Source: Candidatus Heimdallarchaeota archaeon (GTDB lineage Archaea > Asgardarchaeota > Heimdallarchaeia > Hodarchaeales > Hodarchaeaceae). Taken from it: a stretch of 64,000 nucleotides of DNA. Numbering within the stretch: the first letter of the stretch is position 1; each line of letters starts with the position of its first letter. The notes under the pieces are model-generated. The model was not told the DNA's origin, did no database searches, and saw only the letters and a list, made by a program, of their open reading frames with translations. Of the stretch, positions 1 through 64,000 are shown one piece after another. The DNA lies in the NCBI GenBank assembly GCA_020353515.1, contig CP070695.1:1170660-1234659 (forward strand). Reading direction: 5' to 3'. The position numbers and the translations under genes are program-made.

Positions 1-1243
1 GGGGCATGTGATATAAAATCTTTATTAAGTGAGTTTCTCCAAGTTTTTGAATTAAAGGAGTTTTCTGTCGGAATGTCATCAAATTTCGTATTTTTCTGAA
101 ATCCTTAAACTGTACTTGTGCTCCATCGCCTTTAAATCGCATTTGGAAGTGATTAATCCCTTTAGGATCAAGTTGAATATTGAAGTTTTCCACAGGAAAG
201 CGAAACTCATAACCTCCCCCATGTGGGGCAAAATTAAGACTACTTAGTGCATTGTATAATCCCATATCTTTAACTCTCTGTCCATGTTCCCATGTATTTA
301 AAAATTCAGCTCTCAGATTTGGGTTGATTTTTGCGGCAATCAAACCTTCTTCTGGATTAAAGGCGATAGGAACGGTGCCATCATGTATCTGAGTCCCAGT
401 CAAATGAAGTTTACCGTTTTTTCTTAAACCCTGATGAGTAATTTTTTCTAATAATCTCCATTCTTGTTGATCAGTGAATATATCGTTCATCGTGACATCT
501 CTATTATTAGCATTAACCTGATTCGTATATTCGTAATTTTTAAGGTATAGCTCTCTAGCTTCCCCTTCTAAGAAGATAACATCATCATGAGGAGTCTGAA
601 CTATGTGATAACCTTCAATTTGGTTTAGCCAAAGGTGAGGATAATAAAGAAAATCAATACCAACATGTCCAGAGCAATGTACAACAACAAAACGTCTCCC
701 TGTATCCTCTCCTGAGATGGGATCTTTGACATAATAAATTGCTGAAAAATGGTTTCCTTTTCCCAATTGATTGAGTTGATCCTTGCCTAGTCTTTTCTGA
801 GTAGTACTGACTAATCTGATTAATTTATCATCTGGCAGGGGATCTATTAATTCATAAAGACTATATCCACAACCATTGGGCATTGAATTGTTTGTGGCAA
901 GTAGTCCATCAAAATCCATATCAAGAATAGCACCATAAGCAAATCCACGTTTGGTTCGAGTACTATTGAAGCTACAGGTACCATCAGGCGCAAAAATGAC
1001 AAATGGGTTAGCAGTCTCAATATCAGCACCTAATTCATTTACTCCATACAAGACTTTAGCAAAACCAATATTCATGATCTTAAGGGCTATGTGAGCTACT
1101 CGATTACCTACTGCTACTGAAAATAATCTTTCTTCCGCTAAAGCTAACCATTTTTCGAATTTTGTGTCTAATCCAGTATACTTAAAATCTTGGATTGCTT
1201 CAGAAGATGTGACTTCGGACGCAATATTATAGCTCAATACCAT
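1..1243 (-). CDS. Divergent RtcB-family RNA ligase-like protein (3' end runs off the window; >=414 aa)
   Basis: Hand translation from ATG 1243 (MVLSYNIASEV...) is open to base 1. RtcB motifs occur in order: FAPDG..GFAYG, PNGCG, QLGKGNHF, VVHCSG, ANNR, ITHQG, APHGGG. Absent from the ORF track. Confidence 0.8.
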   Translation of the reverse strand, partial: MVLSYNIASEVTSSEAIQDFKYTGLDTKFEKWLALAEERLFSVAVGNRVAHIALKIMNIGFAKVLYGVNELGADIETANPFVIFAPDGTCSFNSTRTKRGFAYGAILDMDFDGLLATNNSMPNGCGYSLYELIDPLPDDKLIRLVSTTQKRLGKDQLNQLGKGNHFSAIYYVKDPISGEDTGRRFVVVHCSGHVGIDFLYYPHLWLNQIEGYHIVQTPHDDVIFLEGEARELYLKNYEYTNQVNANNRDVTMNDIFTDQQEWRLLEKITHQGLRKNGKLHLTGTQIHDGTVPIAFNPEEGLIAAKINPNLRAEFLNTWEHGQRVKDMGLYNALSSLNFAPHGGGYEFRFPVENFNIQLDPKGINHFQMRFKGDGAQVQFKDFRKIRNLMTFRQKTPLIQKLGETHLIKILYHMP

Positions 1244-1789
1244 CTTTCACACTAATCCACAACGAGAGAAGAACATAGCATTTAATATTCTCAATCATAA
1301 CTATATAGACTTGTAGAAGTATTTTTTTAAATTAGCTTCTGCTATTATCGTAATGTCTGATGGTGTTTTGTTTTAACAAAAATTCAAAGAAAGGACAAAA
1401 ATCCTTTTTCAATGAAATCAATAATTCTTCAAAGTATAATTAACTCTGAGAAGATTTTCACGAATAATTAGAAGTACGCCGTATTCCTGAATTTAGAATA
1501 ATTGTTTTTTTTATAGCATAACGACTTTTCATCAAAAGTAGCTTGTAAATTGATTAGCTGCAAATCACTCTGTAATTAATTTTTATCTTATTTTATGTAA
1601 AATTCTGGCTGGTTTGACGATATTTAGGAAAGGTTACTAATTAGGAAAATAAGGGTGACGATAACATTCAGCAATCATATTTTCGCGATAAGATTTAGGC
1701 GGATTTTCTGATTTCCACTCAAAGTCTTCTTTATCTTCAGAAAGTCTATAGGTACGTTTTCGCTTTCAATTCTATTAATTATCTATGAG

Positions 1790-1978
1790 TTGGGCGATAT
1801 TGTACCCCCTGTCATTGCATGGATAGGAATTGTGGCTAGTGTTATTGTTGGTATCTATTATGGAATTAAACTAGTAAGACCTAATTATGAAGGGATCCTA
1901 GCTCTAGGTGGACTGTTGGCGATTCTATTTGAAATTCTTATTGGATGTTGGCTATTATTATTTGGTTTCATCTCATAG
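1790..1978 (+). CDS. Small hypothetical membrane protein (2 TM)
   Basis: 62-aa ORF, TTG start, two clear hydrophobic helices. Confidence 0.45.
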   Translation: MGDIVPPVIAWIGIVASVIVGIYYGIKLVRPNYEGILALGGLLAILFEILIGCWLLLFGFIS

Positions 1979-2243
1979 TGGGATGATTGTTGGTATTTTA
2001 TAATACACGAACCTCGTTGGAAATTAGACATTTCTTATGGAAAAATTACATAAAATTCGTTTTACGAACCCAAATTAGATCGTCTTTTTCTTACTCTAAT
2101 AATCTATGCGATCCATTCCGTGTTCGCTTTATGAAAAATTTTTTATATTTGAACATTCTTGTCTATATGGATTTTTGGACTTGTGGCTTGACTCAAGCCA
2201 GATGGAGTAAACATAAAAATACTCTAATTTAGAGAATTTGATT

Positions 2244-2271
2244 GGGCAGGTAGCTCAGCCTGGCTAGAGTG
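2244..2271 (+). tRNA. Isolated tRNA 5' fragment (acceptor 5' strand plus D-arm, about positions 1-26); isotype undeterminable
   Basis: GGGCAGG-TA-GCTC-AGCCTGGCTA-GAGT-G matches archaeal tRNA 5' ends (U8, A9, D-stem, GG in D-loop). It is followed directly by an A-tract, with no anticodon or T-arm. Confidence 0.7.
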
Positions 2272-2311
2272 TTATAAAAAAAAAGAGAAAAAGTAGAATT
2301 AATGGATTTCT

Positions 2312-4708
2312 TTAGCCTATAATTCGACTTACTGTTTCTTCGGAGATCGACGCACGGAACAGTGATCGGAGTGAGAGATATGTTGCTATGACAATTCCGA
2401 GACACACATTCGCAACTGATATACCAATGCTGATGGGAGAGAGCTCAAAAATTAGGATCACACCAAATATCGCTGCCCAATCATACACTAGATTTATCAT
2501 AAGAATACTGCAAATGAAGCCAAAAACTATACCACCAATCCCAGTGATAACCAGTTCTAGCAGGATAGTAGTAAATATCTCCTTGTTTGAAACTCCTAGT
2601 GCTCTAAAATTGATGAAATCGTATTTTCGTTCAGAAATCGATATAGAAACTATCGTAACAGCAATAGAGGCTCCAACTAATAAACCAGCAAATAACGCGA
2701 GCCAGATTAATACCATTGTCAAATTGTTAACTAATTCAATAGTCTCTATTAGATCATTCTTGTTAACAACCCTATGTACTTCAGACTCTAATTCTAACTT
2801 TGATGAAAGCTGGTTTGGATCAGAAGCCTTGATATAGAGAGCATTTGAATCATTGTTCTCTAATTGAGCTAACATGCGTGCAGTGCTAATCGTAGAGTAT
2901 ATCCCTGATCCAGAGAGTTCATTTAAGATATTTCCAATTATTAAGGTATGTTCTTTATCAAAAACTTTAATTTTAATATTATCTCCTGTTTTAACCTTAT
3001 ATTTAAGGGCCAGATCTTTGGTTATTGCAAGCTCTCCTTCTGCTGGGAATATATCATTATCAAAACGCCGCATATCAGAATTAGGCACTAACCCAGTTAA
3101 ACTATATATTCGTGACAAGTCCTGTGAAAATCGAATAGGAACGAGTACAACAGGTTCATTTTCGTTTATCTGGCCTGTATTTTCTTGAAGCAAAGTGGTA
3201 ATTTGGCTTTCATTTTGATAATTGCGAAAAATTACCTGAATATCCCAGTTTTGATGAAAGTTCATTTGCTTATCAAAACCAGAATAATAATTTAACGTAA
3301 CATTTGACCCAAAGAATGATATAAACGTTGCCAGAAAAATACCTGCAAGAATAAAGAAAGATTTTCGCTTATCTTGAAAAATGGAACGAATTGAGAATTT
3401 TGATAAAGGAGAGAGAGAACGGAATTTAGTTGTGATCCTTTCAAATAAGCTTACTTTACCAGGATCAAACTTAGCTTTCGGTTTCATTGCGTCTAAGGGC
3501 CGCATATTGAAGATTTTCCTGATTGCGAACAGGGAACCTATAGTAGTCAAGATACAAGTAAGAAGAAAATAGCTTACGGCAGGAAGTAATGAAACTGGAG
3601 ATATTGCAACAACAGTTGGTAATTTCTTAATCCCCGATAACTCAAAAATCATGTAATCACTTAAACCAATTCCAACAATAGCACCACATACGGAACCAAT
3701 AATCCCACCAATAACACTGATGATTAACGAATAGATCACCGTACTGACTATTAATTCCCGATTTGTGAATCCTAAAGATTTGAAAAGACCCAAGGTTGGA
3801 AGTTCTTCTTCTATAATACGTTTCAAAACAATAAACAGTAAGATAGCAGCGATCCCAGTAAACATTATGGCCATTATAACACCCATACCCAGCAGCTCTA
3901 GACCTATTACTTCGATGTACCAATTTCTTCCCTCAGTTTTTAGCACAGTATCTTCCCCTAATACTGTATATAGTTCCCCTAAAAACAGATTCTTTTTGGA
4001 TGGATCATCAAAATGAAATACCAGTTGATTGGCTTGTACTTCATTATCTGTGATACTCAATAAATCCGTATACCGCATCCAAATAACTGAACCTGACCAA
4101 AAGTCAAAAAATTCTGCTGCTGCCGCTCCAGGTGCTACCATATACTCTGGTGAATCAACATGCGCTATTGTACTCACCATGAAAGGTTCTACACCTTCAA
4201 TATCAGTTGAAATTATGAGAGATCCACCCACTTGCCAATCATTGAGTTCAGCCGTAAATTGGTCGACTACTGATACATTTGGCGATCCAGATTCATAGAG
4301 TGTTTCAATAGCACCTGAATGATAATATAACGTATTTACAGCTGAAGGACGAGAGCCATTTACTCCGTAAAGGCGAGTAGTAACCCAAGAGTCTCCTGCA
4401 CTACTAACTTTTACTTCAACAAACGATCGAACTTCGAAATCAGGATCTAAGCCTGAATTTGTTTTAGCTTCATTCACCAGTTGTGATAATTTTCCCGCAT
4501 CCATAGGGGTAACAGTTACAAGAAGATGATGGTAATTTTGGTTTCCCCAAGAAGCATTTGTAGCTTCATACCATGTAAGATAAATATTGCTATACATGAT
4601 AGAGGCTATACCACCTATGATAATGACAATGAATATTGGAATAGATCTAATTTTCTTTCGTTTTAAATCTCTCCAAGCTTTTAGAAAGAATAACTTCATT
4701 TTAAACAC
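2312..4708 (-). CDS. FtsX/MacB-family ABC transporter permease
   Basis: Two FtsX-type TM blocks (LGLFKSLGF, FRALGVS) separated by large extracytoplasmic loops; directly downstream of the ATPase. Probable start ATG 4699. Confidence 0.9.
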   Translation of the reverse strand: MFKMKLFFLKAWRDLKRKKIRSIPIFIVIIIGGIASIMYSNIYLTWYEATNASWGNQNYHHLLVTVTPMDAGKLSQLVNEAKTNSGLDPDFEVRSFVEVKVSSAGDSWVTTRLYGVNGSRPSAVNTLYYHSGAIETLYESGSPNVSVVDQFTAELNDWQVGGSLIISTDIEGVEPFMVSTIAHVDSPEYMVAPGAAAAEFFDFWSGSVIWMRYTDLLSITDNEVQANQLVFHFDDPSKKNLFLGELYTVLGEDTVLKTEGRNWYIEVIGLELLGMGVIMAIMFTGIAAILLFIVLKRIIEEELPTLGLFKSLGFTNRELIVSTVIYSLIISVIGGIIGSVCGAIVGIGLSDYMIFELSGIKKLPTVVAISPVSLLPAVSYFLLTCILTTIGSLFAIRKIFNMRPLDAMKPKAKFDPGKVSLFERITTKFRSLSPLSKFSIRSIFQDKRKSFFILAGIFLATFISFFGSNVTLNYYSGFDKQMNFHQNWDIQVIFRNYQNESQITTLLQENTGQINENEPVVLVPIRFSQDLSRIYSLTGLVPNSDMRRFDNDIFPAEGELAITKDLALKYKVKTGDNIKIKVFDKEHTLIIGNILNELSGSGIYSTISTARMLAQLENNDSNALYIKASDPNQLSSKLELESEVHRVVNKNDLIETIELVNNLTMVLIWLALFAGLLVGASIAVTIVSISISERKYDFINFRALGVSNKEIFTTILLELVITGIGGIVFGFICSILMINLVYDWAAIFGVILIFELSPISIGISVANVCLGIVIATYLSLRSLFRASISEETVSRIIG

Positions 4709-4716
4709 CTATTAAG

Positions 4717-5457
4717 TTATACTTTTTCAATAGCTGGAGCTGCTGTGAGTGTTTCCCAAAATTCTTCTTCTTTGGCTGGATCATATACAGAAGTTCCGAA
4801 TATTTTACCATCACGTAAATAAATGACTTTATCAGCTAGATATGAGATACCGACGTTGTGTGTTATTAATATCATTGTAACATGGTGATCTTTGTTGATT
4901 TGTTTAAGTAATTTCAATATTTTGCCTGTTGTTTCACTGTCGATGTTTCCCGTTGGTTCATCAGCTAATAATATCTTGGGTTTCTTAGCTAATGCCCTTG
5001 CAATGGCTACTCGCTGCTGTTCACCACCACTAAGCTGAGCTGGAAATTTGTTACTCTTATCCCCTAAACCAACTACATCCAATAACTCTTTTGTTATTTT
5101 ACTTGCTTCATCTGAGGAATTAGTGAGTTTAGCTGCTAGCTCCACATTCTCGAATGCAGTAAGAGAGGCAACAAGGTTATAGAACTGGAAAATAAACCCT
5201 ACATTCCCTCTACGATATTGTGTAAGCTTTTTTTCAGAAAGAGAAGCCAATTCTAACCCATTAAAGTGGATTTTCCCTTTAGATGGACGATCCAGGGCTC
5301 CAATAAGGTTCAGAAAAGTCGTTTTTCCTGAACCTGAAGGGCCTAAAATCACAATGAAATCTCCTTCTTCAATGGAAATAGTGATCTCTTGAAGAGCGGG
5401 TACGGTTAACTCGCCCATAACATAATCTTTTGACAAATCTTCTATTTGTATTGACAT
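4717..5457 (-). CDS. LolD/MacB-type ABC transporter ATP-binding protein
   Basis: [34 protein letters not shown] 5457 has an upstream GGTG SD. Confidence 0.95.
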
Positions 5458-5539
5458 GGTTTTACACCAGGTAGCCATTTTGTTAATAATTCTTATATTT
5501 AATAGGAAAACAAGGGTTATATACCTATAAAACCTAGGT

Positions 5540-5647
5540 GGTTGAGTAGGTAAAGAACTGTACCTGAAGAATCCATAATTTCATTTTATGGGTAGTATTT
5601 TCGTGAATATAAGCATATTCAGGGTAAACACCTGTATACCCTCAACC
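5540..5647. other. Intergenic nested inverted-repeat element (candidate structured RNA or MITE-like relic)
   Basis: GGTTGAG(TA)GGTA at 5540-5552 pairs with TACCCTCAACC at 5637-5647; internal hairpins CCATAA/TTATGG and TGAATAT/ATATTCA. Confidence 0.4.
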
Positions 5648-5710
5648 TTTGAACTGACTGGAAAAATACATATGATGATAAAAAACGTCACAAGGAGAAA
5701 TGAAAGTGCT

Positions 5711-6352
5711 TCAAGTTATAAGTATAAGCCCCATCAAAGTCCCATGAGGGATAGATTCTGGTTTAGCATCACTCCCGATTGGATAGATATCCCATCCAAG
5801 TTTTGCAGCCAATCGATAACAATCAATCCCAACTGCTTCCATACTAGGCCTTGCTTTTAATGTAAACCTGCATTTCTGTCCCAGTAAGACAGCACAATCA
5901 TCTTTCCAACAATATGTAGACTTACATGAGCCTGCTCCAAAACCGACTGATAAATAATAACCATCGTAAAAAGCAGTACTTTCAATTTTATTGACAATCT
6001 CGAAGGTCTTTTGATATGCTCCCACTCGTTCTTTAACGGTTTCTTTGTTTCTTACAATAACTTTGGGAGGAACTTCGCATTTAAAGGTAATTGCCCATTT
6101 GTATTGAGCCACATACCTTCGTGTATCCTCTGGTTTAATGCTGTGAGGGGGACAATTAGCACAAACACCATATCCGAAGCATTTTGGAATAATACATTTC
6201 AAGACAACACGGTCATCAACAGGAATATGACTGGTTTGGATATACTTGGCATCACTGGCGCCAAGTTCCTTGGCAAGTGAACAATATTTTTCTAGATCCT
6301 TTAAAACCTCTTCATCTGAAATATCCAAGCGGATTTTCTCCACATCTGCCAT
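5711..6352 (-). CDS. DUF2284-family predicted metal-binding protein
   Basis: C-x4-C-x2-YG-x4-CPP, GAGSC..C..C..C and RPSMEAVGID motifs. Confidence 0.85.
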   Translation of the reverse strand: MADVEKIRLDISDEEVLKDLEKYCSLAKELGASDAKYIQTSHIPVDDRVVLKCIIPKCFGYGVCANCPPHSIKPEDTRRYVAQYKWAITFKCEVPPKVIVRNKETVKERVGAYQKTFEIVNKIESTAFYDGYYLSVGFGAGSCKSTYCWKDDCAVLLGQKCRFTLKARPSMEAVGIDCYRLAAKLGWDIYPIGSDAKPESIPHGTLMGLILIT

Positions 6353-6461
6353 GTTTTCACCTCACTTTTCTTAACTCCAGCTTTCTAAAACGAAGATAAT
6401 AACTATTACTCACTAAATCAACAATTAAAAAGAAAGGGAGTCGGTCTCTCCTTAAAAGAAA

Positions 6462-6650
6462 TTCACCAACTTCTTCTTCCATATACACCCCTATGCCATA
6501 AAAGGCATAAAATATCATAAAACCGAGATAGATGATGAACAAGGCCGCATTCGCATGATACTGGTCTCTCACAGCAGGGTATTTCAACTCTAATCTTCCA
6601 GGCAACTTATCCATTGGAGCACGAGAACGTGAGAGTTTATCAGAAAACTT
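6462..6650 (-). pseudogene. Gene relic: internal fragment paralogous to the ABC-2 permease at 11161-12882
   Basis: MDKLPGRLELKYPAVRDQYHANAALFIIYLGFMIFYAFY vs MDKLLGRLGWKYPAVRDQFHASAALFIIYLGFMIFYAFY. DNA is colinear with ~11857-12046; the flanks are unrelated. Confidence 0.85.
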
Positions 6651-6765
6651 AATCTACGTTTCCTAATGGAAGAAGTTATCAAAGATATCGAAACCAAAAG
6701 ACAAATTACGAAAGTAGCGGCTTTAACTTTGAGATGATTTTTTATCTTTTAAAAAAGAAGAGAAG

Positions 6766-6782
6766 GGTCACTCTTAGTGACC
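6766..6782 (-). terminator. Hairpin plus pyrimidine/T tract downstream of the repeat-protein gene
   Basis: GGTCACT-CTT-AGTGACC 7-bp stem 18 nt after the stop; on the minus strand followed by CTTCTCTTCTTTTTT. Confidence 0.55.
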
Positions 6783-6800
6783 GCTTTTCCTAATTTCATA

Positions 6801-9029
6801 TTACGATGGATTGGAACCACTGTTAAACTGAATATCTAGGATGGCTTCAATAGAGCCCATTCCTATGGCAGTAGTGACCATGATCCCTTCAGGGTTCATA
6901 TTGAAATTCGTGGAGACCTCAATACTGTCAAAATTGCTGTTCACCTCTACATCGGAGTTGAATTCAAAGCTGTCAGTAATTATGTTCATTTCTGTAGTAG
7001 TTAGAACAACACTAGAAGGAGTACTTAATTCAAAATCTGTAGTGATCTGAAGGCCATCTTCAGAGGTACTAAGTTTAATACTAATGATAACTTCCATCTC
7101 TTCATCGAAACTACTCTCCAAGCCGAAATTCATGGCAACTTCAAGGTTATTGGTTCCTAAACTGATGTCTGCAGTGACTTCGATACCTTCAGGGCTAAAT
7201 TTGATATTTGTGTTTACATCGATCTCACTATCAGAACCCAGCTTAATATCTGTTGTGAAATCGAAATTCTCTGGGCTTAATGTTACTCTTAAAGTAACTT
7301 CAACGTCAACATCGCTAATAGGCTCAGGAATACAGAGTGTTTTGATGTATACCTCAAGTGCATTTAAGGAGTTATACGTCCCCAACCAAATGTCTTCGTA
7401 TTGTGGATTGGGAAATAAATCAAGACTGCCTGTCACTCTACCATAAGCAGCTTGTCCTTGATCTGTGGTTAGTTCACCCTCACTATCAAACCATTCCTCG
7501 AGCATATAGGGGTTATCCATATCAGTGTTTGGATCCCAATCGATGTTTATTGCTGCTTGAGCTCCTTCGAAATTAGGATCGAATTCATACACCCAGCTGA
7601 TCCAAACTTTTTTAGAGGGATTTTCATTATCTAAATTAGCTATTCGAACATACCACTGGCCTGGTTGGTCAAGTACAGTTCGTTCTGCCTCATAAGACCA
7701 AGTAGGAATATCACCGATCGCTTTATCCCACCCTGGTATGGGAGTACTGTCTCCAGGATTGAGGGGGTCATCAAAGATCCAGCCTAGTTGAACCTGTGCA
7801 TCCTCATGCCAATCAGGTAACGTTCCTGGACCTATTGTTACAGGTTCAATCTCCTCAACACAAAGTGTTTTGATGTACACTTCTACTGCATTCTTAGAAC
7901 CACCATAGACTCCTAACCAGACGTCTTCATATTGGGGATTAGGGTATAAGTCGAGACTATGCGTTACTCGAGCATGAGTTGCTTGTAAATAATCCGTGGT
8001 TAGTTCACCATCACTATCGAACCATTCCTCTAGATACTGAACATTTTCATGGCCAGAGTCAGGATACCATTCAATGTTAGTAGCTGAACGAATTCCTTCA
8101 ATGTAAGTATCGAATTCATACACCCAGCTGATCCAGAATTTCTTAGATGGATGATCATTGACTAGATTAGGAATACGGATGTACCACTGTGCAGGGTGAT
8201 CATATACAGTGCCGTCAGGATCATAAGTCCAAGTAGGAATTTCACCTATCGCTATATCCCACCCTGTTAAGGGAGTACTGTCTCCAGGATTGAGGGGGTC
8301 ATCAAAGATCCAACCTAGTTGAACCTGTGCATCCTCATGCCAGTCTGGTAATGTTCCTGGGCCTATTCCTTCGGGAATAATTTCTTCAACGCAGAGTGTT
8401 ATGATGTATACTTCTAGGGCATTCTTAGTCCCACCATAAACTCCAAGCCAGACATCTTCATATTGGGGGTTGGGGTACATATCAAGATACAAAGTGACTC
8501 GAGCATAAGCCGCCTGTAAATGATCTGTGGTGGGATCACCATTAACATCAAACCATTCTTCGAGATACTGAGGATCTCCACTATCAGTGGCAGGATACCA
8601 ATTAATGTTAGTTGCAGAACGATCTCCTTCGTAGTAAGAATCGAACTCATAGATCCAGCTGATCCAGAATTTCTTAGATGGATGATCATTGACTAGATTA
8701 GGAATACGGATGTACCACTGCGCAGGGTGATCATATACAGTACCGTCAGGATCATAAGTCCAAACAGGAATATCTCCAACCGCTGTATTCCATTCAGGTA
8801 GGGGTTCACTGCCTCCAGGATTGAGGGGGTCATCAAAGATCCAACCCAGTTGAACCTGTGCATCCATGTACCAATTAGGCAATGTTCCTGGGCCTATTCC
8901 TCCAGCGACACTACCAACTTTAGCATTTATGCTAGGCATAGATGGGAGAATTTTACTTCCCATAAGCATAGGCGCTAAAGAAACAAGTGATATCACGACA
9001 AAAAATTGAAATAATTTTGCTTCTCTCAT
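6801..9029 (-). CDS. Secreted acidic protein with three tandem 177-aa Trp/Pro/Asp-rich repeats and a beta-strand-rich C-terminal domain
   Basis: ATG 9029 with AGGAGG SD; signal-peptide-like N-terminus; repeats begin (G/T)IGPGTLPxWxxDAQVQLGWIFDDPLNPG. Confidence 0.85.
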   Translation of the reverse strand: MREAKLFQFFVVISLVSLAPMLMGSKILPSMPSINAKVGSVAGGIGPGTLPNWYMDAQVQLGWIFDDPLNPGGSEPLPEWNTAVGDIPVWTYDPDGTVYDHPAQWYIRIPNLVNDHPSKKFWISWIYEFDSYYEGDRSATNINWYPATDSGDPQYLEEWFDVNGDPTTDHLQAAYARVTLYLDMYPNPQYEDVWLGVYGGTKNALEVYIITLCVEEIIPEGIGPGTLPDWHEDAQVQLGWIFDDPLNPGDSTPLTGWDIAIGEIPTWTYDPDGTVYDHPAQWYIRIPNLVNDHPSKKFWISWVYEFDTYIEGIRSATNIEWYPDSGHENVQYLEEWFDSDGELTTDYLQATHARVTHSLDLYPNPQYEDVWLGVYGGSKNAVEVYIKTLCVEEIEPVTIGPGTLPDWHEDAQVQLGWIFDDPLNPGDSTPIPGWDKAIGDIPTWSYEAERTVLDQPGQWYVRIANLDNENPSKKVWISWVYEFDPNFEGAQAAINIDWDPNTDMDNPYMLEEWFDSEGELTTDQGQAAYGRVTGSLDLFPNPQYEDIWLGTYNSLNALEVYIKTLCIPEPISDVDVEVTLRVTLSPENFDFTTDIKLGSDSEIDVNTNIKFSPEGIEVTADISLGTNNLEVAMNFGLESSFDEEMEVIISIKLSTSEDGLQITTDFELSTPSSVVLTTTEMNIITDSFEFNSDVEVNSNFDSIEVSTNFNMNPEGIMVTTAIGMGSIEAILDIQFNSGSNPS
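7330..8900 (-). repeat. Three intragenic tandem repeats with a 531-bp period
   Basis: Equivalent positions at 8900, 8369 and 7838; long near-identical DNA blocks between copies. Confidence 0.9.
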
Positions 9030-9511
9030 ATTTCTTCCTCCTTTCAAAAGTGTGAAAGGACTGTAAAATCAACCAAATGGTTCTTAAAAAAGTTTCTTTG
9101 CTTATAAATCAAATATATGTACTATCTTACACCTTTTTTTCGAGTATTCATAGTTTGGATGAACCTTCCTAATGCTAATATTCTACTATTTGTGATTTAG
9201 AGAGTTTTTACATTCTTTTACAATTCGACAAGATTATTTACTAAACGATATCTTGCAAGATTTCCGTTGTACCTGCTGAATTCAATGTAATTTCAATATG
9301 AATTGTAACTCCTAAATGAATTAGCCTAAATTTACCAATCAAAACCCAATTACCTATAAATAAGCCTATTTGGGAATTGAGGTTCTTAGTTCAGCATCAA
9401 GAGAAAGAATAACCTATTTGAATGTTCAATCTACAAGCTTTCCCCTTTTTTTTTACTACTCTTAATATTGATGAATAGCTATTTGCTTGCTTTTTCTTAA
9501 AATTCTGTTGG

Positions 9512-11008
9512 TTACGCCACATCGATAGGATTTGGAACAGATTGGATTACTTGTTGGTTTATTGGAAATTCCAAAGATGGTTTTCGGGGAGGTATGCGGA
9601 AATTAGTGAAACTAATGACCATTACTACTAAGTAAGTTGCATAGAATATCAATGCCGATGTATTATACACAAAAATGAAGAGTAACAAGAAGAAAAAGAT
9701 CGCTAAACATGCTTCGAAGATTTTAATGCTCGTATCAGTAGTTGGGATGTTCTTACTAACACGTTGGACACGATAGAATGCCCTTTTTCTTCCAAAAATA
9801 GCGCCAGTAAAGGCCACCACACCTGGTACAAGGCAAACAATGCTATTCAATGGCAATAATAGATAATATAGAAGATCACTTACCTCACCATATTTGATAA
9901 CCATATAAACTAAGAAGAACGTATTTGTGCTTCCTAATAAGGAAAAGAGAGTTAATGTTATTCCAATCCACGATTCAAATGAGATTTCAAAATAGAAAAC
10001 GAAAAACATAAGGAATGGTAAAAGAAGTAGGAGATAAGGTAATAATGGTCCTAGAACTACTTTAATCACAATTTGTAGATTAGTAAAGAGTTGTATCCGA
10101 TTTTCGGAATCATGAGCCATTTTTTTGATTATTTGGCATTGACCATGAGATAATCGCGCCCATTTCTTTTTTCCATCCTTTAGGCTATAAATAATTCCTT
10201 CATCAAATACAACAGCTTTACTTTCAAACCATACACGCCATTTACCGACAGCAGTGGCATAATAACCCATACAACCATCTTCTTGGGTTGTATCCCAACA
10301 AAATTGTTCTGCAACTTCCCGACGAAGAGAAACTCCACTACCTAAAAAACCAACTGGGATACCTACAACAGATTCAATAAAATTCCGAATAAAATAACAA
10401 TGATTTGTTATTCGCACCCAGCGAGCGAAAATGTCTTTATGACGACGATGTACAACTACACGAGGTAAAACGAGTCCGATTTCTTTACGGGAATAGTGTG
10501 GTACAATATTCCGAAGATAGTGGGGATCTAGATAAGAATCACCATCTATAACTACAAATATATCCCCATGACTAATTTGAGTAGCAATATTCAGTGATCC
10601 CGCCTTAAATTGAGTTGAGGTATCTGTAGGGGTACCAAAACGATCTACAAAAACCAATGAAACCCTCATTAAGGTTCTACGTCTAAATTCGGAGACAACT
10701 TTTTTCAGAGCTTCAATGATTTCTTTATCATCACTCTGATCTAGAATTACGATTTCGATCTTATTTTTTGGATAACTTTGACAATAAATACTTTCAAGAA
10801 TCAAACGTATCATATCAGGACGTTCATTATAGATAGGTAATTGAATGGTTACCATAGGAAAATAATCTGTGGGTAAATTGAAGTTGAATGGCCCATTTTT
10901 TAAACAGATTAATAAAAAACGAAAAAAAATGTAAAGAAAATTGAGGGCCCAAATATTGAGTAAGAATATAACTGTTAAATAGACTCCTACAATGAATTCT
11001 TTCAACAT
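9512..11008 (-). CDS. Membrane GT2 glycosyltransferase, cellulose-synthase-like (CslA-like)
   Basis: QLPIYNE, ILDQSDD, FKAGSLN, VIDGD, TQED; N- and C-terminal TM helices. The QxxRW position reads KWARL. Confidence 0.85.
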   Translation of the reverse strand: MLKEFIVGVYLTVIFLLNIWALNFLYIFFRFLLICLKNGPFNFNLPTDYFPMVTIQLPIYNERPDMIRLILESIYCQSYPKNKIEIVILDQSDDKEIIEALKKVVSEFRRRTLMRVSLVFVDRFGTPTDTSTQFKAGSLNIATQISHGDIFVVIDGDSYLDPHYLRNIVPHYSRKEIGLVLPRVVVHRRHKDIFARWVRITNHCYFIRNFIESVVGIPVGFLGSGVSLRREVAEQFCWDTTQEDGCMGYYATAVGKWRVWFESKAVVFDEGIIYSLKDGKKKWARLSHGQCQIIKKMAHDSENRIQLFTNLQIVIKVVLGPLLPYLLLLLPFLMFFVFYFEISFESWIGITLTLFSLLGSTNTFFLVYMVIKYGEVSDLLYYLLLPLNSIVCLVPGVVAFTGAIFGRKRAFYRVQRVSKNIPTTDTSIKIFEACLAIFFFLLLFIFVYNTSALIFYATYLVVMVISFTNFRIPPRKPSLEFPINQQVIQSVPNPIDVA

Positions 11009-11160
11009 ATCATCCTCTCTTATTGTGTCCTGACTGTGTAATTATACGCTGTCTTTAAGAATTGCACCTTCGAGGTATCTTTATATTTTTTCAATTCACG
11101 AATTCATCTCCGAATCAACAGGAAAAAAGAAAAGGAGAGAATGGCTCCCTTCAAAGAAAC

Positions 11161-12882
11161 CTAGACCAAGTAATCTCTGGTTGGGACTCGTTGAGTAAGA
11201 ACGAATATATAAAAACCAACAGTCAGAATGGTACCAATGACAGCTTCAGGGAGAATCTCAAGAAGAGTGCGTTTATCCAAGATGATACTGAATGGATCGA
11301 AATAACCGAAGGGTGTTAAGAATCGCATCCAAGAGAGATCACTTCCTGGTAGAAAAGCAATGAAGATTATTAGAACAAAAAAGACCCATCCAATTATTAG
11401 TGTTTTGAGAGCGTGTTTGGAAGGAACTAGAAGCGCCAGTGCCAGGAAAAACACAAAGATCACACAATAACCCCATACAGAGATAAGATAGCTTACTAAG
11501 GTGGGCATAATCCCGTGTTTAGAAATACGACCAAGAAGACCTTCCATAATGAAAAGAGTGGAGACCTGAGCAAGGCTTATGAGTAAGAAATAGACGAGAG
11601 CTGCCATAGTTCTGCTTATGAAAATACGCGTTCCAGTCTTTGGAAGAACCCATGTAATCTCAGCATATCCATTTTTGTAATCTCGTGTCAAAATATCATA
11701 AATGAAAACTAGAAAGAGCGGCGCAATAATCATCCAAGTGAAACTATAGATCTCAAAGGCCAGAAATGTTTCCAAGGGTCTTTCAATAATAGTATCTGAA
11801 ATTTTGTTCCCAAAAAGTAATGCTTCCATAAACGGCATGTTGAAACTCTGTAATACTTCACCAAGTTCTTCTTCCATATACATCCCAATGACATAGAAGG
11901 CATAAAATATCATAAACCCTAGATAAATGATGAAGAGAGCCGCACTGGCATGGAATTGATCTCTAACAGCGGGATATTTCCATCCTAGCCTTCCGAGTAA
12001 CTTATCCATTGGAGCACGAATACTAGATATTTTATCAGAAAACTTTACTTGGATTCCTTCTTCTGATTCTTCCACAATTGTTTGTTGTTGGACTCCTGTT
12101 TCCAAAAAATCCTTTCTATAAAATAAAACAATTGAAGCAACAACTAAGATTGAGACAAGCACAATTACTAATAGAAGAAACTCCCCATTCCAACTACCTG
12201 ACAGGCTGTTATTGACAACTTCTGCTTGCGAAAATAAGCTTAATTGACGTAGAGAATCAAGATCACTTATTTGGTTGGCTGTTAACTCCGCAACAATTGA
12301 AAAAACGATATACAATCCACCAATGGCATATCCAGTGACTTTAGAGAAATTAATAGAACACCCGAAAGCAGTGAGAAAAGTTATAGCTATTACGAGCATT
12401 ACTGCTAAAGAAAAACAGATTGTAATGTTTGGAGCAGCATCCCAAGCGTTATTAATGTAGAGAAGAGCCAGAGAAACTATATAACTGGGAAGAGTAAGCA
12501 AACCAATCAAAAGGACAACAGTTACTGAATTTTCTAAGAATGAAATGGTTAGTGATTTTGGAGTAGAGAAAAGGATTTCTTTACCGTCACTTTCTTTAAT
12601 AGGTAATAAGCTAGTCCCAAGAAATACACCAGCAACAGGTAGATACAACGAAAGACTAAAACCACAAAAGAAAATCAGCCACAGAGAAAAACCAGGATTA
12701 TCGGTAGGAAAGTCACCCAGAAATGTCATGAGTTGGATGAATTCTACCAAGGTTTCTTCTCCAGGATAAAACATGGCAATGCCAGTTATTAAGAAAACAT
12801 AGAGAAAAATCGCTAGCCCAACAACAGTTCTATGACGGTAGCTATGAAGATAAAAACGCTGAAGTGTTCTCGAAATGCTCAT
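11161..12882 (-). CDS. ABC-2 type exporter permease (two fused membrane domains)
   Basis: About 12 TM helices in two similar halves (GKEILFSTP / GYAEITWVLP); overlaps the ATPase stop by 4 bp. Confidence 0.85.
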   Translation of the reverse strand: MSISRTLQRFYLHSYRHRTVVGLAIFLYVFLITGIAMFYPGEETLVEFIQLMTFLGDFPTDNPGFSLWLIFFCGFSLSLYLPVAGVFLGTSLLPIKESDGKEILFSTPKSLTISFLENSVTVVLLIGLLTLPSYIVSLALLYINNAWDAAPNITICFSLAVMLVIAITFLTAFGCSINFSKVTGYAIGGLYIVFSIVAELTANQISDLDSLRQLSLFSQAEVVNNSLSGSWNGEFLLLVIVLVSILVVASIVLFYRKDFLETGVQQQTIVEESEEGIQVKFSDKISSIRAPMDKLLGRLGWKYPAVRDQFHASAALFIIYLGFMIFYAFYVIGMYMEEELGEVLQSFNMPFMEALLFGNKISDTIIERPLETFLAFEIYSFTWMIIAPLFLVFIYDILTRDYKNGYAEITWVLPKTGTRIFISRTMAALVYFLLISLAQVSTLFIMEGLLGRISKHGIMPTLVSYLISVWGYCVIFVFFLALALLVPSKHALKTLIIGWVFFVLIIFIAFLPGSDLSWMRFLTPFGYFDPFSIILDKRTLLEILPEAVIGTILTVGFYIFVLTQRVPTRDYLV

Positions 12883-13787
12883 TTCGCACCCTCTTCTTGT
12901 CCTTTGTAAAATTGCAAGAAGTAGTCCTCAAGACTCGCGGGAGGAAACACAATCTCCTCTGGTTTCATCGGAATGAGAACCTCTAGATAACTATCGATAG
13001 AATCTGACTGAGGAACAAGAATTCGTGCCCGATTTTCTTCCAATTCGAGAAGTTTATCACCAAAAGTTTGAAGTTGGTCATTATTTGGTGCACGAAGGGT
13101 CACCTCCAAAACTCGGGAAACTTCCTTGTTAAGACTGTCAACATCAACCACACTAATCAGATGACCGTCCCTAACAATCCCAACACGATCACAAATACGT
13201 TGAACCTCAGCTAAGTTATGACTGCTGAAAAATATTGTTTTTCCACGACTTTTTGCGTCTAGAATGAGATCGTAGGTCTCCTGTTGAAGGAGAGGATCAA
13301 GCCCAGATGTTGGTTCGTCTAGGATCAATACATCAGGGTCATGCATGAAGGCAGCAATAATACTGACTTTTTGTTTGTTCCCTTTAGATAACTCCCCAAT
13401 CTTTTTCTTTGCGGGCAGATCGAATCGTTTGATAAGCTCTTCTCGTCTGGTACTTGGCGTACCCCGCATACTCTCAATATATGTCAAGAAATCGTTAGCT
13501 GTATAACCAGTGGGGAGAATTCCAGCTTCTGCAATATAACCGATGTTTTCACGTAACTTCGGATTTTTACGTTCCACCTTGCTGCCATTAATCCAGATTT
13601 CACCTGTGGTAGGTAATAGAATATTCATCATACATCGAATGGTAGTGGTTTTTCCAGCTCCGTTTGGTCCAAGAAAGCCAAAGATTTCTCCACTATAGAT
13701 TTCCAGGCTTAAATTCTCGATACCTCGTTGTTTTCCATAAAATTTAGTTAGATTTTGGATTTTAATTTTGGTTTCCATTTTTTTCAC
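12879..13787 (-). CDS. ABC-2 type exporter ATP-binding protein
   Basis: GPNGAGKTT, LSKGNKQK, ILDEPTSGLDP, SSHNL. Confidence 0.95.
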   Translation of the reverse strand: MKKMETKIKIQNLTKFYGKQRGIENLSLEIYSGEIFGFLGPNGAGKTTTIRCMMNILLPTTGEIWINGSKVERKNPKLRENIGYIAEAGILPTGYTANDFLTYIESMRGTPSTRREELIKRFDLPAKKKIGELSKGNKQKVSIIAAFMHDPDVLILDEPTSGLDPLLQQETYDLILDAKSRGKTIFFSSHNLAEVQRICDRVGIVRDGHLISVVDVDSLNKEVSRVLEVTLRAPNNDQLQTFGDKLLELEENRARILVPQSDSIDSYLEVLIPMKPEEIVFPPASLEDYFLQFYKGQEEGAK

Positions 13788-13926
13788 AATTCTGCAATTT
13801 GCGTGATTACTGCAAATTTCATTCGGTTTCTGGGCAGAATAGATCTAGTTTTAGTTTATAAATTTTCCTAATTTGGAAAAATTGTGAAATAACGAAAATC
13901 TTATATTATTTTATTATGTCCTTTAA

Positions 13927-14484
13927 ATGATTATAGTGGCAACTAACCAACCGAATTCCCCTGAAAAGACACTCCAAGAATTCAAAAATAGTATTGTACA
14001 GCTATTTGAGGAAATCTGGACTCTTAGGGGGACTAATCCTATTGCGGGAAGATTATATGCTATAGTCTTATTATCAACCAAACCCTTCACTCAAAGAGAA
14101 CTGGTAATTGAATCTGGTTTTTCTCGTAGTCAAGTCTCTAAAACACTAAAAAATCTCGAGACCGCGCTTTTTGTAACAAAGAGTAGGCAGAAGGGATCTA
14201 GGGAGAAGATTTACTCTGTGGGTTCGGGATCATTTCTTAAGATATTTTCCCAAAGAATGAAAATAGCCTCTGAAGTGCTCAGAACACAAATGGAAAATTT
14301 AGAAAAACATGAGAAAGCATGGTTGGAATTACCCAAGGAGATTCAAGACACTCCTGAGGCAAGGCGCGTTTTAGAGGTTGGGGAAACTTTCTACAACTAC
14401 TATGACTTCTATCTTAGTTCAATGGAAAAAGTTATCAAAGATATTGAAACCAAAATCAAGCAATTAGAAGATCAATTGAGATGA
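13927..14484 (+). CDS. GbsR/MarR-family winged-helix transcription regulator
   Basis: GRLYAIVLLS..PFTQRELVIESGFSRSQVSKTLKNL helix-turn-helix, wing GSREKIY, helical tail; divergent from the ABC-2 operon. Confidence 0.85.
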   Translation: MIIVATNQPNSPEKTLQEFKNSIVQLFEEIWTLRGTNPIAGRLYAIVLLSTKPFTQRELVIESGFSRSQVSKTLKNLETALFVTKSRQKGSREKIYSVGSGSFLKIFSQRMKIASEVLRTQMENLEKHEKAWLELPKEIQDTPEARRVLEVGETFYNYYDFYLSSMEKVIKDIETKIKQLEDQLR

Positions 14485-14501
14485 TGCAGTTAACATCAGA
14501 G

Positions 14502-14867
14502 CTATTGAAGAAAACTAGTGAGATGATCAATAGACCTAATCAGTGGTAGTTTTTTCCCATTAAACACAAATCGGGGAGTTCTCATTGAGCCCTTAAACAT
14601 TAGCTTTATTCGCTGTGTTACATGCTGTGAGATATCTACAACTTCAATCGTTATGCCTGTATTTTCATGAAGTTTTTCAGCAATCATCAATGCCTCCCAA
14701 TCTGCATCAGAATAATATCTATCATGGTAATATGTCCCTTTTTTAAATTCAAGAAAGGGTCTCCATGCCCGAGAACACCCATGTGTTCCTCCACGTCTAT
14801 CTACTACTCCATCTGTATCTATACCACTCGACTGTACGTAAAGGACAATTTTTCCACTAGTTTTCAA
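14502..14867 (-). CDS. Hypothetical protein, possible thioredoxin/glutaredoxin-like fold
   Basis: IEVVDIS...RTPRFVFNGKK resembles the cis-Pro region of Trx folds; single Cys, no CxxC. Confidence 0.5.
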   Translation of the reverse strand: MKTSGKIVLYVQSSGIDTDGVVDRRGGTHGCSRAWRPFLEFKKGTYYHDRYYSDADWEALMIAEKLHENTGITIEVVDISQHVTQRIKLMFKGSMRTPRFVFNGKKLPLIRSIDHLTSFLQ

Positions 14868-15160
14868 AATGTGTCACTTCTCTGACTGCGAAATTTCCTC
14901 TCTTAAATAAACTTGTGACTTCTGCAAATTTTGCGGCTTAATAATCTTAATCTGAAAACATTGAAACTTTATAAAGCTAGTAATATTCTGAAAAAAGGCG
15001 TAAGATACAAAATTGATGTATCATATTAACGAATGAATTACTTTCAACAAAATAATGATTCAAAATAAGGTAAGGTTCAAAAAATACAACGTAAAATACT
15101 GTTAATAACACTGTGAACTCTTTTTCAAAATATACGAAGTGTCAGGATGATCTCTTGTTG

Positions 15161-17278
15161 ATGGTGAAATTATCTCAGCGATTCTTCTCTCCTATTCTAC
15201 TAATTTTCCTCTTTATTCTTTACATCAATCAATCTGGATCTATACTGAATGTTAATAGCACAAAACTCGCATCAAGTAATTCTGATAACATCCTCCTTTC
15301 GGATTTCACCTCAAATACTACTTTAAAAAGCTATAAGGATTTAGAAAAGGTGAGTGAGGATGGTACCTATGTTTTTCATTCAGAAGAAGCTTTTGATGGG
15401 TATAATTTCTTTCAGTTTCGAAATTTTTCGAAGAAAGAATATAATTTTCGAATAACTGATATGGAGGGAAAGATAATCCGAGAATTTCCTGGAAATAATA
15501 CCTTCAGTTATGGGCACATGATTAATTCCACAACCATATTACTATATACAACGGGAGGTACATACTTCTGGAACATTGAAACAGGTGATTATCACAGATT
15601 TCCACTTGGTAGTCATCATGATATTTCCTATAATCCTAGAACGAAAACTTTTATGACGATGAAAGAATCAAAAGTCTACCAAGGACAATATGCTTATCGT
15701 TATGATATTATTCGGGAAGTGAATATGGTTGGAGAGATAATTTGGGAATTAAATACTAGTTCTTTTGTCCCTTTTGAATGGTGGTCTGGAGAGTATGATG
15801 GAGCAGTAAGAGATATAACACACTCAAATTCTTTATTTTGGGACATAGAAGAAGATATGATCTATCTGTTATGTCGAAACTTAAATACATTTTTCAAGAT
15901 CAACCATTCATCAGGAGAAATTGTTTGGGGGTTAGGAGAGTTCGGGAATTTTGCACTACTCGATGATAAGGGGAATCGTCGTCAAAATCTTTTTTCTCAT
16001 GCTCATGCACTGGAGAAAGTGGATAATGATACCTTTATTCTATTTGATAATGACTATCTAAACCAAACAGATCCTCAAAATTGCCGATCACAACTACTTG
16101 AAATAACCATTAATGAAACTAGCATGATAGCTAAAACGTCTTGGTTTTGGAGAGCATCACCTAGATATTATAGTGCTTATTGGGGTGATGCAGATAGATT
16201 ACCAAACGGAAATCGGTTTGGCACATTTGGTACTAAGAGTCATATTGATACAGACATTGGTCCAAGATTGGTAGAGGTTAATGAATCTGGACATATAGTA
16301 TGGGAGATGTACTATAAAGGAAGTACATTAGGTATCTATAAAGCTGAAAGATTCAAATTGAACCCAATTCTAAACTCCCCTGAGGACGTAATTATTCAAA
16401 AAAATGAGATTTATAGGTTATCATGGCAGACGTGGTACAATGCTCGCACTAGACTGAAAATGAATGGTTCATATACTTTATATCAGAATGAACAAGTTAT
16501 TGATGCTGGAGATATAATTTTTAACCAATTTTGGCTTCCTACAACCCTAACATTTGAATTAGACTCGTTCAAATTAGGAGAATATAATTTTACTTTAGTT
16601 GTATTTGATGAAGGAGGACATTTTGTTAAAGATTCAGTTAATGTTACAGTAAAATATCTCATTTATCGTGAAGGCCCGAACCAAATTGAACTTGGACAAG
16701 AAAATGTAAAAATTCGTTGGATTGGTGCAAACATACCTTCAATCACAGGAAAAATCTTTGTAAATAACACTCTAACAAAAACTTTTGCTTGGAATGGGTC
16801 AGAAGAAATTTTCGATCTAGATTCTTTGCAACCAGGTAAACATAATATTTCTTTTCAGCTATTTGATTTAGAGAAATTAGATTTTTATGATCAATTTTGG
16901 ATAACAGTTCATTCACCATCACCTCCAAAAATCACTGATGCGCCTGAGGATTTCTGGGTATGGTCAAATCAAACCAATGTTACTTTAATGTGGAAAGCTC
17001 GTGATATTTCTCCTAAAACTTATTCGATATATGTTGATGATCTATTATATGAAACAGATGCTTGGAACGGTTCTGATATTATTTTTAACTATAATTTACC
17101 CTCGGAAGGCGAAGTTTCCATCACATTATTCTTGTATGACGTCCTAGGTAACAGTGTTGAAGATATCGTCATCATTGAAGTTCGTACTTTACCAACAACT
17201 AAAGCAAATTTCTCAGTTATTGGTCTCCTTCTAGGATTAGGAATAATTCTGAAGAAAAAAAGAAGTAAATTTAACTGA
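15161..17278 (+). CDS. Cell-surface aryl-sulfate sulfotransferase (ASST family) with Ig-like repeats and a C-terminal membrane anchor
   Basis: SHHDI, THSNSL, LCRN, HAHA, LFDN, WGDADRLPNGN motifs; N-terminal signal; hydrophobic tail plus KKKRSK. Confidence 0.85.
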   Translation: MVKLSQRFFSPILLIFLFILYINQSGSILNVNSTKLASSNSDNILLSDFTSNTTLKSYKDLEKVSEDGTYVFHSEEAFDGYNFFQFRNFSKKEYNFRITDMEGKIIREFPGNNTFSYGHMINSTTILLYTTGGTYFWNIETGDYHRFPLGSHHDISYNPRTKTFMTMKESKVYQGQYAYRYDIIREVNMVGEIIWELNTSSFVPFEWWSGEYDGAVRDITHSNSLFWDIEEDMIYLLCRNLNTFFKINHSSGEIVWGLGEFGNFALLDDKGNRRQNLFSHAHALEKVDNDTFILFDNDYLNQTDPQNCRSQLLEITINETSMIAKTSWFWRASPRYYSAYWGDADRLPNGNRFGTFGTKSHIDTDIGPRLVEVNESGHIVWEMYYKGSTLGIYKAERFKLNPILNSPEDVIIQKNEIYRLSWQTWYNARTRLKMNGSYTLYQNEQVIDAGDIIFNQFWLPTTLTFELDSFKLGEYNFTLVVFDEGGHFVKDSVNVTVKYLIYREGPNQIELGQENVKIRWIGANIPSITGKIFVNNTLTKTFAWNGSEEIFDLDSLQPGKHNISFQLFDLEKLDFYDQFWITVHSPSPPKITDAPEDFWVWSNQTNVTLMWKARDISPKTYSIYVDDLLYETDAWNGSDIIFNYNLPSEGEVSITLFLYDVLGNSVEDIVIIEVRTLPTTKANFSVIGLLLGLGIILKKKRSKFN

Positions 17279-17296
17279 TCAAGATCTTCATGATGA

Positions 17297-18619
17297 TCAA
17301 TCTGTGGAGACTGATTCCTTTACAAGTAAAGTTTCTTTGACACGTAGGAAAAATGGGATTGAGAGAATAAAAAATAAACTCCCAAGTGGGAAAATCCATG
17401 CAATTCCTAGAGCAGTTGCAGATGCTACAAGACCCGCAGCCGTCGCTCCCACAATTTGAGATATTGTATAGATAAAATTCAAAAGTCCATAGAAAGTTCC
17501 TCTTTTTTCGTCTGGTAGTAAATCCTGTGACCATGCTTGTAATGGGGTAGCTAAACCAAGTAATCCTACAATTATAAAGGGGAAACACAAATACAGAAGA
17601 GGGAGATTAACATCATCACCGCTTTTGACGAATAAAACAAGGCTGATTCCGATAGCAACTATAAAGATTGCTATTGGAACGAATTTCTTGCGACCATATT
17701 GATCAGAGAATCGACCAAGAAAATAAGTAACAATAAACATTATGGGAAAGCTAATCAGAACAGTAAAAACTAATTCTAAGGTGGACAAACCTAATGAAAA
17801 AATAAAGATGAATAGGAAAGGCATAATTGCGGCAATTCCTGATTGGAAGATCGTATAGGCGAGTGTAATTTTAAAAAATTCTTTCTGCTTTTTTAATTCA
17901 AGAAAGTTAAAGATATTGGATAATTCTTCGATAAAACCTTTTTTTGGTGGCAGGTTATCTAATGAGGGTTCTTTAGCGAGAAAGAATCCTATAATTGAGC
18001 AGATTATGATAGCTAGACCACCTATCATCATCACAAATAAGTGTCCCTCTTTCGTGATAATGGTACCTGATGGATCCTTTGGATTCTCAATTGCAAAGAT
18101 CTCATTGGCGACAAGAAACCCAGCAATTGCCAATAACAAACCCATATAACCAATAATACTAATTATTCCATTTGCACGTCCTCTATATTCAGGTTCCACT
18201 ATATCAGGGATTAATGCTCTCTCTGAAACATAGTAAGCATTTGAAAACATTCCAATAAGGAATGCATCAATCACTACTGCTACTAGAAAATTTTGAGAAA
18301 ATGCAAATAGAATCATGAATATTCCAGAGAATAACCCACCAATAAGAAAAAAGGGTTTTCTTCTTCCGAATCTTGTCCGTGAATTGTCTGATAAAATTCC
18401 AAATGTAAGATTCATTATCAGACCAACTGCAGCGGATAAAGACACCATTATTGACACAGAAATCGCTGGTTCCCATAAGACGTGGGAAAGATAAGTATTC
18501 ATGAAGTTCTGTTCAAAAAATCCAAAGATATTTTCACCAGCAAACAATATACCAATTATCACAGACTGAATAACTACTATTTTTGGTAGTCTTGGTTTAT
18601 CTGGAACATATTCTTCCAT
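17297..18619 (-). CDS. MFS transporter (GPH/sugar-like)
   Basis: 12 TM; GILSDNSRTRFGRRKPF and GRFSDQYGRKK motif A. Confidence 0.9.
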   Translation of the reverse strand: MEEYVPDKPRLPKIVVIQSVIIGILFAGENIFGFFEQNFMNTYLSHVLWEPAISVSIMVSLSAAVGLIMNLTFGILSDNSRTRFGRRKPFFLIGGLFSGIFMILFAFSQNFLVAVVIDAFLIGMFSNAYYVSERALIPDIVEPEYRGRANGIISIIGYMGLLLAIAGFLVANEIFAIENPKDPSGTIITKEGHLFVMMIGGLAIIICSIIGFFLAKEPSLDNLPPKKGFIEELSNIFNFLELKKQKEFFKITLAYTIFQSGIAAIMPFLFIFIFSLGLSTLELVFTVLISFPIMFIVTYFLGRFSDQYGRKKFVPIAIFIVAIGISLVLFVKSGDDVNLPLLYLCFPFIIVGLLGLATPLQAWSQDLLPDEKRGTFYGLLNFIYTISQIVGATAAGLVASATALGIAWIFPLGSLFFILSIPFFLRVKETLLVKESVSTD

Positions 18620-18732
18620 TCTTTTCCCAACAATAATTCTTTTTTTAGAAAATTAATGTTTCATTTGTCCTATTCAGTCAGCTTAAATTTCTTTCATAAG
18701 ACTTTTAGAAAATAATACCAAACAAGCGTATA

Positions 18733-19794
18733 ATGAAACTAGGTTTAGCTGTACAATCTCTATATAATTCCTTGAAGAAAGTTCCCACACCCAAGAGTAT
18801 TACAAGCAATGAAATTGTCAGAAAGGCAATTGAATTTGACAAACCACCAAGAATTCCTTATTGTATGTTTTTTCATCCTACGAGAGGTGATATTTTTGAT
18901 ATTGGGTTTATTGGGAAATGGTTAAGACCCAATAAGCCGAAATTCAAAAATGGTTTTTATTTCGATGAATGGGGTGTCAAATGGCAGGTCACAGGACGGT
19001 GGTGGGACACTGCAGTTGAACATCCGTTGGCTGATTTACGTGTTTTACAGGACTATCAATTTCCTAGAATAGTTCCAAGAGGGATGTACCCAGTATTCAG
19101 AACTCTTGCTAGATTAGCTCGACGTAAAGGAAAGTATATTGTTGTTCCAAACTTAGTTGATATGTATGAAAGAATGAGAGCATTAATGGGCTTCGAAGAG
19201 TTGATGGTGGCTCCATATAAGCAGCCAAACTTATTGGAAGAGCTTTTAGATCATTTGGCTAATATGACAATTGAGATTATTGAAAAGTATGGTAAAACAG
19301 ATTTATTCGATGCTTTCATGACTTGGGAAGATTGGGGACTTCAAACAAGTCTTCAGATGAAAATAGAGACCTTTCGCCAATTCTATAAGCCTAGATATAA
19401 ACGTATCATAGATACTACTCATTCTAACGACATGCACTTCATCTGGCACTGTTGTGGGTATATTATGGATTTGATTCCGGAAATGATTGATTTAGGTGTT
19501 GATGTAATCCAAATAGATCAACCTCGATTAATGGGACATCAAGAGCTAATTGATCAGCTTGGTAGGAAAATGTGCATGTGGAATTGTGTAGATATTCAGT
19601 GGAGTAATAGATCGGAAAGAACTGAAGAAGAAATTTGTACCGAAATCAAAGAAATGATTCAGACCTATAACGTACCTAAATATTCAGGGGGATTCATCTT
19701 TCGTAATTATCCTGATCCAGAAGATATTTCCATATCAAAAGACCGTCAAATTTTAATCAATCGAACTTTCTTAGATTTCATTAATGGGAAGTGA
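18733..19794 (+). CDS. Uroporphyrinogen decarboxylase / MtaA-CmuA superfamily protein
   Basis: DEWGVKW, RALMGFEELM, EDWGLQTSL, FRQFYKPRYK, WHCCG, GGFIF. Confidence 0.85.
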   Translation: MKLGLAVQSLYNSLKKVPTPKSITSNEIVRKAIEFDKPPRIPYCMFFHPTRGDIFDIGFIGKWLRPNKPKFKNGFYFDEWGVKWQVTGRWWDTAVEHPLADLRVLQDYQFPRIVPRGMYPVFRTLARLARRKGKYIVVPNLVDMYERMRALMGFEELMVAPYKQPNLLEELLDHLANMTIEIIEKYGKTDLFDAFMTWEDWGLQTSLQMKIETFRQFYKPRYKRIIDTTHSNDMHFIWHCCGYIMDLIPEMIDLGVDVIQIDQPRLMGHQELIDQLGRKMCMWNCVDIQWSNRSERTEEEICTEIKEMIQTYNVPKYSGGFIFRNYPDPEDISISKDRQILINRTFLDFINGK

Positions 19795-19813
19795 AGACTC
19801 AAGGTAGATAAAT

Positions 19814-22600
19814 TTGGACTTAGAAGACAAGCATATTTATTTTGTAATGTCACCCCACATAAATTACTACCATTCCTATCGGGGAGATTCAATAGGAACG
19901 GATGGATTCGGCCTTGATTTGAGAATAATGCAGAGGATTTTAGATACAATTCATGATTGCGAAGCAGAAGGATTTTGTGATGGAAATGTAAGGATTTCTT
20001 GGGATTATAGTGACTTATATTGGTCCATTCAACTCCAACGAAAATTTCAACCTGAAATTCTAGATCAAGTTATAAATAGAGTCAAGCAGAGAAAAGATGA
20101 AGTAATTATCGGGAGCTGGGGGAATAATGCACTTTCAATTTTGGATACTGAAGGATTTCTTCAACAATGTCAGTGGAACATGGAAAATTCCATGGGAATC
20201 GGTCTGAATCAATTATTTGCTGGCCGTATTGCACCTTATATACGTGTACAAGAAACAATGTTTACACAAGGCATGATTGAGCTATTAAATCAAGTTGATA
20301 TCCAAGGTATTCTCAATTATTACGCTGTAATTCCATTTGATACCGCACGTCCCCTCATTAACCCCCGCTTAGACTGGAACCAACGTTATGGGCTAGTAAA
20401 TTTCAAGTCAACAGTTTCAGATCAAAGTTTTCTAATGATTCCAATGTATGGTTTCGGAGATATAATTGACCATTTATCAATTGAGAAGTGGTTTAAGTTC
20501 ATTCGTGGAAGACAAAAGTCAGGTGACATCGAAGGACATGCTTTAGTTGTATTAAATCATGATATGGATAGTCCTGCATGGAAAGGAACTACTGTACCTC
20601 GTTTTATGAACTGGATGCCAAATACAGGAGGAATATGGGAAATAATCAAAACAGTAGACAAGTTGGAATATGTAAAATTAGTAAATTTATTAGATATTGT
20701 CCCCAAACTTAAGGTTCACGGATCTTGCACTATTAAACAAGATATAGCTGACGGTTGTTGGTGTGGGTATTATAATTGGGCGCAAAAGTATAGTAATACT
20801 CAATATTGGACAATAGGGCAACGTGCACGTTGGTTAAAATGTAGTACTGATACTTTAGTATCCCATAAGATTTCACAATCAAGTATCGCAGATATTAATA
20901 AATTTTTACGAAATACCGATGATTCGGTCAATAGTTATGTGAAAAATACTGTTCTCTTCTCTTCAACGACACATTTTGGTATGTCAATGCCTTTTCAGCA
21001 CCCTCATCGTCAAAAAACAGCTCTTAAATATGCTATCGAGGCATATAAGTTAGCAGAAAAGGCTTTAGGCTTAGCTTTGGATGGTGCGCTGCAATCAGAG
21101 TGGAAAACTGCTAATGAAGGCATCGATATGTATATTCTCCCCATTCAGGTACGAGGGATAACAGAAAAAGAAAGAAAGTCTGTTGAGTCGTCCATACTAA
21201 TCAGAACAGATGTACCAAAGGAGTTCGGAAATAAAATCTCCATAAATTCTCCAGAAGTTCCTTTATATCTTGAATATTCAGATAACCAAAAATCACATCC
21301 CTTAGAAGCAATTATACCTCCTTCTGTTTTTAAGGAAATAGGATATACTAAACTCAACTTAGAGTTCGGCGAAAAAAAACTATCTAGTTTACCGAGTGAT
21401 GATGAACTAAGGGCATCTCCTAGAGTTCTGAAGAATAGATTTGTGACGATAGTATTCAATGATCAAGGAAAGATTCAATCTTTCATCTTTAATGGGATGG
21501 AATTCAGTTCAAAGAATTTTCTAGATTCAGCAATTGTCTTTGGTAAACCGAAAAATCCAACGAGATATAACTCATCTTTTGATGAAATTGAAGTCATACA
21601 GGATGGAACTAATAACTTCTCAGCTTCGGTAAAGATAAACAGTTTGTTTCAAATGTTTGACGGAGTAGAAGTCAAAGCAGAAAAAATTCTAAAAGTCTAT
21701 ACGAATATTCCTCATGTATTTCTCAAAGTTCGGATGATGATTCCTAATATTAAAGGAACCTCTTCAAGTGATAGTAATATATATGGAGTAAAAACTAAAT
21801 ATGATGATCGTTGGCAAGAAATTATCCCGTGTGAAATTCGATCAAGCATTATTGGTAAAAATGGGGGCTATTTGAAGATTTGGAAGCATAACTTTCTTGG
21901 CCACACTACATATTTTGACTTAGATATGGTTGAGGTCGATCCGAAAAACGCAGATATTGATTGTTTAGTATCAAATATCTCGGATGGATGGATGGCGGTT
22001 TCAAATGGAGAACAAGGCTTACTAGTTGCCTTCAACTCACTGAAGGCTGCCAACTTCGCTTTCACACCAATAAAAATCCGCAACAAAGGATTTGGTGATC
22101 TAAAAAATGTTCAAAAAGGACAACAAGTTCGGATTAATCCATTTGGTACGTATTTTGGAAAGATGCTGCATCATTGGACGCATGGGACTGGCCATGCTCA
22201 ACAGATCATCCCCAGCTATTCAAGTACATTCAAATCGACAGCTCCAACATTCTCTGGAAAAACTCTAGAGTTTGAACTCATGATAACACCTTATCATGGT
22301 GACAAACCCTCAAAAGAACTTCAATCATCAGCAAATCATTTTTCTTTTTCTCCTCTGATTATATTCAAAGATCCGAGTACAGGGAATGTTTACGATAATT
22401 ATTCTCAGTTTACTCAAGAAATTGAGAGTATTATGGAAGAATATGGCCTTGAAGAGATCTTGGATAAGTCTTATCTTGAATGGGTTGATATTGTTAATCA
22501 AGAGGAAGATAAACTTGAAGATAAAGAACGAGATGACACTAATATAAGGTTCAGGCATCTTCTAATATTTCTGATAGATGGGATTAGAAGTAAAATTTAA
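19814..22600 (+). CDS. Large GH38/GH57-like glycoside hydrolase/deacetylase-barrel protein
   Basis: N-terminal PHINYYHSYRGD, SWD, ETMFT, HDMDS; C-terminal LKNRFVTIVF..GKIQSF beta-sandwich as in GH38. Family assigned by resemblance only. Confidence 0.55.
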   Translation: MDLEDKHIYFVMSPHINYYHSYRGDSIGTDGFGLDLRIMQRILDTIHDCEAEGFCDGNVRISWDYSDLYWSIQLQRKFQPEILDQVINRVKQRKDEVIIGSWGNNALSILDTEGFLQQCQWNMENSMGIGLNQLFAGRIAPYIRVQETMFTQGMIELLNQVDIQGILNYYAVIPFDTARPLINPRLDWNQRYGLVNFKSTVSDQSFLMIPMYGFGDIIDHLSIEKWFKFIRGRQKSGDIEGHALVVLNHDMDSPAWKGTTVPRFMNWMPNTGGIWEIIKTVDKLEYVKLVNLLDIVPKLKVHGSCTIKQDIADGCWCGYYNWAQKYSNTQYWTIGQRARWLKCSTDTLVSHKISQSSIADINKFLRNTDDSVNSYVKNTVLFSSTTHFGMSMPFQHPHRQKTALKYAIEAYKLAEKALGLALDGALQSEWKTANEGIDMYILPIQVRGITEKERKSVESSILIRTDVPKEFGNKISINSPEVPLYLEYSDNQKSHPLEAIIPPSVFKEIGYTKLNLEFGEKKLSSLPSDDELRASPRVLKNRFVTIVFNDQGKIQSFIFNGMEFSSKNFLDSAIVFGKPKNPTRYNSSFDEIEVIQDGTNNFSASVKINSLFQMFDGVEVKAEKILKVYTNIPHVFLKVRMMIPNIKGTSSSDSNIYGVKTKYDDRWQEIIPCEIRSSIIGKNGGYLKIWKHNFLGHTTYFDLDMVEVDPKNADIDCLVSNISDGWMAVSNGEQGLLVAFNSLKAANFAFTPIKIRNKGFGDLKNVQKGQQVRINPFGTYFGKMLHHWTHGTGHAQQIIPSYSSTFKSTAPTFSGKTLEFELMITPYHGDKPSKELQSSANHFSFSPLIIFKDPSTGNVYDNYSQFTQEIESIMEEYGLEEILDKSYLEWVDIVNQEEDKLEDKERDDTNIRFRHLLIFLIDGIRSKI

Positions 22601-22653
22601 AATATCAGACTAACGAAAAAAACCCTGAATTAGATTACATTTGATGAGATTTA

Positions 22654-23055
22654 ATGAGTAGTGATAATGTTTGTCTTGATTGCATTGGAAAGGATGGCAA
22701 TGATTGCTGTATTGATGTTTACATCATCCTCAATCCAGAGGAAATTCATCTTTTCAAGAAACATAAAGAAGGATTTATTGAAGTCAAAGATGGAGGATTA
22801 TTCTACACAACCAAAGGATGTCCCTATTTCGAGGAAAATCATTGTCAAATTCAATTAAAGAAACCTCTATATTGCAAATATTACCCAGTCTTTATTACTG
22901 GAAAGCCTTTTATCCATGATGAATGCTCAATTAACAGTAACTACAAGCTAACGGCCTCTCTGAGAAAAGAAGTAGTCGAATTACAGCAAATTTATCCAAT
23001 ATATAAGCGAGATTGGTATTGGGAAGAAGTTAAAAGGGAGCTACAACTCCAATAG
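22654..23055 (+). CDS. YkgJ-family (CxxCxxCC) cysteine-cluster protein
   Basis: CLDC..CC, GCPYF, CQI..KPLYCKYYP. Confidence 0.8.
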   Translation: MSSDNVCLDCIGKDGNDCCIDVYIILNPEEIHLFKKHKEGFIEVKDGGLFYTTKGCPYFEENHCQIQLKKPLYCKYYPVFITGKPFIHDECSINSNYKLTASLRKEVVELQQIYPIYKRDWYWEEVKRELQLQ

Positions 23056-23061
23056 ACTGTC

Positions 23062-24726
23062 CTACTTACTTGTATAGATCTCTTTATACTTCATCCGTAT
23101 AGCTTTCTTGTCTATCTTCCCTACACTTGTTTTTAATATATTTGTAACATAAAGAATCTCATCAGGTAATTGCCATTTAACAAATTTTTCAGCGAGGTAT
23201 TTTCTGATTTCATCTTGGGTTACCTTTGTTTTGAATTCATCTCTTAAGACCACTAACGCTAAAGGTCGCTCTTCCCATTTGGGGTGCGGACATCCAACAA
23301 CTGCAGCTTCAAGAATTGGAGGATACGAGATTAAGGCGTTCTCCATATCTACAGAAGATATCCATTCCCCTCCACTCTTAATTAAGTCTTTAAGCCTGTC
23401 TGTAATTTTTAAATACCCCTCTGGACTGATAGTTCCAACGTCACCACTTCTGAAGTATCCCTCATCAGAGAATTGAGCCTCAGATTCAGGAGCATTATAG
23501 TAACTTCCAGAAACCCAAGGCCCACGAAGAAGAACTTCTCCTGCTGATTCACCATCGTGGGGAAGTTCCCTCCCATTTTCATCCACTATTTTAATATCAA
23601 GTCCTACTACAATATACCCTTGCTTTCTCTTGAAATCCCATTTATCTTCCTCTGAGAATCCTTTTTCTAAAATTGGGATTACTCGATTCAAGGTTACAAT
23701 TGCATGAGCTTCAGTCGAACCGTATGAATGAATGATTTCAGCACCAGTTAAATCCATATAATCCTTCATCATTGCAACAGGAGGTTCTGAAGCTCCTGAA
23801 ATAATCCGCACTCCGGTTAAATCAGGTTTTGGCTCCATTTTCCTGATATATTCTAACATTGGCATCAATATAGCGGGAGCTCCATTAGCCATTGTTACCT
23901 TTTCCTCAACTAGAAGCGTCGTAAGGTCTTCTAGATTCTTTAAACTGTACCTACCAGGAAAAACTAGTTTAGCTCCAACTATAGTGGCAGCGTAAGGAGT
24001 TCCCCATCCAAGAACATGAAACATTGGTACGAGTTGAAAAACCGTGTCTTTTATCGAAATCGAAGCATTAGCGGCATACATCAAGGCTTGGAGATAAACA
24101 TCGCGATGGGAATAATAGACTCCTTTCGGTCTTCCTGTTGTCCCACTAGTGTAACAAGCAGAATAAGCGGAGGTTTCTTCGATGATAGGCCAATCGTAAT
24201 CAGGAGACGCTTCCCCTAACATCTCTTCGTAGCTGTAAATCGGTTCTAGGGAGGTTGAAATATCACTCAATGGTTTATCAGTGATGATTACATATCCTTT
24301 GACGGTCTTACAAAAAGGTGCAATCGCTTCAGCTACATGAAGCAAATTTTCGTCTACAAAGATGAATTTTGCCTCCGCATGGTTTACTACATAACTCAAT
24401 TCTTGTTGAGAGAGGCGTAAATTCAACAGAAGCATAACAGCTCCAGTACCAGGTAAACCATAATAAATTTCAAAGTGACGGTAAGTATTCCACTCAAGAA
24501 CACCAATTTTCTCACCCACCTCTATTCTTAAAGACACTAGAGAGTTTGCCAACCTTTTAATACGCTCATATGCTTCCTTATATGTGTAACGAAATAAACT
24601 TCCATCATGTTTCCTGCTGACAATTTCCTGCTTTCCAAAGCTCCGTGCTGCATGTTTAAGAAGAGTTGTTACATTTAATTGATAATTGGTCTGTGATGTA
24701 GCTGAAAATCCCTTAACGATCTCCAT
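23062..24726 (-). CDS. Medium/long-chain acyl-CoA ligase (AlkK/DmdB-like)
   Basis: YTSGTTGRPKG, VPMFHVLGWG, SYGSTE, DRLKDLIKSGGEWISS, KWEERP, VGKIDK. ATG 24726 with AAGGAG SD. Confidence 0.92.
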   Translation of the reverse strand: MEIVKGFSATSQTNYQLNVTTLLKHAARSFGKQEIVSRKHDGSLFRYTYKEAYERIKRLANSLVSLRIEVGEKIGVLEWNTYRHFEIYYGLPGTGAVMLLLNLRLSQQELSYVVNHAEAKFIFVDENLLHVAEAIAPFCKTVKGYVIITDKPLSDISTSLEPIYSYEEMLGEASPDYDWPIIEETSAYSACYTSGTTGRPKGVYYSHRDVYLQALMYAANASISIKDTVFQLVPMFHVLGWGTPYAATIVGAKLVFPGRYSLKNLEDLTTLLVEEKVTMANGAPAILMPMLEYIRKMEPKPDLTGVRIISGASEPPVAMMKDYMDLTGAEIIHSYGSTEAHAIVTLNRVIPILEKGFSEEDKWDFKRKQGYIVVGLDIKIVDENGRELPHDGESAGEVLLRGPWVSGSYYNAPESEAQFSDEGYFRSGDVGTISPEGYLKITDRLKDLIKSGGEWISSVDMENALISYPPILEAAVVGCPHPKWEERPLALVVLRDEFKTKVTQDEIRKYLAEKFVKWQLPDEILYVTNILKTSVGKIDKKAIRMKYKEIYTSK

Positions 24727-24864
24727 TGTACTTTCTCCTTTCTTATTAATAAGTGAATGAATCTCCATCTATTTAGGTTTTAACTTCAAATGATTAGAAA
24801 TATAAAATTAAAGCTGAAAATCTGAATAGGATTAGACTCACAGAATTACTTAATGTGAAAAGAC

Positions 24865-25842
24865 ATGGGAATTATCACATCAACAACAGAAATCATGGCT
24901 TATATTTTATTCTTTATAGTTATCTCTATATTAAGTTTCAGAAGGGATTTTCACTCTGTCGCTCAAGTCTTAAGCGGGAGTTTATTTGGAGTGACTCTTG
25001 AGTACATGAATATCCAAGTTATGCAAACATATATTTATTCCTCTCAATTCCTTCTCCAACTTGGGTCTCCTCCTGATAATATTCCAATATGTATCGGATT
25101 GTGCTGGGGACTAATAATTTATGCGTGTATGAATGTCTCAAACAAAATAATTGAGATTCCAGAATGGTTGAAACCTCTATTGGATGGCCTTTTGGCATTA
25201 ACTATTGATCTATCTATGGATACAATAGCTATCCGCCTAGACGGAGGCTTTTGGACTTGGTTAGAAATCCCTATGGAGAATCTCCCGACTTTGAATAGTT
25301 TTTTCGGAGTAAATTATGGGAACTTTGTAGGATGGTTCTTTGTTGTGTTAATTTTTTCGACAATGTTAAGGATTGAAGAAAAATGGATAGCAAAGAAATT
25401 CAGTAGATCAGTAATTTTAGTATTATATTTTCTCATTATTCCATTCTTTTCATACATCCCCTTATTTCTATCATTTCATACACTCCCTCTCCCAGTGTTT
25501 ATTATTTTTAATATTCTAGGTTTCAATGGTGAATCTACAAATTTAATGGAACTAGCGATACTTGTATATATAATGACCTTGGTCAGTATAATATTTTTCA
25601 TAGCTTTAATCCGTTCAAAACCTAAATTAGAAAAAGATGCCGATTTATTGTCATTGACTATTTTTATGTTCTTTCATTTAAGCTACTTGGGTTTTTATTT
25701 ACTAGATGGATTATTTGAAGAAACACCTTTGATTCTTCTTATAGCAAGTCTTATGTTTACTATTGATGCAATGATTCACTACAGTATTCTCGACAAGAAA
25801 AGGTTAAGCCTCCAAATTGAAAAACTGAAAAAGGCATTATAA
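24865..25842 (+). CDS. CruF/DUF422-like membrane protein (carotenoid hydratase family)
   Basis: LEY..Y.YS, IPICIGLCW, IDLSMDTIA..FWTW, FFGVNYGNFVGWF; multi-TM. Confidence 0.75.
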   Translation: MGIITSTTEIMAYILFFIVISILSFRRDFHSVAQVLSGSLFGVTLEYMNIQVMQTYIYSSQFLLQLGSPPDNIPICIGLCWGLIIYACMNVSNKIIEIPEWLKPLLDGLLALTIDLSMDTIAIRLDGGFWTWLEIPMENLPTLNSFFGVNYGNFVGWFFVVLIFSTMLRIEEKWIAKKFSRSVILVLYFLIIPFFSYIPLFLSFHTLPLPVFIIFNILGFNGESTNLMELAILVYIMTLVSIIFFIALIRSKPKLEKDADLLSLTIFMFFHLSYLGFYLLDGLFEETPLILLIASLMFTIDAMIHYSILDKKRLSLQIEKLKKAL

Positions 25843-26096
25843 AGTTAATAATTCACTACTAAAACATATGAAATAACTAAATATCTTACTTAATAGTTAT
25901 ATAAAGAAACTAAACATAATTTAGCGGGTTTAAAAATACTTAATAACACTCAGTTTACAAGTCGAAGTGATGGACGGATCATAATATTAGACACACACGA
26001 ATTCTTCCAATCATGAATGGAACAATAAAACTGATTGATATTAATGAAAATCACTCTTAAATGAGTTATCTACCTGAATATCAAGAGGTTATATGA

Positions 26097-26924
26097 ATGA
26101 AATTTTCAATGAGAGAAAAAAGAAAGAAAGTTGATTCATTGAAAAAGGATTTCATAGGTAGAGATGTTTCAGAGATCATTCTACTTTCTTTTGATGAATT
26201 TGGAGAAGATTTAGCTATGACTACTGCTTTTGGTTATAGTGGTGTCGTATTGATGAGCTTTATCAAAGAAACGGTGCCTGATCTTCCAATATATTTCATT
26301 GACACACGTCTTCACTTTCAAGAGACTATTGATCTCATGAATAAGATAAAAAACGAATGGAAACTAAATATTCATCATTTGTATCCTAATTTTAGCGATG
26401 AGGAGTTAGATCGCATAATTGGTAAAAAGGCATATAGCACAAATCCGGATATATGTTGCCATTATAGAAAAGTTATGCCCCTTCTTAAAATTCTTGAGAC
26501 TAAGAGTGCGTGGTTAAGCGCTATAAGAAGAGATCAATTCAGAACACGTGCAAGAATAGAAGTTATTGAGATAGATGGTCGTGGGATGATTAAGATCAAT
26601 CCAATGTGGGATTGGACAAAAAATAAGGTCTGGTTCTATGTGAAAACCCATAATCTTCCGTACAATCCTCTTCATGACAAGAATTTTCCAAGTATTGGTT
26701 GCAAACCTTGCACATCACAGATAAAAGAGGGAGAGGATGAGAGAAAGGGGCGATGGAAGGGATTAGAGAAAAAAGAATGTGGTATCCACATATCAGAGAG
26801 TAGTGAACAATTTATACGAGAAATGGCTACAACAATTGACTTTACTTCCTTCCCAACAACAATGAAGTCTAATAACAGTGAAAAATCCAACATAAGCAGA
26901 GGGAAAACGGCAAATAAAAAGTGA
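26097..26924 (+). CDS. cysH: Adenylyl-/phosphoadenylyl-sulfate reductase, 4Fe-4S type
   Basis: TAFG, FIDTRLHFQET, CCHYRK, SIGCKPCT, ERKGRW, KECGIH. Confidence 0.93.
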   Translation: MKFSMREKRKKVDSLKKDFIGRDVSEIILLSFDEFGEDLAMTTAFGYSGVVLMSFIKETVPDLPIYFIDTRLHFQETIDLMNKIKNEWKLNIHHLYPNFSDEELDRIIGKKAYSTNPDICCHYRKVMPLLKILETKSAWLSAIRRDQFRTRARIEVIEIDGRGMIKINPMWDWTKNKVWFYVKTHNLPYNPLHDKNFPSIGCKPCTSQIKEGEDERKGRWKGLEKKECGIHISESSEQFIREMATTIDFTSFPTTMKSNNSEKSNISRGKTANKK

Positions 26925-26933
26925 AATTAATAA

Positions 26934-27701
26934 TTAAATTTCACTAGGATCATGAAATGTCAATAGGGTGTCTCCACGTAATCCTAGACGTAATGTTTCT
27001 ACAGGAATTATTTCAGCAGGAGCGATATTACCCAAATTGACATTTGGACCGAATTTTTTTATGAACCAGACCTGTTGTGCCTTCTGTGGAGCCTCCCAAA
27101 TAATTCTTTGATAGTCGATTGCATCAACAATCTCATCTACGAGACCAGTCCGAATTTCAGAGCTTCTCCGATAGAGACCTGATGTTCCTGTTTCTCTTCC
27201 TTCAGCGATCACCTTCCAAGCTCCAGCATCAAGCTCCATAATCATTCCTAACACCCACTCTTTGGGTGCAACAATTGTGGCAGCATCTTTACTCCCAAAC
27301 TCTGATAAAACAGTAAAATCTTTGGAGAACTCTTTAATAAAATCTAGCTTCTCAGATATGGTTAATGTAATTGTACCATCAGAAATTTCCATATATTTTA
27401 TTCCCAATTCTTTCATCCATTTCTTAAACTCATCAATCTTTCCTTCAGCGTACGCTACCTCAAAGAGAGTCCCACCGAATGTAACAGGGATCTTATGCTT
27501 ATGATATAATTCAATTTTTTCTTCGAGATGAGGAACAATTACTCCTAATCCCCATCCGACTTTAACTATATCAATATAATAAGCACAGGTACTAAGCATA
27601 TCTTCTTGTGTTGTGAGTCCAAACCCCTTATCTAAAACATGAGTTAATCCGATTTCTCTTGGTTTTTTAGCCCTTTCAGGAAGATTGAGTATTTTTTTCA
27701 T
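26934..27701 (-). CDS. comA: Phosphosulfolactate synthase
   Basis: KPREIGLTHVLDKG, DIVKVGWG, GGTLFE, EISDG, SEFGSK, EGRETG, WEAP, NVNLGNI, ETLRLGLRGDT. Confidence 0.96.
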   Translation of the reverse strand: MKKILNLPERAKKPREIGLTHVLDKGFGLTTQEDMLSTCAYYIDIVKVGWGLGVIVPHLEEKIELYHKHKIPVTFGGTLFEVAYAEGKIDEFKKWMKELGIKYMEISDGTITLTISEKLDFIKEFSKDFTVLSEFGSKDAATIVAPKEWVLGMIMELDAGAWKVIAEGRETGTSGLYRRSSEIRTGLVDEIVDAIDYQRIIWEAPQKAQQVWFIKKFGPNVNLGNIAPAEIIPVETLRLGLRGDTLLTFHDPSEI

Positions 27702-29224
27702 GATTCACCAACTTCTATCTTACCTTTTGCGACCAAAATCAGGTTATCAAGTTGTTTTAATGAACGTTCTTCACAACCGTCCCTCCATACAGATATCCCT
27801 TTGAGGGTTTTCCTACATTCCATAACCATTTCTTGGACACGTACTTTCGCAGCACCACCAAGTCCTTGTCTTGTTTCTATAATAGCTATTGGGTCGAGTA
27901 TTGAGTCAAGTTGTGGTTGTGTCAGATCAAGTTTTTTCTGAAGAACTTGGTTCGCAGCTCCATCAACAATCTCGGGAGTCAATATAAAACGTTTTTCGTT
28001 CTTCTGGATAGCTTCTCGTACTAGAATACCAACAATTTGATGAGCAGAACGATAATCAACTTTTCTTTCTTGCATAATGAGGTCAGCAAGATCTGTTGCC
28101 TGGGAGAACCCTTCTATGGCTTGTCGTGACATATTATCAGTATTAAACTTAATTTCTGCAACAAGAGAAGCCATAAGATCTATTCCCTTTGAAGCTTGTT
28201 CAAGAATTCTGGGTAATTTACCATAAACAAATATTCGAGAATCTGGATTCCCTGATGAAGTCTTTGCTACTCCTGCAATACTCGAAACAACCCCTATCAT
28301 ATCTCCTGTTAGTCCACGAATATATGTAAGTGGATAAGGATTTTTCTTTTGAGGCATGATGACACTTGCTCTACAAAATCGATCTGGAAGATCAATAAAA
28401 TCAAATTCTGTTGTACTCCAAATTTGTAGCTCTTCGGATAAACGATTTACATTTATTAAGAGAGCTAAGAGATTCGATACAGTTTCAATTGGAATATCTG
28501 GTTGCCACATTGCATCCCTTGTATGCTGCGTTATTTCATCAAACCCAAGCAATTCTTTAAGACGTAAGCGGTTAAGAGGGAGTCGCGATCCGTTTACACT
28601 TCCTGATCCAGCTGGACAGGAGTTGATCCTCTTATAAGTTGCTCTAAATCTATCCAAATCCCTTAATGCAGGATACACGAATGTTAACAAGTAGTGTCCT
28701 AAAGATGTTGGTTGCGCATGTTGTAAGTATGTAAAATCAGGCATTATGGTATCTAAATGATTCTGAGCTTGATTCAAAAATTCATCTATTAACCGAATAA
28801 AGATTCTAATAAACTTTAAGACCAATTTTCTCAGATAAAGTAAGTATCCAATGTTAATTGCTTCACGGCGAGGACGCCCTGCATGCATCCAACCTGCAAT
28901 GTGACCAATTTTTTCTTCCAGTAATCCAGCACGGACGTTATAAATGTCTCCTAACTCTACTCGTAGAGGAATATCGTTAATGTTAGTTTCCTGAAATTCA
29001 AGTAAAGCTTCAAGGAGAGTTTTTCCTTCGCTAAAAGGGATGATTCCTTCCTCTATCAACATCAATACATGAGCGATATCAGCTAATCCTATTTCATGGA
29101 AAAATATCATCTCTTCCTCACATTCAAAAGTGTAAGCGGATTTAATTAACTCCTTTGCTGCAGATGTTTTAAGTCGTCCTCCCTTTCCATAATATTCTGC
29201 AGATTCTCTGCTGTTTTTTGACAT
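27698..29224 (-). CDS. Aspartase/fumarase-superfamily lyase (ArgH fold), XcbC-like phosphosulfolactate phospho-lyase candidate
   Basis: MPQKKNP signature and ArgH C-terminal features (ATDLAD, YRSAHQIVG), but HAGRPRRE, FTYLQHAQP and ASVIMPQKKNPYPLT deviate from ArgH. ATGA overlap with comA. Confidence 0.8.
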   Translation of the reverse strand: MSKNSRESAEYYGKGGRLKTSAAKELIKSAYTFECEEEMIFFHEIGLADIAHVLMLIEEGIIPFSEGKTLLEALLEFQETNINDIPLRVELGDIYNVRAGLLEEKIGHIAGWMHAGRPRREAINIGYLLYLRKLVLKFIRIFIRLIDEFLNQAQNHLDTIMPDFTYLQHAQPTSLGHYLLTFVYPALRDLDRFRATYKRINSCPAGSGSVNGSRLPLNRLRLKELLGFDEITQHTRDAMWQPDIPIETVSNLLALLINVNRLSEELQIWSTTEFDFIDLPDRFCRASVIMPQKKNPYPLTYIRGLTGDMIGVVSSIAGVAKTSSGNPDSRIFVYGKLPRILEQASKGIDLMASLVAEIKFNTDNMSRQAIEGFSQATDLADLIMQERKVDYRSAHQIVGILVREAIQKNEKRFILTPEIVDGAANQVLQKKLDLTQPQLDSILDPIAIIETRQGLGGAAKVRVQEMVMECRKTLKGISVWRDGCEERSLKQLDNLILVAKGKIEVGES

Positions 29225-29245
29225 TCTAAATCAGCTCATTCGATA

Positions 29246-30325
29246 TTACCCAATTTTCTTACCTAATACACTAGGAACATGAAAATCTTTTACACCATAT
29301 TGTTCATAATAACGGATTGTAATTCTACCGTATTGTATTTTTGATTTTTGAGCAGCTAGTTCTTCTTTTGTAATTTCACCAAGAAGCCATTTTAACGCTA
29401 GATAAGGTAAAACTAAATCATCTTGATAAGCAAAAGTAGATACTCGTGGGTTTATTTCGATGAGATGTTCTCCTTTGAATTGAACATTGATACAATAATC
29501 TAGTCCCAGCTCTTTCATTGCATGTTCAGAGTATGATTCTAGATCTGGACGATTCAAGGTTTTAAAGATCATTGCTAAACCTGATCGTGCTTTTTCACGA
29601 GTTTTCACAGTCGCTAGTAGAGTCTCACCATCTGAAACTAAAGTATCGACTGTACATTCGGGGCCTTCTAAGTATTCCATAAGTAAAAACTGAGGCAGAT
29701 CAATATCTTGAAACATTTCAACGAATTCATTCATGGACATAAATCGATTGAAAGGAAGTTGGTTCATTAATATATCAACTTTATTAATTTCTGGATCTAT
29801 TATCCTAAATCCACGACTTCCTTTCGAAATGTGTGGTTTGAAACAAACTCTCTTATTTGGGAAGCCCAATAACTTAGCACATTCTTGAAATTCATCGAGA
29901 TCTTTTGGATAATAGTATTCTGGTGTTTTTAATCCTCGAGATTTTAAGAATTCAAACAACTCATATTTATTATTGCATATTTCAATTGGTTCAGGTTTAG
30001 AAACCATTACATTAACGTCAAGGTTCTCAAATTTCTTTTTATTTCGAGATATAGGACCAACTTCGGACGAAGATTGAGGAAACAAAATATTGGGTTGCTC
30101 TTCTTCAATAATAGTCAGTAAGGATTGGATATAATCCTCATCATTTGCTGGTGGAACAATATAAGGGGAATCAACCATATTGAAACCAGTTGCATAAGGA
30201 TTCATGTCGATACCAATAATCGTGATTTCCCTCTCTCCGTTATTTTTCAGGCGCCGTATCAAGGCTGGTGCGCCAGGACATCCTACTGATGTGAGTAGTA
30301 TCTTCAATGGTCTTTTCAAAGTCAT
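29246..30325 (-). CDS. ATP-grasp amide ligase (carbamoyl-phosphate-synthase-like single-domain family)
   Basis: ILLTSVG, CNNKY, KP..SKGSRG, MEYLEGPE, NVQFK, LIEINPR; 21 bp upstream of the lyase. Confidence 0.9.
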   Translation of the reverse strand: MTLKRPLKILLTSVGCPGAPALIRRLKNNGEREITIIGIDMNPYATGFNMVDSPYIVPPANDEDYIQSLLTIIEEEQPNILFPQSSSEVGPISRNKKKFENLDVNVMVSKPEPIEICNNKYELFEFLKSRGLKTPEYYYPKDLDEFQECAKLLGFPNKRVCFKPHISKGSRGFRIIDPEINKVDILMNQLPFNRFMSMNEFVEMFQDIDLPQFLLMEYLEGPECTVDTLVSDGETLLATVKTREKARSGLAMIFKTLNRPDLESYSEHAMKELGLDYCINVQFKGEHLIEINPRVSTFAYQDDLVLPYLALKWLLGEITKEELAAQKSKIQYGRITIRYYEQYGVKDFHVPSVLGKKIG

Positions 30326-30428
30326 CAATACCCTGAAATATTCCTATTATTAGGATAAATGTTATAATTGATCAAATTTAGACTAACTCAAAAGATTTCC
30401 TTTAAGTCTTTGAATTGATAAAAGCTCA

Positions 30429-31508
30429 TCACATTTCTTTGATAGCTAAGCTCAATTTCTCAAGTCCTTTCTCCAGTTCTTCGGTTTCTCCTCCAAAACC
30501 AAGACGGAAAAAATGATCCATTTTGAAACAATAACCTGGGACTGTGAAAGTTCGGTATTTCTCCACCAAAAGACGACAGAGCCTCTCTGAAGACTCATTA
30601 AATCGAGGAAAACAAGTAACACTACCCTTAGGAGGTATAAAACTGAGACGATCCTCATCCTCCATCCAATCAAAAACAATATTATAATTCTCCTTAATCC
30701 TCTGCATGATAGTTTTTAAGTGTCGATCTTTCTTTCGTAAAATTTGAAGTGCGATGGCCTCATTTAAAGCTGAATTACAGATTGTTGTCTGTTCCCTAAC
30801 TTTCAGGATGCCATCAATTATTGTTTTCTCTAGAGAAGCACTCCATCCGACGCGTATTCCAGGAAGACCGTAAACTTTGGACATTGTCGATACACTAATC
30901 ACATTAGAACTTAAATTGGCTGCAGGTGGCAAAACTTTCCCAAAGGTTAATTCACGATATGTTTCATCCAGTAATAAGTAAATATTTCGATCTTCAACAA
31001 TATCAATAATTTGTTTCAACTCTTCTATAGTTATGATTGATCCAGTTGGATTATTAGGGTGGGTTAAACATATAAGCTTTGTATTTGGTTTTATCATGTC
31101 CTCAAGCTTCTGAAAATTTGGTTTAAATCGCTCTTCAAAATCTAAAAAGAACAAATCCATTGATCGTTCCAAAGATTGTGGAATATACCAAAAAGAGGGA
31201 TAATTTGGACATTCTACTATAATATGGTCTTTCTTACTTGTTAAAGAAGCCATAATGGAAAAAATTGATTCCGCTGCTCCTGTTGTTACAGCAATATTAT
31301 CCCAACCTAATTTCTCATAAAAACTTGCAATCTGTGTTCTTAACTCAGGGTTTCCTAAATGATGAGTATATCGTAATTCAACCTCATTTAAATTCAAGTC
31401 TAATTCCCCAAGCTTTAGAAATTTAACTCCACTTTCTCCAATATCATAATCAACATCAAATTGGTATTTATCAAACCATTCTTCTAGAAGCATTCGTTTA
31501 AATGTCAT
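30429..31508 (-). CDS. PLP-dependent class I/II aminotransferase-fold enzyme
   Basis: IGESGV, PNNPTG, DETY, TMSKVYGLPGIRVGW, FRLGFG. ATG 31508 with GAGGT SD. Confidence 0.92.
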   Translation of the reverse strand: MTFKRMLLEEWFDKYQFDVDYDIGESGVKFLKLGELDLNLNEVELRYTHHLGNPELRTQIASFYEKLGWDNIAVTTGAAESIFSIMASLTSKKDHIIVECPNYPSFWYIPQSLERSMDLFFLDFEERFKPNFQKLEDMIKPNTKLICLTHPNNPTGSIITIEELKQIIDIVEDRNIYLLLDETYRELTFGKVLPPAANLSSNVISVSTMSKVYGLPGIRVGWSASLEKTIIDGILKVREQTTICNSALNEAIALQILRKKDRHLKTIMQRIKENYNIVFDWMEDEDRLSFIPPKGSVTCFPRFNESSERLCRLLVEKYRTFTVPGYCFKMDHFFRLGFGGETEELEKGLEKLSLAIKEM

Positions 31509-31657
31509 TGTACCTACCTCAGAAGAAATAACTGTGAAATATGTTGTTATTTGGAAATTAAGGTTTGTATCTAAAGTTTTAGGGTAGAACCTATATCTAG
31601 AAAAAAAAGGAGTAAAAACTGCCTGAGAATCCAAACTAGATCTATTGCGTTAAGGAT

Positions 31658-31670
31658 AAAGCTTTTAACC
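31658..31670 (+). promoter_or_regulatory. Putative archaeal BRE/TATA promoter for the structured leader
   Basis: Purine-rich element plus CTTTTAACC about 25 nt upstream of hairpin 1 (31696). Confidence 0.4.
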
Positions 31671-31695
31671 TCAAATAAAAGAAGCAAATATAGAT

Positions 31696-31861
31696 GGAGA
31701 ACCCAGGAATCTCCTTACGAAAACTAGGTGTGACACTATGAAACTTTCAATTGCCTCTATTATGTGGTGTATGGGCAATGGTATTATTGTCACACATCCC
31801 TATTTTAAATAAAAACCCAAGTCTCAACTTTTCCTGGGAGTTTGAGACAAAAGACGGAGGT
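31696..31861 (+). ncRNA. Candidate structured cis-regulatory RNA (three hairpins plus an 8-bp loop-loop pairing)
   Basis: GGAGA/TCTCC; GTGTGACA/TGTCACAC with inner ATTGCC/GGCAAT; GTCTCAA/TTGAGAC. Loop CCCAGGAA (31702-31709) is complementary to TTCCTGGG (31831-31838). Ends at a GGAGGT SD. Confidence 0.5.
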
Positions 31862-31871
31862 TTGCTCATAA

Positions 31872-31997
31872 ATGTTCTGTGAAACCTGTGGTACAGTGTT
31901 AAACGTAAATGGTTTATGTGTAAATTGTGACAAGAAACAAGACAAAAACATGAACACTGAAGGTCAGATAGAAGTAAAATTAGATATGACAGGATGA
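31872..31997 (+). CDS. 41-aa zinc-ribbon microprotein
   Basis: MFCETCGTVLNVNGLCVNCDKKQDKNMNTEGQIEVKLDMTG; two CxxC; GGAGGT SD at 31856-31861. Below the ORF-track cutoff. Confidence 0.75.
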   Translation: MFCETCGTVLNVNGLCVNCDKKQDKNMNTEGQIEVKLDMTG

Positions 31998-32006
31998 ATT
32001 AATAGC

Positions 32007-32234
32007 ATGAAGAATGATTCACGATTTTGTTCTGTATGTGATAAGCTCCTATTAAAACGAGATCGATCTGGATTCGTTTTAGTAATACGCTGTGATCAAT
32101 GTAAGAAATTAATACATGAACGATGTTATTTGAATCATCATTTAGAATGTCATAATCTAATTGGCATTGTAATAGAATCTGAGGTTAAAAAAGAGCTTAA
32201 TTCTTTTACTGACGATATAGGTAATATTGGTTGA
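32007..32234 (+). CDS. 75-aa zinc-finger protein, PHD/C1-like ligand pattern
   Basis: CSVC-x17-CDQC-x4-H-x2-C followed by HHLECH; starts 9 bp after the microprotein. Confidence 0.7.
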   Translation: MKNDSRFCSVCDKLLLKRDRSGFVLVIRCDQCKKLIHERCYLNHHLECHNLIGIVIESEVKKELNSFTDDIGNIG

Positions 32235-32296
32235 TTATCATCCCAAGCTATTTTCCTCAAAAATAGACTTAAGATTGATCAAAAACATGTAAGCAT

Positions 32297-33166
32297 GTGT
32301 CAGTAATTCATATTCTATTTTCGCTATGTGCCATTATAGTCGCTTATTTCATTCTAACGTACAGTATTACTTTTCTATTGGCGAATGTTCCAAGAAGATC
32401 AGTGAATGATGTACCTGATTGGGGAATAGTTAATGATATTCGAATTCCTACAGTTGAAGGGAAGAAATTAGAATGTTGGGTAGTTTACCCTAAAGAAAAT
32501 GCCAATAAGAACAATCCTGCTATAATATTAATACACGGGTGGGGAAGAAACAGGGGACGAATGGTTTCGAGGGCTAGGAACTATGGTAGGCATGGATACA
32601 CAACTATTTTGTTCTCAGTAAGGGATCATGGCAATTCTGACAAAGAGCTTACTGGAATGAGTATTTTAAAATTCAGTCAAGATTTAAATTCCTGTGTAAA
32701 TTGGTGGGGAAAACCTGTGATAGTAAATGGCCATTCAATCGGTGCTGGGGCCTCAATAATTGTAGCAGCGCAAAATTCCTTAGTGAAAGGGGTAATAGCA
32801 GAATCTCCTCCATACGCTTTTCTTCATAGCCTTAAATATGTATATAAACCTATCTTGAAGTGGACTACTCCTTTTTTTTTACCAGGTATTAAACTAATTG
32901 CTTTTGTTAAGTTTAGAAATCATTCCAAACAGGAATTTTCCCCGCTTGATGCTGCCTCACTTATAACAGTCCCAACTCTGTTGATACATGGAAAAGAGGA
33001 TGAAATTTTGCCATATGAGCTTACATATCATTTACAAAAAGAAATCTCACAGAGTCAGATGTGGACTCCTAATGGAATCGATCATTACAACATTGAAGAA
33101 CATCCTGAATACAATAATCGAGTTATTAGTTTCATTGAATCTAACTTTGGTTCAAAAAAACATTAA
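32297..33166 (+). CDS. Membrane-anchored alpha/beta hydrolase
   Basis: N-terminal TM, IHGW, GHSIG nucleophile elbow, IHGKEDEI, DH. Confidence 0.9.
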   Translation: MSVIHILFSLCAIIVAYFILTYSITFLLANVPRRSVNDVPDWGIVNDIRIPTVEGKKLECWVVYPKENANKNNPAIILIHGWGRNRGRMVSRARNYGRHGYTTILFSVRDHGNSDKELTGMSILKFSQDLNSCVNWWGKPVIVNGHSIGAGASIIVAAQNSLVKGVIAESPPYAFLHSLKYVYKPILKWTTPFFLPGIKLIAFVKFRNHSKQEFSPLDAASLITVPTLLIHGKEDEILPYELTYHLQKEISQSQMWTPNGIDHYNIEEHPEYNNRVISFIESNFGSKKH

Positions 33167-33200
33167 TTAATTTTCTGAATAAAGAAAGTAGGAAGAATAT

Positions 33201-33683
33201 ATGCCCCCTCTAAAAATCAATTGGATTATTCCAGGAAAATTGGCTGGTAGTGCGTTTCCCCTCTCAAATGAGGTTCTTTCCTTACCTAAACTGAATTTAA
33301 TGCTAATTGTAAATCTCACATCTCATGGTTTACCAAATACATTGAAGGAGCAATTGAAAGATAAAGGGGTGGAAATCAGCCGTTTTCCAATTCCTGACTT
33401 TAGTATTCCAACACCAAATGTTATTCATCAATATCTTCAAACCGTATGTGAAACGCTGCGTCAAGATCAAGCAGTTCTAACGCATTGTATTGCTGGATGT
33501 GGAAGAACTGGAACAATGACTGGATTATTTCTAGTAACTCATGATTACTCACCAGAAAAGGCGCTAGAGATCATTCATGAATCTTTAGGTGAAGGATGTC
33601 CCGATACTAAACAACAAGCAAGTCTACTTCATCAGTACAGAAGAAAATGCCCAAATTACTCCCAGTGTAAAGGCAAGTTTTAA
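33201..33683 (+). CDS. Dual-specificity/protein-tyrosine phosphatase
   Basis: PIPDF acid loop, HCIAGCGRTG (CX5R). Confidence 0.92.
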   Translation: MPPLKINWIIPGKLAGSAFPLSNEVLSLPKLNLMLIVNLTSHGLPNTLKEQLKDKGVEISRFPIPDFSIPTPNVIHQYLQTVCETLRQDQAVLTHCIAGCGRTGTMTGLFLVTHDYSPEKALEIIHESLGEGCPDTKQQASLLHQYRRKCPNYSQCKGKF

Positions 33684-33688
33684 AATCA

Positions 33689-34465
33689 GTGTTCCTAATG
33701 GTTATTTTAATTCCTAATTCTCAATTTGATTCCATTCGTTATATATTTGATTCAAATCAACAAATGAGAAATGTAATCGAGGCCATTCCTAGGTTGACAA
33801 CAGGAAAACTCTGGGTAGATAACCTGGACAATCCTTCAATGGCACTTTATTCAATACCTGGCATTAATTTCTTAGCAGGAACCCCTGATCCGCAAAATAT
33901 AGATGATTTACTAGGTAAAATACCTTCCAAAGAGAATATTTTTATCCCTACTACAAAGTGGATAGAAATTTTAAAACAGTATTTTGGGATCAAGCTTGGA
34001 ACCTTTAATAGATATGCTCTTTCTGCGACTTCTTTAAGACTAAAAAATATCCGTAATCTAAAAGAAAAACTTCCTAGAGGATTCTATTTTCTAGATGTTG
34101 ATACATCAATTCTAAATCAAATCAAAGACTCAATTGGGTTTTTTATTCATTTGTTTTTTGGAGACCCTGAGTCTTTCATGATTTCTGGGAGAGGATATTG
34201 TATTAAGCATGATGATACCGTAATAAGTATTGCTTCATCGTTAGTGCCTTATACAAAGAGCCTTGAAATCCAGGTAGACACAATAGATTCTCCAAAGTAT
34301 CGTCGAAAAGGATTTGCCACACGAGTAGCTGCTGAAATGATTGAATATTGCTTAGAAAATGGGATTGAACCCCATTGGGATGCTGATACTATTATCTCAA
34401 GAGATTTTGCCCTTAAACTTGGGTATACCAACCCCCAATCTTATTCTTGTTATTATTGGGTATAA
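33689..34465 (+). CDS. GNAT-family acetyltransferase
   Basis: EIQVDT, YRRKGFAT, PHWDA...LALKLGY. Confidence 0.88.
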   Translation: MFLMVILIPNSQFDSIRYIFDSNQQMRNVIEAIPRLTTGKLWVDNLDNPSMALYSIPGINFLAGTPDPQNIDDLLGKIPSKENIFIPTTKWIEILKQYFGIKLGTFNRYALSATSLRLKNIRNLKEKLPRGFYFLDVDTSILNQIKDSIGFFIHLFFGDPESFMISGRGYCIKHDDTVISIASSLVPYTKSLEIQVDTIDSPKYRRKGFATRVAAEMIEYCLENGIEPHWDADTIISRDFALKLGYTNPQSYSCYYWV

Positions 34466-34668
34466 ATCTAATATTCTGGATATATATAGGATTGAAATAA
34501 TAGAGACATTTCACATCCTTTCTATTATACTTTTTTGAAAGGAAGAATATAAAAAGCCCAAAATTTAAATGTCTTAGATTAATTTTTAGCTTCCCCTGTA
34601 TCATCGGATGGTTTAATTGATCCGTAAATGATCATTTTAAATTGAGATACTGTTTGGAGGATTGAAGA

Positions 34669-36990
34669 ATGAGGAAAAGGAGATTATTCAACTTATTAAG
34701 TATAATTATGTTATTAGCCATTGTTATGGCTAGCAATGTTTTTTCTACACCCAGAAATATAATGCAAGCCACTACTGATAATTGGTCTACAGATTGGCGT
34801 CCTTTCGGTGCATATGTTGAAAATCTAAGATTTGTAGTGTTCACTGAGGGTGAAATCCCCCTTGCGATGTTAGCTCTTCAAAATGGTGATATTGACTGTT
34901 ATGATGATCGAGTTCCCCCTGAGAATGTTAGTGATCTTGAAAGTAATCCAAATATAAATGTGACATATACACCCAGTTTAAGATTTCGGGCTCTCACCTT
35001 GAATTGTGAAAAGTTTCCATTGAACATTACGGCCTTCCGTCGTGCAATGGCCTTCGGATTTGATAAATATCGTGCTAACGAAGAGATCCTCGCGGGGAAT
35101 GGGCAACTACAAGATAGTTATATACCAAGCTGTGCAGAAGAATGGGAAGTTGAAAGTTTACTGGAAAATCATTTTTATGAGGCAGATTATGTCTCTGGTA
35201 ATGCATCTCTTGAAAATGCTGGTTTTACAGACTTAGATGGCGATGGATGGCGTGAATACGATGCTGACCGTTCTGGTACTTGGACACCTAGTGACATTGA
35301 CGACAATGATCCAGCCTTAGTAATGGAAATGTATGCAACAGCAGGATATGATCCAGCTATTATTGCATGTGAAATTCTGAGAGATGGTCTTGCAGCAATG
35401 GGTGTTCGTTCCACCTTTGTTGAAATGGAATTTAGTGAAATTCTTGACCGTCTGCTTGTAGGCGATGCTTGGGTTGCCTGTTGGACTGAAGGTCGAAGTA
35501 TTATAAATACACCAAGAGATCTATATGATTCCTTTAGAACTGGGGGAATCTGGAACCAAGACCCTTTTAATTATTATCATTTTAGTAATGATACTATCGA
35601 TGTAATGCTAGACTCAATGTTTGATTCATCTAGCCCTGAAGAAATAAAACAATATGCTCGTAATGCTGGTTTATTACTAGCTTTTGAGCAACCTCAAATC
35701 GTTGTGTACAACGATGTCAATATAGGGGCTTACCGCACCGACAGATTTGATGGATGGTTTGAATTCGCTGGTGTAGGAACCGCGGGTAGTTATCAACAAA
35801 CTAATCCATACTGTGCTACAAAAGTACACCTAAAAGAATCCTTGGGTGGTCCTTATGGTGGTATTCTCTGGCATTGTTTATCCGACAGAATGAACACTTG
35901 GAATCCTTACTTACAAAATACACGTTATGAAGCTACAGTCTTTCAATACATCTATGAATCTCTATGGAATGTTGATCCTTATACATGGGATCTAATTCCA
36001 GGATTAGCTTATGATTGGGATTCCGAGCAAACAGTAGCGGGGGGAGACCTTCAAGATGGTCAAAAGTATACTTTTTACCTCTACGAGAATGTATTCTGGC
36101 ATGATGGAGAAATGTTAACCGCAGAAGATGTCAACCACTCCATATACATGTGGAGAGATAGTCCATATCATAATCCAGAAATGTGGGACATCTATAGAGT
36201 AGAAATGCCTGATGGCCCTGATGGCCATACCATTGAACTTTATGTCAATAACAAGAATTATTTCGAGTTTGCTGATACTACTAATTTCTATATCACACCA
36301 GAACACATCTGGAATACTGTTGAAAACGTCACAGCTTATAATCCATGGCCAGGAGATGAAACCATTGTTGGAACTGGTCCCTACAAAGTACGCCCTAATG
36401 GCTGGGTACCTGGTGAGTATATCGATATGATTCGGAACGAAGATTGGCGCTGGGATATTCGAGATTGCACAGGATCATCTGTCGAAACGAGTACTTTTTC
36501 AGAAACTACAGCTGGACTGGAAACTACTGAGACTCCCTGTGAAATAAACCCTCCTATAGTTATCATTAGTGGAATAGAGGATGATGGTTCTTATTCTGGA
36601 AGAATTACTATTGAAGTATCAGCTATTGATGAAAGTGACATCATAAGAACAGAAATAACTATCAAAGATGGCGAAATTGATAAGACTGAAGAAATTGATC
36701 TAGATTTAACTGCTGGTACTTGGATTGGTGAATATGAGCTTGACACCAGAGAATTTCCTGATGATACTTATAGGATTATCATTAAAGTTTATGATGCATG
36801 CAATAATGTCCGAACTATCAGACTTGATATCACCTTTCACAATGGTATTACTGAGGTGAATACTGAGACAAGCATTGAATTCACCGGTGAAATACCAGCA
36901 ATTTCACCTGGATTTGAACACATCACAATAATATTAGGTCTTGGAATGATGACACTAGTTCTATGGCGTCGGAGAAAATATATTTACTGA
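34669..36990 (+). CDS. Family-5 (OppA/DppA-like) solute-binding protein, circularly permuted, with Ig-like domain and PGF-type anchor
   Basis: LALQNGDID, FRRAMAFGFDK, IPGLAYDW, WHDGEMLTAEDV, VGTGPYK; tail ISPGFE-TM-RRRK. Confidence 0.9.
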   Translation: MRKRRLFNLLSIIMLLAIVMASNVFSTPRNIMQATTDNWSTDWRPFGAYVENLRFVVFTEGEIPLAMLALQNGDIDCYDDRVPPENVSDLESNPNINVTYTPSLRFRALTLNCEKFPLNITAFRRAMAFGFDKYRANEEILAGNGQLQDSYIPSCAEEWEVESLLENHFYEADYVSGNASLENAGFTDLDGDGWREYDADRSGTWTPSDIDDNDPALVMEMYATAGYDPAIIACEILRDGLAAMGVRSTFVEMEFSEILDRLLVGDAWVACWTEGRSIINTPRDLYDSFRTGGIWNQDPFNYYHFSNDTIDVMLDSMFDSSSPEEIKQYARNAGLLLAFEQPQIVVYNDVNIGAYRTDRFDGWFEFAGVGTAGSYQQTNPYCATKVHLKESLGGPYGGILWHCLSDRMNTWNPYLQNTRYEATVFQYIYESLWNVDPYTWDLIPGLAYDWDSEQTVAGGDLQDGQKYTFYLYENVFWHDGEMLTAEDVNHSIYMWRDSPYHNPEMWDIYRVEMPDGPDGHTIELYVNNKNYFEFADTTNFYITPEHIWNTVENVTAYNPWPGDETIVGTGPYKVRPNGWVPGEYIDMIRNEDWRWDIRDCTGSSVETSTFSETTAGLETTETPCEINPPIVIISGIEDDGSYSGRITIEVSAIDESDIIRTEITIKDGEIDKTEEIDLDLTAGTWIGEYELDTREFPDDTYRIIIKVYDACNNVRTIRLDITFHNGITEVNTETSIEFTGEIPAISPGFEHITIILGLGMMTLVLWRRRKYIY

Positions 36991-37128
36991 AATTCTAGCC
37001 TGATTCCATTATCTCAAAGAAATCATAAATTATAAATAGGAGTTCTACGGTTATTACAAGAGCTATTCAAGTCCGAATTTCTATTTTAAAGGGATCTAAT
37101 TTTTAAAAGGGATTAGGAAGGTAATTCA

Positions 37129-39177
37129 TTGAGAAAAGTTAAGTTGTTATATCTAATATGTACAATTATCTCTATAAGTATTTTATTTACTGGAAATGTT
37201 CTCTCATCCCCAATAGGTATTATGCAGGTGAAATGGTCTGGAAATTGGCGTCCTTATGGAGGCTATGCAGATGAACTGTTATTCGTGGTTTTCTCAGAGG
37301 GCGAGAGAGCACAAAAAATGTTAGCACTACAGAGTGGTGAGATCGACGCAGACGATGAACGAGTTCTCTCAGATTATATTGCTGCTCTTGTTCGAGATCC
37401 TAACATCGATGTTACTTTTTCTCCTGGTTTAAGATATCGAGTAATTACCTTAAACTGTGAGAAATTCCCCACTAACATCACAGGATACCGACGAGCGATA
37501 GCTTTTGGTTATGACAAGTACAGAGCGAACATGGAAGCTATCGGAGGCATTGGTTTGGAATTGGACAGCTATGTCCCATGGTCGGCAACTGAATGGGAAG
37601 TCGAAAGCCAGATCGGAGGCGAATTCTATGCCCCAGATTATGCTGCGGGTAACGCGTCTCTTGAGAAAGCTGGTTTTAGAGACTTAGACGGCGATGGTTG
37701 GCGTGAATACGATAAGAACGATAACAACATGTGGGATGCAGGTATTGATATAGACGATGACGATCCTCTCCTTGCTATCGAGATGGGCGCCACCTCAGGT
37801 TATGATCCTGCCATTATCGCTGTTACAATCGCTGTTGAAGGCCTCGCAGTGATGGGTATGCGCGCTACAGTTGTTGAAAAGGACTTTGGCCTCCTTCTAG
37901 ATGAGCTTATACTCGGACAAGCTTCCTGTGCTTGCTGGACTGAAGGTATCCCCACTATTAATACGATCAAACAGATTTACGACCGATTCCACAGAAACGG
38001 AGCAGATTGGGCCTATTATCATTTTGTAAACCAAACTATTGAAGAGCAACTTGATTTAATGGTGAGTTCTACAACCAAAGAAGATGTAAAAATGTACGGC
38101 CTCGAAGCCAGTAAGATGCTCCTATTTGAACAACCCCAAATTGTCGTTTATAACGATGCCATTGTAGAGGCTCGTCGTAATGACGTTTGGGAAGGCTTCT
38201 TTGAGTTTAAAGGTGCTGGTTTTGTTAATGGAGATAATAAATGGGCTGGTGTTAAAGTCCGCCAACAAACTGGTGACTTAGGTGGAACATTCCGCTATGC
38301 CTGTTCAGATAACCTCAATACACTAAATGTCATGATGCGACAAACAGGCTACGAAGATCTAGTTTTCCAGTATGTCTATGAGGGCCTTTATAATGTCGAG
38401 CCAGAGAATTGGGATATCATCCCTGGGCTAGCATATGACTGGAATATTGAAGCAACCATCGCAGACGCTCCTGCTGGTATCCAAGATGGTGAGAAGTACA
38501 CATTCTACCTGTACGAAAACGAAACTTGGCATGACGGAAATGCATTCACCGCTGAAGATGTCAAGTTCACCTATGAACAAGTTTGGCATGAAGGCCTGCA
38601 ATACAATATAGAAGCTGATTCCGTGTACAGGATTGACCTGCCCAATGGTGCGGATGGACACATTGTCGAAATGTATATCAACCAGACAGGGTACTTCATG
38701 TTCCCAGAAATTGCTGGCTGCTTTGCTATTGTCCCAGAACACATCTGGAGTACAGCTGGAAATATCTCATCCTTTGTACCAACTAATGCACAAATGGTCG
38801 GGACTGGGCCTTATAAGTGGAATCAACGTGTCCCTGGTGAATACATCAGCCTTCTCCGCCATCAGAACTGGCGCTGGGATATTCGCGATGCATCCATTGA
38901 AACACCAACAGAAACATCAGAACCTCAAAAAATTACTGTGACTGTACCAGCTTCCTGTCCAGAATGTCCCTCGCCAGCAACAGTAGTAGTTACAGACGAG
39001 ATAACTAAGACTGTTGTTAAAACTATCTATCCAGAGGACACTTCTGAAACCACAGAATCCTCAGAAGAACCAAAAGAAACACCGAGTATCACACCAGGTT
39101 TTGAGTTTTATTCTGTCTTTACTATGTCTGTGATAATTGGTGTTTTGACAATCTACCGTAAACGAAGAAGAAGATAA
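37129..39177 (+). CDS. Family-5 solute-binding protein, circularly permuted tandem paralog, Thr/Glu-rich stalk and PGF-type anchor
   Basis: Colinear with the upstream gene; WHDGNAFTAEDVKFT, VGTGPYK; tail ITPGFE-TM-RKRRRR. Confidence 0.9.
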   Translation: MRKVKLLYLICTIISISILFTGNVLSSPIGIMQVKWSGNWRPYGGYADELLFVVFSEGERAQKMLALQSGEIDADDERVLSDYIAALVRDPNIDVTFSPGLRYRVITLNCEKFPTNITGYRRAIAFGYDKYRANMEAIGGIGLELDSYVPWSATEWEVESQIGGEFYAPDYAAGNASLEKAGFRDLDGDGWREYDKNDNNMWDAGIDIDDDDPLLAIEMGATSGYDPAIIAVTIAVEGLAVMGMRATVVEKDFGLLLDELILGQASCACWTEGIPTINTIKQIYDRFHRNGADWAYYHFVNQTIEEQLDLMVSSTTKEDVKMYGLEASKMLLFEQPQIVVYNDAIVEARRNDVWEGFFEFKGAGFVNGDNKWAGVKVRQQTGDLGGTFRYACSDNLNTLNVMMRQTGYEDLVFQYVYEGLYNVEPENWDIIPGLAYDWNIEATIADAPAGIQDGEKYTFYLYENETWHDGNAFTAEDVKFTYEQVWHEGLQYNIEADSVYRIDLPNGADGHIVEMYINQTGYFMFPEIAGCFAIVPEHIWSTAGNISSFVPTNAQMVGTGPYKWNQRVPGEYISLLRHQNWRWDIRDASIETPTETSEPQKITVTVPASCPECPSPATVVVTDEITKTVVKTIYPEDTSETTESSEEPKETPSITPGFEFYSVFTMSVIIGVLTIYRKRRRR

Positions 39178-39229
39178 AATATTATCTACTTCCCTCCTTT
39201 TTTTTCGTTATCTCAATCAAATGACTCGT

Positions 39230-40342
39230 CTATCTAAGCTCTTCTAACAACTCATCAATTAACTCTAATCCAGCCAATAGATAATTCTTCTCCGATCCAA
39301 TCCCAATACGGATATAGTGATCTAGTCCGAAACAATCCCCAGCTACAATAAATACACTTTTTTCTTCTCTGAGTTTAGTGGTTAATTCTGTTGAATTGAT
39401 GTTCATGTTATATTTCAAAAAAGCAATCCCCCCAGCTTGAGGGGGGATGAATTGGAAGATATCTGAGTGTTTTGCTACCCATTTGGTCAAGACTATTAAA
39501 TTCCCACGAAGCATCTTTCGATTACGTTCTAAGACTTTTTGTCTTCTCTCTGGTTGTAACACTAATGTGGCGATTCGATTGCTTAATATTCCACTAGCAA
39601 TTGAGGTATAATCATGGTAACTCCACATCTTCTCGATGGTCTTTTTCGGACCAATTAACCATCCAATCCTTAATCCAGGTAAGGCATAAGCTTTAGAGAG
39701 ACCGCAGCTAATTATTGTCTTATCATAAAGACCCCAAAAACTTGAAGTTTCATCACCCTCCAATTCAGCACCTTGATAAATCTCATCAGAATAGATCCAT
39801 GCATCTGCTTTCTTCGCTAGATGAACAATCTCCTGCATTATCTCTTCTTCTAAGACTGCTCCTGTTGGATTATTGGGATTACAGACAGTAATCATTTTTG
39901 TTCGAGGTGAGAGTAAACCCTCCAGTTCTTCAATTTCTGGTTGCCAGTTAAGATGTTCTTTTAGATGAAAAGGCTTAACTGTAACTCCGAAAGACTGAGC
40001 AATCCCCCAAATCTGCAAATAGTTTGGTAACATAAGAATAAGCTCATCCTTGGGTTCCAAAGTGCTCCAGGTGCCAATAAAGTTTCCCTCTGATGACCCG
40101 TTTGTCACCAATACATTATCTAAGTTTGTTCCTGGATAAAGAAGACTGATTGCCTCTCGTAATTCAATAGATCCATTTGTCTGACCGTAACCAAGTCGAA
40201 TAGAAAATAAATCCTTTAGTTCATCGTCAGTAAGGAGTTCAGAAAGCATGTAAGGATGAACTCCGCTTTCAGTTAAGTTATATCGCACTCTATTTTCCCA
40301 AACTGATTGTCTCCTCTCCAGCTCGAAAGTTTCAATTTTCAT
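39230..40342 (-). CDS. PLP-dependent class I/II aminotransferase-fold enzyme
   Basis: LTESGV, NPNNPTG, DEIY, LSKAYALPGLRIGW, IRIGIG. Confidence 0.92.
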   Translation of the reverse strand: MKIETFELERRQSVWENRVRYNLTESGVHPYMLSELLTDDELKDLFSIRLGYGQTNGSIELREAISLLYPGTNLDNVLVTNGSSEGNFIGTWSTLEPKDELILMLPNYLQIWGIAQSFGVTVKPFHLKEHLNWQPEIEELEGLLSPRTKMITVCNPNNPTGAVLEEEIMQEIVHLAKKADAWIYSDEIYQGAELEGDETSSFWGLYDKTIISCGLSKAYALPGLRIGWLIGPKKTIEKMWSYHDYTSIASGILSNRIATLVLQPERRQKVLERNRKMLRGNLIVLTKWVAKHSDIFQFIPPQAGGIAFLKYNMNINSTELTTKLREEKSVFIVAGDCFGLDHYIRIGIGSEKNYLLAGLELIDELLEELR

Positions 40343-40465
40343 TTGATTTTCCTCAAAAAAGGAGATTAGTCCGTTTTAATGTGAACCTGATAAGCTTTTT
40401 AAGCCTTCAGGATATAATTACATAAATTTGGTATGAAGGAAATTATTTCTTAGGAGGTTGATTGA

Positions 40466-41326
40466 ATGGCTATAAAAAGGAAATATGGAATATCCTTGAT
40501 AGTATTTCTGCAATTATTAGTACTGATAACCCCAATGCCTTTTAGCGCTAAACCAATAGGTTCTGATGTCTTATTTCAACTACCAAATGATACCCCTGCA
40601 CCTGATTTCACCTTAACTGATTTTGTAACGAATGTATCATTTTCATTATCCGATTTTCAGGGGAAAGTAGTTATCCTCGACCTTTTTGCTACATGGTGTC
40701 CTCCGTGTGTTGATGCTATTCCGAAAATAAGAGAAATTTCCCTCTCTTATTCTGTTAATGATCTTGTAATTATTTCAATTGATATCGATTCAGGTGAAGA
40801 TGAACAATTAGTTGAGGATTTTATTGAGGAGCATCAAATGGATTGGTGGGTCGCTTTTGACAATAGCAGTATAGTAAGTAATAATTATGGTTCCGGATAT
40901 ATTCCAACTTTGTACGTAATTGATCAAAATCAAATTGTTACTTATTCTGAAATAGGTTTCGACTTTGAGGAGGTTCTGAATACTTTAGATCAGCTAGGAA
41001 TAGAACCTACACTTCCTATCTCACCAAATGGCTCTTTAGGTGATCTACCCTTTTTTGGAATTGTTCCTACAATCTTTATTGTTGGAATAGGGTTTATGGT
41101 TGTTTTTATTATAGGTGCAGTCATATATGGTAGATATCAACAGAGAAAACAGAGAGAAGCATACCAAGTTCGTTACGGTTTCAACCAACACCAGAAAATC
41201 CAGACATCCACTCTTGATGAAAGAGCTGCATCTAGGATTTGTCCTAATTGTAACCGTTCTTCAGCTTTGAAAGCCAAATTTTGTTTGTACTGTGGCTCAG
41301 ATTTGAGAGAAGATTCCTCCTGGTAG
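40466..41326 (+). CDS. TlpA/ResA-like thioredoxin with TM helix and C-terminal zinc ribbon
   Basis: Signal peptide, APDFTL, FATWCPPC, IPT; TM; CPNC-x10-CLYCG. Confidence 0.88.
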   Translation: MAIKRKYGISLIVFLQLLVLITPMPFSAKPIGSDVLFQLPNDTPAPDFTLTDFVTNVSFSLSDFQGKVVILDLFATWCPPCVDAIPKIREISLSYSVNDLVIISIDIDSGEDEQLVEDFIEEHQMDWWVAFDNSSIVSNNYGSGYIPTLYVIDQNQIVTYSEIGFDFEEVLNTLDQLGIEPTLPISPNGSLGDLPFFGIVPTIFIVGIGFMVVFIIGAVIYGRYQQRKQREAYQVRYGFNQHQKIQTSTLDERAASRICPNCNRSSALKAKFCLYCGSDLREDSSW

Positions 41327-41336
41327 TCTTTTTATG

Positions 41337-42293
41337 TCACAATATTCCTTCATATACTGCTTTTGAGATTTGAATATCTTGTACTGCAACACCAGTTAAA
41401 TCAGCAACAGTAATTTCATCATCAGTTTGACGTTGGAGGGTTTTACTGGATATCATTGTGCCTAACTCCACCATGTCATCTTTTGTAATCTTTCCATTTT
41501 TCATTGCGTGGAAACATTCCCCACGAAATGCAGCTTGAGGAATACTATCAACTATAACATGGTTAGCAATACGTAAGATTTCTGGATCTAATTCTTGTTT
41601 TTCTGGTGTGTCCGACCCAATTGCCGTAATATGTGTTCCTTTTCGAACCTGTTCCGCTTTTATAAGAGGTACTTTGGATGGAGTGCAGGTAACAATCAGG
41701 TTACATGTACTTGTAATATCTTCTTGATCCAAAGTTGTTTCTATGTTAAATCCAGAATCTATCATATCTTGTTGATACTTGACCAATCCTGTTTCTTTTC
41801 TTCCCCACACAATTGCGTCTCGACATGTTATTATTGTTTTTAAATATTCTAGTTGCATCTTTCCCTGAATTCCATAACCTAAAATACCTATACGATTTAC
41901 TTTTTGAGGACTCATATATTTTGCTACAACTGCTCCTGCTGCTGCTGTTCTCACATTTGTTAAATGACCTTCATCGAGTAAGACGCATAATACCTCACCT
42001 GTCTTTTGACTGAACAAAATATTAAGTCCATTAATAGAAGGGAGGCCTTTTTGGGGATTTTCATAAAATCCTTGGGCAATTTTAACGACATAGTAATCGC
42101 CTTGTTTGATATAACCATATTTAATGTGACAGTCTCCAGGAGGTTCCTCAAAGATCATCTCACCCACAGGGGGAACGACAACTTTCCCTTGTGAATAAGC
42201 TACGAACCCTTCTTCAATTAGTTTGAGAGGATCAATACTTCTTAGAATCTCTTTTATTTTTGATAATCTAATAATCTTAGTCACAATAATCAT
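41337..42293 (-). CDS. Ornithine cyclodeaminase / mu-crystallin family protein
   Basis: LTNVRTAAAG, GYGIQG, HITAIGSDTPEKQE, ADLTGVAVQD. Confidence 0.92.
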   Translation of the reverse strand: MIIVTKIIRLSKIKEILRSIDPLKLIEEGFVAYSQGKVVVPPVGEMIFEEPPGDCHIKYGYIKQGDYYVVKIAQGFYENPQKGLPSINGLNILFSQKTGEVLCVLLDEGHLTNVRTAAAGAVVAKYMSPQKVNRIGILGYGIQGKMQLEYLKTIITCRDAIVWGRKETGLVKYQQDMIDSGFNIETTLDQEDITSTCNLIVTCTPSKVPLIKAEQVRKGTHITAIGSDTPEKQELDPEILRIANHVIVDSIPQAAFRGECFHAMKNGKITKDDMVELGTMISSKTLQRQTDDEITVADLTGVAVQDIQISKAVYEGIL

Positions 42294-42305
42294 TCTTCCT
42301 CAAAG

Positions 42306-43775
42306 TTAATCAGTTAATCCTGCATATTTACATGTGATCTCAACCGCTCGTACCAAAGCTTGGGCAGCTAGGGTTGCTCTCTCTGTGATCAAGTTTCCTT
42401 CTTCATCTAATGTCCCCAATCCAGGTGTTAAAAACATATTTCCACTATAAATAGTAGCACCAAGGCCCACACCCATTTCATCGAGTGCTACAATTATAGG
42501 ATTAGTATTCGCAAACATATCTTCCATATTAAAGATTGGAATGCCAAATTTACCCTCTTCCCAAGTTTGTTCGTAATTCAGTTCAGTACCTCCCATTGTA
42601 TAGCTTTTCGTGAAGATTAATTTGTCTCTAAACCTATTTGGTTCAAATGATTTGAAAGCTTCCACAAGAATCTCATGGTACTGATCAATTGGTTTTGTAA
42701 TTTTTTCAGAGTTTTCGTGAAGCATTTTTAAAACTGCTATCAAACCTACAACGGCATCTCTACCAGGGTCCATCATTGAATAACGAGCTTTTCCGTGTGA
42801 TGACACCTCACCATATTTTTGTCCCCCTACCCCTAATCCTTTACGAACAGGAACCATCACCTCCTCCTTTCCAACGATAAGACCGCAAATTGGAGCTCTT
42901 GCTGCTTTATCCATACTCCACATCATGATATCCCCATTAACATCATTTGGCCCAAGACCTATCACTGGAACTCCTCCCCCACCATCTAGAGCATAAGGAA
43001 CCTCAAATTCCTGAGAAAGTCTCCCAATTCCCTTTTTAAGTAATGGAACGCCATTTTGATCCTTTTCTCCATACCCATAACCTGGAGTATCATAACCAAG
43101 AGTAACAAAACCAGTTAATGATGTGATATGTTTTTCTGCTATCGTTTTTATTTTTTCAATCGATTTCTCGGCGTTTGTCTCAGTCATTAATGGAACAACG
43201 TTGTATTTAATTCCATGGACTTCATATTTTGTCCCAACAGGTTTCACAAGTAGTGAATCGAGATTTGGTAGACATTTTGCTTCCACAGCAAGTTCTCCAC
43301 CTGTAACTGACTTATCAACAAATAGATTCTTGTATTGTGGTGGAAACGGTCTTCCATAACCAGCAGTATATTCCGTATCTTCCCCATAAAGGGTAAGGAA
43401 TCTACACCGATAAGTATCACCTATTCGTAATATTGGTGGAGCCATTAACGTCTCTAATGTTACTCTTATAGCTGCTTCACATGTATTCGTTACCGCGGAA
43501 TCATAGTCATCTCCAAAGATATCTTTAATCAGATTTCGTAATTCATCTTGAACCTTCCTCATGGGAATAACTTCTTTGTTTGCCTTAACGATCGCATCGA
43601 GTACGTAATTAGGCAATAGTCCTGGACAGGAAGAACTACCTGGGTATAATCCAAAAGATCCATCATTCAGTGTATCCAATCCAAATTCTTGCGCTGCTTT
43701 GCGTGCGTCATTCCGAATTCGTGGGAAGTTCTCATATATCTCTTGGTACCATTGGAATTTAAATCTAGATCCCAT
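42306..43775 (-). CDS. Uncharacterised fold-type I PLP enzyme (SelA-like)
   Basis: AVTNTCEAA, YALDGGGG, WSMDKAARAPICGLIVG (putative PLP lysine). Confidence 0.6.
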   Translation of the reverse strand: MGSRFKFQWYQEIYENFPRIRNDARKAAQEFGLDTLNDGSFGLYPGSSSCPGLLPNYVLDAIVKANKEVIPMRKVQDELRNLIKDIFGDDYDSAVTNTCEAAIRVTLETLMAPPILRIGDTYRCRFLTLYGEDTEYTAGYGRPFPPQYKNLFVDKSVTGGELAVEAKCLPNLDSLLVKPVGTKYEVHGIKYNVVPLMTETNAEKSIEKIKTIAEKHITSLTGFVTLGYDTPGYGYGEKDQNGVPLLKKGIGRLSQEFEVPYALDGGGGVPVIGLGPNDVNGDIMMWSMDKAARAPICGLIVGKEEVMVPVRKGLGVGGQKYGEVSSHGKARYSMMDPGRDAVVGLIAVLKMLHENSEKITKPIDQYHEILVEAFKSFEPNRFRDKLIFTKSYTMGGTELNYEQTWEEGKFGIPIFNMEDMFANTNPIIVALDEMGVGLGATIYSGNMFLTPGLGTLDEEGNLITERATLAAQALVRAVEITCKYAGLTD

Positions 43776-43909
43776 ATATCTCTCCTACTTCATATTTACA
43801 ATGAATCTCTATTCTATTGTGGATATTATGTATTTGTTATCAAATTCAACAGTTCAAATAAGAATGATTATATGATATCATTGCTTCAATCGGTTGACAG
43901 TGAAAAAAA

Positions 43910-44572
43910 ATGTCATCTCCTGAAGACCAGAATGACAAGGAATTGTCAGTTCTTCAAAAAGACGCCTTGAAGGAACTTGGAAAGATTGGTGCGGATCAGG
44001 CTGCTAAGGCTCTCACAGAATTTCTTGAACAATCAATCTATATGAAGGCTACGTCGTTGGAAATGGGAAATATAGAATCAGTTCCAACTTTATTAAGAAA
44101 TCAATACCACTCTAACACACAGATCGCGATCTTCTCTGCAAGTAACACTACTGAAATAGCCTACACCGTTGTAATCCTATTTGACAAAGAAATTGTGACA
44201 AAAATACTTAGCCAAAAATCACCACCAACAGATGATATTGAAGCAGTAATGGAATTTAGTACAATGTTCATGGATATGCTAAGAGAGATTGGTTCAATAA
44301 TTCTAATCAAGTATATTCTAACTTTGAACGAAATTTTAAATCTTAATGGGGCTCTTCCATCACAACCGATATTACGAATAGGAAAACTAGATTCTTTGTT
44401 AAATTATGAATTGAATACTTTCAAGAAAGAATCGGATGTACTAATTATTGAATGTGACATTCAATTAGAAGCAGAATTCTACTATAATTATCTAAAAACT
44501 TACCTAATTTTAATCCCTCATCATGAGACTTATACTCGCTTTTTAAGAAGAACTAATCAAGAAAATCGCTGA
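43910..44572 (+). CDS. cheC: CheC-family protein (catalytic Asn residues absent)
   Basis: DALKELGKIGADQAAKALT and DMLREIGSII repeats; immediately upstream of cheD. Confidence 0.8.
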   Translation: MSSPEDQNDKELSVLQKDALKELGKIGADQAAKALTEFLEQSIYMKATSLEMGNIESVPTLLRNQYHSNTQIAIFSASNTTEIAYTVVILFDKEIVTKILSQKSPPTDDIEAVMEFSTMFMDMLREIGSIILIKYILTLNEILNLNGALPSQPILRIGKLDSLLNYELNTFKKESDVLIIECDIQLEAEFYYNYLKTYLILIPHHETYTRFLRRTNQENR

Positions 44573-44603
44573 TAAAAAACCAAATCCCTTCAAGGAGGAA
44601 ATA

Positions 44604-45149
44604 GTGATTCGTCAGCTCTTTAATAAAGAGAAAACAGGTTCATATGATAGTCGAACACATTATGTTGGGATTGGTGAAGTTAAACTTGGATGTTCAAACG
44701 ATCAGTTAAAAATTACATCACTAGGGTCCTGTATTGGTGTGGTTTTATACCCCGAAGATGAAGATCCTGTAAAATGTGCTGTTATGGGCCATATAATGCT
44801 CCCACGATCTCAAGGGAGGGAACCAAAAAAGTATACTTTTGGGCCTACAAGATTTGCCGATATTGCCATACCATTGATGGTTAAAAAACTTGAGAAAGCC
44901 ATTGGGAAACATCGTCGTAAAGCTATTGTAGCAAAAATTATTGGAGGAGCGGAAATGTTTGGGTATACTAAAATAACTTTGAAAATTGGGGAGGAGAACG
45001 CAAAAGTAACAAAAGCATTACTAAAAGATGAAAAAATCCCTCTGATCAAGGAATTCACTGGAGGAGATACTGGAATGTCGGTCAAATTCCGAGTTAGTGA
45101 CTATTTATTAACTGTCAAGCCAACAGGGGGAAGAATAATAATTATATAA
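44604..45149 (+). CDS. cheD: CheD chemoreceptor glutamine deamidase
   Basis: VGIGE, LGSCIG, GHIMLP, RFADIAI, AKIIGGAEMF, IGEEN, FTGG; AAGGAGG SD. Confidence 0.92.
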   Translation: MIRQLFNKEKTGSYDSRTHYVGIGEVKLGCSNDQLKITSLGSCIGVVLYPEDEDPVKCAVMGHIMLPRSQGREPKKYTFGPTRFADIAIPLMVKKLEKAIGKHRRKAIVAKIIGGAEMFGYTKITLKIGEENAKVTKALLKDEKIPLIKEFTGGDTGMSVKFRVSDYLLTVKPTGGRIIII

Positions 45150-45161
45150 TGAAATAGAAAT

Positions 45162-46919
45162 TTATTTCTTCTGTCTAAGCTCCTCCTCTTCTTTCAGAGC
45201 GCGTCGAAGAACCTTACCGACTTGGGTCATTGGTAATTCATTGCGAAACTCAATATAAGTCTCATCGTGAGGCTGCTTATATTTTACCAACTTTTCTTGG
45301 CAATATTCCAAGACCTCCGCTTTAGTAAGCTTTTCATCTGTTTTGGGAATAATAAAGACTTTGACAGTTTCTCCAACTTTAGGATGAGGAACTCCAATGA
45401 CAGCTGCATTCGAAATTTTGGGATGAGCAATAAGTACTTCTTCGATTTCCCTGGGATACGCCTTGAAACCTCCCACATCAATCATATCCTTCTTCCGATC
45501 TGTTACATAGAAGTAGAAATCTTCATCATATTTACCAATATCTCCCGTTAAAAAGTAATTTTTTCCATCAATTTCTCTAAAAACTGCTTTAGTTTCTTCA
45601 GGTTTTTTGTAATACCCCTTCATCACTTGAGGACCATGAATTGCAATTTCTCCTTCTTCATTGGGGCCTAATCTTTTCGTACCCGTTTCAAGATCGACAA
45701 TTATAGCATCTGTATCAGGATAAGGTATTCCTACTGATCCTTCTTTCTTCAAAGGTTTGTCACGACCAGGTGCTGCAGCCATGGGATTTGAGTGAGTAAC
45801 TGGAGACGTCTCTGTTAAACCATAACCCTCTGATAAGTTCGCTCCTGTGACCTTTTCGTACTCTTGCAATACTGCCAGTGGTAGAGGAGCTGCTCCACTT
45901 GTGCTTACTATTAAGGAACTTAAATCGTACTCCACAAGCCTGGGATGACGCAATAACGCAATATATAATGTAGGGACGGTATTAAAAATCTGGATTTTAT
46001 ATTTATCCAAGAGATATAAGATTTGATTGAAATTATCTTCACGAGGATCGAGCATCAATACACCTAGAGCCCCATACTGAACACCCAAATTCATGGCAGT
46101 TGTTGCTCCGTAACTATGATAAAAAGGGAGTGACCCAATACCAACTGTTGTTCCTCGTTCGGGTCGAGGGTTCATCCAGACGGAACACTGTTCTACATTG
46201 GCCACAAGATTTCTATGGGTCAACATCGCTCCCTTTGGAGTTCCTGTTGTACCCCCTGTGAACATTATGACAGCTACGTCCTCAGGTTTAGTATTAACTT
46301 TTGGTCTATCTGATACGCTATAATTATCATAAATTTCATGCATATAATAGTCTTGGGGCTCTTTCTTGCTAATTTTTCCAACCAAACCACCTAAGAACCT
46401 TTTTATTCCTGATAAGTATGGTTTTATAGAAGCTACAACAACAAATTCTAAACCAGTATTTCCTTGATCTCGAACTGTTTTACAAGTCTCATAAGGTTGA
46501 GCAGCTGAAGTTATCATATCTGCACAAACAATTCCTTTTGCCTCACTTTGTTGTAATTGTCCAGTCAATTCACTCGCGGGATATTGAAAATTTAACGAAA
46601 CGACGGTAGCACCAGCTTTTAAGATGCCATAATAAGCTATTACAAACTCCACCATATTAGGTAAGAAAACTGCAACCTTATCTCCTGGTTTAACTCCTCG
46701 AACGACCAAGAAAGCGGAAAATTTGTCTGAGAGTTCTCCAAGTTCACGAAAAGTCACTTTTACAACTTTTTTAAAGTTAGTTGTATCAAGAATAAGGGCA
46801 GTATTCTCTGGGAAATCTTCAACTGTTCTATCTAAATTTGTGAAAAGAGGAATTTCGGGATAATCAATTGTTTTTGGAATTCCTTCCGGCCACAAAGGAA
46901 TTTCGTTTGGATTTACCAA
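45162..46919 (-). CDS. Long-chain fatty-acid--CoA ligase (FadD-like)
   Basis: FTGGTTGTPKG, EGYGLTETSP, GPQVMKGY, TGDIG, DRKKDMI, VGKVLRR. Confidence 0.93.
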   Translation of the reverse strand: MVNPNEIPLWPEGIPKTIDYPEIPLFTNLDRTVEDFPENTALILDTTNFKKVVKVTFRELGELSDKFSAFLVVRGVKPGDKVAVFLPNMVEFVIAYYGILKAGATVVSLNFQYPASELTGQLQQSEAKGIVCADMITSAAQPYETCKTVRDQGNTGLEFVVVASIKPYLSGIKRFLGGLVGKISKKEPQDYYMHEIYDNYSVSDRPKVNTKPEDVAVIMFTGGTTGTPKGAMLTHRNLVANVEQCSVWMNPRPERGTTVGIGSLPFYHSYGATTAMNLGVQYGALGVLMLDPREDNFNQILYLLDKYKIQIFNTVPTLYIALLRHPRLVEYDLSSLIVSTSGAAPLPLAVLQEYEKVTGANLSEGYGLTETSPVTHSNPMAAAPGRDKPLKKEGSVGIPYPDTDAIIVDLETGTKRLGPNEEGEIAIHGPQVMKGYYKKPEETKAVFREIDGKNYFLTGDIGKYDEDFYFYVTDRKKDMIDVGGFKAYPREIEEVLIAHPKISNAAVIGVPHPKVGETVKVFIIPKTDEKLTKAEVLEYCQEKLVKYKQPHDETYIEFRNELPMTQVGKVLRRALKEEEELRQKK

Positions 46920-46955
46920 TTTAATTCACCATAGATTCAGAATTTGTTCAAGAAC

Positions 46956-47987
46956 TCAGTTGACTTCTATAAAAAGTTTCAACGCTTTATCTTTCTTTTC
47001 TTCAAGATATTGATATGCTTTGTCATAATCATTAAATCTGAAATGTTTTGTCATTAATGGTTCAAGTGCAACTTCCCCAGAATGAACTAATTCGATAGCT
47101 TTGAGATATTCTTTAGTTTGATACATGAGTAGACCAATAAGTCGTAATTCGTGGTCTTGTACCGTTGCTAAATCTACAACAGGTTTATGGCTAAAAACTC
47201 CAACGATAATTATGTCTGTGCCTTTCCTAGCATTCTCAATAGCGTCATCAATTGTTTGATTACTCCCAACACATTCTACAATTAAATCAGCCTTGTCAGG
47301 ACCAAAAGCTTTCACTATCTCTTCAGATAAATTCTTCTTGATGGGATTTATAGTATAATCAATTCCAACTTTTTTGGCGATTTCCAGACGATATTCACTC
47401 ACATCAGTTATTAATACCGATTTAGCCCCCAGAGCCTTTGCTGTCTGCGCTGTTAGATTACCAATGGTTCCTGCTCCTAATACAACTACATTTAACCCTC
47501 TTAAATTATCTGTTTTCGAGAAAACAGCACAAGCTACAGCCATTGGCTCAATCATTGCTCCTTGTTCATAGGACATATCGTAAGGCAGTTTAACAACACG
47601 ATTTGCTTCTGTAACAAAGAACTCGGATGCCATCCCAGTAGTTTGAAAGCCCATGACTTTTAATTTGTCACAGATATGGTAATTACCGTGTGTACATGAA
47701 TAACATTTTCCGCATACAACTTGGGGCTGAATAGTCACTTTATCCCCAATTTTAAGGTTGGCTATTTTTCTTCCTACTTTTTCAATTATACCTGAAACCT
47801 CATGTCCTTGAGTAACTGGATATGCAGTAAGCGGATGTTTTCCATGATAAACGTGAATATCACTTCCACAAATCCCTATACGCATTATTTTAATCATTAC
47901 TTCATTTTCTTTTAATTCTGGGATTGGAATTTCGCGGAATTCAATTTTTCTTGGTTCAACCAAAATTTGTTGTTTCATTGGTTTCAC
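46956..47987 (-). CDS. Zn-dependent MDR dehydrogenase (polyol/threonine dehydrogenase-like)
   Basis: GICGSD, GHE, CGKCYSCTHGNYHIC, GAGTIG. Confidence 0.92.
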   Translation of the reverse strand: MKPMKQQILVEPRKIEFREIPIPELKENEVMIKIMRIGICGSDIHVYHGKHPLTAYPVTQGHEVSGIIEKVGRKIANLKIGDKVTIQPQVVCGKCYSCTHGNYHICDKLKVMGFQTTGMASEFFVTEANRVVKLPYDMSYEQGAMIEPMAVACAVFSKTDNLRGLNVVVLGAGTIGNLTAQTAKALGAKSVLITDVSEYRLEIAKKVGIDYTINPIKKNLSEEIVKAFGPDKADLIVECVGSNQTIDDAIENARKGTDIIIVGVFSHKPVVDLATVQDHELRLIGLLMYQTKEYLKAIELVHSGEVALEPLMTKHFRFNDYDKAYQYLEEKKDKALKLFIEVN

Positions 47988-48085
47988 ACTATGATAATTT
48001 CTTTTTATTTAGAGATAGTTAATCTTAACATTTATTTAATATCATCTTTATACAGAATGAAGAACAGATAATGGTTCTTACAATA

Positions 48086-49513
48086 TTATAAGAAACCATC
48101 CTTGTGGTAAGAGACCATTTTCGATCCTGCTTTAATCCATTCTTCAGAGGCCTCCCTAAAAATCTCCTTAGCTCGTTTATTTGCTTCATTAATTATTGCA
48201 TATTCATCAATATTAAGAAATTGGTCATCAGCTAGGATTAGATTACCAGAGATTATTACATTATCGACCTCTTTTCCTGTTGATGAGTATATCAAATTTG
48301 GGATTAAATTTCTAAATGGTTCATCGATAATAGGCGTCATATTTAATTTTTCAAGATCAATCGTGATTATATCTGCGCGTTTTCCTACCTCAAGACATCC
48401 AATATTGTCTTTGAGATCGAGAGCCACAGCTCCTCCTATGGTTGATAATTGTAAGGATTGCCAAGGTGGTAACGCTGTTGGATCATTATTATTAATTTTA
48501 GTTAAAATACTAGCCATTCTTATTTCTTGGAACATATTATAGTGACCTGGTCCAGGAGCTTGGTCTGTTCCGAGAGCTGCTATCCCTCCAAGCTTCACAT
48601 AATGACCGATAGGAGGAACGATGCCATCTATTACCGCAATAGATGTTGGACATCCAACCATCTTGACCCTCTTTTTTACCATCAATGAACGTTCAGCTTT
48701 TGATGTGTCATGAATATGAGCAGCAACAAGATTATCCTCAAGTAAACCATTCTTTTCCAGTATTTTCACAGTCGTATAGTCCGCACCAAAGCGACCTTGA
48801 ATTTGGAGTCTCTCTCTTTCACCCTGTGCGACATGCATATGTATATTGCAATTTCGGTCTTTTGCCTGTTGTTTGATGTCTGTAAGTAAGTCTAAAGAAC
48901 AAAAGTCTAAAGCCTGGGGCCCATACATAACACTTACTAACTCTGTACCCTTAAATTCCTGAAAAAGATTGTTTGCTTTTTTTAGAGCGGCTGATCCTTT
49001 CGATCCATCAAATTCATAAAGATCTCTTGGCTTCAAATGGGCTCGATCAGAGCTAACCTCGTTGATCGTTTCAATTGCGACAACCCGGACTTTTAATGGC
49101 AAATAAACTTCTTGCACTAAAGATGAAACATTTCCTGCATATTCAGCAAAAGTAGTCGTTCCTGATCTCAAACCTTCCAAGACTGCGAGTTTTGAACCTA
49201 AGATATTATCTTCCTTCTTTAGATATCTTGCTAATGGTCCAATACCTTTATTCATCCATTCAATTTCAGGTAAATCCTGAGCACCTCCTCTTAAGAGAGT
49301 AAATCCTGTATGTGCATGAGAATTGATTAATCCAGGCATTGTGATGTGATTAGTTCCATCAATGATTCGGTCAGCTTTTTTATGATTCAAGTCACTAGAT
49401 TTACCAATAAAACTAATTAAGCCATCTTCAATTCCCAAACTTCCATTGGGAATTATTCCTAACCCTTTTCCTTTGAACGTTATTAACCAAGTATTTATTA
49501 TTGCTATATCCAA
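48086..49513 (-). CDS. Amidohydrolase, MTA/SAH deaminase-AtzA subfamily
   Basis: PGLINSHAH, GTTT, HMHVAQ, AAH, LGTD, GKRADII. Confidence 0.88.
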   Translation of the reverse strand: MDIAIINTWLITFKGKGLGIIPNGSLGIEDGLISFIGKSSDLNHKKADRIIDGTNHITMPGLINSHAHTGFTLLRGGAQDLPEIEWMNKGIGPLARYLKKEDNILGSKLAVLEGLRSGTTTFAEYAGNVSSLVQEVYLPLKVRVVAIETINEVSSDRAHLKPRDLYEFDGSKGSAALKKANNLFQEFKGTELVSVMYGPQALDFCSLDLLTDIKQQAKDRNCNIHMHVAQGERERLQIQGRFGADYTTVKILEKNGLLEDNLVAAHIHDTSKAERSLMVKKRVKMVGCPTSIAVIDGIVPPIGHYVKLGGIAALGTDQAPGPGHYNMFQEIRMASILTKINNNDPTALPPWQSLQLSTIGGAVALDLKDNIGCLEVGKRADIITIDLEKLNMTPIIDEPFRNLIPNLIYSSTGKEVDNVIISGNLILADDQFLNIDEYAIINEANKRAKEIFREASEEWIKAGSKMVSYHKDGFL

Positions 49514-49607
49514 GATTCCAACCCTATCTTAAATGGAATCTAATGAATATTTATGAGTATTTTTCGAGTTGAAACCTCTCGGTCAGGCTGAACAAACACC
49601 CATCCTT

Positions 49608-50678
49608 TTATTTTAAACCCACTTTCCAACAATAATTTGCTAGAGCGATACAGGTTGCCATACGATCAAATGCCATTTCATCATCCATATTCGCACGTTT
49701 TTGGAGGAAAAGACCTTCTAGTAGGGCACACAATCCTAGGTGAAAGGAAAATACAGATTCATAATCCTCATAGATATCATTGATTGATAGCTCAATTGTT
49801 GAAAGGTGCCTTTCATACCCTTCAATAAAGGATTGAACCTCCTTTCGGAATGTGTGTAAATTTCCATTCCTGTCGAAGTTATCGATTGCCGAATGGAGGA
49901 AGAAAGTGCCAACATCTTCCATTCTATCTGCTGATTGTTCTTTTTCTACATATTCAGGATCGATTAACCAAGTTTGAATCTTCTTATTACCATTACCATC
50001 TCTCTCAATCGAGAATAATACATTCCCAGGATGAAAATCCCCGAAACCAGTCGTTCCCCCCGAATGTCCGTTTGATGAAAGAACCTTCGCTAATAAATTA
50101 CTAGCTAGATCAATAAAATTCTTTTTCCTTTCTTCAGGTATAATCAATTCATTAAGCGTTTTTTTCAAAAGGAAAACATATCTTTCTTTTTCGATTGGCT
50201 TTAAAATATCTGAATGAAACTTAGACAGGGCTTCTCCAGTTAGAAATAGCTTTACCTCAGAATTTAATTCTGATTCATAAAATGATTCCCCTTTTATTCC
50301 TTCAAAAATCAATATATGTCCATGCTCGAAAATAACACGGGGAGTTAAAACCCCAGTGTCCTTTAATTTACTCGCTAAATGATTTGTCAGCATTTTATTC
50401 TGCAAAGCCTCCTCTGGAGATGAAAATTTCTTTATCGCAATTTTTAAAGATAAACTTCCCAGTTCACTATTAAACTCGGCTGTTACTAATTGTAATCCTT
50501 TAGATCCAACTTTATGAATTGATGAAATTCCATTAAGGACTACAAAGCGAGATTTTTCCCCAAACTCTTTTAATTGAAGTTCATCAAAATAATCTTTCAA
50601 ATTTTCAACAATCTCAGCTAAAATTTGCTTAATACGTTGTTTACGTCGTATATGCTCTGCTGCAGAATTATTTTCCAT
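49608..50678 (-). CDS. APH/choline-kinase-like phosphotransferase
   Basis: AIKK, LSKFH, GDFHPGNVL, LIDPE, EDVG; probable ATG 50678. Confidence 0.8.
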   Translation of the reverse strand: MENNSAAEHIRRKQRIKQILAEIVENLKDYFDELQLKEFGEKSRFVVLNGISSIHKVGSKGLQLVTAEFNSELGSLSLKIAIKKFSSPEEALQNKMLTNHLASKLKDTGVLTPRVIFEHGHILIFEGIKGESFYESELNSEVKLFLTGEALSKFHSDILKPIEKERYVFLLKKTLNELIIPEERKKNFIDLASNLLAKVLSSNGHSGGTTGFGDFHPGNVLFSIERDGNGNKKIQTWLIDPEYVEKEQSADRMEDVGTFFLHSAIDNFDRNGNLHTFRKEVQSFIEGYERHLSTIELSINDIYEDYESVFSFHLGLCALLEGLFLQKRANMDDEMAFDRMATCIALANYCWKVGLK

Positions 50679-50866
50679 TATGGCCTCAAAATTATCATCG
50701 CAATAGGGTTTCAAAAAGGTGTGCAAATAAACATCAGTAGCATAAATTTTGATAAAACTCTAGATCAAACTTCACCTTTTCTGCGCAAATGTAAGCACTA
50801 TTCCTTTAAACATATTATCAAATAGTTTGATCTGTATTAAATGAACATGAAACTGGTGTTCATCTT

Positions 50867-51766
50867 ATGTCCTTGACACGTGAGGAACTTCATGATTTAC
50901 TCCTAGCAGGTAAAGTGGTTCATTTAGCAATGGATCAAATAGCAAAATATGTGAAACCTAAGGTTTCAATTGGTTCACTTTATGATACAATTGTTAAAAT
51001 TATCACTACAACAAAAGGAGTCGACGTAGCATTCCCTCCTAATATTTCCATTAACGAAACTGCTGCTCACGATTCAGCTGGACCGATAGAAAAACGCGTC
51101 ATTCCTAAGAAAGCCTTAGTAAAGATAGATATCGGCGCGAATGTTAATGGAATGTTGTCTGACACAGCTAAGACTTTTTCTACTGACGGGAAACATTTTC
51201 GCTTAATAAAATCAGCCAAGGACGCTTTGAATAACGCTATTGATATTATAAAGCCTAACCTTCGTGTTAGTGAAATAGGAGCAGTAATTCAAGAAACAAT
51301 AGAAGATTATGGGTTTAAACCAATTGCGAATTTAACTGGCCATGAAATGAAAAAGGGAACTCTTCATGCAGGTCTATCAATTCCTAGTGTCAAATCTGTT
51401 CCCTTTGCACAAAGATCAAAACTTAAAAAAGGTATGGTACTTGCTATTGAACCCTTTAGTACACCAGGAGGAGCAGGATATGTAGAAGAAGGATCTACTC
51501 CTCCATTAATCTATTCATCCAAAGGAAATCCGAAAACAGATATTGGAAAGATTCTCGTTAAGAGGTATCAAAGACTCCCCTTTTCTCTACGCTCAGCTAC
51601 CCTTTACTTAAAGAAAAAAAATATTTCGACTGACAATCTTAGGGAAATTATAAACAAAGACAATTTCTATGGGTATCACCCATTAGTTGAAAAAACTCGT
51701 GGATTAGTAGCACAAGCGGAACACACGGTTTTAGTTACAAGTAATGGGGCAAGAATTATTACTTAA
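50867..51766 (+). CDS. map: Methionine aminopeptidase type 2
   Basis: AFPPNISINETAAH, KIDIG, SDTA, NLTGH, AIEPF, QAEHT. Confidence 0.95.
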   Translation: MSLTREELHDLLLAGKVVHLAMDQIAKYVKPKVSIGSLYDTIVKIITTTKGVDVAFPPNISINETAAHDSAGPIEKRVIPKKALVKIDIGANVNGMLSDTAKTFSTDGKHFRLIKSAKDALNNAIDIIKPNLRVSEIGAVIQETIEDYGFKPIANLTGHEMKKGTLHAGLSIPSVKSVPFAQRSKLKKGMVLAIEPFSTPGGAGYVEEGSTPPLIYSSKGNPKTDIGKILVKRYQRLPFSLRSATLYLKKKNISTDNLREIINKDNFYGYHPLVEKTRGLVAQAEHTVLVTSNGARIIT

Positions 51767-51772
51767 GAAGAA

Positions 51773-53767
51773 TTATTTGTCTGATATTTGTATTAAATTA
51801 CTTTTTTTTCCCATTTGGGCTTCAATATTTAGTAATGCAAGACTACTAAAATAACGAATACTTGGATCCTTTTCTAATTCGTAGTTAATAAGATTTATTA
51901 GCTCAGGAACGGCTGATATTCCTCCACGATAACCGAGGGCTTCAGCTGCTAATTCACGAACAGTATAAATACGATCAGTCTTGATAGCTCTTATCAATGT
52001 TGGTGTTATCAAAAAATCATGGCCCTCAAAGTGACCCAAAGCATGTGCACAGGTACTCCTTACAGCATTAGAATTATCTTTCTGGAGTAAGGAAATTAAA
52101 GTATCAATAATTTCATATGTATACTCTTTATTTGTGACGAGATCTGGTGAATCAATAATTGCTGTGAGTAATTCAACCGCTCGTTGGCGCCATTCATTCT
52201 CTAAATCTGGTTTTAAATAGCTTAATGCTAGAGGAACATCCTCAATATCTGCCCAAGAAGTCAATATTTCTAAAAAGAGGGGTGTGATCTTGTTATGAGT
52301 CTTATTATGTAAGAGTGAGCGAATTTGAGCTATATGATTTGTTGGATCCAAAATAGATATAGCCCAGGCTGCTTGTCGCTGCACAAAAGCATCCTCATCG
52401 TTTATTAACCTATCTAAGAGGAATAGAAAGGTTGAATCTTCTTTTAAATGTCCAAAAAATGAACAAATTGCTGCACGAAGTGAGAAAGATGGTGAAATTG
52501 CTAAAATTTCTTGAATATAGGGGAGATCATCATCTAAAAATTTTTGGTCGTCTTTTAAGATATGCACAAACTCTTCTAAAGCCTCAATCACTAATTCACG
52601 TAACGGAGTTCTATCTTTTCTGAAAATTGTTAATAAACAATTAGCTGCATGTGGTATAGAACTCATTCGAGCGAGTAATGCTACCATTCCACTTCGAATA
52701 CTTGATCCCTGTTCAATCGATCCAGCAGCAGAACAAATTCTTTGAATAAGCTCCGGAGGTGTTGGTTGAATCTGTTCTATAGACCACGCAGAGATAGATC
52801 GGACATATGAATCCTGATCTTCTAGTCCTTTGAGAAGAGCTGCTAACGCTTGTTGAGATTTTAAATTACCTAATGCTTCGGCAGAAGCTTCTCGTACAAA
52901 GAAGCTAACATCTGTCTCTAATGCCTCTGCTAGCTCAGGAAGAGCTTCAAAGGAGGAGATTGCTCCAAGAGCAGTAGCTGCGGATGCACGAACAGTGGCA
53001 ATTCCATCATATTTTAATTTTTCAATTAATAAAGAAGATAATTCAATGACTCCCCAATTACCTATAATTTCAACAGCTTTTCTTCGTAACTCAGGATTAT
53101 GATCCGTTTCCACAATCAATTCTAATAAATCAATTACTTCAGCATTGTGAGTTTTTCCTAAAGCATCTAATCCAATTTTTCGGAGGATAGGGCGTTCATA
53201 AGAAGTTTCGACTAGGTCAATCAGATAATGTAAGAGCTCATCAGGAAGACTCTGAGACTTATATGCAAGATGTAAAATTCCTCGTAAGACTGAAGCTCTG
53301 ATTTCATCGTTGAAACGATATTTATGTGTAGCTTCCATTAATGTTTTTTCAGCAATGTCTTCAGAACAGTACCCGATTAATTCAAGACAATAGTTCAAGT
53401 GATGTTGTTCGTCTATCAATTTCTTAAGTCGAAGAGCAGTCTTAGTCGCAGCTGTACCCTCTGCTACTTTATGAAGAGTTGAAGAGAGAGTAATGAAAAG
53501 CTTATTAAGTGTTGCTTCATCTATTTCAGTTTCAAACCAATCCAACATCGCATCAAGTACATCAAAATGACCTTCGAGACTCATTGCAATAATTTCGCGA
53601 ACATCTGGAGCTGGTGATTTAACCAACGACATTAGCTTCTGTGTTATAAGAGGTGAATTCCGTTGGGCAAGATGCGAGGCAACTAAGGCTTTTATTTGAA
53701 TATCTGGATCCTCTTCAATAACCTCTAGGAGTACTTCATGAATCATATCAATATCAGGTGGTTCCAC
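51773..53767 (-). CDS. HEAT-repeat (PBS-lyase-like) solenoid protein
   Basis: Many VRxxAAxALG repeats (VRASAATALG, VREASAEALG, VRELAAEALG). Confidence 0.9.
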   Translation of the reverse strand: MEPPDIDMIHEVLLEVIEEDPDIQIKALVASHLAQRNSPLITQKLMSLVKSPAPDVREIIAMSLEGHFDVLDAMLDWFETEIDEATLNKLFITLSSTLHKVAEGTAATKTALRLKKLIDEQHHLNYCLELIGYCSEDIAEKTLMEATHKYRFNDEIRASVLRGILHLAYKSQSLPDELLHYLIDLVETSYERPILRKIGLDALGKTHNAEVIDLLELIVETDHNPELRRKAVEIIGNWGVIELSSLLIEKLKYDGIATVRASAATALGAISSFEALPELAEALETDVSFFVREASAEALGNLKSQQALAALLKGLEDQDSYVRSISAWSIEQIQPTPPELIQRICSAAGSIEQGSSIRSGMVALLARMSSIPHAANCLLTIFRKDRTPLRELVIEALEEFVHILKDDQKFLDDDLPYIQEILAISPSFSLRAAICSFFGHLKEDSTFLFLLDRLINDEDAFVQRQAAWAISILDPTNHIAQIRSLLHNKTHNKITPLFLEILTSWADIEDVPLALSYLKPDLENEWRQRAVELLTAIIDSPDLVTNKEYTYEIIDTLISLLQKDNSNAVRSTCAHALGHFEGHDFLITPTLIRAIKTDRIYTVRELAAEALGYRGGISAVPELINLINYELEKDPSIRYFSSLALLNIEAQMGKKSNLIQISDK

Positions 53768-53970
53768 TAAGATAACCTATTCAGAAATTCTTATTATTCA
53801 AAATTATGATGTTTAAACATTGATATAATAAAACATTTTAGTTAAGGTAAACAAAAATGCAATATTTGAGAAAATTCGTCTTTTTAAGATGGACTATGTC
53901 AAGATAGGTTATCCTCATCTTTCAGACTGGGTTCCATAATGATGATCTGAAAGGAATAGAAAATTGTATT

Positions 53971-54735
53971 CTACTTAGTTTTAATTAGAAACTCATAGAG
54001 GATATCATTAAATTGCTCTGAATGTTCATGAGCTATACCATGATCACTTTCAAGCTCAATTATTTTTGCTTTAGGTAAATGCTCTTTTAAGACTCTATAT
54101 GTGATAGAAGGATTAACAGTATCTTTATTACCATGGATCATTAAGATGGGAACATCAATTTGCTCAAGTTGTTGAATGTATTGATTTGAACCTTTATACT
54201 GCCGTTTTATGGAGATGTATGTCTTTATTTTCTGGACTCTCTTTACAATTCTCCATAAGATTGAGATTAGTAGACTTCTATTCTCACCACTTCGCTTTTC
54301 TTTGGCTAAAAAATTCCAAGACCGAGTTATCTTACCCAGAAAAGGCCTGGGACTCACCAGAACGATACTTTGAACATTTTCAGGATATTTTATAGCATAT
54401 TTCAATGCTAAGGTACCCCCTATACTATAGCCAACAAAAACTGGTTTTTGCTTAAGTTGGAGCTCATTTGTTATGAGCTCATGCATATCAAGAAGATGAT
54501 CTTCAGTATGATGTTTTTCAACCTTTTTTCCAATACTAGATCTACCGTAACCTCTTAGATCTGGTGCAATAAGGTGAAATTGGGAAAATTGATTATTATT
54601 GAGTTGAGATCCCCAATGGGTTTGGGAGCTCCCTAAATATCCATGGACAAAGACGATTGGGTAACCTTCCCCATTCCGATAATAATATAGTTGGTAACCA
54701 TCTCGAGTATAATAGGGCATCTTTCTGGGCTCCAA
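53971..54735 (-). CDS. Alpha/beta hydrolase
   Basis: FVHG, PDLRGYGRS, GYSIG, IHGNKD, DH. Confidence 0.9.
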   Translation of the reverse strand: MEPRKMPYYTRDGYQLYYYRNGEGYPIVFVHGYLGSSQTHWGSQLNNNQFSQFHLIAPDLRGYGRSSIGKKVEKHHTEDHLLDMHELITNELQLKQKPVFVGYSIGGTLALKYAIKYPENVQSIVLVSPRPFLGKITRSWNFLAKEKRSGENRSLLISILWRIVKRVQKIKTYISIKRQYKGSNQYIQQLEQIDVPILMIHGNKDTVNPSITYRVLKEHLPKAKIIELESDHGIAHEHSEQFNDILYEFLIKTK

Positions 54736-54912
54736 AGGCTGTAAAACAGTTCTGAATGGGACAGGGAGATATTTGAGGTTTCAATATTAAATTGCATTAG
54801 AAGGTGGATTGAACCATTTGTAATTACTTTATAAGTCTGGAAGGTTAGTTATCTCAAATTTATTGGGAGTTCGAAGTTCATATTTCCCAAGAAACACTTG
54901 AACTGATATATT

Positions 54913-56577
54913 ATGCGAATAAATAAAGTAAATCTGCGAAATTTCCGTAGTATCCCACATCTAAAGCTGGAAAATCTTCAAAATTTGAATTGTTTCATCG
55001 GTGCTCATAATTCTGGAAAAACTAACATTTTAGACGGGATCTCAGTATTTTGGGATCTGTTCATTCGGGCAAAATTTCAACAAAACCAATTGAAAAAAGA
55101 AAGTTTAGGCCAATTAGAACAACAGGCTCCTCCAATTCTCTCATATATTAGTGAAACAAATACTATTCGGGCAATATTTGAATTAGAGATTGATAAAAGT
55201 CTCGAATCATGGTCTGAGAATAACTATCTTCGTGAAATCTTCACTAGGACTGCTTTTCTTCATACTCAAAAACAATCATATGATTTTTTCAACGAATTTC
55301 TTGAAAATTTAGAAACGGAGACAAATCTTTCAAGAATCTCTGCTTTTACGTTTGATATGACCCTTTCACAAGAGCAACTAATGTTCATTGCACAAGAATG
55401 CTTTTTAAGACTCAAAGATGGCCAAATTTTACCTTTTAAACCTAATAGCCTTTCAATTATCCAACAAGCAATTGGAACAGCTTTTCTTAGACGTTTCGAT
55501 GAAACAACTGAACACAAGTTCCTAAACGAAAATATTGCCCGAATAATTAAGAACAAGGACTATAAAGCAATTACAGCAATTGAGAGTTTTTTAAAAGATA
55601 TTATTGGACAGGAATTTATTTTTGAATTGAGACAGAATCAAACAGTTGAAGTCACAATTGAACAGGCATTTACGAGCCCTCTTTGGAGATTATCTAATGG
55701 CACCATAAGAATCATTTCATTAGCCTATCTTTTAACAGCAAGTCCAATTAATCAGATTATTATCATTGATGATCCGGGGTTATATCTACATCCAAAGAGC
55801 GAACGTAGATTAGCCAGAAAGCTTGAAAATTTCTCAATTGACCACCAAATTCTCTTTTCAACTCATTCAACACGGTTTCTCATTGGTCATGCATACTTAG
55901 TAGAGCTTATTAAAGGGTGGACCAAAGTTCGACCAATTCGGGGAGAGAAATCGATGAAAAAGGTAGTTAAGTTACTCGGTATTAGGCCTTCTGACTCCTT
56001 AGGTGCTGATGTCGTAGTATTTGTTGAGGGGAAAACAGATGCTAGAGTTTTTCGAGTATTTGAGGATCTGCTAATAGAAGACCGAATGTCTCGAAATTGG
56101 GTTTCTTATATTGGAGTTGGAGGCTGGACTAATATGAAATTTGTGCTTTCTATGGAGTTATTGAAGAGCAAATTCGTCCGAAGTCGAGCAATAGCGATTA
56201 CTGATGGAGACATTGATAATTCTGATACTTATCTCAAAATAAAAAAGAATTGGGTATCAGTTTTTCAGAAAAATACCTTTCTTTCATTGAATGAAGAATG
56301 TATTGAATCATTATTCCTTAATAATCCGATTGTATTTCAACGGGTATTTTCAAAGAAAAATGAATCCTCAATCTCTATAAGTGAAGTTCAAGAAATTATT
56401 AAAAGAAATAGAGAAAAAGGAATCTCAGATAAAACTATCACACGTAATATCACCGAGAGATTTATGAGTGGGAAACGCTACACGTCTTCTGTTGCTGAAC
56501 GCCTCGCAAGAAGTTTTAAGAAAAATGAAATCCCTGAATATTTGGCTGCATTCTTTAACAAGTTCATTCTAAATTAA
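54913..56577 (+). CDS. OLD-family ATP-dependent nuclease (ABC ATPase plus TOPRIM)
   Basis: NFRSI, GAHNSGKT, LSNG, IIIDDPGLYLHP, STHS; TOPRIM FVEGKTD and DGD. Confidence 0.88.
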   Translation: MRINKVNLRNFRSIPHLKLENLQNLNCFIGAHNSGKTNILDGISVFWDLFIRAKFQQNQLKKESLGQLEQQAPPILSYISETNTIRAIFELEIDKSLESWSENNYLREIFTRTAFLHTQKQSYDFFNEFLENLETETNLSRISAFTFDMTLSQEQLMFIAQECFLRLKDGQILPFKPNSLSIIQQAIGTAFLRRFDETTEHKFLNENIARIIKNKDYKAITAIESFLKDIIGQEFIFELRQNQTVEVTIEQAFTSPLWRLSNGTIRIISLAYLLTASPINQIIIIDDPGLYLHPKSERRLARKLENFSIDHQILFSTHSTRFLIGHAYLVELIKGWTKVRPIRGEKSMKKVVKLLGIRPSDSLGADVVVFVEGKTDARVFRVFEDLLIEDRMSRNWVSYIGVGGWTNMKFVLSMELLKSKFVRSRAIAITDGDIDNSDTYLKIKKNWVSVFQKNTFLSLNEECIESLFLNNPIVFQRVFSKKNESSISISEVQEIIKRNREKGISDKTITRNITERFMSGKRYTSSVAERLARSFKKNEIPEYLAAFFNKFILN

Positions 56578-56660
56578 TCCAAATAATACTTTAAATCGAC
56601 AAAGTACTTAAGCAAATATTAGTATTAAAGGAAGGAATAACCTGACTAGTTGAGATTCTA

Positions 56661-57533
56661 ATGGGTAAGATTTTACTTTTTGGATTACCTAAATCTGGGA
56701 AATCTTCAATTTATCGAGAATCCTATCAAACAATAACTAGTGCAGAAGATAATCCATATAAGGAAAGGATTCTGAAGGTCAAATCCCTTGAAAAGCTTCT
56801 ACAGATTGAATTCTATGAAGAAAACACTTTTGAATCTTTTTCCAAGGAAGAGATCGAAAAAATCTTTTCAGATGTTGAAGTTATTTTATGGGTTATTGAT
56901 GTTTCTGATCAACGAACCATCTCCACTTCACTCTTTCATTGGAACAAAGTGTTAGAATATCTGAAAACGCATTCTGCTTTTGCTGTAAAATTTGTTTGCT
57001 TTCACAAAACTGACCTACTTACTTTAGAAGATAAAGATACGCTTTTTAACACTTTGAGGAGTAATTTTCAGGCAGACCTTGAAGACCAAGTAAATTTTTA
57101 CAATACAACTTTAAAGGATGATTCAGTTTTAGCCATGATGGCTCAGATAATGAAGATGATCCATGAGTCGTCTTTTGAGATAAAACAAGCTAATAATAAA
57201 ATAACTGAATTTTTACAAACAAACGAGGATTTTTATGGTGTTACAATCCTCTCATCAGATGGATTACCCATTATCGAAGTGGGAGAAAAGGTTGAATTTG
57301 TTATCCTACCAGCAAATTTATGGCTAGGTACTAATGAGCGATTAAAAGAAGCTTTTGGGATAAATACCCTAACGTGCACGATTCATCTTGATGATCAGAT
57401 TTTACTTTTCTTTGATATTGGTTCAGAACTACTTATGACCACAGTAGCTAAAAAAGAAGCGCCTTTACAATTCTCTTTTATTCGAAGTGACTTATTGTCC
57501 CAATCCCTCCGTGAAATTCTTATCAGTTCTTAA
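56661..57533 (+). CDS. Rag/Gtr1-like small GTPase domain fused to a roadblock domain
   Basis: GLPKSGKS P-loop, IFSDVEVILWVIDV, HKTD G4; C-terminal GVTILSSDGLPI roadblock pattern. Confidence 0.82.
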   Translation: MGKILLFGLPKSGKSSIYRESYQTITSAEDNPYKERILKVKSLEKLLQIEFYEENTFESFSKEEIEKIFSDVEVILWVIDVSDQRTISTSLFHWNKVLEYLKTHSAFAVKFVCFHKTDLLTLEDKDTLFNTLRSNFQADLEDQVNFYNTTLKDDSVLAMMAQIMKMIHESSFEIKQANNKITEFLQTNEDFYGVTILSSDGLPIIEVGEKVEFVILPANLWLGTNERLKEAFGINTLTCTIHLDDQILLFFDIGSELLMTTVAKKEAPLQFSFIRSDLLSQSLREILISS

Positions 57534-57547
57534 TATCCTTCATGTTT

Positions 57548-58699
57548 CTATTTCAGCTTCTCCTCCTGACCGAAATCCCGATACAAAGAGAACTCTTCAA
57601 GTATTTCTTTATCTCTAGATGTCTTTTTATCAGCTAGAATGCGTGCCAAAAGTTCACCAATGCCAGGGCCAATCATGTAACCTTGGCCACACATTCCTAC
57701 TGCATTGAAATAACCCTCGATTTCCTTAATTGAACCTACAATAGGGTTTCCATCAGGAGTCATTGGATAGATTCCACGCCACGTTCGACGTACTTTGATA
57801 TTCTTAAGTCTTGGAAGCAAATTTATCATTCTTTTTGCAATTTGCGGTAGAAAAACGCTAGTCTCTCTCCTATCTGTCCCAATAATTGGAGGTTCAGGTG
57901 TAAGACAAAAAATGATCTTTCCTTCTTTATTTTGATAAAAATAGAAATTTTTAGATCCTTCTGATGGTCGGATATCAACAACCATTGGTGAAAAAAAACG
58001 TTTAACGGATTCTGTTATACCAGCTTCATGAGATTCGGGTATTACTTGGACATCGCTTCCAACCATTTGAGCGACATCTCGAGCTTGGGCCCCAGCGGCA
58101 TTAATTACATTTGAGGCTTTATATGTCTCCTTAGACGTTTTTATAGCTATGACTCGGTTGTTTACCGTTTTTATATCAATTACTTTTTCCTTAAACTTGA
58201 ATTTTACCCCTAAATTACGTGCTTGACGATAGAAGGCATTTATAGCTAATAATGGAGACGCATTGCCATCCTCTGGCGAAAAAGTTCCTCCTAGGAGCTC
58301 CGTTCGATTTATTCCTGGAACTATTTCTTGGATCTTTTCAGCATCAACATAGTCAATATTCAAGCCACTCTGCTTCTGGTGAAGCACAGTGTCTTTTAGT
58401 ACCTGTTCATGAGCTTCATTATAAGCTAAGAAAGAATAACCTCCTTGAATCCACTCAATATCGTCACCAAAGTTTTCCTCCCATGTCGAAAAGATTTCAA
58501 TTGATCGTTGACAAGTCCAAATCTTCCCTTTCTGGGAATGGGTCGCTCTAATTCCTCCTATCGCATGTTTGTTATCACCACAACCCACCGAAGGAGCACT
58601 ATCAATTACTAACGTTTTGATGTTGTAGTTACCCATAGCTAATGCTGTTGGAACTCCTATACTGCCTGCACCAATGATAATGCAGTCGTATTCTACCAC
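57548..58699 (-). CDS. Dye-linked L-proline dehydrogenase beta subunit / sarcosine oxidase beta-like FAD oxidoreductase
   Basis: IGAGSIG, GGIR, RRTWRGIYPMTPDGNPIVG, GMCGQGYMIGPGIG. Confidence 0.85.
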   Translation of the reverse strand: MVEYDCIIIGAGSIGVPTALAMGNYNIKTLVIDSAPSVGCGDNKHAIGGIRATHSQKGKIWTCQRSIEIFSTWEENFGDDIEWIQGGYSFLAYNEAHEQVLKDTVLHQKQSGLNIDYVDAEKIQEIVPGINRTELLGGTFSPEDGNASPLLAINAFYRQARNLGVKFKFKEKVIDIKTVNNRVIAIKTSKETYKASNVINAAGAQARDVAQMVGSDVQVIPESHEAGITESVKRFFSPMVVDIRPSEGSKNFYFYQNKEGKIIFCLTPEPPIIGTDRRETSVFLPQIAKRMINLLPRLKNIKVRRTWRGIYPMTPDGNPIVGSIKEIEGYFNAVGMCGQGYMIGPGIGELLARILADKKTSRDKEILEEFSLYRDFGQEEKLK

Positions 58700-58702
58700 T
58701 GT

Positions 58703-60778
58703 TTACTTCACATCCTCTGTATGAGCGAAAATTCCTAATGGAACCTCAATAAATAAAGGCCGTCGGGTACCTTGAGTGATTTGCTCAAAAGGAACTCCTT
58801 CCTCACTAAAAATCCTGTTAATCATTGCTGTACACGTTTTACCTCCGCATGCTCCCATTTGCACATGTGTAAGAGCTTTTAGCTGGTTGACATCAGTTAT
58901 TCCTTGTTGAATCCATTTTCGTATCTCTCCTGCTGAAACCCGTTCACAACGACAAACAATTGCTTCATCTGCTAATGGGGGTTTGTGATAAATCGACAAA
59001 GGTCCACTTATCTCATTGGCTTGGATTTTTATACCAATTGCACATTTCGCAATTTGTTTGGGTAGTTTAACCGTAACCAATTGAGTTCTTGGATACTGCT
59101 TTAATTTTCTAGTCAGTTCAATAAAAAATACTCCTAGTTCTCCTGTATCACTCACCACTATTATTTTATCCCCATTTTTAAGGCTCTTCTCAGCCATTTC
59201 ATGCGGAAAAGTTACATATGGAAATTCTTTATCTTTTCTATAATCCACTAATGAAATAGCGAGTCCTGGACAGACCGCAACACATCTTCCGCAACCTGTA
59301 CAGTCTTCTTCCCCTTTGAAATAAGGTAAGCTAGTTAATAGATCATTTTCAGTAAAAATTTGATGTTGAGGACAGACTGATATGCAGGGATTACACGGGA
59401 TTTCTTGATCACAGTGGAAAATAGGAAAAATACCCTCCTCTTGTGTTGGGATTTCTCTCATTTTAGGTGGTGGTGGTGGTGCCTTCAAAATCTGTGCTTT
59501 TTTTTCAAGTTCTTCTATTTTTACATCTGTTTCAATTCCATATGAATGTAGGATCTTAATAGCTTCCATTCGACCAGTAAAGATGGCTGCAGATGCCTCT
59601 GCGATTTCTTGCGCATCTCCAGCCATCCAAACTTTGATTCCATATCCTAAAGCCTTGTCATAGAATTCATTTACAGGATCTAATCCGACCGCGATTAAAA
59701 TGGTATCACAAAGGAATGATTTTTCCGTACCTTTGATCAAGTTCCAATCAGAATCCAATTTACCTACTGTAATTGATTCTACTCTATCAGTACCGTTAGC
59801 AGAAAGAATTGTATGACTAGTGTAGATGGGAACCCCTAAACGTTTGAGCTTATTTTCATGGACTTTATACCCACCACATTGAGGTAACGCTTCAACTAAC
59901 CCGATAACTTCCATCCCTGCCTGTAAAGCATGGTATCCTGCAATCAATCCAACATTCCCTCCACCAACAATGAATATCTTGTCAGCAGCCTTGACAAGAT
60001 CACGATTTACTAATGTTTGAAACGCTCCAGCCCCATAAACCCCTGGAAGAGTATCACCTGGAAATACGAGCATTTTTTCTCTAGCGCCAGTAGCAATAAA
60101 CAGATTGTCTGGTATTACCAAAATATATTCATTTTCTTTCACAATTCCGACCAATTTATCACTGAAAATTGCAACAACAGTGCTTGATAGCCATATATCT
60201 ACTGTTGGTAATGATTCTACTGCTTTACCGAGAATTTCTGCAATATCAATTCCCCTCTTTCCTGCATATACATCTTCTGTTGAACCAAAGAATTTATGAG
60301 TTTGAAGAACTAGTTTTCCTCCAACACGATCCTTATCATCAACCAAGATGACTTTTAGTCCTTTTTCCCCTAGAATTTTTGTTGCAGATAAACCGGCAGG
60401 TCCTGCGCCAATTACTAGAATATCAGTTTTTACAACTGAGGTCACACCGAATGTAGTTGGTGAATCATCCATTAGAAGTTCTGGTAGTCCTTGACAGCTA
60501 TTTATTTCCATCCCCGCTTTTAGTAGAGTCATGCAAGATTTCACAGGTCTCCCATTAACAAGTACCGTACACTGCGCACACTGGTTATTAGCACAGAAGA
60601 TACCTTGAGGGCTGTTATCTTTAGGGTGATGCCCGAAAATTTTCACACCATTCATGAATAATACTGATGAAATAACCATACCCTCTATCCCCTTCATAGT
60701 TTTCCCCTCCCAAAAGAAAGTGATTTCTTTTAACTCTGGAATAGAGAGAATAGGATGCTCCGTAATTAGGTTTAGCAT
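58703..60778 (-). CDS. Dye-linked proline dehydrogenase alpha-like multidomain protein (2Fe-2S, FAD oxidoreductase, 2x4Fe-4S, BFD-like)
   Basis: GIFCANNQCAQC, GAGPAG, GGGNVG, CNPC..CP / CTGCGRCVAVCP, CRCE..GACGGKTC. Confidence 0.88.
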   Translation of the reverse strand: MLNLITEHPILSIPELKEITFFWEGKTMKGIEGMVISSVLFMNGVKIFGHHPKDNSPQGIFCANNQCAQCTVLVNGRPVKSCMTLLKAGMEINSCQGLPELLMDDSPTTFGVTSVVKTDILVIGAGPAGLSATKILGEKGLKVILVDDKDRVGGKLVLQTHKFFGSTEDVYAGKRGIDIAEILGKAVESLPTVDIWLSSTVVAIFSDKLVGIVKENEYILVIPDNLFIATGAREKMLVFPGDTLPGVYGAGAFQTLVNRDLVKAADKIFIVGGGNVGLIAGYHALQAGMEVIGLVEALPQCGGYKVHENKLKRLGVPIYTSHTILSANGTDRVESITVGKLDSDWNLIKGTEKSFLCDTILIAVGLDPVNEFYDKALGYGIKVWMAGDAQEIAEASAAIFTGRMEAIKILHSYGIETDVKIEELEKKAQILKAPPPPPKMREIPTQEEGIFPIFHCDQEIPCNPCISVCPQHQIFTENDLLTSLPYFKGEEDCTGCGRCVAVCPGLAISLVDYRKDKEFPYVTFPHEMAEKSLKNGDKIIVVSDTGELGVFFIELTRKLKQYPRTQLVTVKLPKQIAKCAIGIKIQANEISGPLSIYHKPPLADEAIVCRCERVSAGEIRKWIQQGITDVNQLKALTHVQMGACGGKTCTAMINRIFSEEGVPFEQITQGTRRPLFIEVPLGIFAHTEDVK

Positions 60779-61129
60779 TTAGTTTCCTCATTTTATACTT
60801 GAAGTAATAGCAATAGACTTTAGCGTATCTAACCCATTTTAACGGGTATTTAAGGTTCACTCGACCTTAATCTGGATTTTCTCAAGTATAAACCATGTTT
60901 TTGGGAAATTAATTTATAAAAGTTTTAAACTTATTCTCACATTTTACGGAAATTACTATATAATAACTGTTTTCTAACATAATTACGTGAAAATACTGAA
61001 TATAATAACAATAGATTTTGAATTAAAGACCAAACTGCAAAAATTAAATGGATTGGTAAAATATGGAGGCAATTTCATCTTAGATTCATCTAGATAGAAC
61101 TTAAAAGTCAAATTAAGAAGGTATGATAT

Positions 61130-62059
61130 TTGAAAGCATTCTTAATTACCCATTTTATGCCATCCTTTATAGTCAGGCTTTTTGCGAAGCCTTATGTTGC
61201 TGGGGATAGTCTAGAGAAAGGTATTGATAAAGCACGACATCTATGGATCCAAAGGGGGATAGCTTCTACTATTGATTTACTGGGTGAGGAAATTACAACA
61301 AAAGAAGAGGTTGAAGAAATCCTCGATATCTACCTAGATGTCGTCGACGCCATTAAAAAAGAGGAATTTTCGTCATTCGCCACTGTTAGCATCAAACCTA
61401 CATCCTTAGGAGTTGATATTTCGAAAGAATATTGCATTGACAATATTAAACGAATCCTAACATCAGCGCTAGAATCGAATATCGGTGTTACTATTGATAT
61501 GGAATCATCAAGATACACTGATGTTACATTGGAAATATTTCACCAGCTTAAACCTGATTTTCCAAATTTTGGGACTGTGCTCCAAACACGGCTATTTCGG
61601 ACAGAAAAAGACATTTCTGAATTGAATGGGTTGAATGCGCATATTCGTCTTTGTATTGGGATTTATATAGAAGACAAAAGCATTGCGTACACAAAGAAGA
61701 GCGAAATGAAGACTAAATTAGTCGAATACACCAAACTCTTGCTAGACCACAATCATTACGTCGAAGTAGCTACCCATGATGAGAAAACAATAGTTGAATG
61801 TCTTGAAATAATTGAAGATCATGGAGGGAGTCAAGTAGCTGAATTTCAAATGCTCTTAGGTGTACCACGAGACAAAATCCAAGAAGAATTACTAGAAAAA
61901 GGCTATATAATGCGGTATTACGTACCATTTGCGACAGAATGGAAGTATGCAACCAACTACCTTAGAAGAAGGTTGATTGAGAATCCTCGGTTAGCAATCT
62001 ACACTTTGAGGAATTTATTTGGTCGTGTGCTTCAACCGTTTAGAAGAAAAACAAAGTAA
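61130..62059 (+). CDS. Monofunctional (PutB/ProDH-type) proline dehydrogenase
   Basis: YVAG, DLLGE, SIKPTSLG, IDME, RLCIGIY, ATHD, EFQMLLG, YVPF...YLRRRLIENP. Confidence 0.92.
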   Translation: MKAFLITHFMPSFIVRLFAKPYVAGDSLEKGIDKARHLWIQRGIASTIDLLGEEITTKEEVEEILDIYLDVVDAIKKEEFSSFATVSIKPTSLGVDISKEYCIDNIKRILTSALESNIGVTIDMESSRYTDVTLEIFHQLKPDFPNFGTVLQTRLFRTEKDISELNGLNAHIRLCIGIYIEDKSIAYTKKSEMKTKLVEYTKLLLDHNHYVEVATHDEKTIVECLEIIEDHGGSQVAEFQMLLGVPRDKIQEELLEKGYIMRYYVPFATEWKYATNYLRRRLIENPRLAIYTLRNLFGRVLQPFRRKTK

Positions 62060-62088
62060 TTTTATCTGAAAAATGGAGTTTTGGAACA

Positions 62089-62760
62089 ATGAGTCCAACA
62101 GTAGCTTCAGAGAATGCGTTAAAAATTTTAAGAGTTTTCCCTGACGAATTCAAGTGGTATTTGATCCCCTTATTTGCAATTGTAGTTTATATGTATGCTG
62201 TTGAAATTGAAAAACGAAATTGGAGTCGTGTTCTCGCAGGTCTTGCGTTCTTTAGTATGGATCTATTTAATGAAACATGGAACGCGTTGATTTTGTACTT
62301 TACAGACTATTCTGCTTTCTGGACCTGTGCTGGAGAAACTGGATTTCTAATTTTTGTTGGATTAAACATTGAAATATCTCTAATGTTTGCTATGGCAGGT
62401 ATTGCATTCACTAAAATGCTCCCAGAAGACAAGAATATGAAATTTGATCTTAATATGATTAAAATTCCAGTAAAAATTCCTAATCGCTGGGTATTTGCAG
62501 TTGGCAATTCAGTATTTTGCGTTTTTGTAGAAGTCATCCTGAACAAAGCAGGAGCATTAGTATGGGAATATCCTTTTTGGAATGCGACTCTTATTGGTGT
62601 CATTCCTATTATTATCTTTGGCTATCTCCACTTTATGATTGTCTCTTTCTGGGTTTACGATATGGAAGAAATAAAAAATAAAATTATTGTGGTTGCATCC
62701 ATTTTGATATTTGATCTAATTGCTATAGGACTTTTTGCAGTTGTATTAGGTTGGATCTAA
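62089..62760 (+). CDS. Hypothetical multi-pass membrane protein
   Basis: About 6-7 TM helices with intramembrane acidic residues (DLFNE, NIE, FVE). Confidence 0.75.
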   Translation: MSPTVASENALKILRVFPDEFKWYLIPLFAIVVYMYAVEIEKRNWSRVLAGLAFFSMDLFNETWNALILYFTDYSAFWTCAGETGFLIFVGLNIEISLMFAMAGIAFTKMLPEDKNMKFDLNMIKIPVKIPNRWVFAVGNSVFCVFVEVILNKAGALVWEYPFWNATLIGVIPIIIFGYLHFMIVSFWVYDMEEIKNKIIVVASILIFDLIAIGLFAVVLGWI

Positions 62761-62970
62761 TTTATTCTTATTCTATAATTTTGTAAAAGGAAAATTCACT
62801 GGGATTCTTCTTTTATTTTGGATGAAAAATAGCATTAAAAGTAAGAATTTCATTATGATAAGCCTTTAAATGATGACTTGTGCTTATACTAAAAGATTGA
62901 AAAATATTTACTGAAGATTATACCCTTTATGAGCTGTCCACTGTAAGAAAGAGCACTACAGGCGATTGAT

Positions 62971-64000
62971 GTGAAAACCAAGCAAAATGACAAAGAAATG
63001 CGACAATTTCTAGAGGAAATCATGGCCTTTGCGAATAAGACTGGGATCGCCTTTATTACAGGAAATATTTATGGTGGCCTAGCTGGTTTTTGGGACTATG
63101 GGCCTATAGGAGTGGAAATAAAAAATCGAATCAAAGATGCATGGTGGACGGATTTTGTTCGTAATCGTGATGATATTGTGGGTTATGAAGGGGCAATAGT
63201 TACTCACCCGAAAGTGTGGGAGGCTTCAGGCCATTTAACAAGTTTTAATGATCCATTAATCTTCTGTCAGGGAAAATGCAAGAAAAAACACAGGTTGGAT
63301 CATTTAGTAGAGGATCACATGGAAATTCGTACAGAAGACTTAGATATCGACGAATTAGGAAATATTATCAAAGAGAAAGAGATTAAATGTCCAGAATGTG
63401 GGGGAAATTTCGGAGAACCTATCACATTCAATTTAATGTTTGAAACATATGTAGGTCCAGTACGGGACTCCTCTTCTCTTGCCTATTTACGACCAGAAAA
63501 CGCCCAACTTATCTTCTCTGGATTTAAGAATGTCATTGATTCAACTCGTGTGAAAATGCCATTTGGGATAGCTCATTCAGGAATAGTATTTCGAAATGAG
63601 ATATCTCCCCGTAATTTTCTTTTTAGAGTAAGAGAATATGAACTTATGGAATTTGAATATTTTACAAATCCTGATAAAACCAACGAATGCCCATATTTTG
63701 ATGATATAGCAGAATATGAAATTAATATTCTATCTCAACTTGAACAAAATCAAGATTATGAGGGAGACTATCGAATCATAACTGCAGGAGAAGCATGGGA
63801 AAAAAGAATATTTAAGAATAAATGGCAGGCTTATTGGCTTACTATCTTTATTCGCTGGTTTATTGAATCGTTAGGGATTCGAGGGGAGAAATTACGATTG
63901 CGACAACATTTGGAAACTGAATTAAGTCATTATGCCTTGGATACTTGGGATCTGGAATATAAATATCCTTTTGGTTGGAAGGAACTCATGGGGTGTGCAA
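62971..64000 (+). CDS. glyS: Glycine--tRNA ligase, alpha2 (archaeal/eukaryal) type, truncated by the window end
   Basis: Hand translation: IYGGLAGFWDYGPIG, VWEASGH, FNLMFET, YLRPENAQ, FRNEISPR..LFRVRE, ELSHYA. Absent from the ORF track. Confidence 0.95.
   Translation, partial: MKTKQNDKEMRQFLEEIMAFANKTGIAFITGNIYGGLAGFWDYGPIGVEIKNRIKDAWWTDFVRNRDDIVGYEGAIVTHPKVWEASGHLTSFNDPLIFCQGKCKKKHRLDHLVEDHMEIRTEDLDIDELGNIIKEKEIKCPECGGNFGEPITFNLMFETYVGPVRDSSSLAYLRPENAQLIFSGFKNVIDSTRVKMPFGIAHSGIVFRNEISPRNFLFRVREYELMEFEYFTNPDKTNECPYFDDIAEYEINILSQLEQNQDYEGDYRIITAGEAWEKRIFKNKWQAYWLTIFIRWFIESLGIRGEKLRLRQHLETELSHYALDTWDLEYKYPFGWKELMGCA

Follow-up and report, generated by a model that had tools for sequence, protein, structure and literature searches.

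A candidate sulfoacrylate-plus-ligase gene cassette in an Asgard archaeon

We have identified, in the Asgard archaeon Candidatus Heimdallarchaeota archaeon, a four-gene insert (cysH, comA, an XcbC-like lyase and an ATP-grasp) that most likely turns sulfite and phosphoenolpyruvate into sulfoacrylate and then attaches it by an amide bond, probably to a de-acetylated amino sugar, a reading which we hold with moderate confidence in the absence of biochemical evidence for any step. This would represent an undescribed side branch of the first two steps of bacterial coenzyme M synthesis, the chemistry of which was shown for XcbB and XcbC (PMC9457059). The lyase and ComA group with bacterial glycan-cluster versions, outside the coenzyme M clade, and the cassette was found in 2 of 400 Asgard genomes.

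Results

Gene content and organization of the locus

The window analysed is a stretch of 64,000 nucleotides (GCA_020353515.1 CP070695.1:1170660-1234659). ORF analysis confirmed the genes, gaps, overlap and orientations given in a preliminary description of the locus, in which an ATP-grasp, an ArgH-fold lyase and comA form an operon facing an APS reductase gene (Table 1). The preliminary description left out an aminotransferase gene upstream, although synteny shows that this gene belongs to the backbone and not to the inserted unit.

Table 1. Genes of the locus, with positions counted from the first nucleotide of the window.
Gene	Position	Strand	Assignment	Arrangement
cysH	26097-26924	+	thioredoxin-type Fe-S APS reductase, likely sulfite supplier	converges on comA, 9-bp gap
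comA	26934-27701	-	phosphosulfolactate synthase	start overlaps lyase stop as ATGA
lyase	27698-29224	-	XcbC-like lyase of the ArgH fold, inferred to eliminate phosphate from phosphosulfolactate	21-bp gap to ATP-grasp
ATP-grasp	29246-30328	-	carboxylate-amine ligase of the family normally coupled to PIG-L and GT4	TTG at 30328, ATG at 30325
aminotransferase	30429-31508	-	class I/II aminotransferase, backbone gene, probably not part of the cassette	100 bp upstream

CysH matches PF01507 (PAPS_reduct, 139.6 bits) and PRK02090 (229 bits, cut-off 154) and carries both Fe-S motifs, CCxxRK and SxGCxxC, together with ECGIH, so it is of the APS-reductase type. ComA matches PF02679 over its full length (298.5 bits, 1-243 of 243), while the archaeal equivalog model TIGR03849 scores 250.7, below its cut-off of 280, which fits a bacterial-type ComA. 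It is the only ComA in the genome and is 56-59% identical to ComA of the same lyase grade and a median of 38.7% identical to ComA of xcb clusters. The aminotransferase matches PF00155 (173 bits) and is closest to PRK07324, GntC and VioD-type enzymes.

The lyase carries XcbC signatures

The lyase contains Lyase_1 and ASL_C2 domains and scores best against the NCBIfam XcbC model NF052535 (493 bits), ahead of argH (TIGR00838, 309.3 bits). However, the XcbC score lies below the curated cut-off of 575 whereas the argH score passes its cut-off of 279.5. GRxRRE, DYTYLQ, an R-x-S loop followed by MPQKKNPY, loss of the Glu296 equivalent and xxDxRxF are shared by the window protein, characterised Xanthobacter XcbC and all 80 relatives, while 18 Asgard ArgH sequences read SRNDQ, GYTHLQ, GSS..NPD..E and YNRDxQE. 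Of the ArgH catalytic pair, His162 is replaced by Tyr and Glu296 by Thr (Ala or another small residue in relatives), and the SRNDQ substrate motif is replaced by PRREA. The lyase is not a working ArgH, and the XcbC-like proteins separate from ArgH with 100% support. The lyase is 36% identical to Xanthobacter XcbC and 41% identical to that of a Methylocystis xcb cluster. It lies outside the strongly supported clade that holds all coenzyme M-type members, so a different substrate cannot be excluded.

Searches of the single-contig genome, which is 96% complete, detected no argG and no second ArgH, which together with the residue signatures argues against argininosuccinate cleavage. No comB (PF04029) and no XcbA were found, the only XcbD hit is purB-like at 289 bits against a cut-off of 600, and PALP hits to the Methylocystis XcbE are only 24-29% identical, so neither known coenzyme M route is complete here. 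No comB/C/D/E or xcbA/D/E homologue lies in the window itself. Elsewhere in the genome there are two unlinked Ldh_2 genes, about 700 kb away, and a fused comDE about 150 kb away, which sits with cysteate synthase and its own CysH, not with ComA. This corresponds to the Methanosarcinales route to sulfoacetaldehyde, although its enzymes and intermediates, cysteate and sulfopyruvate, differ from those proposed here and it is not part of the cassette. No Sat, CysD/N or APS kinase was found, and the other two PAPS_reduct hits are NcsA/TtuA-like and PRK13795-like, so the substrate of CysH is unaccounted for.

The lyase-ComA pair is conserved in other genomes

XcbC-like lyases occur in at least 594 species genomes. 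ComA was present in 66 of the 80 best loci and in 37 of the 42 loci with at least 4 kb on both sides. Of the 80, 51 are xcb-type coenzyme M clusters and 14, from several phyla and two lyase clades, pair lyase and ComA with an ATP-grasp, while others pair them with an NRPS or an acyl-CoA ligase. CysH also lies beside lyase and ComA in three bacterial loci (L022, L037 and L050). The closest non-Asgard lyase (53% identity) and ComA (58-59%) are found in uncharacterised EPS/O-antigen clusters of Limisphaerales and Verrucomicrobiales, in which the Verrucomicrobiota operon also holds a NodB-type polysaccharide deacetylase and an FrdA/NadB-like flavoprotein. These clusters show the same logic of a sulfo-acid supply plus an amide ligase plus a sugar de-N-acetylase. 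In contrast to the cassette, they have no CysH and carry the fumarate-reductase-like flavoprotein, which probably saturates sulfoacrylate and is absent here. The bacterial ATP-grasps next to lyase and ComA are only 21-26% identical to the one in the window and the linkage is therefore convergent, not orthologous.

The cassette is an insertion in a conserved backbone

In the same genus, genomes lacking the trait have the aminotransferase directly next to the acyl-CoA ligase, the gene lying directly next to the AMP ligase in genomes G075 and G065, and aminotransferase orthologues of 67-82% identity occur in at least six genomes of the genus in which no XcbC-like lyase was found. The unit is therefore a four-gene insert, as delimited in the preliminary description, sitting in a variable slot of a conserved Hodarchaeales-type backbone. 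The inserted block includes cysH in the genome studied here (G000) and in G074 and L004. Cassette proteins are 71-91% identical among these three genomes, as high as the backbone genes or higher, so they are under selection.

The ATP-grasp family is associated with PIG-L and GT4

The ATP-grasp matches PF15632, PF21360 and PF02655 (ATPgrasp_Ter/PylC-like_N). Its AlphaFold model has a pLDDT of 90.6 and Foldseek comparison matched ATP-grasp folds including 2pn1, carbamoyl phosphate synthetase, PylC and RizA, with K163, E290, N292 and R294 being invariant. Homologues of 42-54% identity lie within 3 kb of a PIG-L de-N-acetylase in 34 of 37 metagenome loci, with GT4 in 28 of 37, and next to or one gene from PIG-L in 6 of 6 other Asgard loci. 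Interestingly, in three of those six, in another Asgard genus (g24), the gene faces a CysH-cysteate synthase-ComDE operon, a second and unrelated sulfonate supply. However, neither PIG-L nor GT4 lies in the window and the PIG-L of this genome is about 1 Mb away.

Discussion

Combined, these results support the interpretation put forward in the preliminary description, that sulfite is converted by way of phosphosulfolactate and sulfoacrylate to an amide on an amino sugar, lipid head group or amino acid, as it survived each computable test named there. In the proposed scheme, CysH reduces APS to sulfite, as inferred from family and motifs, and ComA adds sulfite to PEP, giving 2-phospho-3-sulfolactate, which rests on a full-length family match. 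The lyase is inferred to eliminate phosphate, giving 3-sulfoacrylate, from the residue signatures shared with characterised XcbC and the fixed pairing with ComA. The ATP-grasp would then activate the carboxylate of sulfoacrylate, or of 3-sulfopropionate if an unlinked ene-reductase acts first, and join it to the free amine of a de-N-acetylated hexosamine on a glycoside, glycolipid head group or glycan, inferred because the family of the enzyme is otherwise coupled to PIG-L and GT4. The product would be an N-sulfoacryl(oyl) or N-sulfopropionyl glucosaminide. The ATP-grasp neighbourhoods give independent support to an amino sugar or lipid head group as acceptor. The GT4, PIG-L and ligase triads formed by relatives of the ATP-grasp are possibly comparable to bacillithiol/mycothiol-type logic (BshA/MshA, BshB/MshB, BshC/MshC), in which a glycoside would be formed, de-N-acetylated and re-acylated at the GlcN amine, although the ligase here is an ATP-grasp, not a BshC- or CysRS-like enzyme, and the acyl donor would be a sulfonate acid, not cysteine.

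Other fates of the sulfo-acid appear less likely. The ATP-grasp could join it to a non-sugar amine such as an amino acid, polyamine or peptide, giving a small soluble sulfonated amide, for example a solute or a signal. The cassette contains no PIG-L or GT gene, the aminotransferase could supply an amino acid, and lyase, ComA and CysH feed an NRPS in L037. ComA also supplies a sulfoacetyl cap in misaugamycin (PMC9136965), a short sulfo-acyl group that ends up amide-linked, although that actinomycete natural-product cluster has no XcbC-like lyase and activation is by acyl-CoA ligase and ACP. We consider this unlikely, as the family of the ATP-grasp is tied to PIG-L and GT4 and the aminotransferase is present without the cassette. 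It is doubtful that the ligase instead joins taurine or cysteate to a carboxylate such as a uronic acid, with the aminotransferase and the distant cysteate synthase/ComDE module supplying the amine and the ComA-lyase product having another fate. One homologue (L116) does lie next to a TauA/SsuA-type ABC transporter and a uronyl C5-epimerase, and both genus g24 and G000 possess cysteate synthase and ComDE, paired with the ATP-grasp family in g24. However, this leaves the tight ATP-grasp/lyase/comA coupling unexplained, sulfoacrylate has no amine, and the coupling with PIG-L points to a sugar amine as the acceptor. Equally doubtful is production of a free C3 sulfonate, sulfoacrylate or 3-sulfopropionate, with the ATP-grasp as a passenger. 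Lyase-ComA modules do exist without any ligase (L016, L021 and L025), but the ATP-grasp travels with lyase, ComA and CysH in all three cassette-bearing genomes and is absent where they are absent, and the 14 loci that put an ATP-grasp beside the pair are independent.

A variant coenzyme M pathway, in which the ATP-grasp, with or without the aminotransferase, replaces XcbD and XcbE, is very unlikely. The first two enzymes are those of the XcbABCDE pathway of Xanthobacter autotrophicus Py2 (PMC9457059), where the ComA/XcbB homologue and lyase are likewise adjacent and the steps up to sulfoacrylate are presumed to be the same, but here an ATP-grasp and a dedicated CysH replace the thiolation and decarboxylation steps. 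The PLP enzyme upstream also recalls XcbE, if only loosely, but it is a backbone gene, and the absence of XcbA, the position of lyase and ComA outside the coenzyme M clade and the rarity of the trait among Asgard genomes also speak against this pathway. Least likely is a PurC/PurB-style pair, the alternative raised in the preliminary description, or an ArgG/ArgH-style pair, in which the ATP-grasp ligates aspartate and the lyase releases fumarate, giving an amide or amidine. Although the lyase passes the argH cut-off and fused ATP-grasp/ArgH-like proteins exist (PRK02186 hits), the ArgH residues are replaced by the XcbC pattern, the gene is translationally coupled to comA, and ComA is present in most relatives' loci.

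More tentatively, sulfoacrylate may be not only a coenzyme M intermediate but a widely used, unrecognised building block. In this Asgard lineage, an ATP-grasp of the GT4/PIG-L-coupled family would put an N-sulfoacryloyl group, a charged and possibly thiol-reactive Michael acceptor, on a glucosamine-bearing lipid head group or glycan, while bacteria would feed the same acid, or its reduced form, into EPS, NRPS and radical-SAM/P450 clusters.

Gene organization and protein families

The four genes are located exactly where the preliminary description had placed them, and the borders that it gave to the unit are confirmed by synteny, as described below. The ATP-grasp and lyase genes are separated by a 21-bp gap, the lyase stop and comA start overlap as ATGA, and cysH and comA converge with a 9-bp gap. 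Family assignments are firm. CysH possesses both Fe-S cluster motifs and the ECGIH catalytic motif, so that its designation as an APS reductase is justified. The window lies in a single-contig genome of 4.94 Mb (G000), and the best protein hits are labelled Hodarchaeales, Hodarchaeota and Promethearchaeota. A promoter and terminator scan did not rise above background level and is uninformative for an archaeon.

Coordinates of the cassette genes and of associated features
Feature	Location	Coordinates	Strand
cysH	window	26097-26924	+
comA	window	26934-27701	-
ArgH-fold lyase	window	27698-29224	-
ATP-grasp	window	29246-30328	-
DmdB-like acyl-CoA ligase and aminotransferase bounding the variable slot	window	23062-24768 and 30429-31508	
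Membrane protein with weak Caroten_synth (PF04240) match	window	24865-25842	
Second sulfonate module (CysH2, cysteate synthase, ComDE)	G000, contig C1 (locus L119)	1019025-1022388 (L119:7011-10413)	
Lyase, ComA, CysH and NRPS	L037 (Anaerolineales MAG)	1-8147	
ComA and lyase with TctA-type transporter and class I fumarase	L016 (Desulfovibrio MAG)	3809-8781	

The lyase is XcbC-like

NCBIfam ranks XcbC first for the lyase, at 493 bits against a cut-off of 575, while argH scores 309. We aligned the protein with the characterised Xanthobacter XcbC (pXAUT01), a Methylocystis xcb-cluster lyase, 80 relatives and 18 canonical Asgard ArgH sequences. The window protein shares every motif that separates XcbC-type from ArgH-type enzymes, with GRxRRE replacing SRNDQ, xxDxRxF replacing YNRDxQE, and DYTYLQ replacing GYTHLQ, so that the His162 general acid becomes Tyr. 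The Ser loop retains the catalytic Ser but the Glu296 equivalent is lost. The two groups split with 100% support in a tree. In addition, no argG was found in the genome, in which the lyase is the only ArgH-like gene, and there is therefore no argininosuccinate to cleave. A housekeeping ArgH function was rejected on the basis of the missing argG, the loss of the catalytic pair and the coupling of the gene to ComA.

Conservation of the lyase-ComA linkage

At least 594 species genomes encode such a lyase. In the best 80 loci (genome contigs L012-L091) ComA is present in 66, and it is present in 37 of the 42 loci having at least 4 kb on both sides. Complete xcb-type coenzyme M clusters (XcbA, ComA, XcbC, XcbD, XcbE) make up 51 of the 80 loci and come from Chloroflexota, Actinomycetota, Marinimicrobia/Fidelibacterota, Acidobacteriota and others, far beyond the known alkene oxidisers, with the lyases being annotated as argininosuccinate lyase. 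In 14 loci, from two separate lyase clades, an ATP-grasp lies beside lyase and ComA. In the Verrucomicrobiota loci the operon reads ATP-grasp, FrdA/NadB-like flavoprotein, lyase, ComA, NodB-type deacetylase, and lies inside EPS/O-antigen clusters. A second lyase clade (loci L038, L040, L044, L056, L058, L059 and L061) pairs ATP-grasp, lyase and ComA with radical SAM, cytochrome P450, sulfotransferase and PP2C genes and has the appearance of a natural-product cluster; one of these contigs (L056) is labelled as a Klebsiella pneumoniae MAG and is probably mis-binned.

Other loci pair the module with different partners. In the Anaerolineales locus L037, lyase, ComA and CysH are followed on the same strand by an NRPS (A-T-C-A-T domains), suggesting a sulfo-acid starter unit for a non-ribosomal peptide. 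The module is found with an acyl-CoA ligase, hexapeptide transferase, CysH and WbqC in locus L050, and with an FrdA-like flavoprotein and acyl-CoA ligase in locus L073. ComA and the lyase lie next to a TctA-type transporter and a class I fumarase in the Desulfovibrio locus L016, or next to sulfatases, a CoA-transferase and TctABC in locus L009, and these may be catabolic or hydration variants of the module. The window's lyase sits in a basal grade with Woesearchaeota and Verrucomicrobiota sequences, outside the strongly supported clade that holds all coenzyme M-type members. ComA follows the same pattern, being 56-59% identical to ComA of that grade and a median of 39% identical to ComA of xcb clusters.

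Limits of the cassette

An aminotransferase lies 100 bp upstream on the same strand and an acyl-CoA ligase (AMP ligase) lies nearby, and their status is settled by synteny within the genus. Two genomes of the genus, G075 and G065, have the same backbone, consisting of GNAT, phosphatase and hydrolase followed by aminotransferase, AMP ligase and the two downstream genes, with the aminotransferase directly next to the ligase. In G000, a further genome (G074) and a metagenomic relative (L004), ATP-grasp, lyase, ComA and CysH are inserted between them. The aminotransferase and AMP ligase were therefore rejected as parts of the cassette, although a co-opted role cannot be excluded. Thus, the borders given in the preliminary description are right and the unit is an accessory cassette. 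XcbC-like lyases were found in only 2 of 400 Asgard genomes, both in this genus. Cassette proteins are 71-91% identical among the three carriers, at or above backbone levels.

The interval between the aminotransferase and the DmdB-like acyl-CoA ligase is a variable slot in this genus (loci L121-L127). It is empty in G075 and G065, holds the sulfonate cassette in G000 and G074, and carries other cargo in two further genomes, CysH, Amidohydro_2 and two hexapeptide transferases in G071 and a carotenoid-synthesis-like membrane protein with MTTB in G077. A membrane protein with a weak Caroten_synth match, for which there is no NCBIfam match, sits in the slot in G000, G074 and G077 but not in L004.

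Genomic context of the ATP-grasp family

The ATP-grasp is only 21-26% identical to the bacterial ATP-grasps that lie next to lyase and ComA. The bacterial proteins were therefore rejected as orthologues, and this recurrence is convergent and counts only as convergent support. In contrast, the enzyme's own family (about 42-54% identity) has a very regular context. In 34 of 37 metagenome loci with enough flank a PIG-L de-N-acetylase lies within 3 kb, usually immediately upstream, and a GT4 glycosyltransferase does so in 28 of 37. All six other Asgard loci show PIG-L next to the ATP-grasp or one gene away, with a GT4 nearby. Interestingly, in three genomes of another Asgard genus the ligase/PIG-L operon is divergent from a CysH, cysteate synthase, ComDE and GT4 operon, a second and unrelated route to a short sulfonate.

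The GT4, PIG-L, ATP-grasp triad, often with a further ATP-grasp upstream, is widespread in the metagenome contigs (L135-L214) and is apparently uncharacterised. Its order appears to be that of bacillithiol and mycothiol synthesis, in which glycosylation and removal of the N-acetyl group would be followed by re-acylation of the amine, and the triad resembles the logic of such synthesis or of GlcN-inositol lipid synthesis. A confident model of the ATP-grasp (pLDDT 90.6) confirms the ATP-grasp fold, but a fold search with this model returned only generic ATP-grasp enzymes and gave no clue to the substrate. Sequence searches of the PDB returned only structural-genomics entries for the ATP-grasp and the aminotransferase.

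Sulfonate metabolism in the rest of the genome

G000 also carries a second sulfonate module, about 150 kb upstream of the window, in which CysH2 is divergent from cysteate synthase (TIGR03844, 532 bits, cut-off 325) and a fused sulfopyruvate decarboxylase ComDE. The module lies among glycosyltransferases, being flanked by GT2, GT4, a flippase-like gene and a mannose-1-P guanylyltransferase, and does not contain an aminotransferase. A PIG-L lies next to another ATP-grasp and near a GT4 at about 0.2 Mb. Searches of the genome did not detect comB, Sat, APS kinase, CysD/N, NIR_SIR sulfite reductase or XcbA, the only XcbD-like hit is purB-like, and two Ldh_2 genes are unlinked. The absence of any sulfate-activating enzyme in a genome with two Fe-S CysH genes is unexplained, as is the source of APS or PAPS.

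Proposed mechanism and its significance

Gene order and coupling, family membership and the XcbC signature are evident from the sequence, and established chemistry (PMC9457059) provides the conversion of PEP plus sulfite to phosphosulfolactate and then to sulfoacrylate. That the ATP-grasp activates the sulfo-acid and amidates a de-N-acetylated hexosamine is inferred from context. As the cassette lacks the flavoprotein that accompanies the pair in bacteria, the acyl group may remain unsaturated, unless it is reduced by one of three distant paralogues of about 30% identity. We also considered the use of another amine acceptor, ligation of an amino-sulfonate to a carboxylate, a free sulfonate product, a coenzyme M variant and an ArgG/ArgH-like pair as alternatives to this reading.

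Our literature searches found no paper that links ComA or XcbC to an ATP-grasp, or that combines sulfoacrylate or phosphosulfolactate with ATP-grasp. We regard the first steps proposed here as known and the proposed downstream branch and the host lineage as new. If correct, this reading would extend sulfoacrylate chemistry beyond coenzyme M synthesis, where it has been demonstrated in Xanthobacter, to a family of sulfo-acylations found across bacterial phyla and in Asgard archaea. It gives a testable function to a large uncharacterised ATP-grasp family; at least 307 metagenome loci encode a relative and most of the best ones carry the GT4, PIG-L and ligase triad. It also flags that argininosuccinate lyase annotations in hundreds of genomes are probably wrong, and it predicts a new anionic surface or lipid modification in close archaeal relatives of eukaryotes.

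Follow-up and report, generated by a model that had tools for sequence, protein, structure and literature searches.

A predicted structured mRNA leader with an interlocked small ORF upstream of zinc-finger microprotein genes in a genus of Hodarchaeales

The stretch of DNA analysed here (the window, 64 kb in length) was found to contain, between positions 31696 and 31861 on the plus strand, what is most likely a structured mRNA leader of ~165 nt that represents a new form of leader-ORF control, judging from comparison of its sequence with those of its relatives. The leader combines three hairpins, a predicted long-range contact between two of their loops, and an upstream small ORF (uORF) whose codons form part of one of the helices. 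On balance it probably acts in cis, with translation of the uORF setting the fold of the RNA and hence the translation of the zinc-finger microprotein operon that follows. In the literature searched, no such leader element was described for Asgard archaea and no archaeal precedent was found.

The leader is preceded by a promoter block (31646..31668, plus strand) in which a TGCR motif (31646-49) is followed by an A-rich stretch similar to a BRE and then by a TATA box with the sequence TTTTAA (31663-68). The TATA box is situated 27 nt 5' of the first hairpin, HP1, and bears out the TATA-like box that the first-pass annotation had placed before the element. The promoter block is kept 5' of most copies of the leader in related genomes, with the 20–27 nt separating it from HP1 being variable. 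Based on the spacing of TATA box and TSS in archaea, the TSS is predicted to lie at ~31690-31696, at the foot of HP1. It should also be noted that the TGCR motif (31646-49 and the homologous positions in other copies) is conserved ~13–17 nt 5' of the BRE/TATA block and may be a transcription-factor site. On the minus strand, the longest ORF call for a class I/II aminotransferase (30429-31634) begins at a TTG within the shared intergenic region. An ATG at 31509-11 (MTFKRM...) is the more likely start of this gene over the TTG, and with this start a divergent promoter region of ~185 nt remains.

The distribution of the leader was determined by comparing the host genome (one contig, 4.94 Mb, G+C ~35%) with 21 other genomes of the same GTDB genus (Hodarchaeales, Asgard archaea). 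Using blastn, the element was detected in 14 of these genomes and nowhere outside the genus, while a covariance model trained on 16 copies located it in 17 of the 21. The model found one copy in the window's own genome, and a motif scan of that genome for further copies returned chance-level near-matches only, besides the element itself. A covariance-model search of 62 other genomes of the class yielded no copies. Two weak matches to the model, L049 (E = 0.2) and L068 (39 bits), showed neither the ORF nor the fold and were put down to chance. Exact-pattern matches in public genomes were to Candidatus Hodarchaeota, Hodarchaeum mangrovi and Heimdallarchaeota MAGs, and seven metagenome contigs supplied further variants. 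The final alignment comprised 24 distinct copies, aligned to the covariance model. An Rfam 15 scan of the whole window at gathering thresholds gave no matches, which agrees with the earlier impression of an undescribed family. When E values of up to 5 were admitted for 31600-31950, a single match appeared, to a nematode snoRNA model; it lies on the opposite strand and, at 15 bits, is attributed to chance. The leader most likely represents a new RNA family, restricted to one genus among the class genomes searched.

All three hairpins proposed by the first-pass annotation were found in place when the sequence of 31300-32500 was read directly. The 5'-terminal hairpin HP1 (31696..31714, plus strand) has a 5-bp stem and a 9-nt loop carrying CCAGGA at 31703-08, and it folds in all 23 full-length copies with stems of 5–11 bp. 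These stems covary, for example GGAGA/UCUCC against GACAAAAG/CUUUUGUC, and their orientation is constant in every clade, with a purine-rich, SD-like 5' arm and a pyrimidine-rich 3' arm. The long hairpin, or P2 domain (31728..31795, plus strand), is formed by an outer helix pairing 31728-35 with 31788-95, extended by AUGA:UUAU pairs, and by an inner pair of strands which in the window reads ATTGCC/GGCAAT. P2 closes in 24/24 copies, its outer helices are 93–100% paired, and its 5' strand shows a compensatory G:C to A:U change in three copies; its inner hairpin differs among copies in both sequence and length. HP3 (31821..31848, plus strand) has a 7-bp stem and a loop with UCCUGG at 31832-37. It folds in all copies, and five of its seven pairs have been changed on both sides. 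In some clades, the stems of HP1 and HP3 have been swapped wholesale. P2 and HP3 are joined by a fixed linker of 25 nt (31796..31820, plus strand), which holds the last codons of the uORF, a run of four U residues, the stop codon and then an 8-nt spacer to HP3. This linker is nearly indel-free, with one 1-nt gap in two copies.

Homologues were collected and covariation was tested, as had been suggested along with the first description of the element, and the fold was found to be kept in the 24 copies. Standard pairs occupied 85% of the pair cells, compared to 40–48% with the partners slid by one to three columns, and double changes were present at 20 of 40 pairs, a number matched by 0/500 shuffles. 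Conservation and covariation looked the same in a MAFFT alignment of 16 copies. The folding energy of the single sequence was ordinary (z = −1.0 for the plus strand and −0.4 for the minus strand), so that the case for the fold rests on the comparison with relatives. Conservation in relatives supports the finding, while the thermodynamics of the single sequence is neutral towards it.

The strand asymmetry of the fold bears on a DNA-level explanation, in which the two CCWGG-containing inverted repeats would be operators for a transcription factor. The repeats are quasi-palindromic, and the first follows closely on the predicted TSS, where archaeal repressors typically bind. However, the plus strand folds more stably than the reverse complement for HP1 in 19/23 copies, for HP3 in 18/23 and for P2 in 20/24, with P2 having a mean energy of −17.3 kcal/mol against −14.4 kcal/mol for its reverse complement. 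G:U pairs are also frequent, numbering 41 in the HP1 and HP3 stems. Both observations argue against an inverted repeat acting as DNA, as do the stems keeping their pairing by way of G:U intermediates and the flanking arms covarying for complementarity and not for sequence. The operator explanation was therefore regarded as extremely unlikely.

The octamer in the HP3 loop (31831-38) is the exact reverse complement of that in the HP1 loop (31702-09, plus strand), just as the first-pass annotation had it, and the chance of an 8-mer complement between loops of such sizes was estimated at ~2e-4. This kissing pairing extends over 7–12 contiguous bp in 24/24 copies, never falling below seven, and the helix is 93% paired across copies. 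The two cores of 6 nt (CCAGGA and UCCUGG) show no or almost no variation, the few departing cells being ones in which the model alignment is shifted by one base. Given that a core which does not vary cannot covary, the evidence for pairing rests on the flanking positions. At one flank, C:G was found in six copies, U:G in five and U:A in three, the last being a double change; at the other, A:U was found in 14 copies, G:U in two and, as a double change, U:A in one. In the close relatives L056 and L046 a pair has been lost at one end and gained at the other. Compensating flank changes were also seen in G017, among other examples, and in the divergent clade of G001 and G016 the duplex has moved by one to two positions. 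RNAalifold, which does not model pseudoknots, chose the long-range loop-loop helix together with P2 as the consensus. A loop-loop contact is thus likely, as a predicted pairing.

Within the P2 domain begins a small ORF (31738..31812, plus strand) which the first-pass annotation had left unremarked. Its ATG is at 31738-40 and is followed, to make 24 codons in all, by a reading frame ending in TAA at 31810-12. An SD-like sequence, AGGUG/GUGAU (SD1, with AGGUG at 31726-30), is situated 7 nt 5' of the ATG, and SD1 together with the uORF start (31726..31741, plus strand) forms the 5' strand of P2. The long central hairpin described earlier is real, but it is not purely structural, as it holds this conserved small ORF with an SD of its own. 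Across the copies, GUGUGAY is kept 9–10 nt 5' of the uORF ATG; the distance is 7 nt in L054, which carries an additional in-frame ATG.

The uORF is open in 24/24 copies with a length of 20–26 codons. It ends in TAA in 18 copies, TGA in four and TAG in two, with all of these stops at one alignment column. The two other frames across the region contain 0–4 stops, and the chance that a random 23-codon frame of such base composition stays open is ~0.17. The uORF ATG and the conserved 3' strand of P2 are separated by 13 to 20 codons, and among clades this distance varies by −15, −3, +3 and +6 nt, in each case by whole codons. At the other end, the stop codon is located 7–8 nt 5' of the HP3 base in every copy and 18–19 nt from the HP3 loop motif in 24/24. 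No frame was consistently open across copies on the minus strand of the leader.

The N-terminal half of the predicted peptide is variable in sequence, and its length differs by up to six codons. Its C-terminus follows the pattern I-I-V-T-x-x-x-F-x, with Phe at −2 unchanged in all copies and with Thr and I-I-V close to invariant, and a Trp is present in 23/24 copies. The pN/pS of the uORF was ~0.54 (12 pairs). The UUUU at 31803-06 is invariant, with the codon preceding Phe ending in U whichever amino acid it encodes, and codons 16–19 (I-I-V-T) make up the 3' strand of P2, where they pair with SD1 and AUG1. As these codons double as a P2 strand and the U4 run is invariant, part of the peptide conservation represents constraint at the nucleotide level. 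The combination of strict ORF integrity and loose peptide constraint fits an ORF which looks translated and for which translation matters more than the product.

These same features were weighed for a reading in which the uORF is a functional microprotein gene, the first cistron of a three-microprotein operon, and the hairpins stabilise or process the mRNA, for instance by protecting its 5' end. This was considered unlikely. Conservation of the C-terminal motif and the Trp and a pN/pS below 1 would be expected of such a gene, and a copy of the leader in G015 (see below) keeps the ORF, the hairpins and the loop complement without the downstream genes. Yet the N-terminal half is free to change and to vary in length, the P2 pairing accounts for the invariant synonymous sites, and the strict spacing from stop to HP3 is left unexplained by a product-based function. 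Moreover, an mRNA stabiliser would have no need for loops that are invariant and complementary to one another.

Two further roles for the ORF were rejected. The first was stop-codon readthrough or frameshifting to give a fusion with the downstream gene. The extensions beyond the stop are 1–17 codons in most copies, being longer in L043 (36 codons) and L041 (44 codons), their frame relative to the next start is inconsistent, and no conserved extended product was found beyond the uORF stop. The second was a type I toxin mRNA similar to hok. The peptides, at 20–26 aa, have no membrane-spanning stretch and several of their N-terminal halves are hydrophilic; the check for a hok-like antisense was limited to ORF and stop counts on the minus strand.

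The leader ends at a second SD (SD2, GGAGGU at 31856-61), with the ATG of a zinc-ribbon ORF 10 nt further on at 31872, and the SD noted at this end of the element by the first-pass annotation is thereby confirmed (SD2 and zinc-ribbon start, 31856..31874, plus strand). The GGAGG of SD2 is kept in 23/24 copies. The spacer between HP3 and SD2 varies from 7 to 29 nt, in contrast to the fixed distance between the uORF stop and HP3. In L061 (from G021), a 22-nt insert with a small hairpin and a T5 run is present between HP3 and SD2; in that species, the insert could partly terminate transcription before the zinc-ribbon gene is reached.

SD2 has a candidate alternative partner in 31707-14, which includes the 3' arm of HP1. 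In the window sequence, the nested MFE structure pairs 31707-14 with 31856-63, masking SD2, at −43.2 kcal/mol. The three-hairpin state has an energy of −38.8 kcal/mol, to which the kissing duplex would add about −13 kcal/mol, so that the SD2-masked and three-hairpin states are close in energy. In 14/24 copies, no upstream segment paired better with the SD2 region than the 3' half of HP1. Cognate pairing of the HP1 arm with SD2 averaged −8.7 kcal/mol against −8.05 kcal/mol for non-cognate combinations (permutation p ~0.03, a value that ignores relatedness), and in some copies the pairing is weak, at −3 to −6.5 kcal/mol. That the HP1 3' arm might instead pair with the SD, as raised by the first-pass annotation, is accordingly graded as plausible on these sequences: the count of best partners speaks for it, while the cognate pairing is barely better than the non-cognate and weak in several copies.

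A conserved 5' leader that is structured and may adopt an SD-masking alternative fold would also be expected of a metabolite-binding riboswitch, and the element had initially been described as riboswitch-like. This description did not hold up well. There is no conserved junction or internal-loop core that could correspond to a binding site, the interior of P2 being variable as noted above, and invariance among unpaired bases is confined to the pair of complementary loops, the SDs and the U4 run. The region also contains a reading frame, and no Rfam family is matched even under the relaxed E value. A riboswitch was thus deemed very unlikely.

The genes proposed to be regulated (31872..32234, plus strand) are two ORFs for small proteins. 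The zinc-ribbon ORF (31872-31997, plus strand) encodes 41 aa with the pattern CxxCG...CxxC and has a strong SD. It is the next gene in 22/24 copies, in support of the earlier statement that the element lies upstream of zinc-finger microproteins; of the other two copies, L046 is truncated at its end and G015 is without the gene. Across loci, the zinc-ribbon ORF is 39–48 aa long, with its N-terminus conserved in 22/24 loci, and the protein may resemble the small C(P)XCG zinc-finger proteins of haloarchaea. It is usually followed by an unannotated C1/PHD-like ORF (32007-32234, plus strand) of 75 aa with Cys and His residues, which matched Pfam C1_1 (phorbol-ester/DAG-type) with 28.7 bits against a cut-off of 26.5 and gave a weak match to PHD. 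This second ORF was found in this genus only, in 14/21 genomes and the window's own, and always beside the leader and the zinc-ribbon gene.

Two genomes depart from this arrangement. In G015 (L058, 1501-1760) the leader is an intact orphan with no zinc-ribbon gene and with the gene for tyrosine-tRNA ligase (TyrRS) directly downstream; its ORF, its two hairpins and a loop complement of 10 bp are all retained. Its uORF has four Tyr codons, compared to one or two elsewhere, a count which is a post-hoc observation. A 5-codon mini-ORF was also seen here, overlapping the GTG start of the tyrosine-tRNA ligase. G010 has two copies of the leader (L067, 1501-1690, and L057), ~31.6 kb apart on one contig. 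In the second of these the Trp codon is gone, SD2 is degenerate and a remnant of the zinc-ribbon start survives; a gene for isoleucine-tRNA ligase lies downstream of it.

The contexts in G015 and G010 prompted the consideration of an amino-acid-sensing attenuator for aminoacyl-tRNA synthetases, which was set aside. The tyrosine-tRNA ligase of G015 retains the proximal upstream sequence of the leaderless TyrRS in the window's own genome and so probably has its own promoter, which argues against such an attenuator. The degenerate SD2 and the zinc-ribbon remnant of the second G010 copy argue in the same direction. The intact orphan in G015 hints at a function of the leader of its own. Together, the two exceptions indicate that the core can persist alone, and this keeps alive both the functional-microprotein explanation and that of a small RNA.

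In the latter explanation, the element would be a stand-alone or dual-function small RNA with its hairpin loops serving as seeds for pairing in trans with other RNAs. In addition to the orphan in G015 and the degenerate second copy in G010, it would accommodate a core which is rigid and self-contained from HP1 to HP3, with everything 3' of HP3 being flexible. It was nonetheless judged improbable, since most copies have no T-run terminator after HP3, SD2 and the zinc-ribbon start codon follow within 25–50 nt, and the loops complement each other with covarying flanks in an element present once in the genome. The stand-alone ncRNA offered as one option by the first-pass annotation is for these reasons, and with the zinc-ribbon gene coming next in nearly all copies, less likely than a leader.

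For a cis-acting leader controlled by translation of its uORF, the following course of events is envisaged. The transcript would start at HP1, and in the ground state the loop-loop contact would lock HP1, P2 and HP3 into a compact fold. In this locked fold, the 3' arm of HP1 would be held by its own SD-like 5' arm, leaving SD2 free. A ribosome initiating on the uORF would open P2, in which SD1 and AUG1 are buried against codons 16–19, and would reach the 3' end of the uORF. A ribosome with a stop codon in its A site extends ~12 nt downstream, as known from footprints. Given this reach and a stop codon 7–8 nt before HP3, the leading edge of the terminating ribosome is expected at the HP3 base. 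There it would break the loop-loop lock and the leader would re-partition, so that SD2 might either be taken up by the HP1 3' arm or serve for re-initiation. The downstream output would be governed both by whether the uORF is translated or terminated at all and by how slowly this happens. Candidate signals for such a switch would include arrest by the nascent peptide, the supply of charged tRNA, temperature or a protein. This specific switch, with a terminating ribosome breaking the lock and the HP1 arm set against SD2, is inferred and much less certain than control in cis by uORF translation as such. A further suggestion, less likely than not, is that ribosome pausing at I-I-V-T-x3-F-x-stop would be the sensor which breaks the lock, so that the uORF would exert its control by way of the nascent peptide or of termination.

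Among the closest known systems, the leader resembles bacterial attenuators and eukaryotic regulatory uORFs in outline, with only some of the defining features of each being present. As in the bacterial leader-peptide attenuators of ermC/ermB, cat and cmlA, the regulated gene is preceded by a short leader ORF that has an SD of its own, the helices include codons of the leader ORF, an alternative between anti-SD and SD2 is possible, and control is predicted here to follow the position of the ribosome in the leader ORF. In contrast to these, the leader-ORF codons have their own SD and AUG as pairing partners instead of a segment by which SD2 would be freed, the ORF lies between the two ends of a predicted long-range loop-loop contact, and the host is an Asgard archaeon.

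A group of conserved-peptide uORFs in eukaryotes stall ribosomes at termination, and examples are the fungal arginine attenuator peptide, CMV gp48 uORF2 and the plant CPuORFs. The uORF studied here is similar to these in its 20–26 codons, in having the C-terminal part as the most conserved and the N-terminus variable, and in the seeming functional importance of the position of the stop codon. It differs in that initiation is SD-based and does not involve scanning, and in that a strong RNA structure overlaps the ORF. Relative to CPuORFs, the conserved codons double as a helix strand, with conservation of peptide and of structure being confounded as a result.

Kissing-loop contacts are found in the purine riboswitch (L2-L3), in ColE1 RNA I/II and in the HIV-1 DIS. 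The likeness of the leader to these lies in two hairpin loops that are Watson-Crick complementary over 6–8 nt, a feature retained among relatives. Unlike the known cases, the loops are ~120 nt apart with a translated-looking domain between them and no ligand pocket, and the pairing is a predicted one. Stimulators of stop-codon readthrough include the MuLV type, in which a structure lies 8 nt after the stop. Here too, a stable structure engaged in a predicted pseudoknot-like contact starts 8 nt after a stop codon, but the read-through frame is mostly 1–17 codons long and inconsistent in phase.

The cis-regulatory RNAs known from archaea are few, and the literature searched yielded none for Asgard archaea. 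The restriction of the element to one genus limits its general reach. Within that genus it offers a long-range loop-loop contact supported by covariation and a conserved uORF interlocked with RNA structure, the logic of both bacterial attenuators and eukaryotic regulatory uORFs. It is also tied to unannotated zinc-finger microproteins, one of them with a ligand pattern of the eukaryotic C1/PHD type. At ~165 nt, the element is compact and suits the study of how SD-dependent archaeal ribosomes meet uORFs and structured leaders. If the pausing reading were true, the leader would be the first archaeal case of uORF-dependent control through the nascent peptide or termination, and it would place a CPuORF-style mechanism in the archaeal order reported to be closest to eukaryotes.
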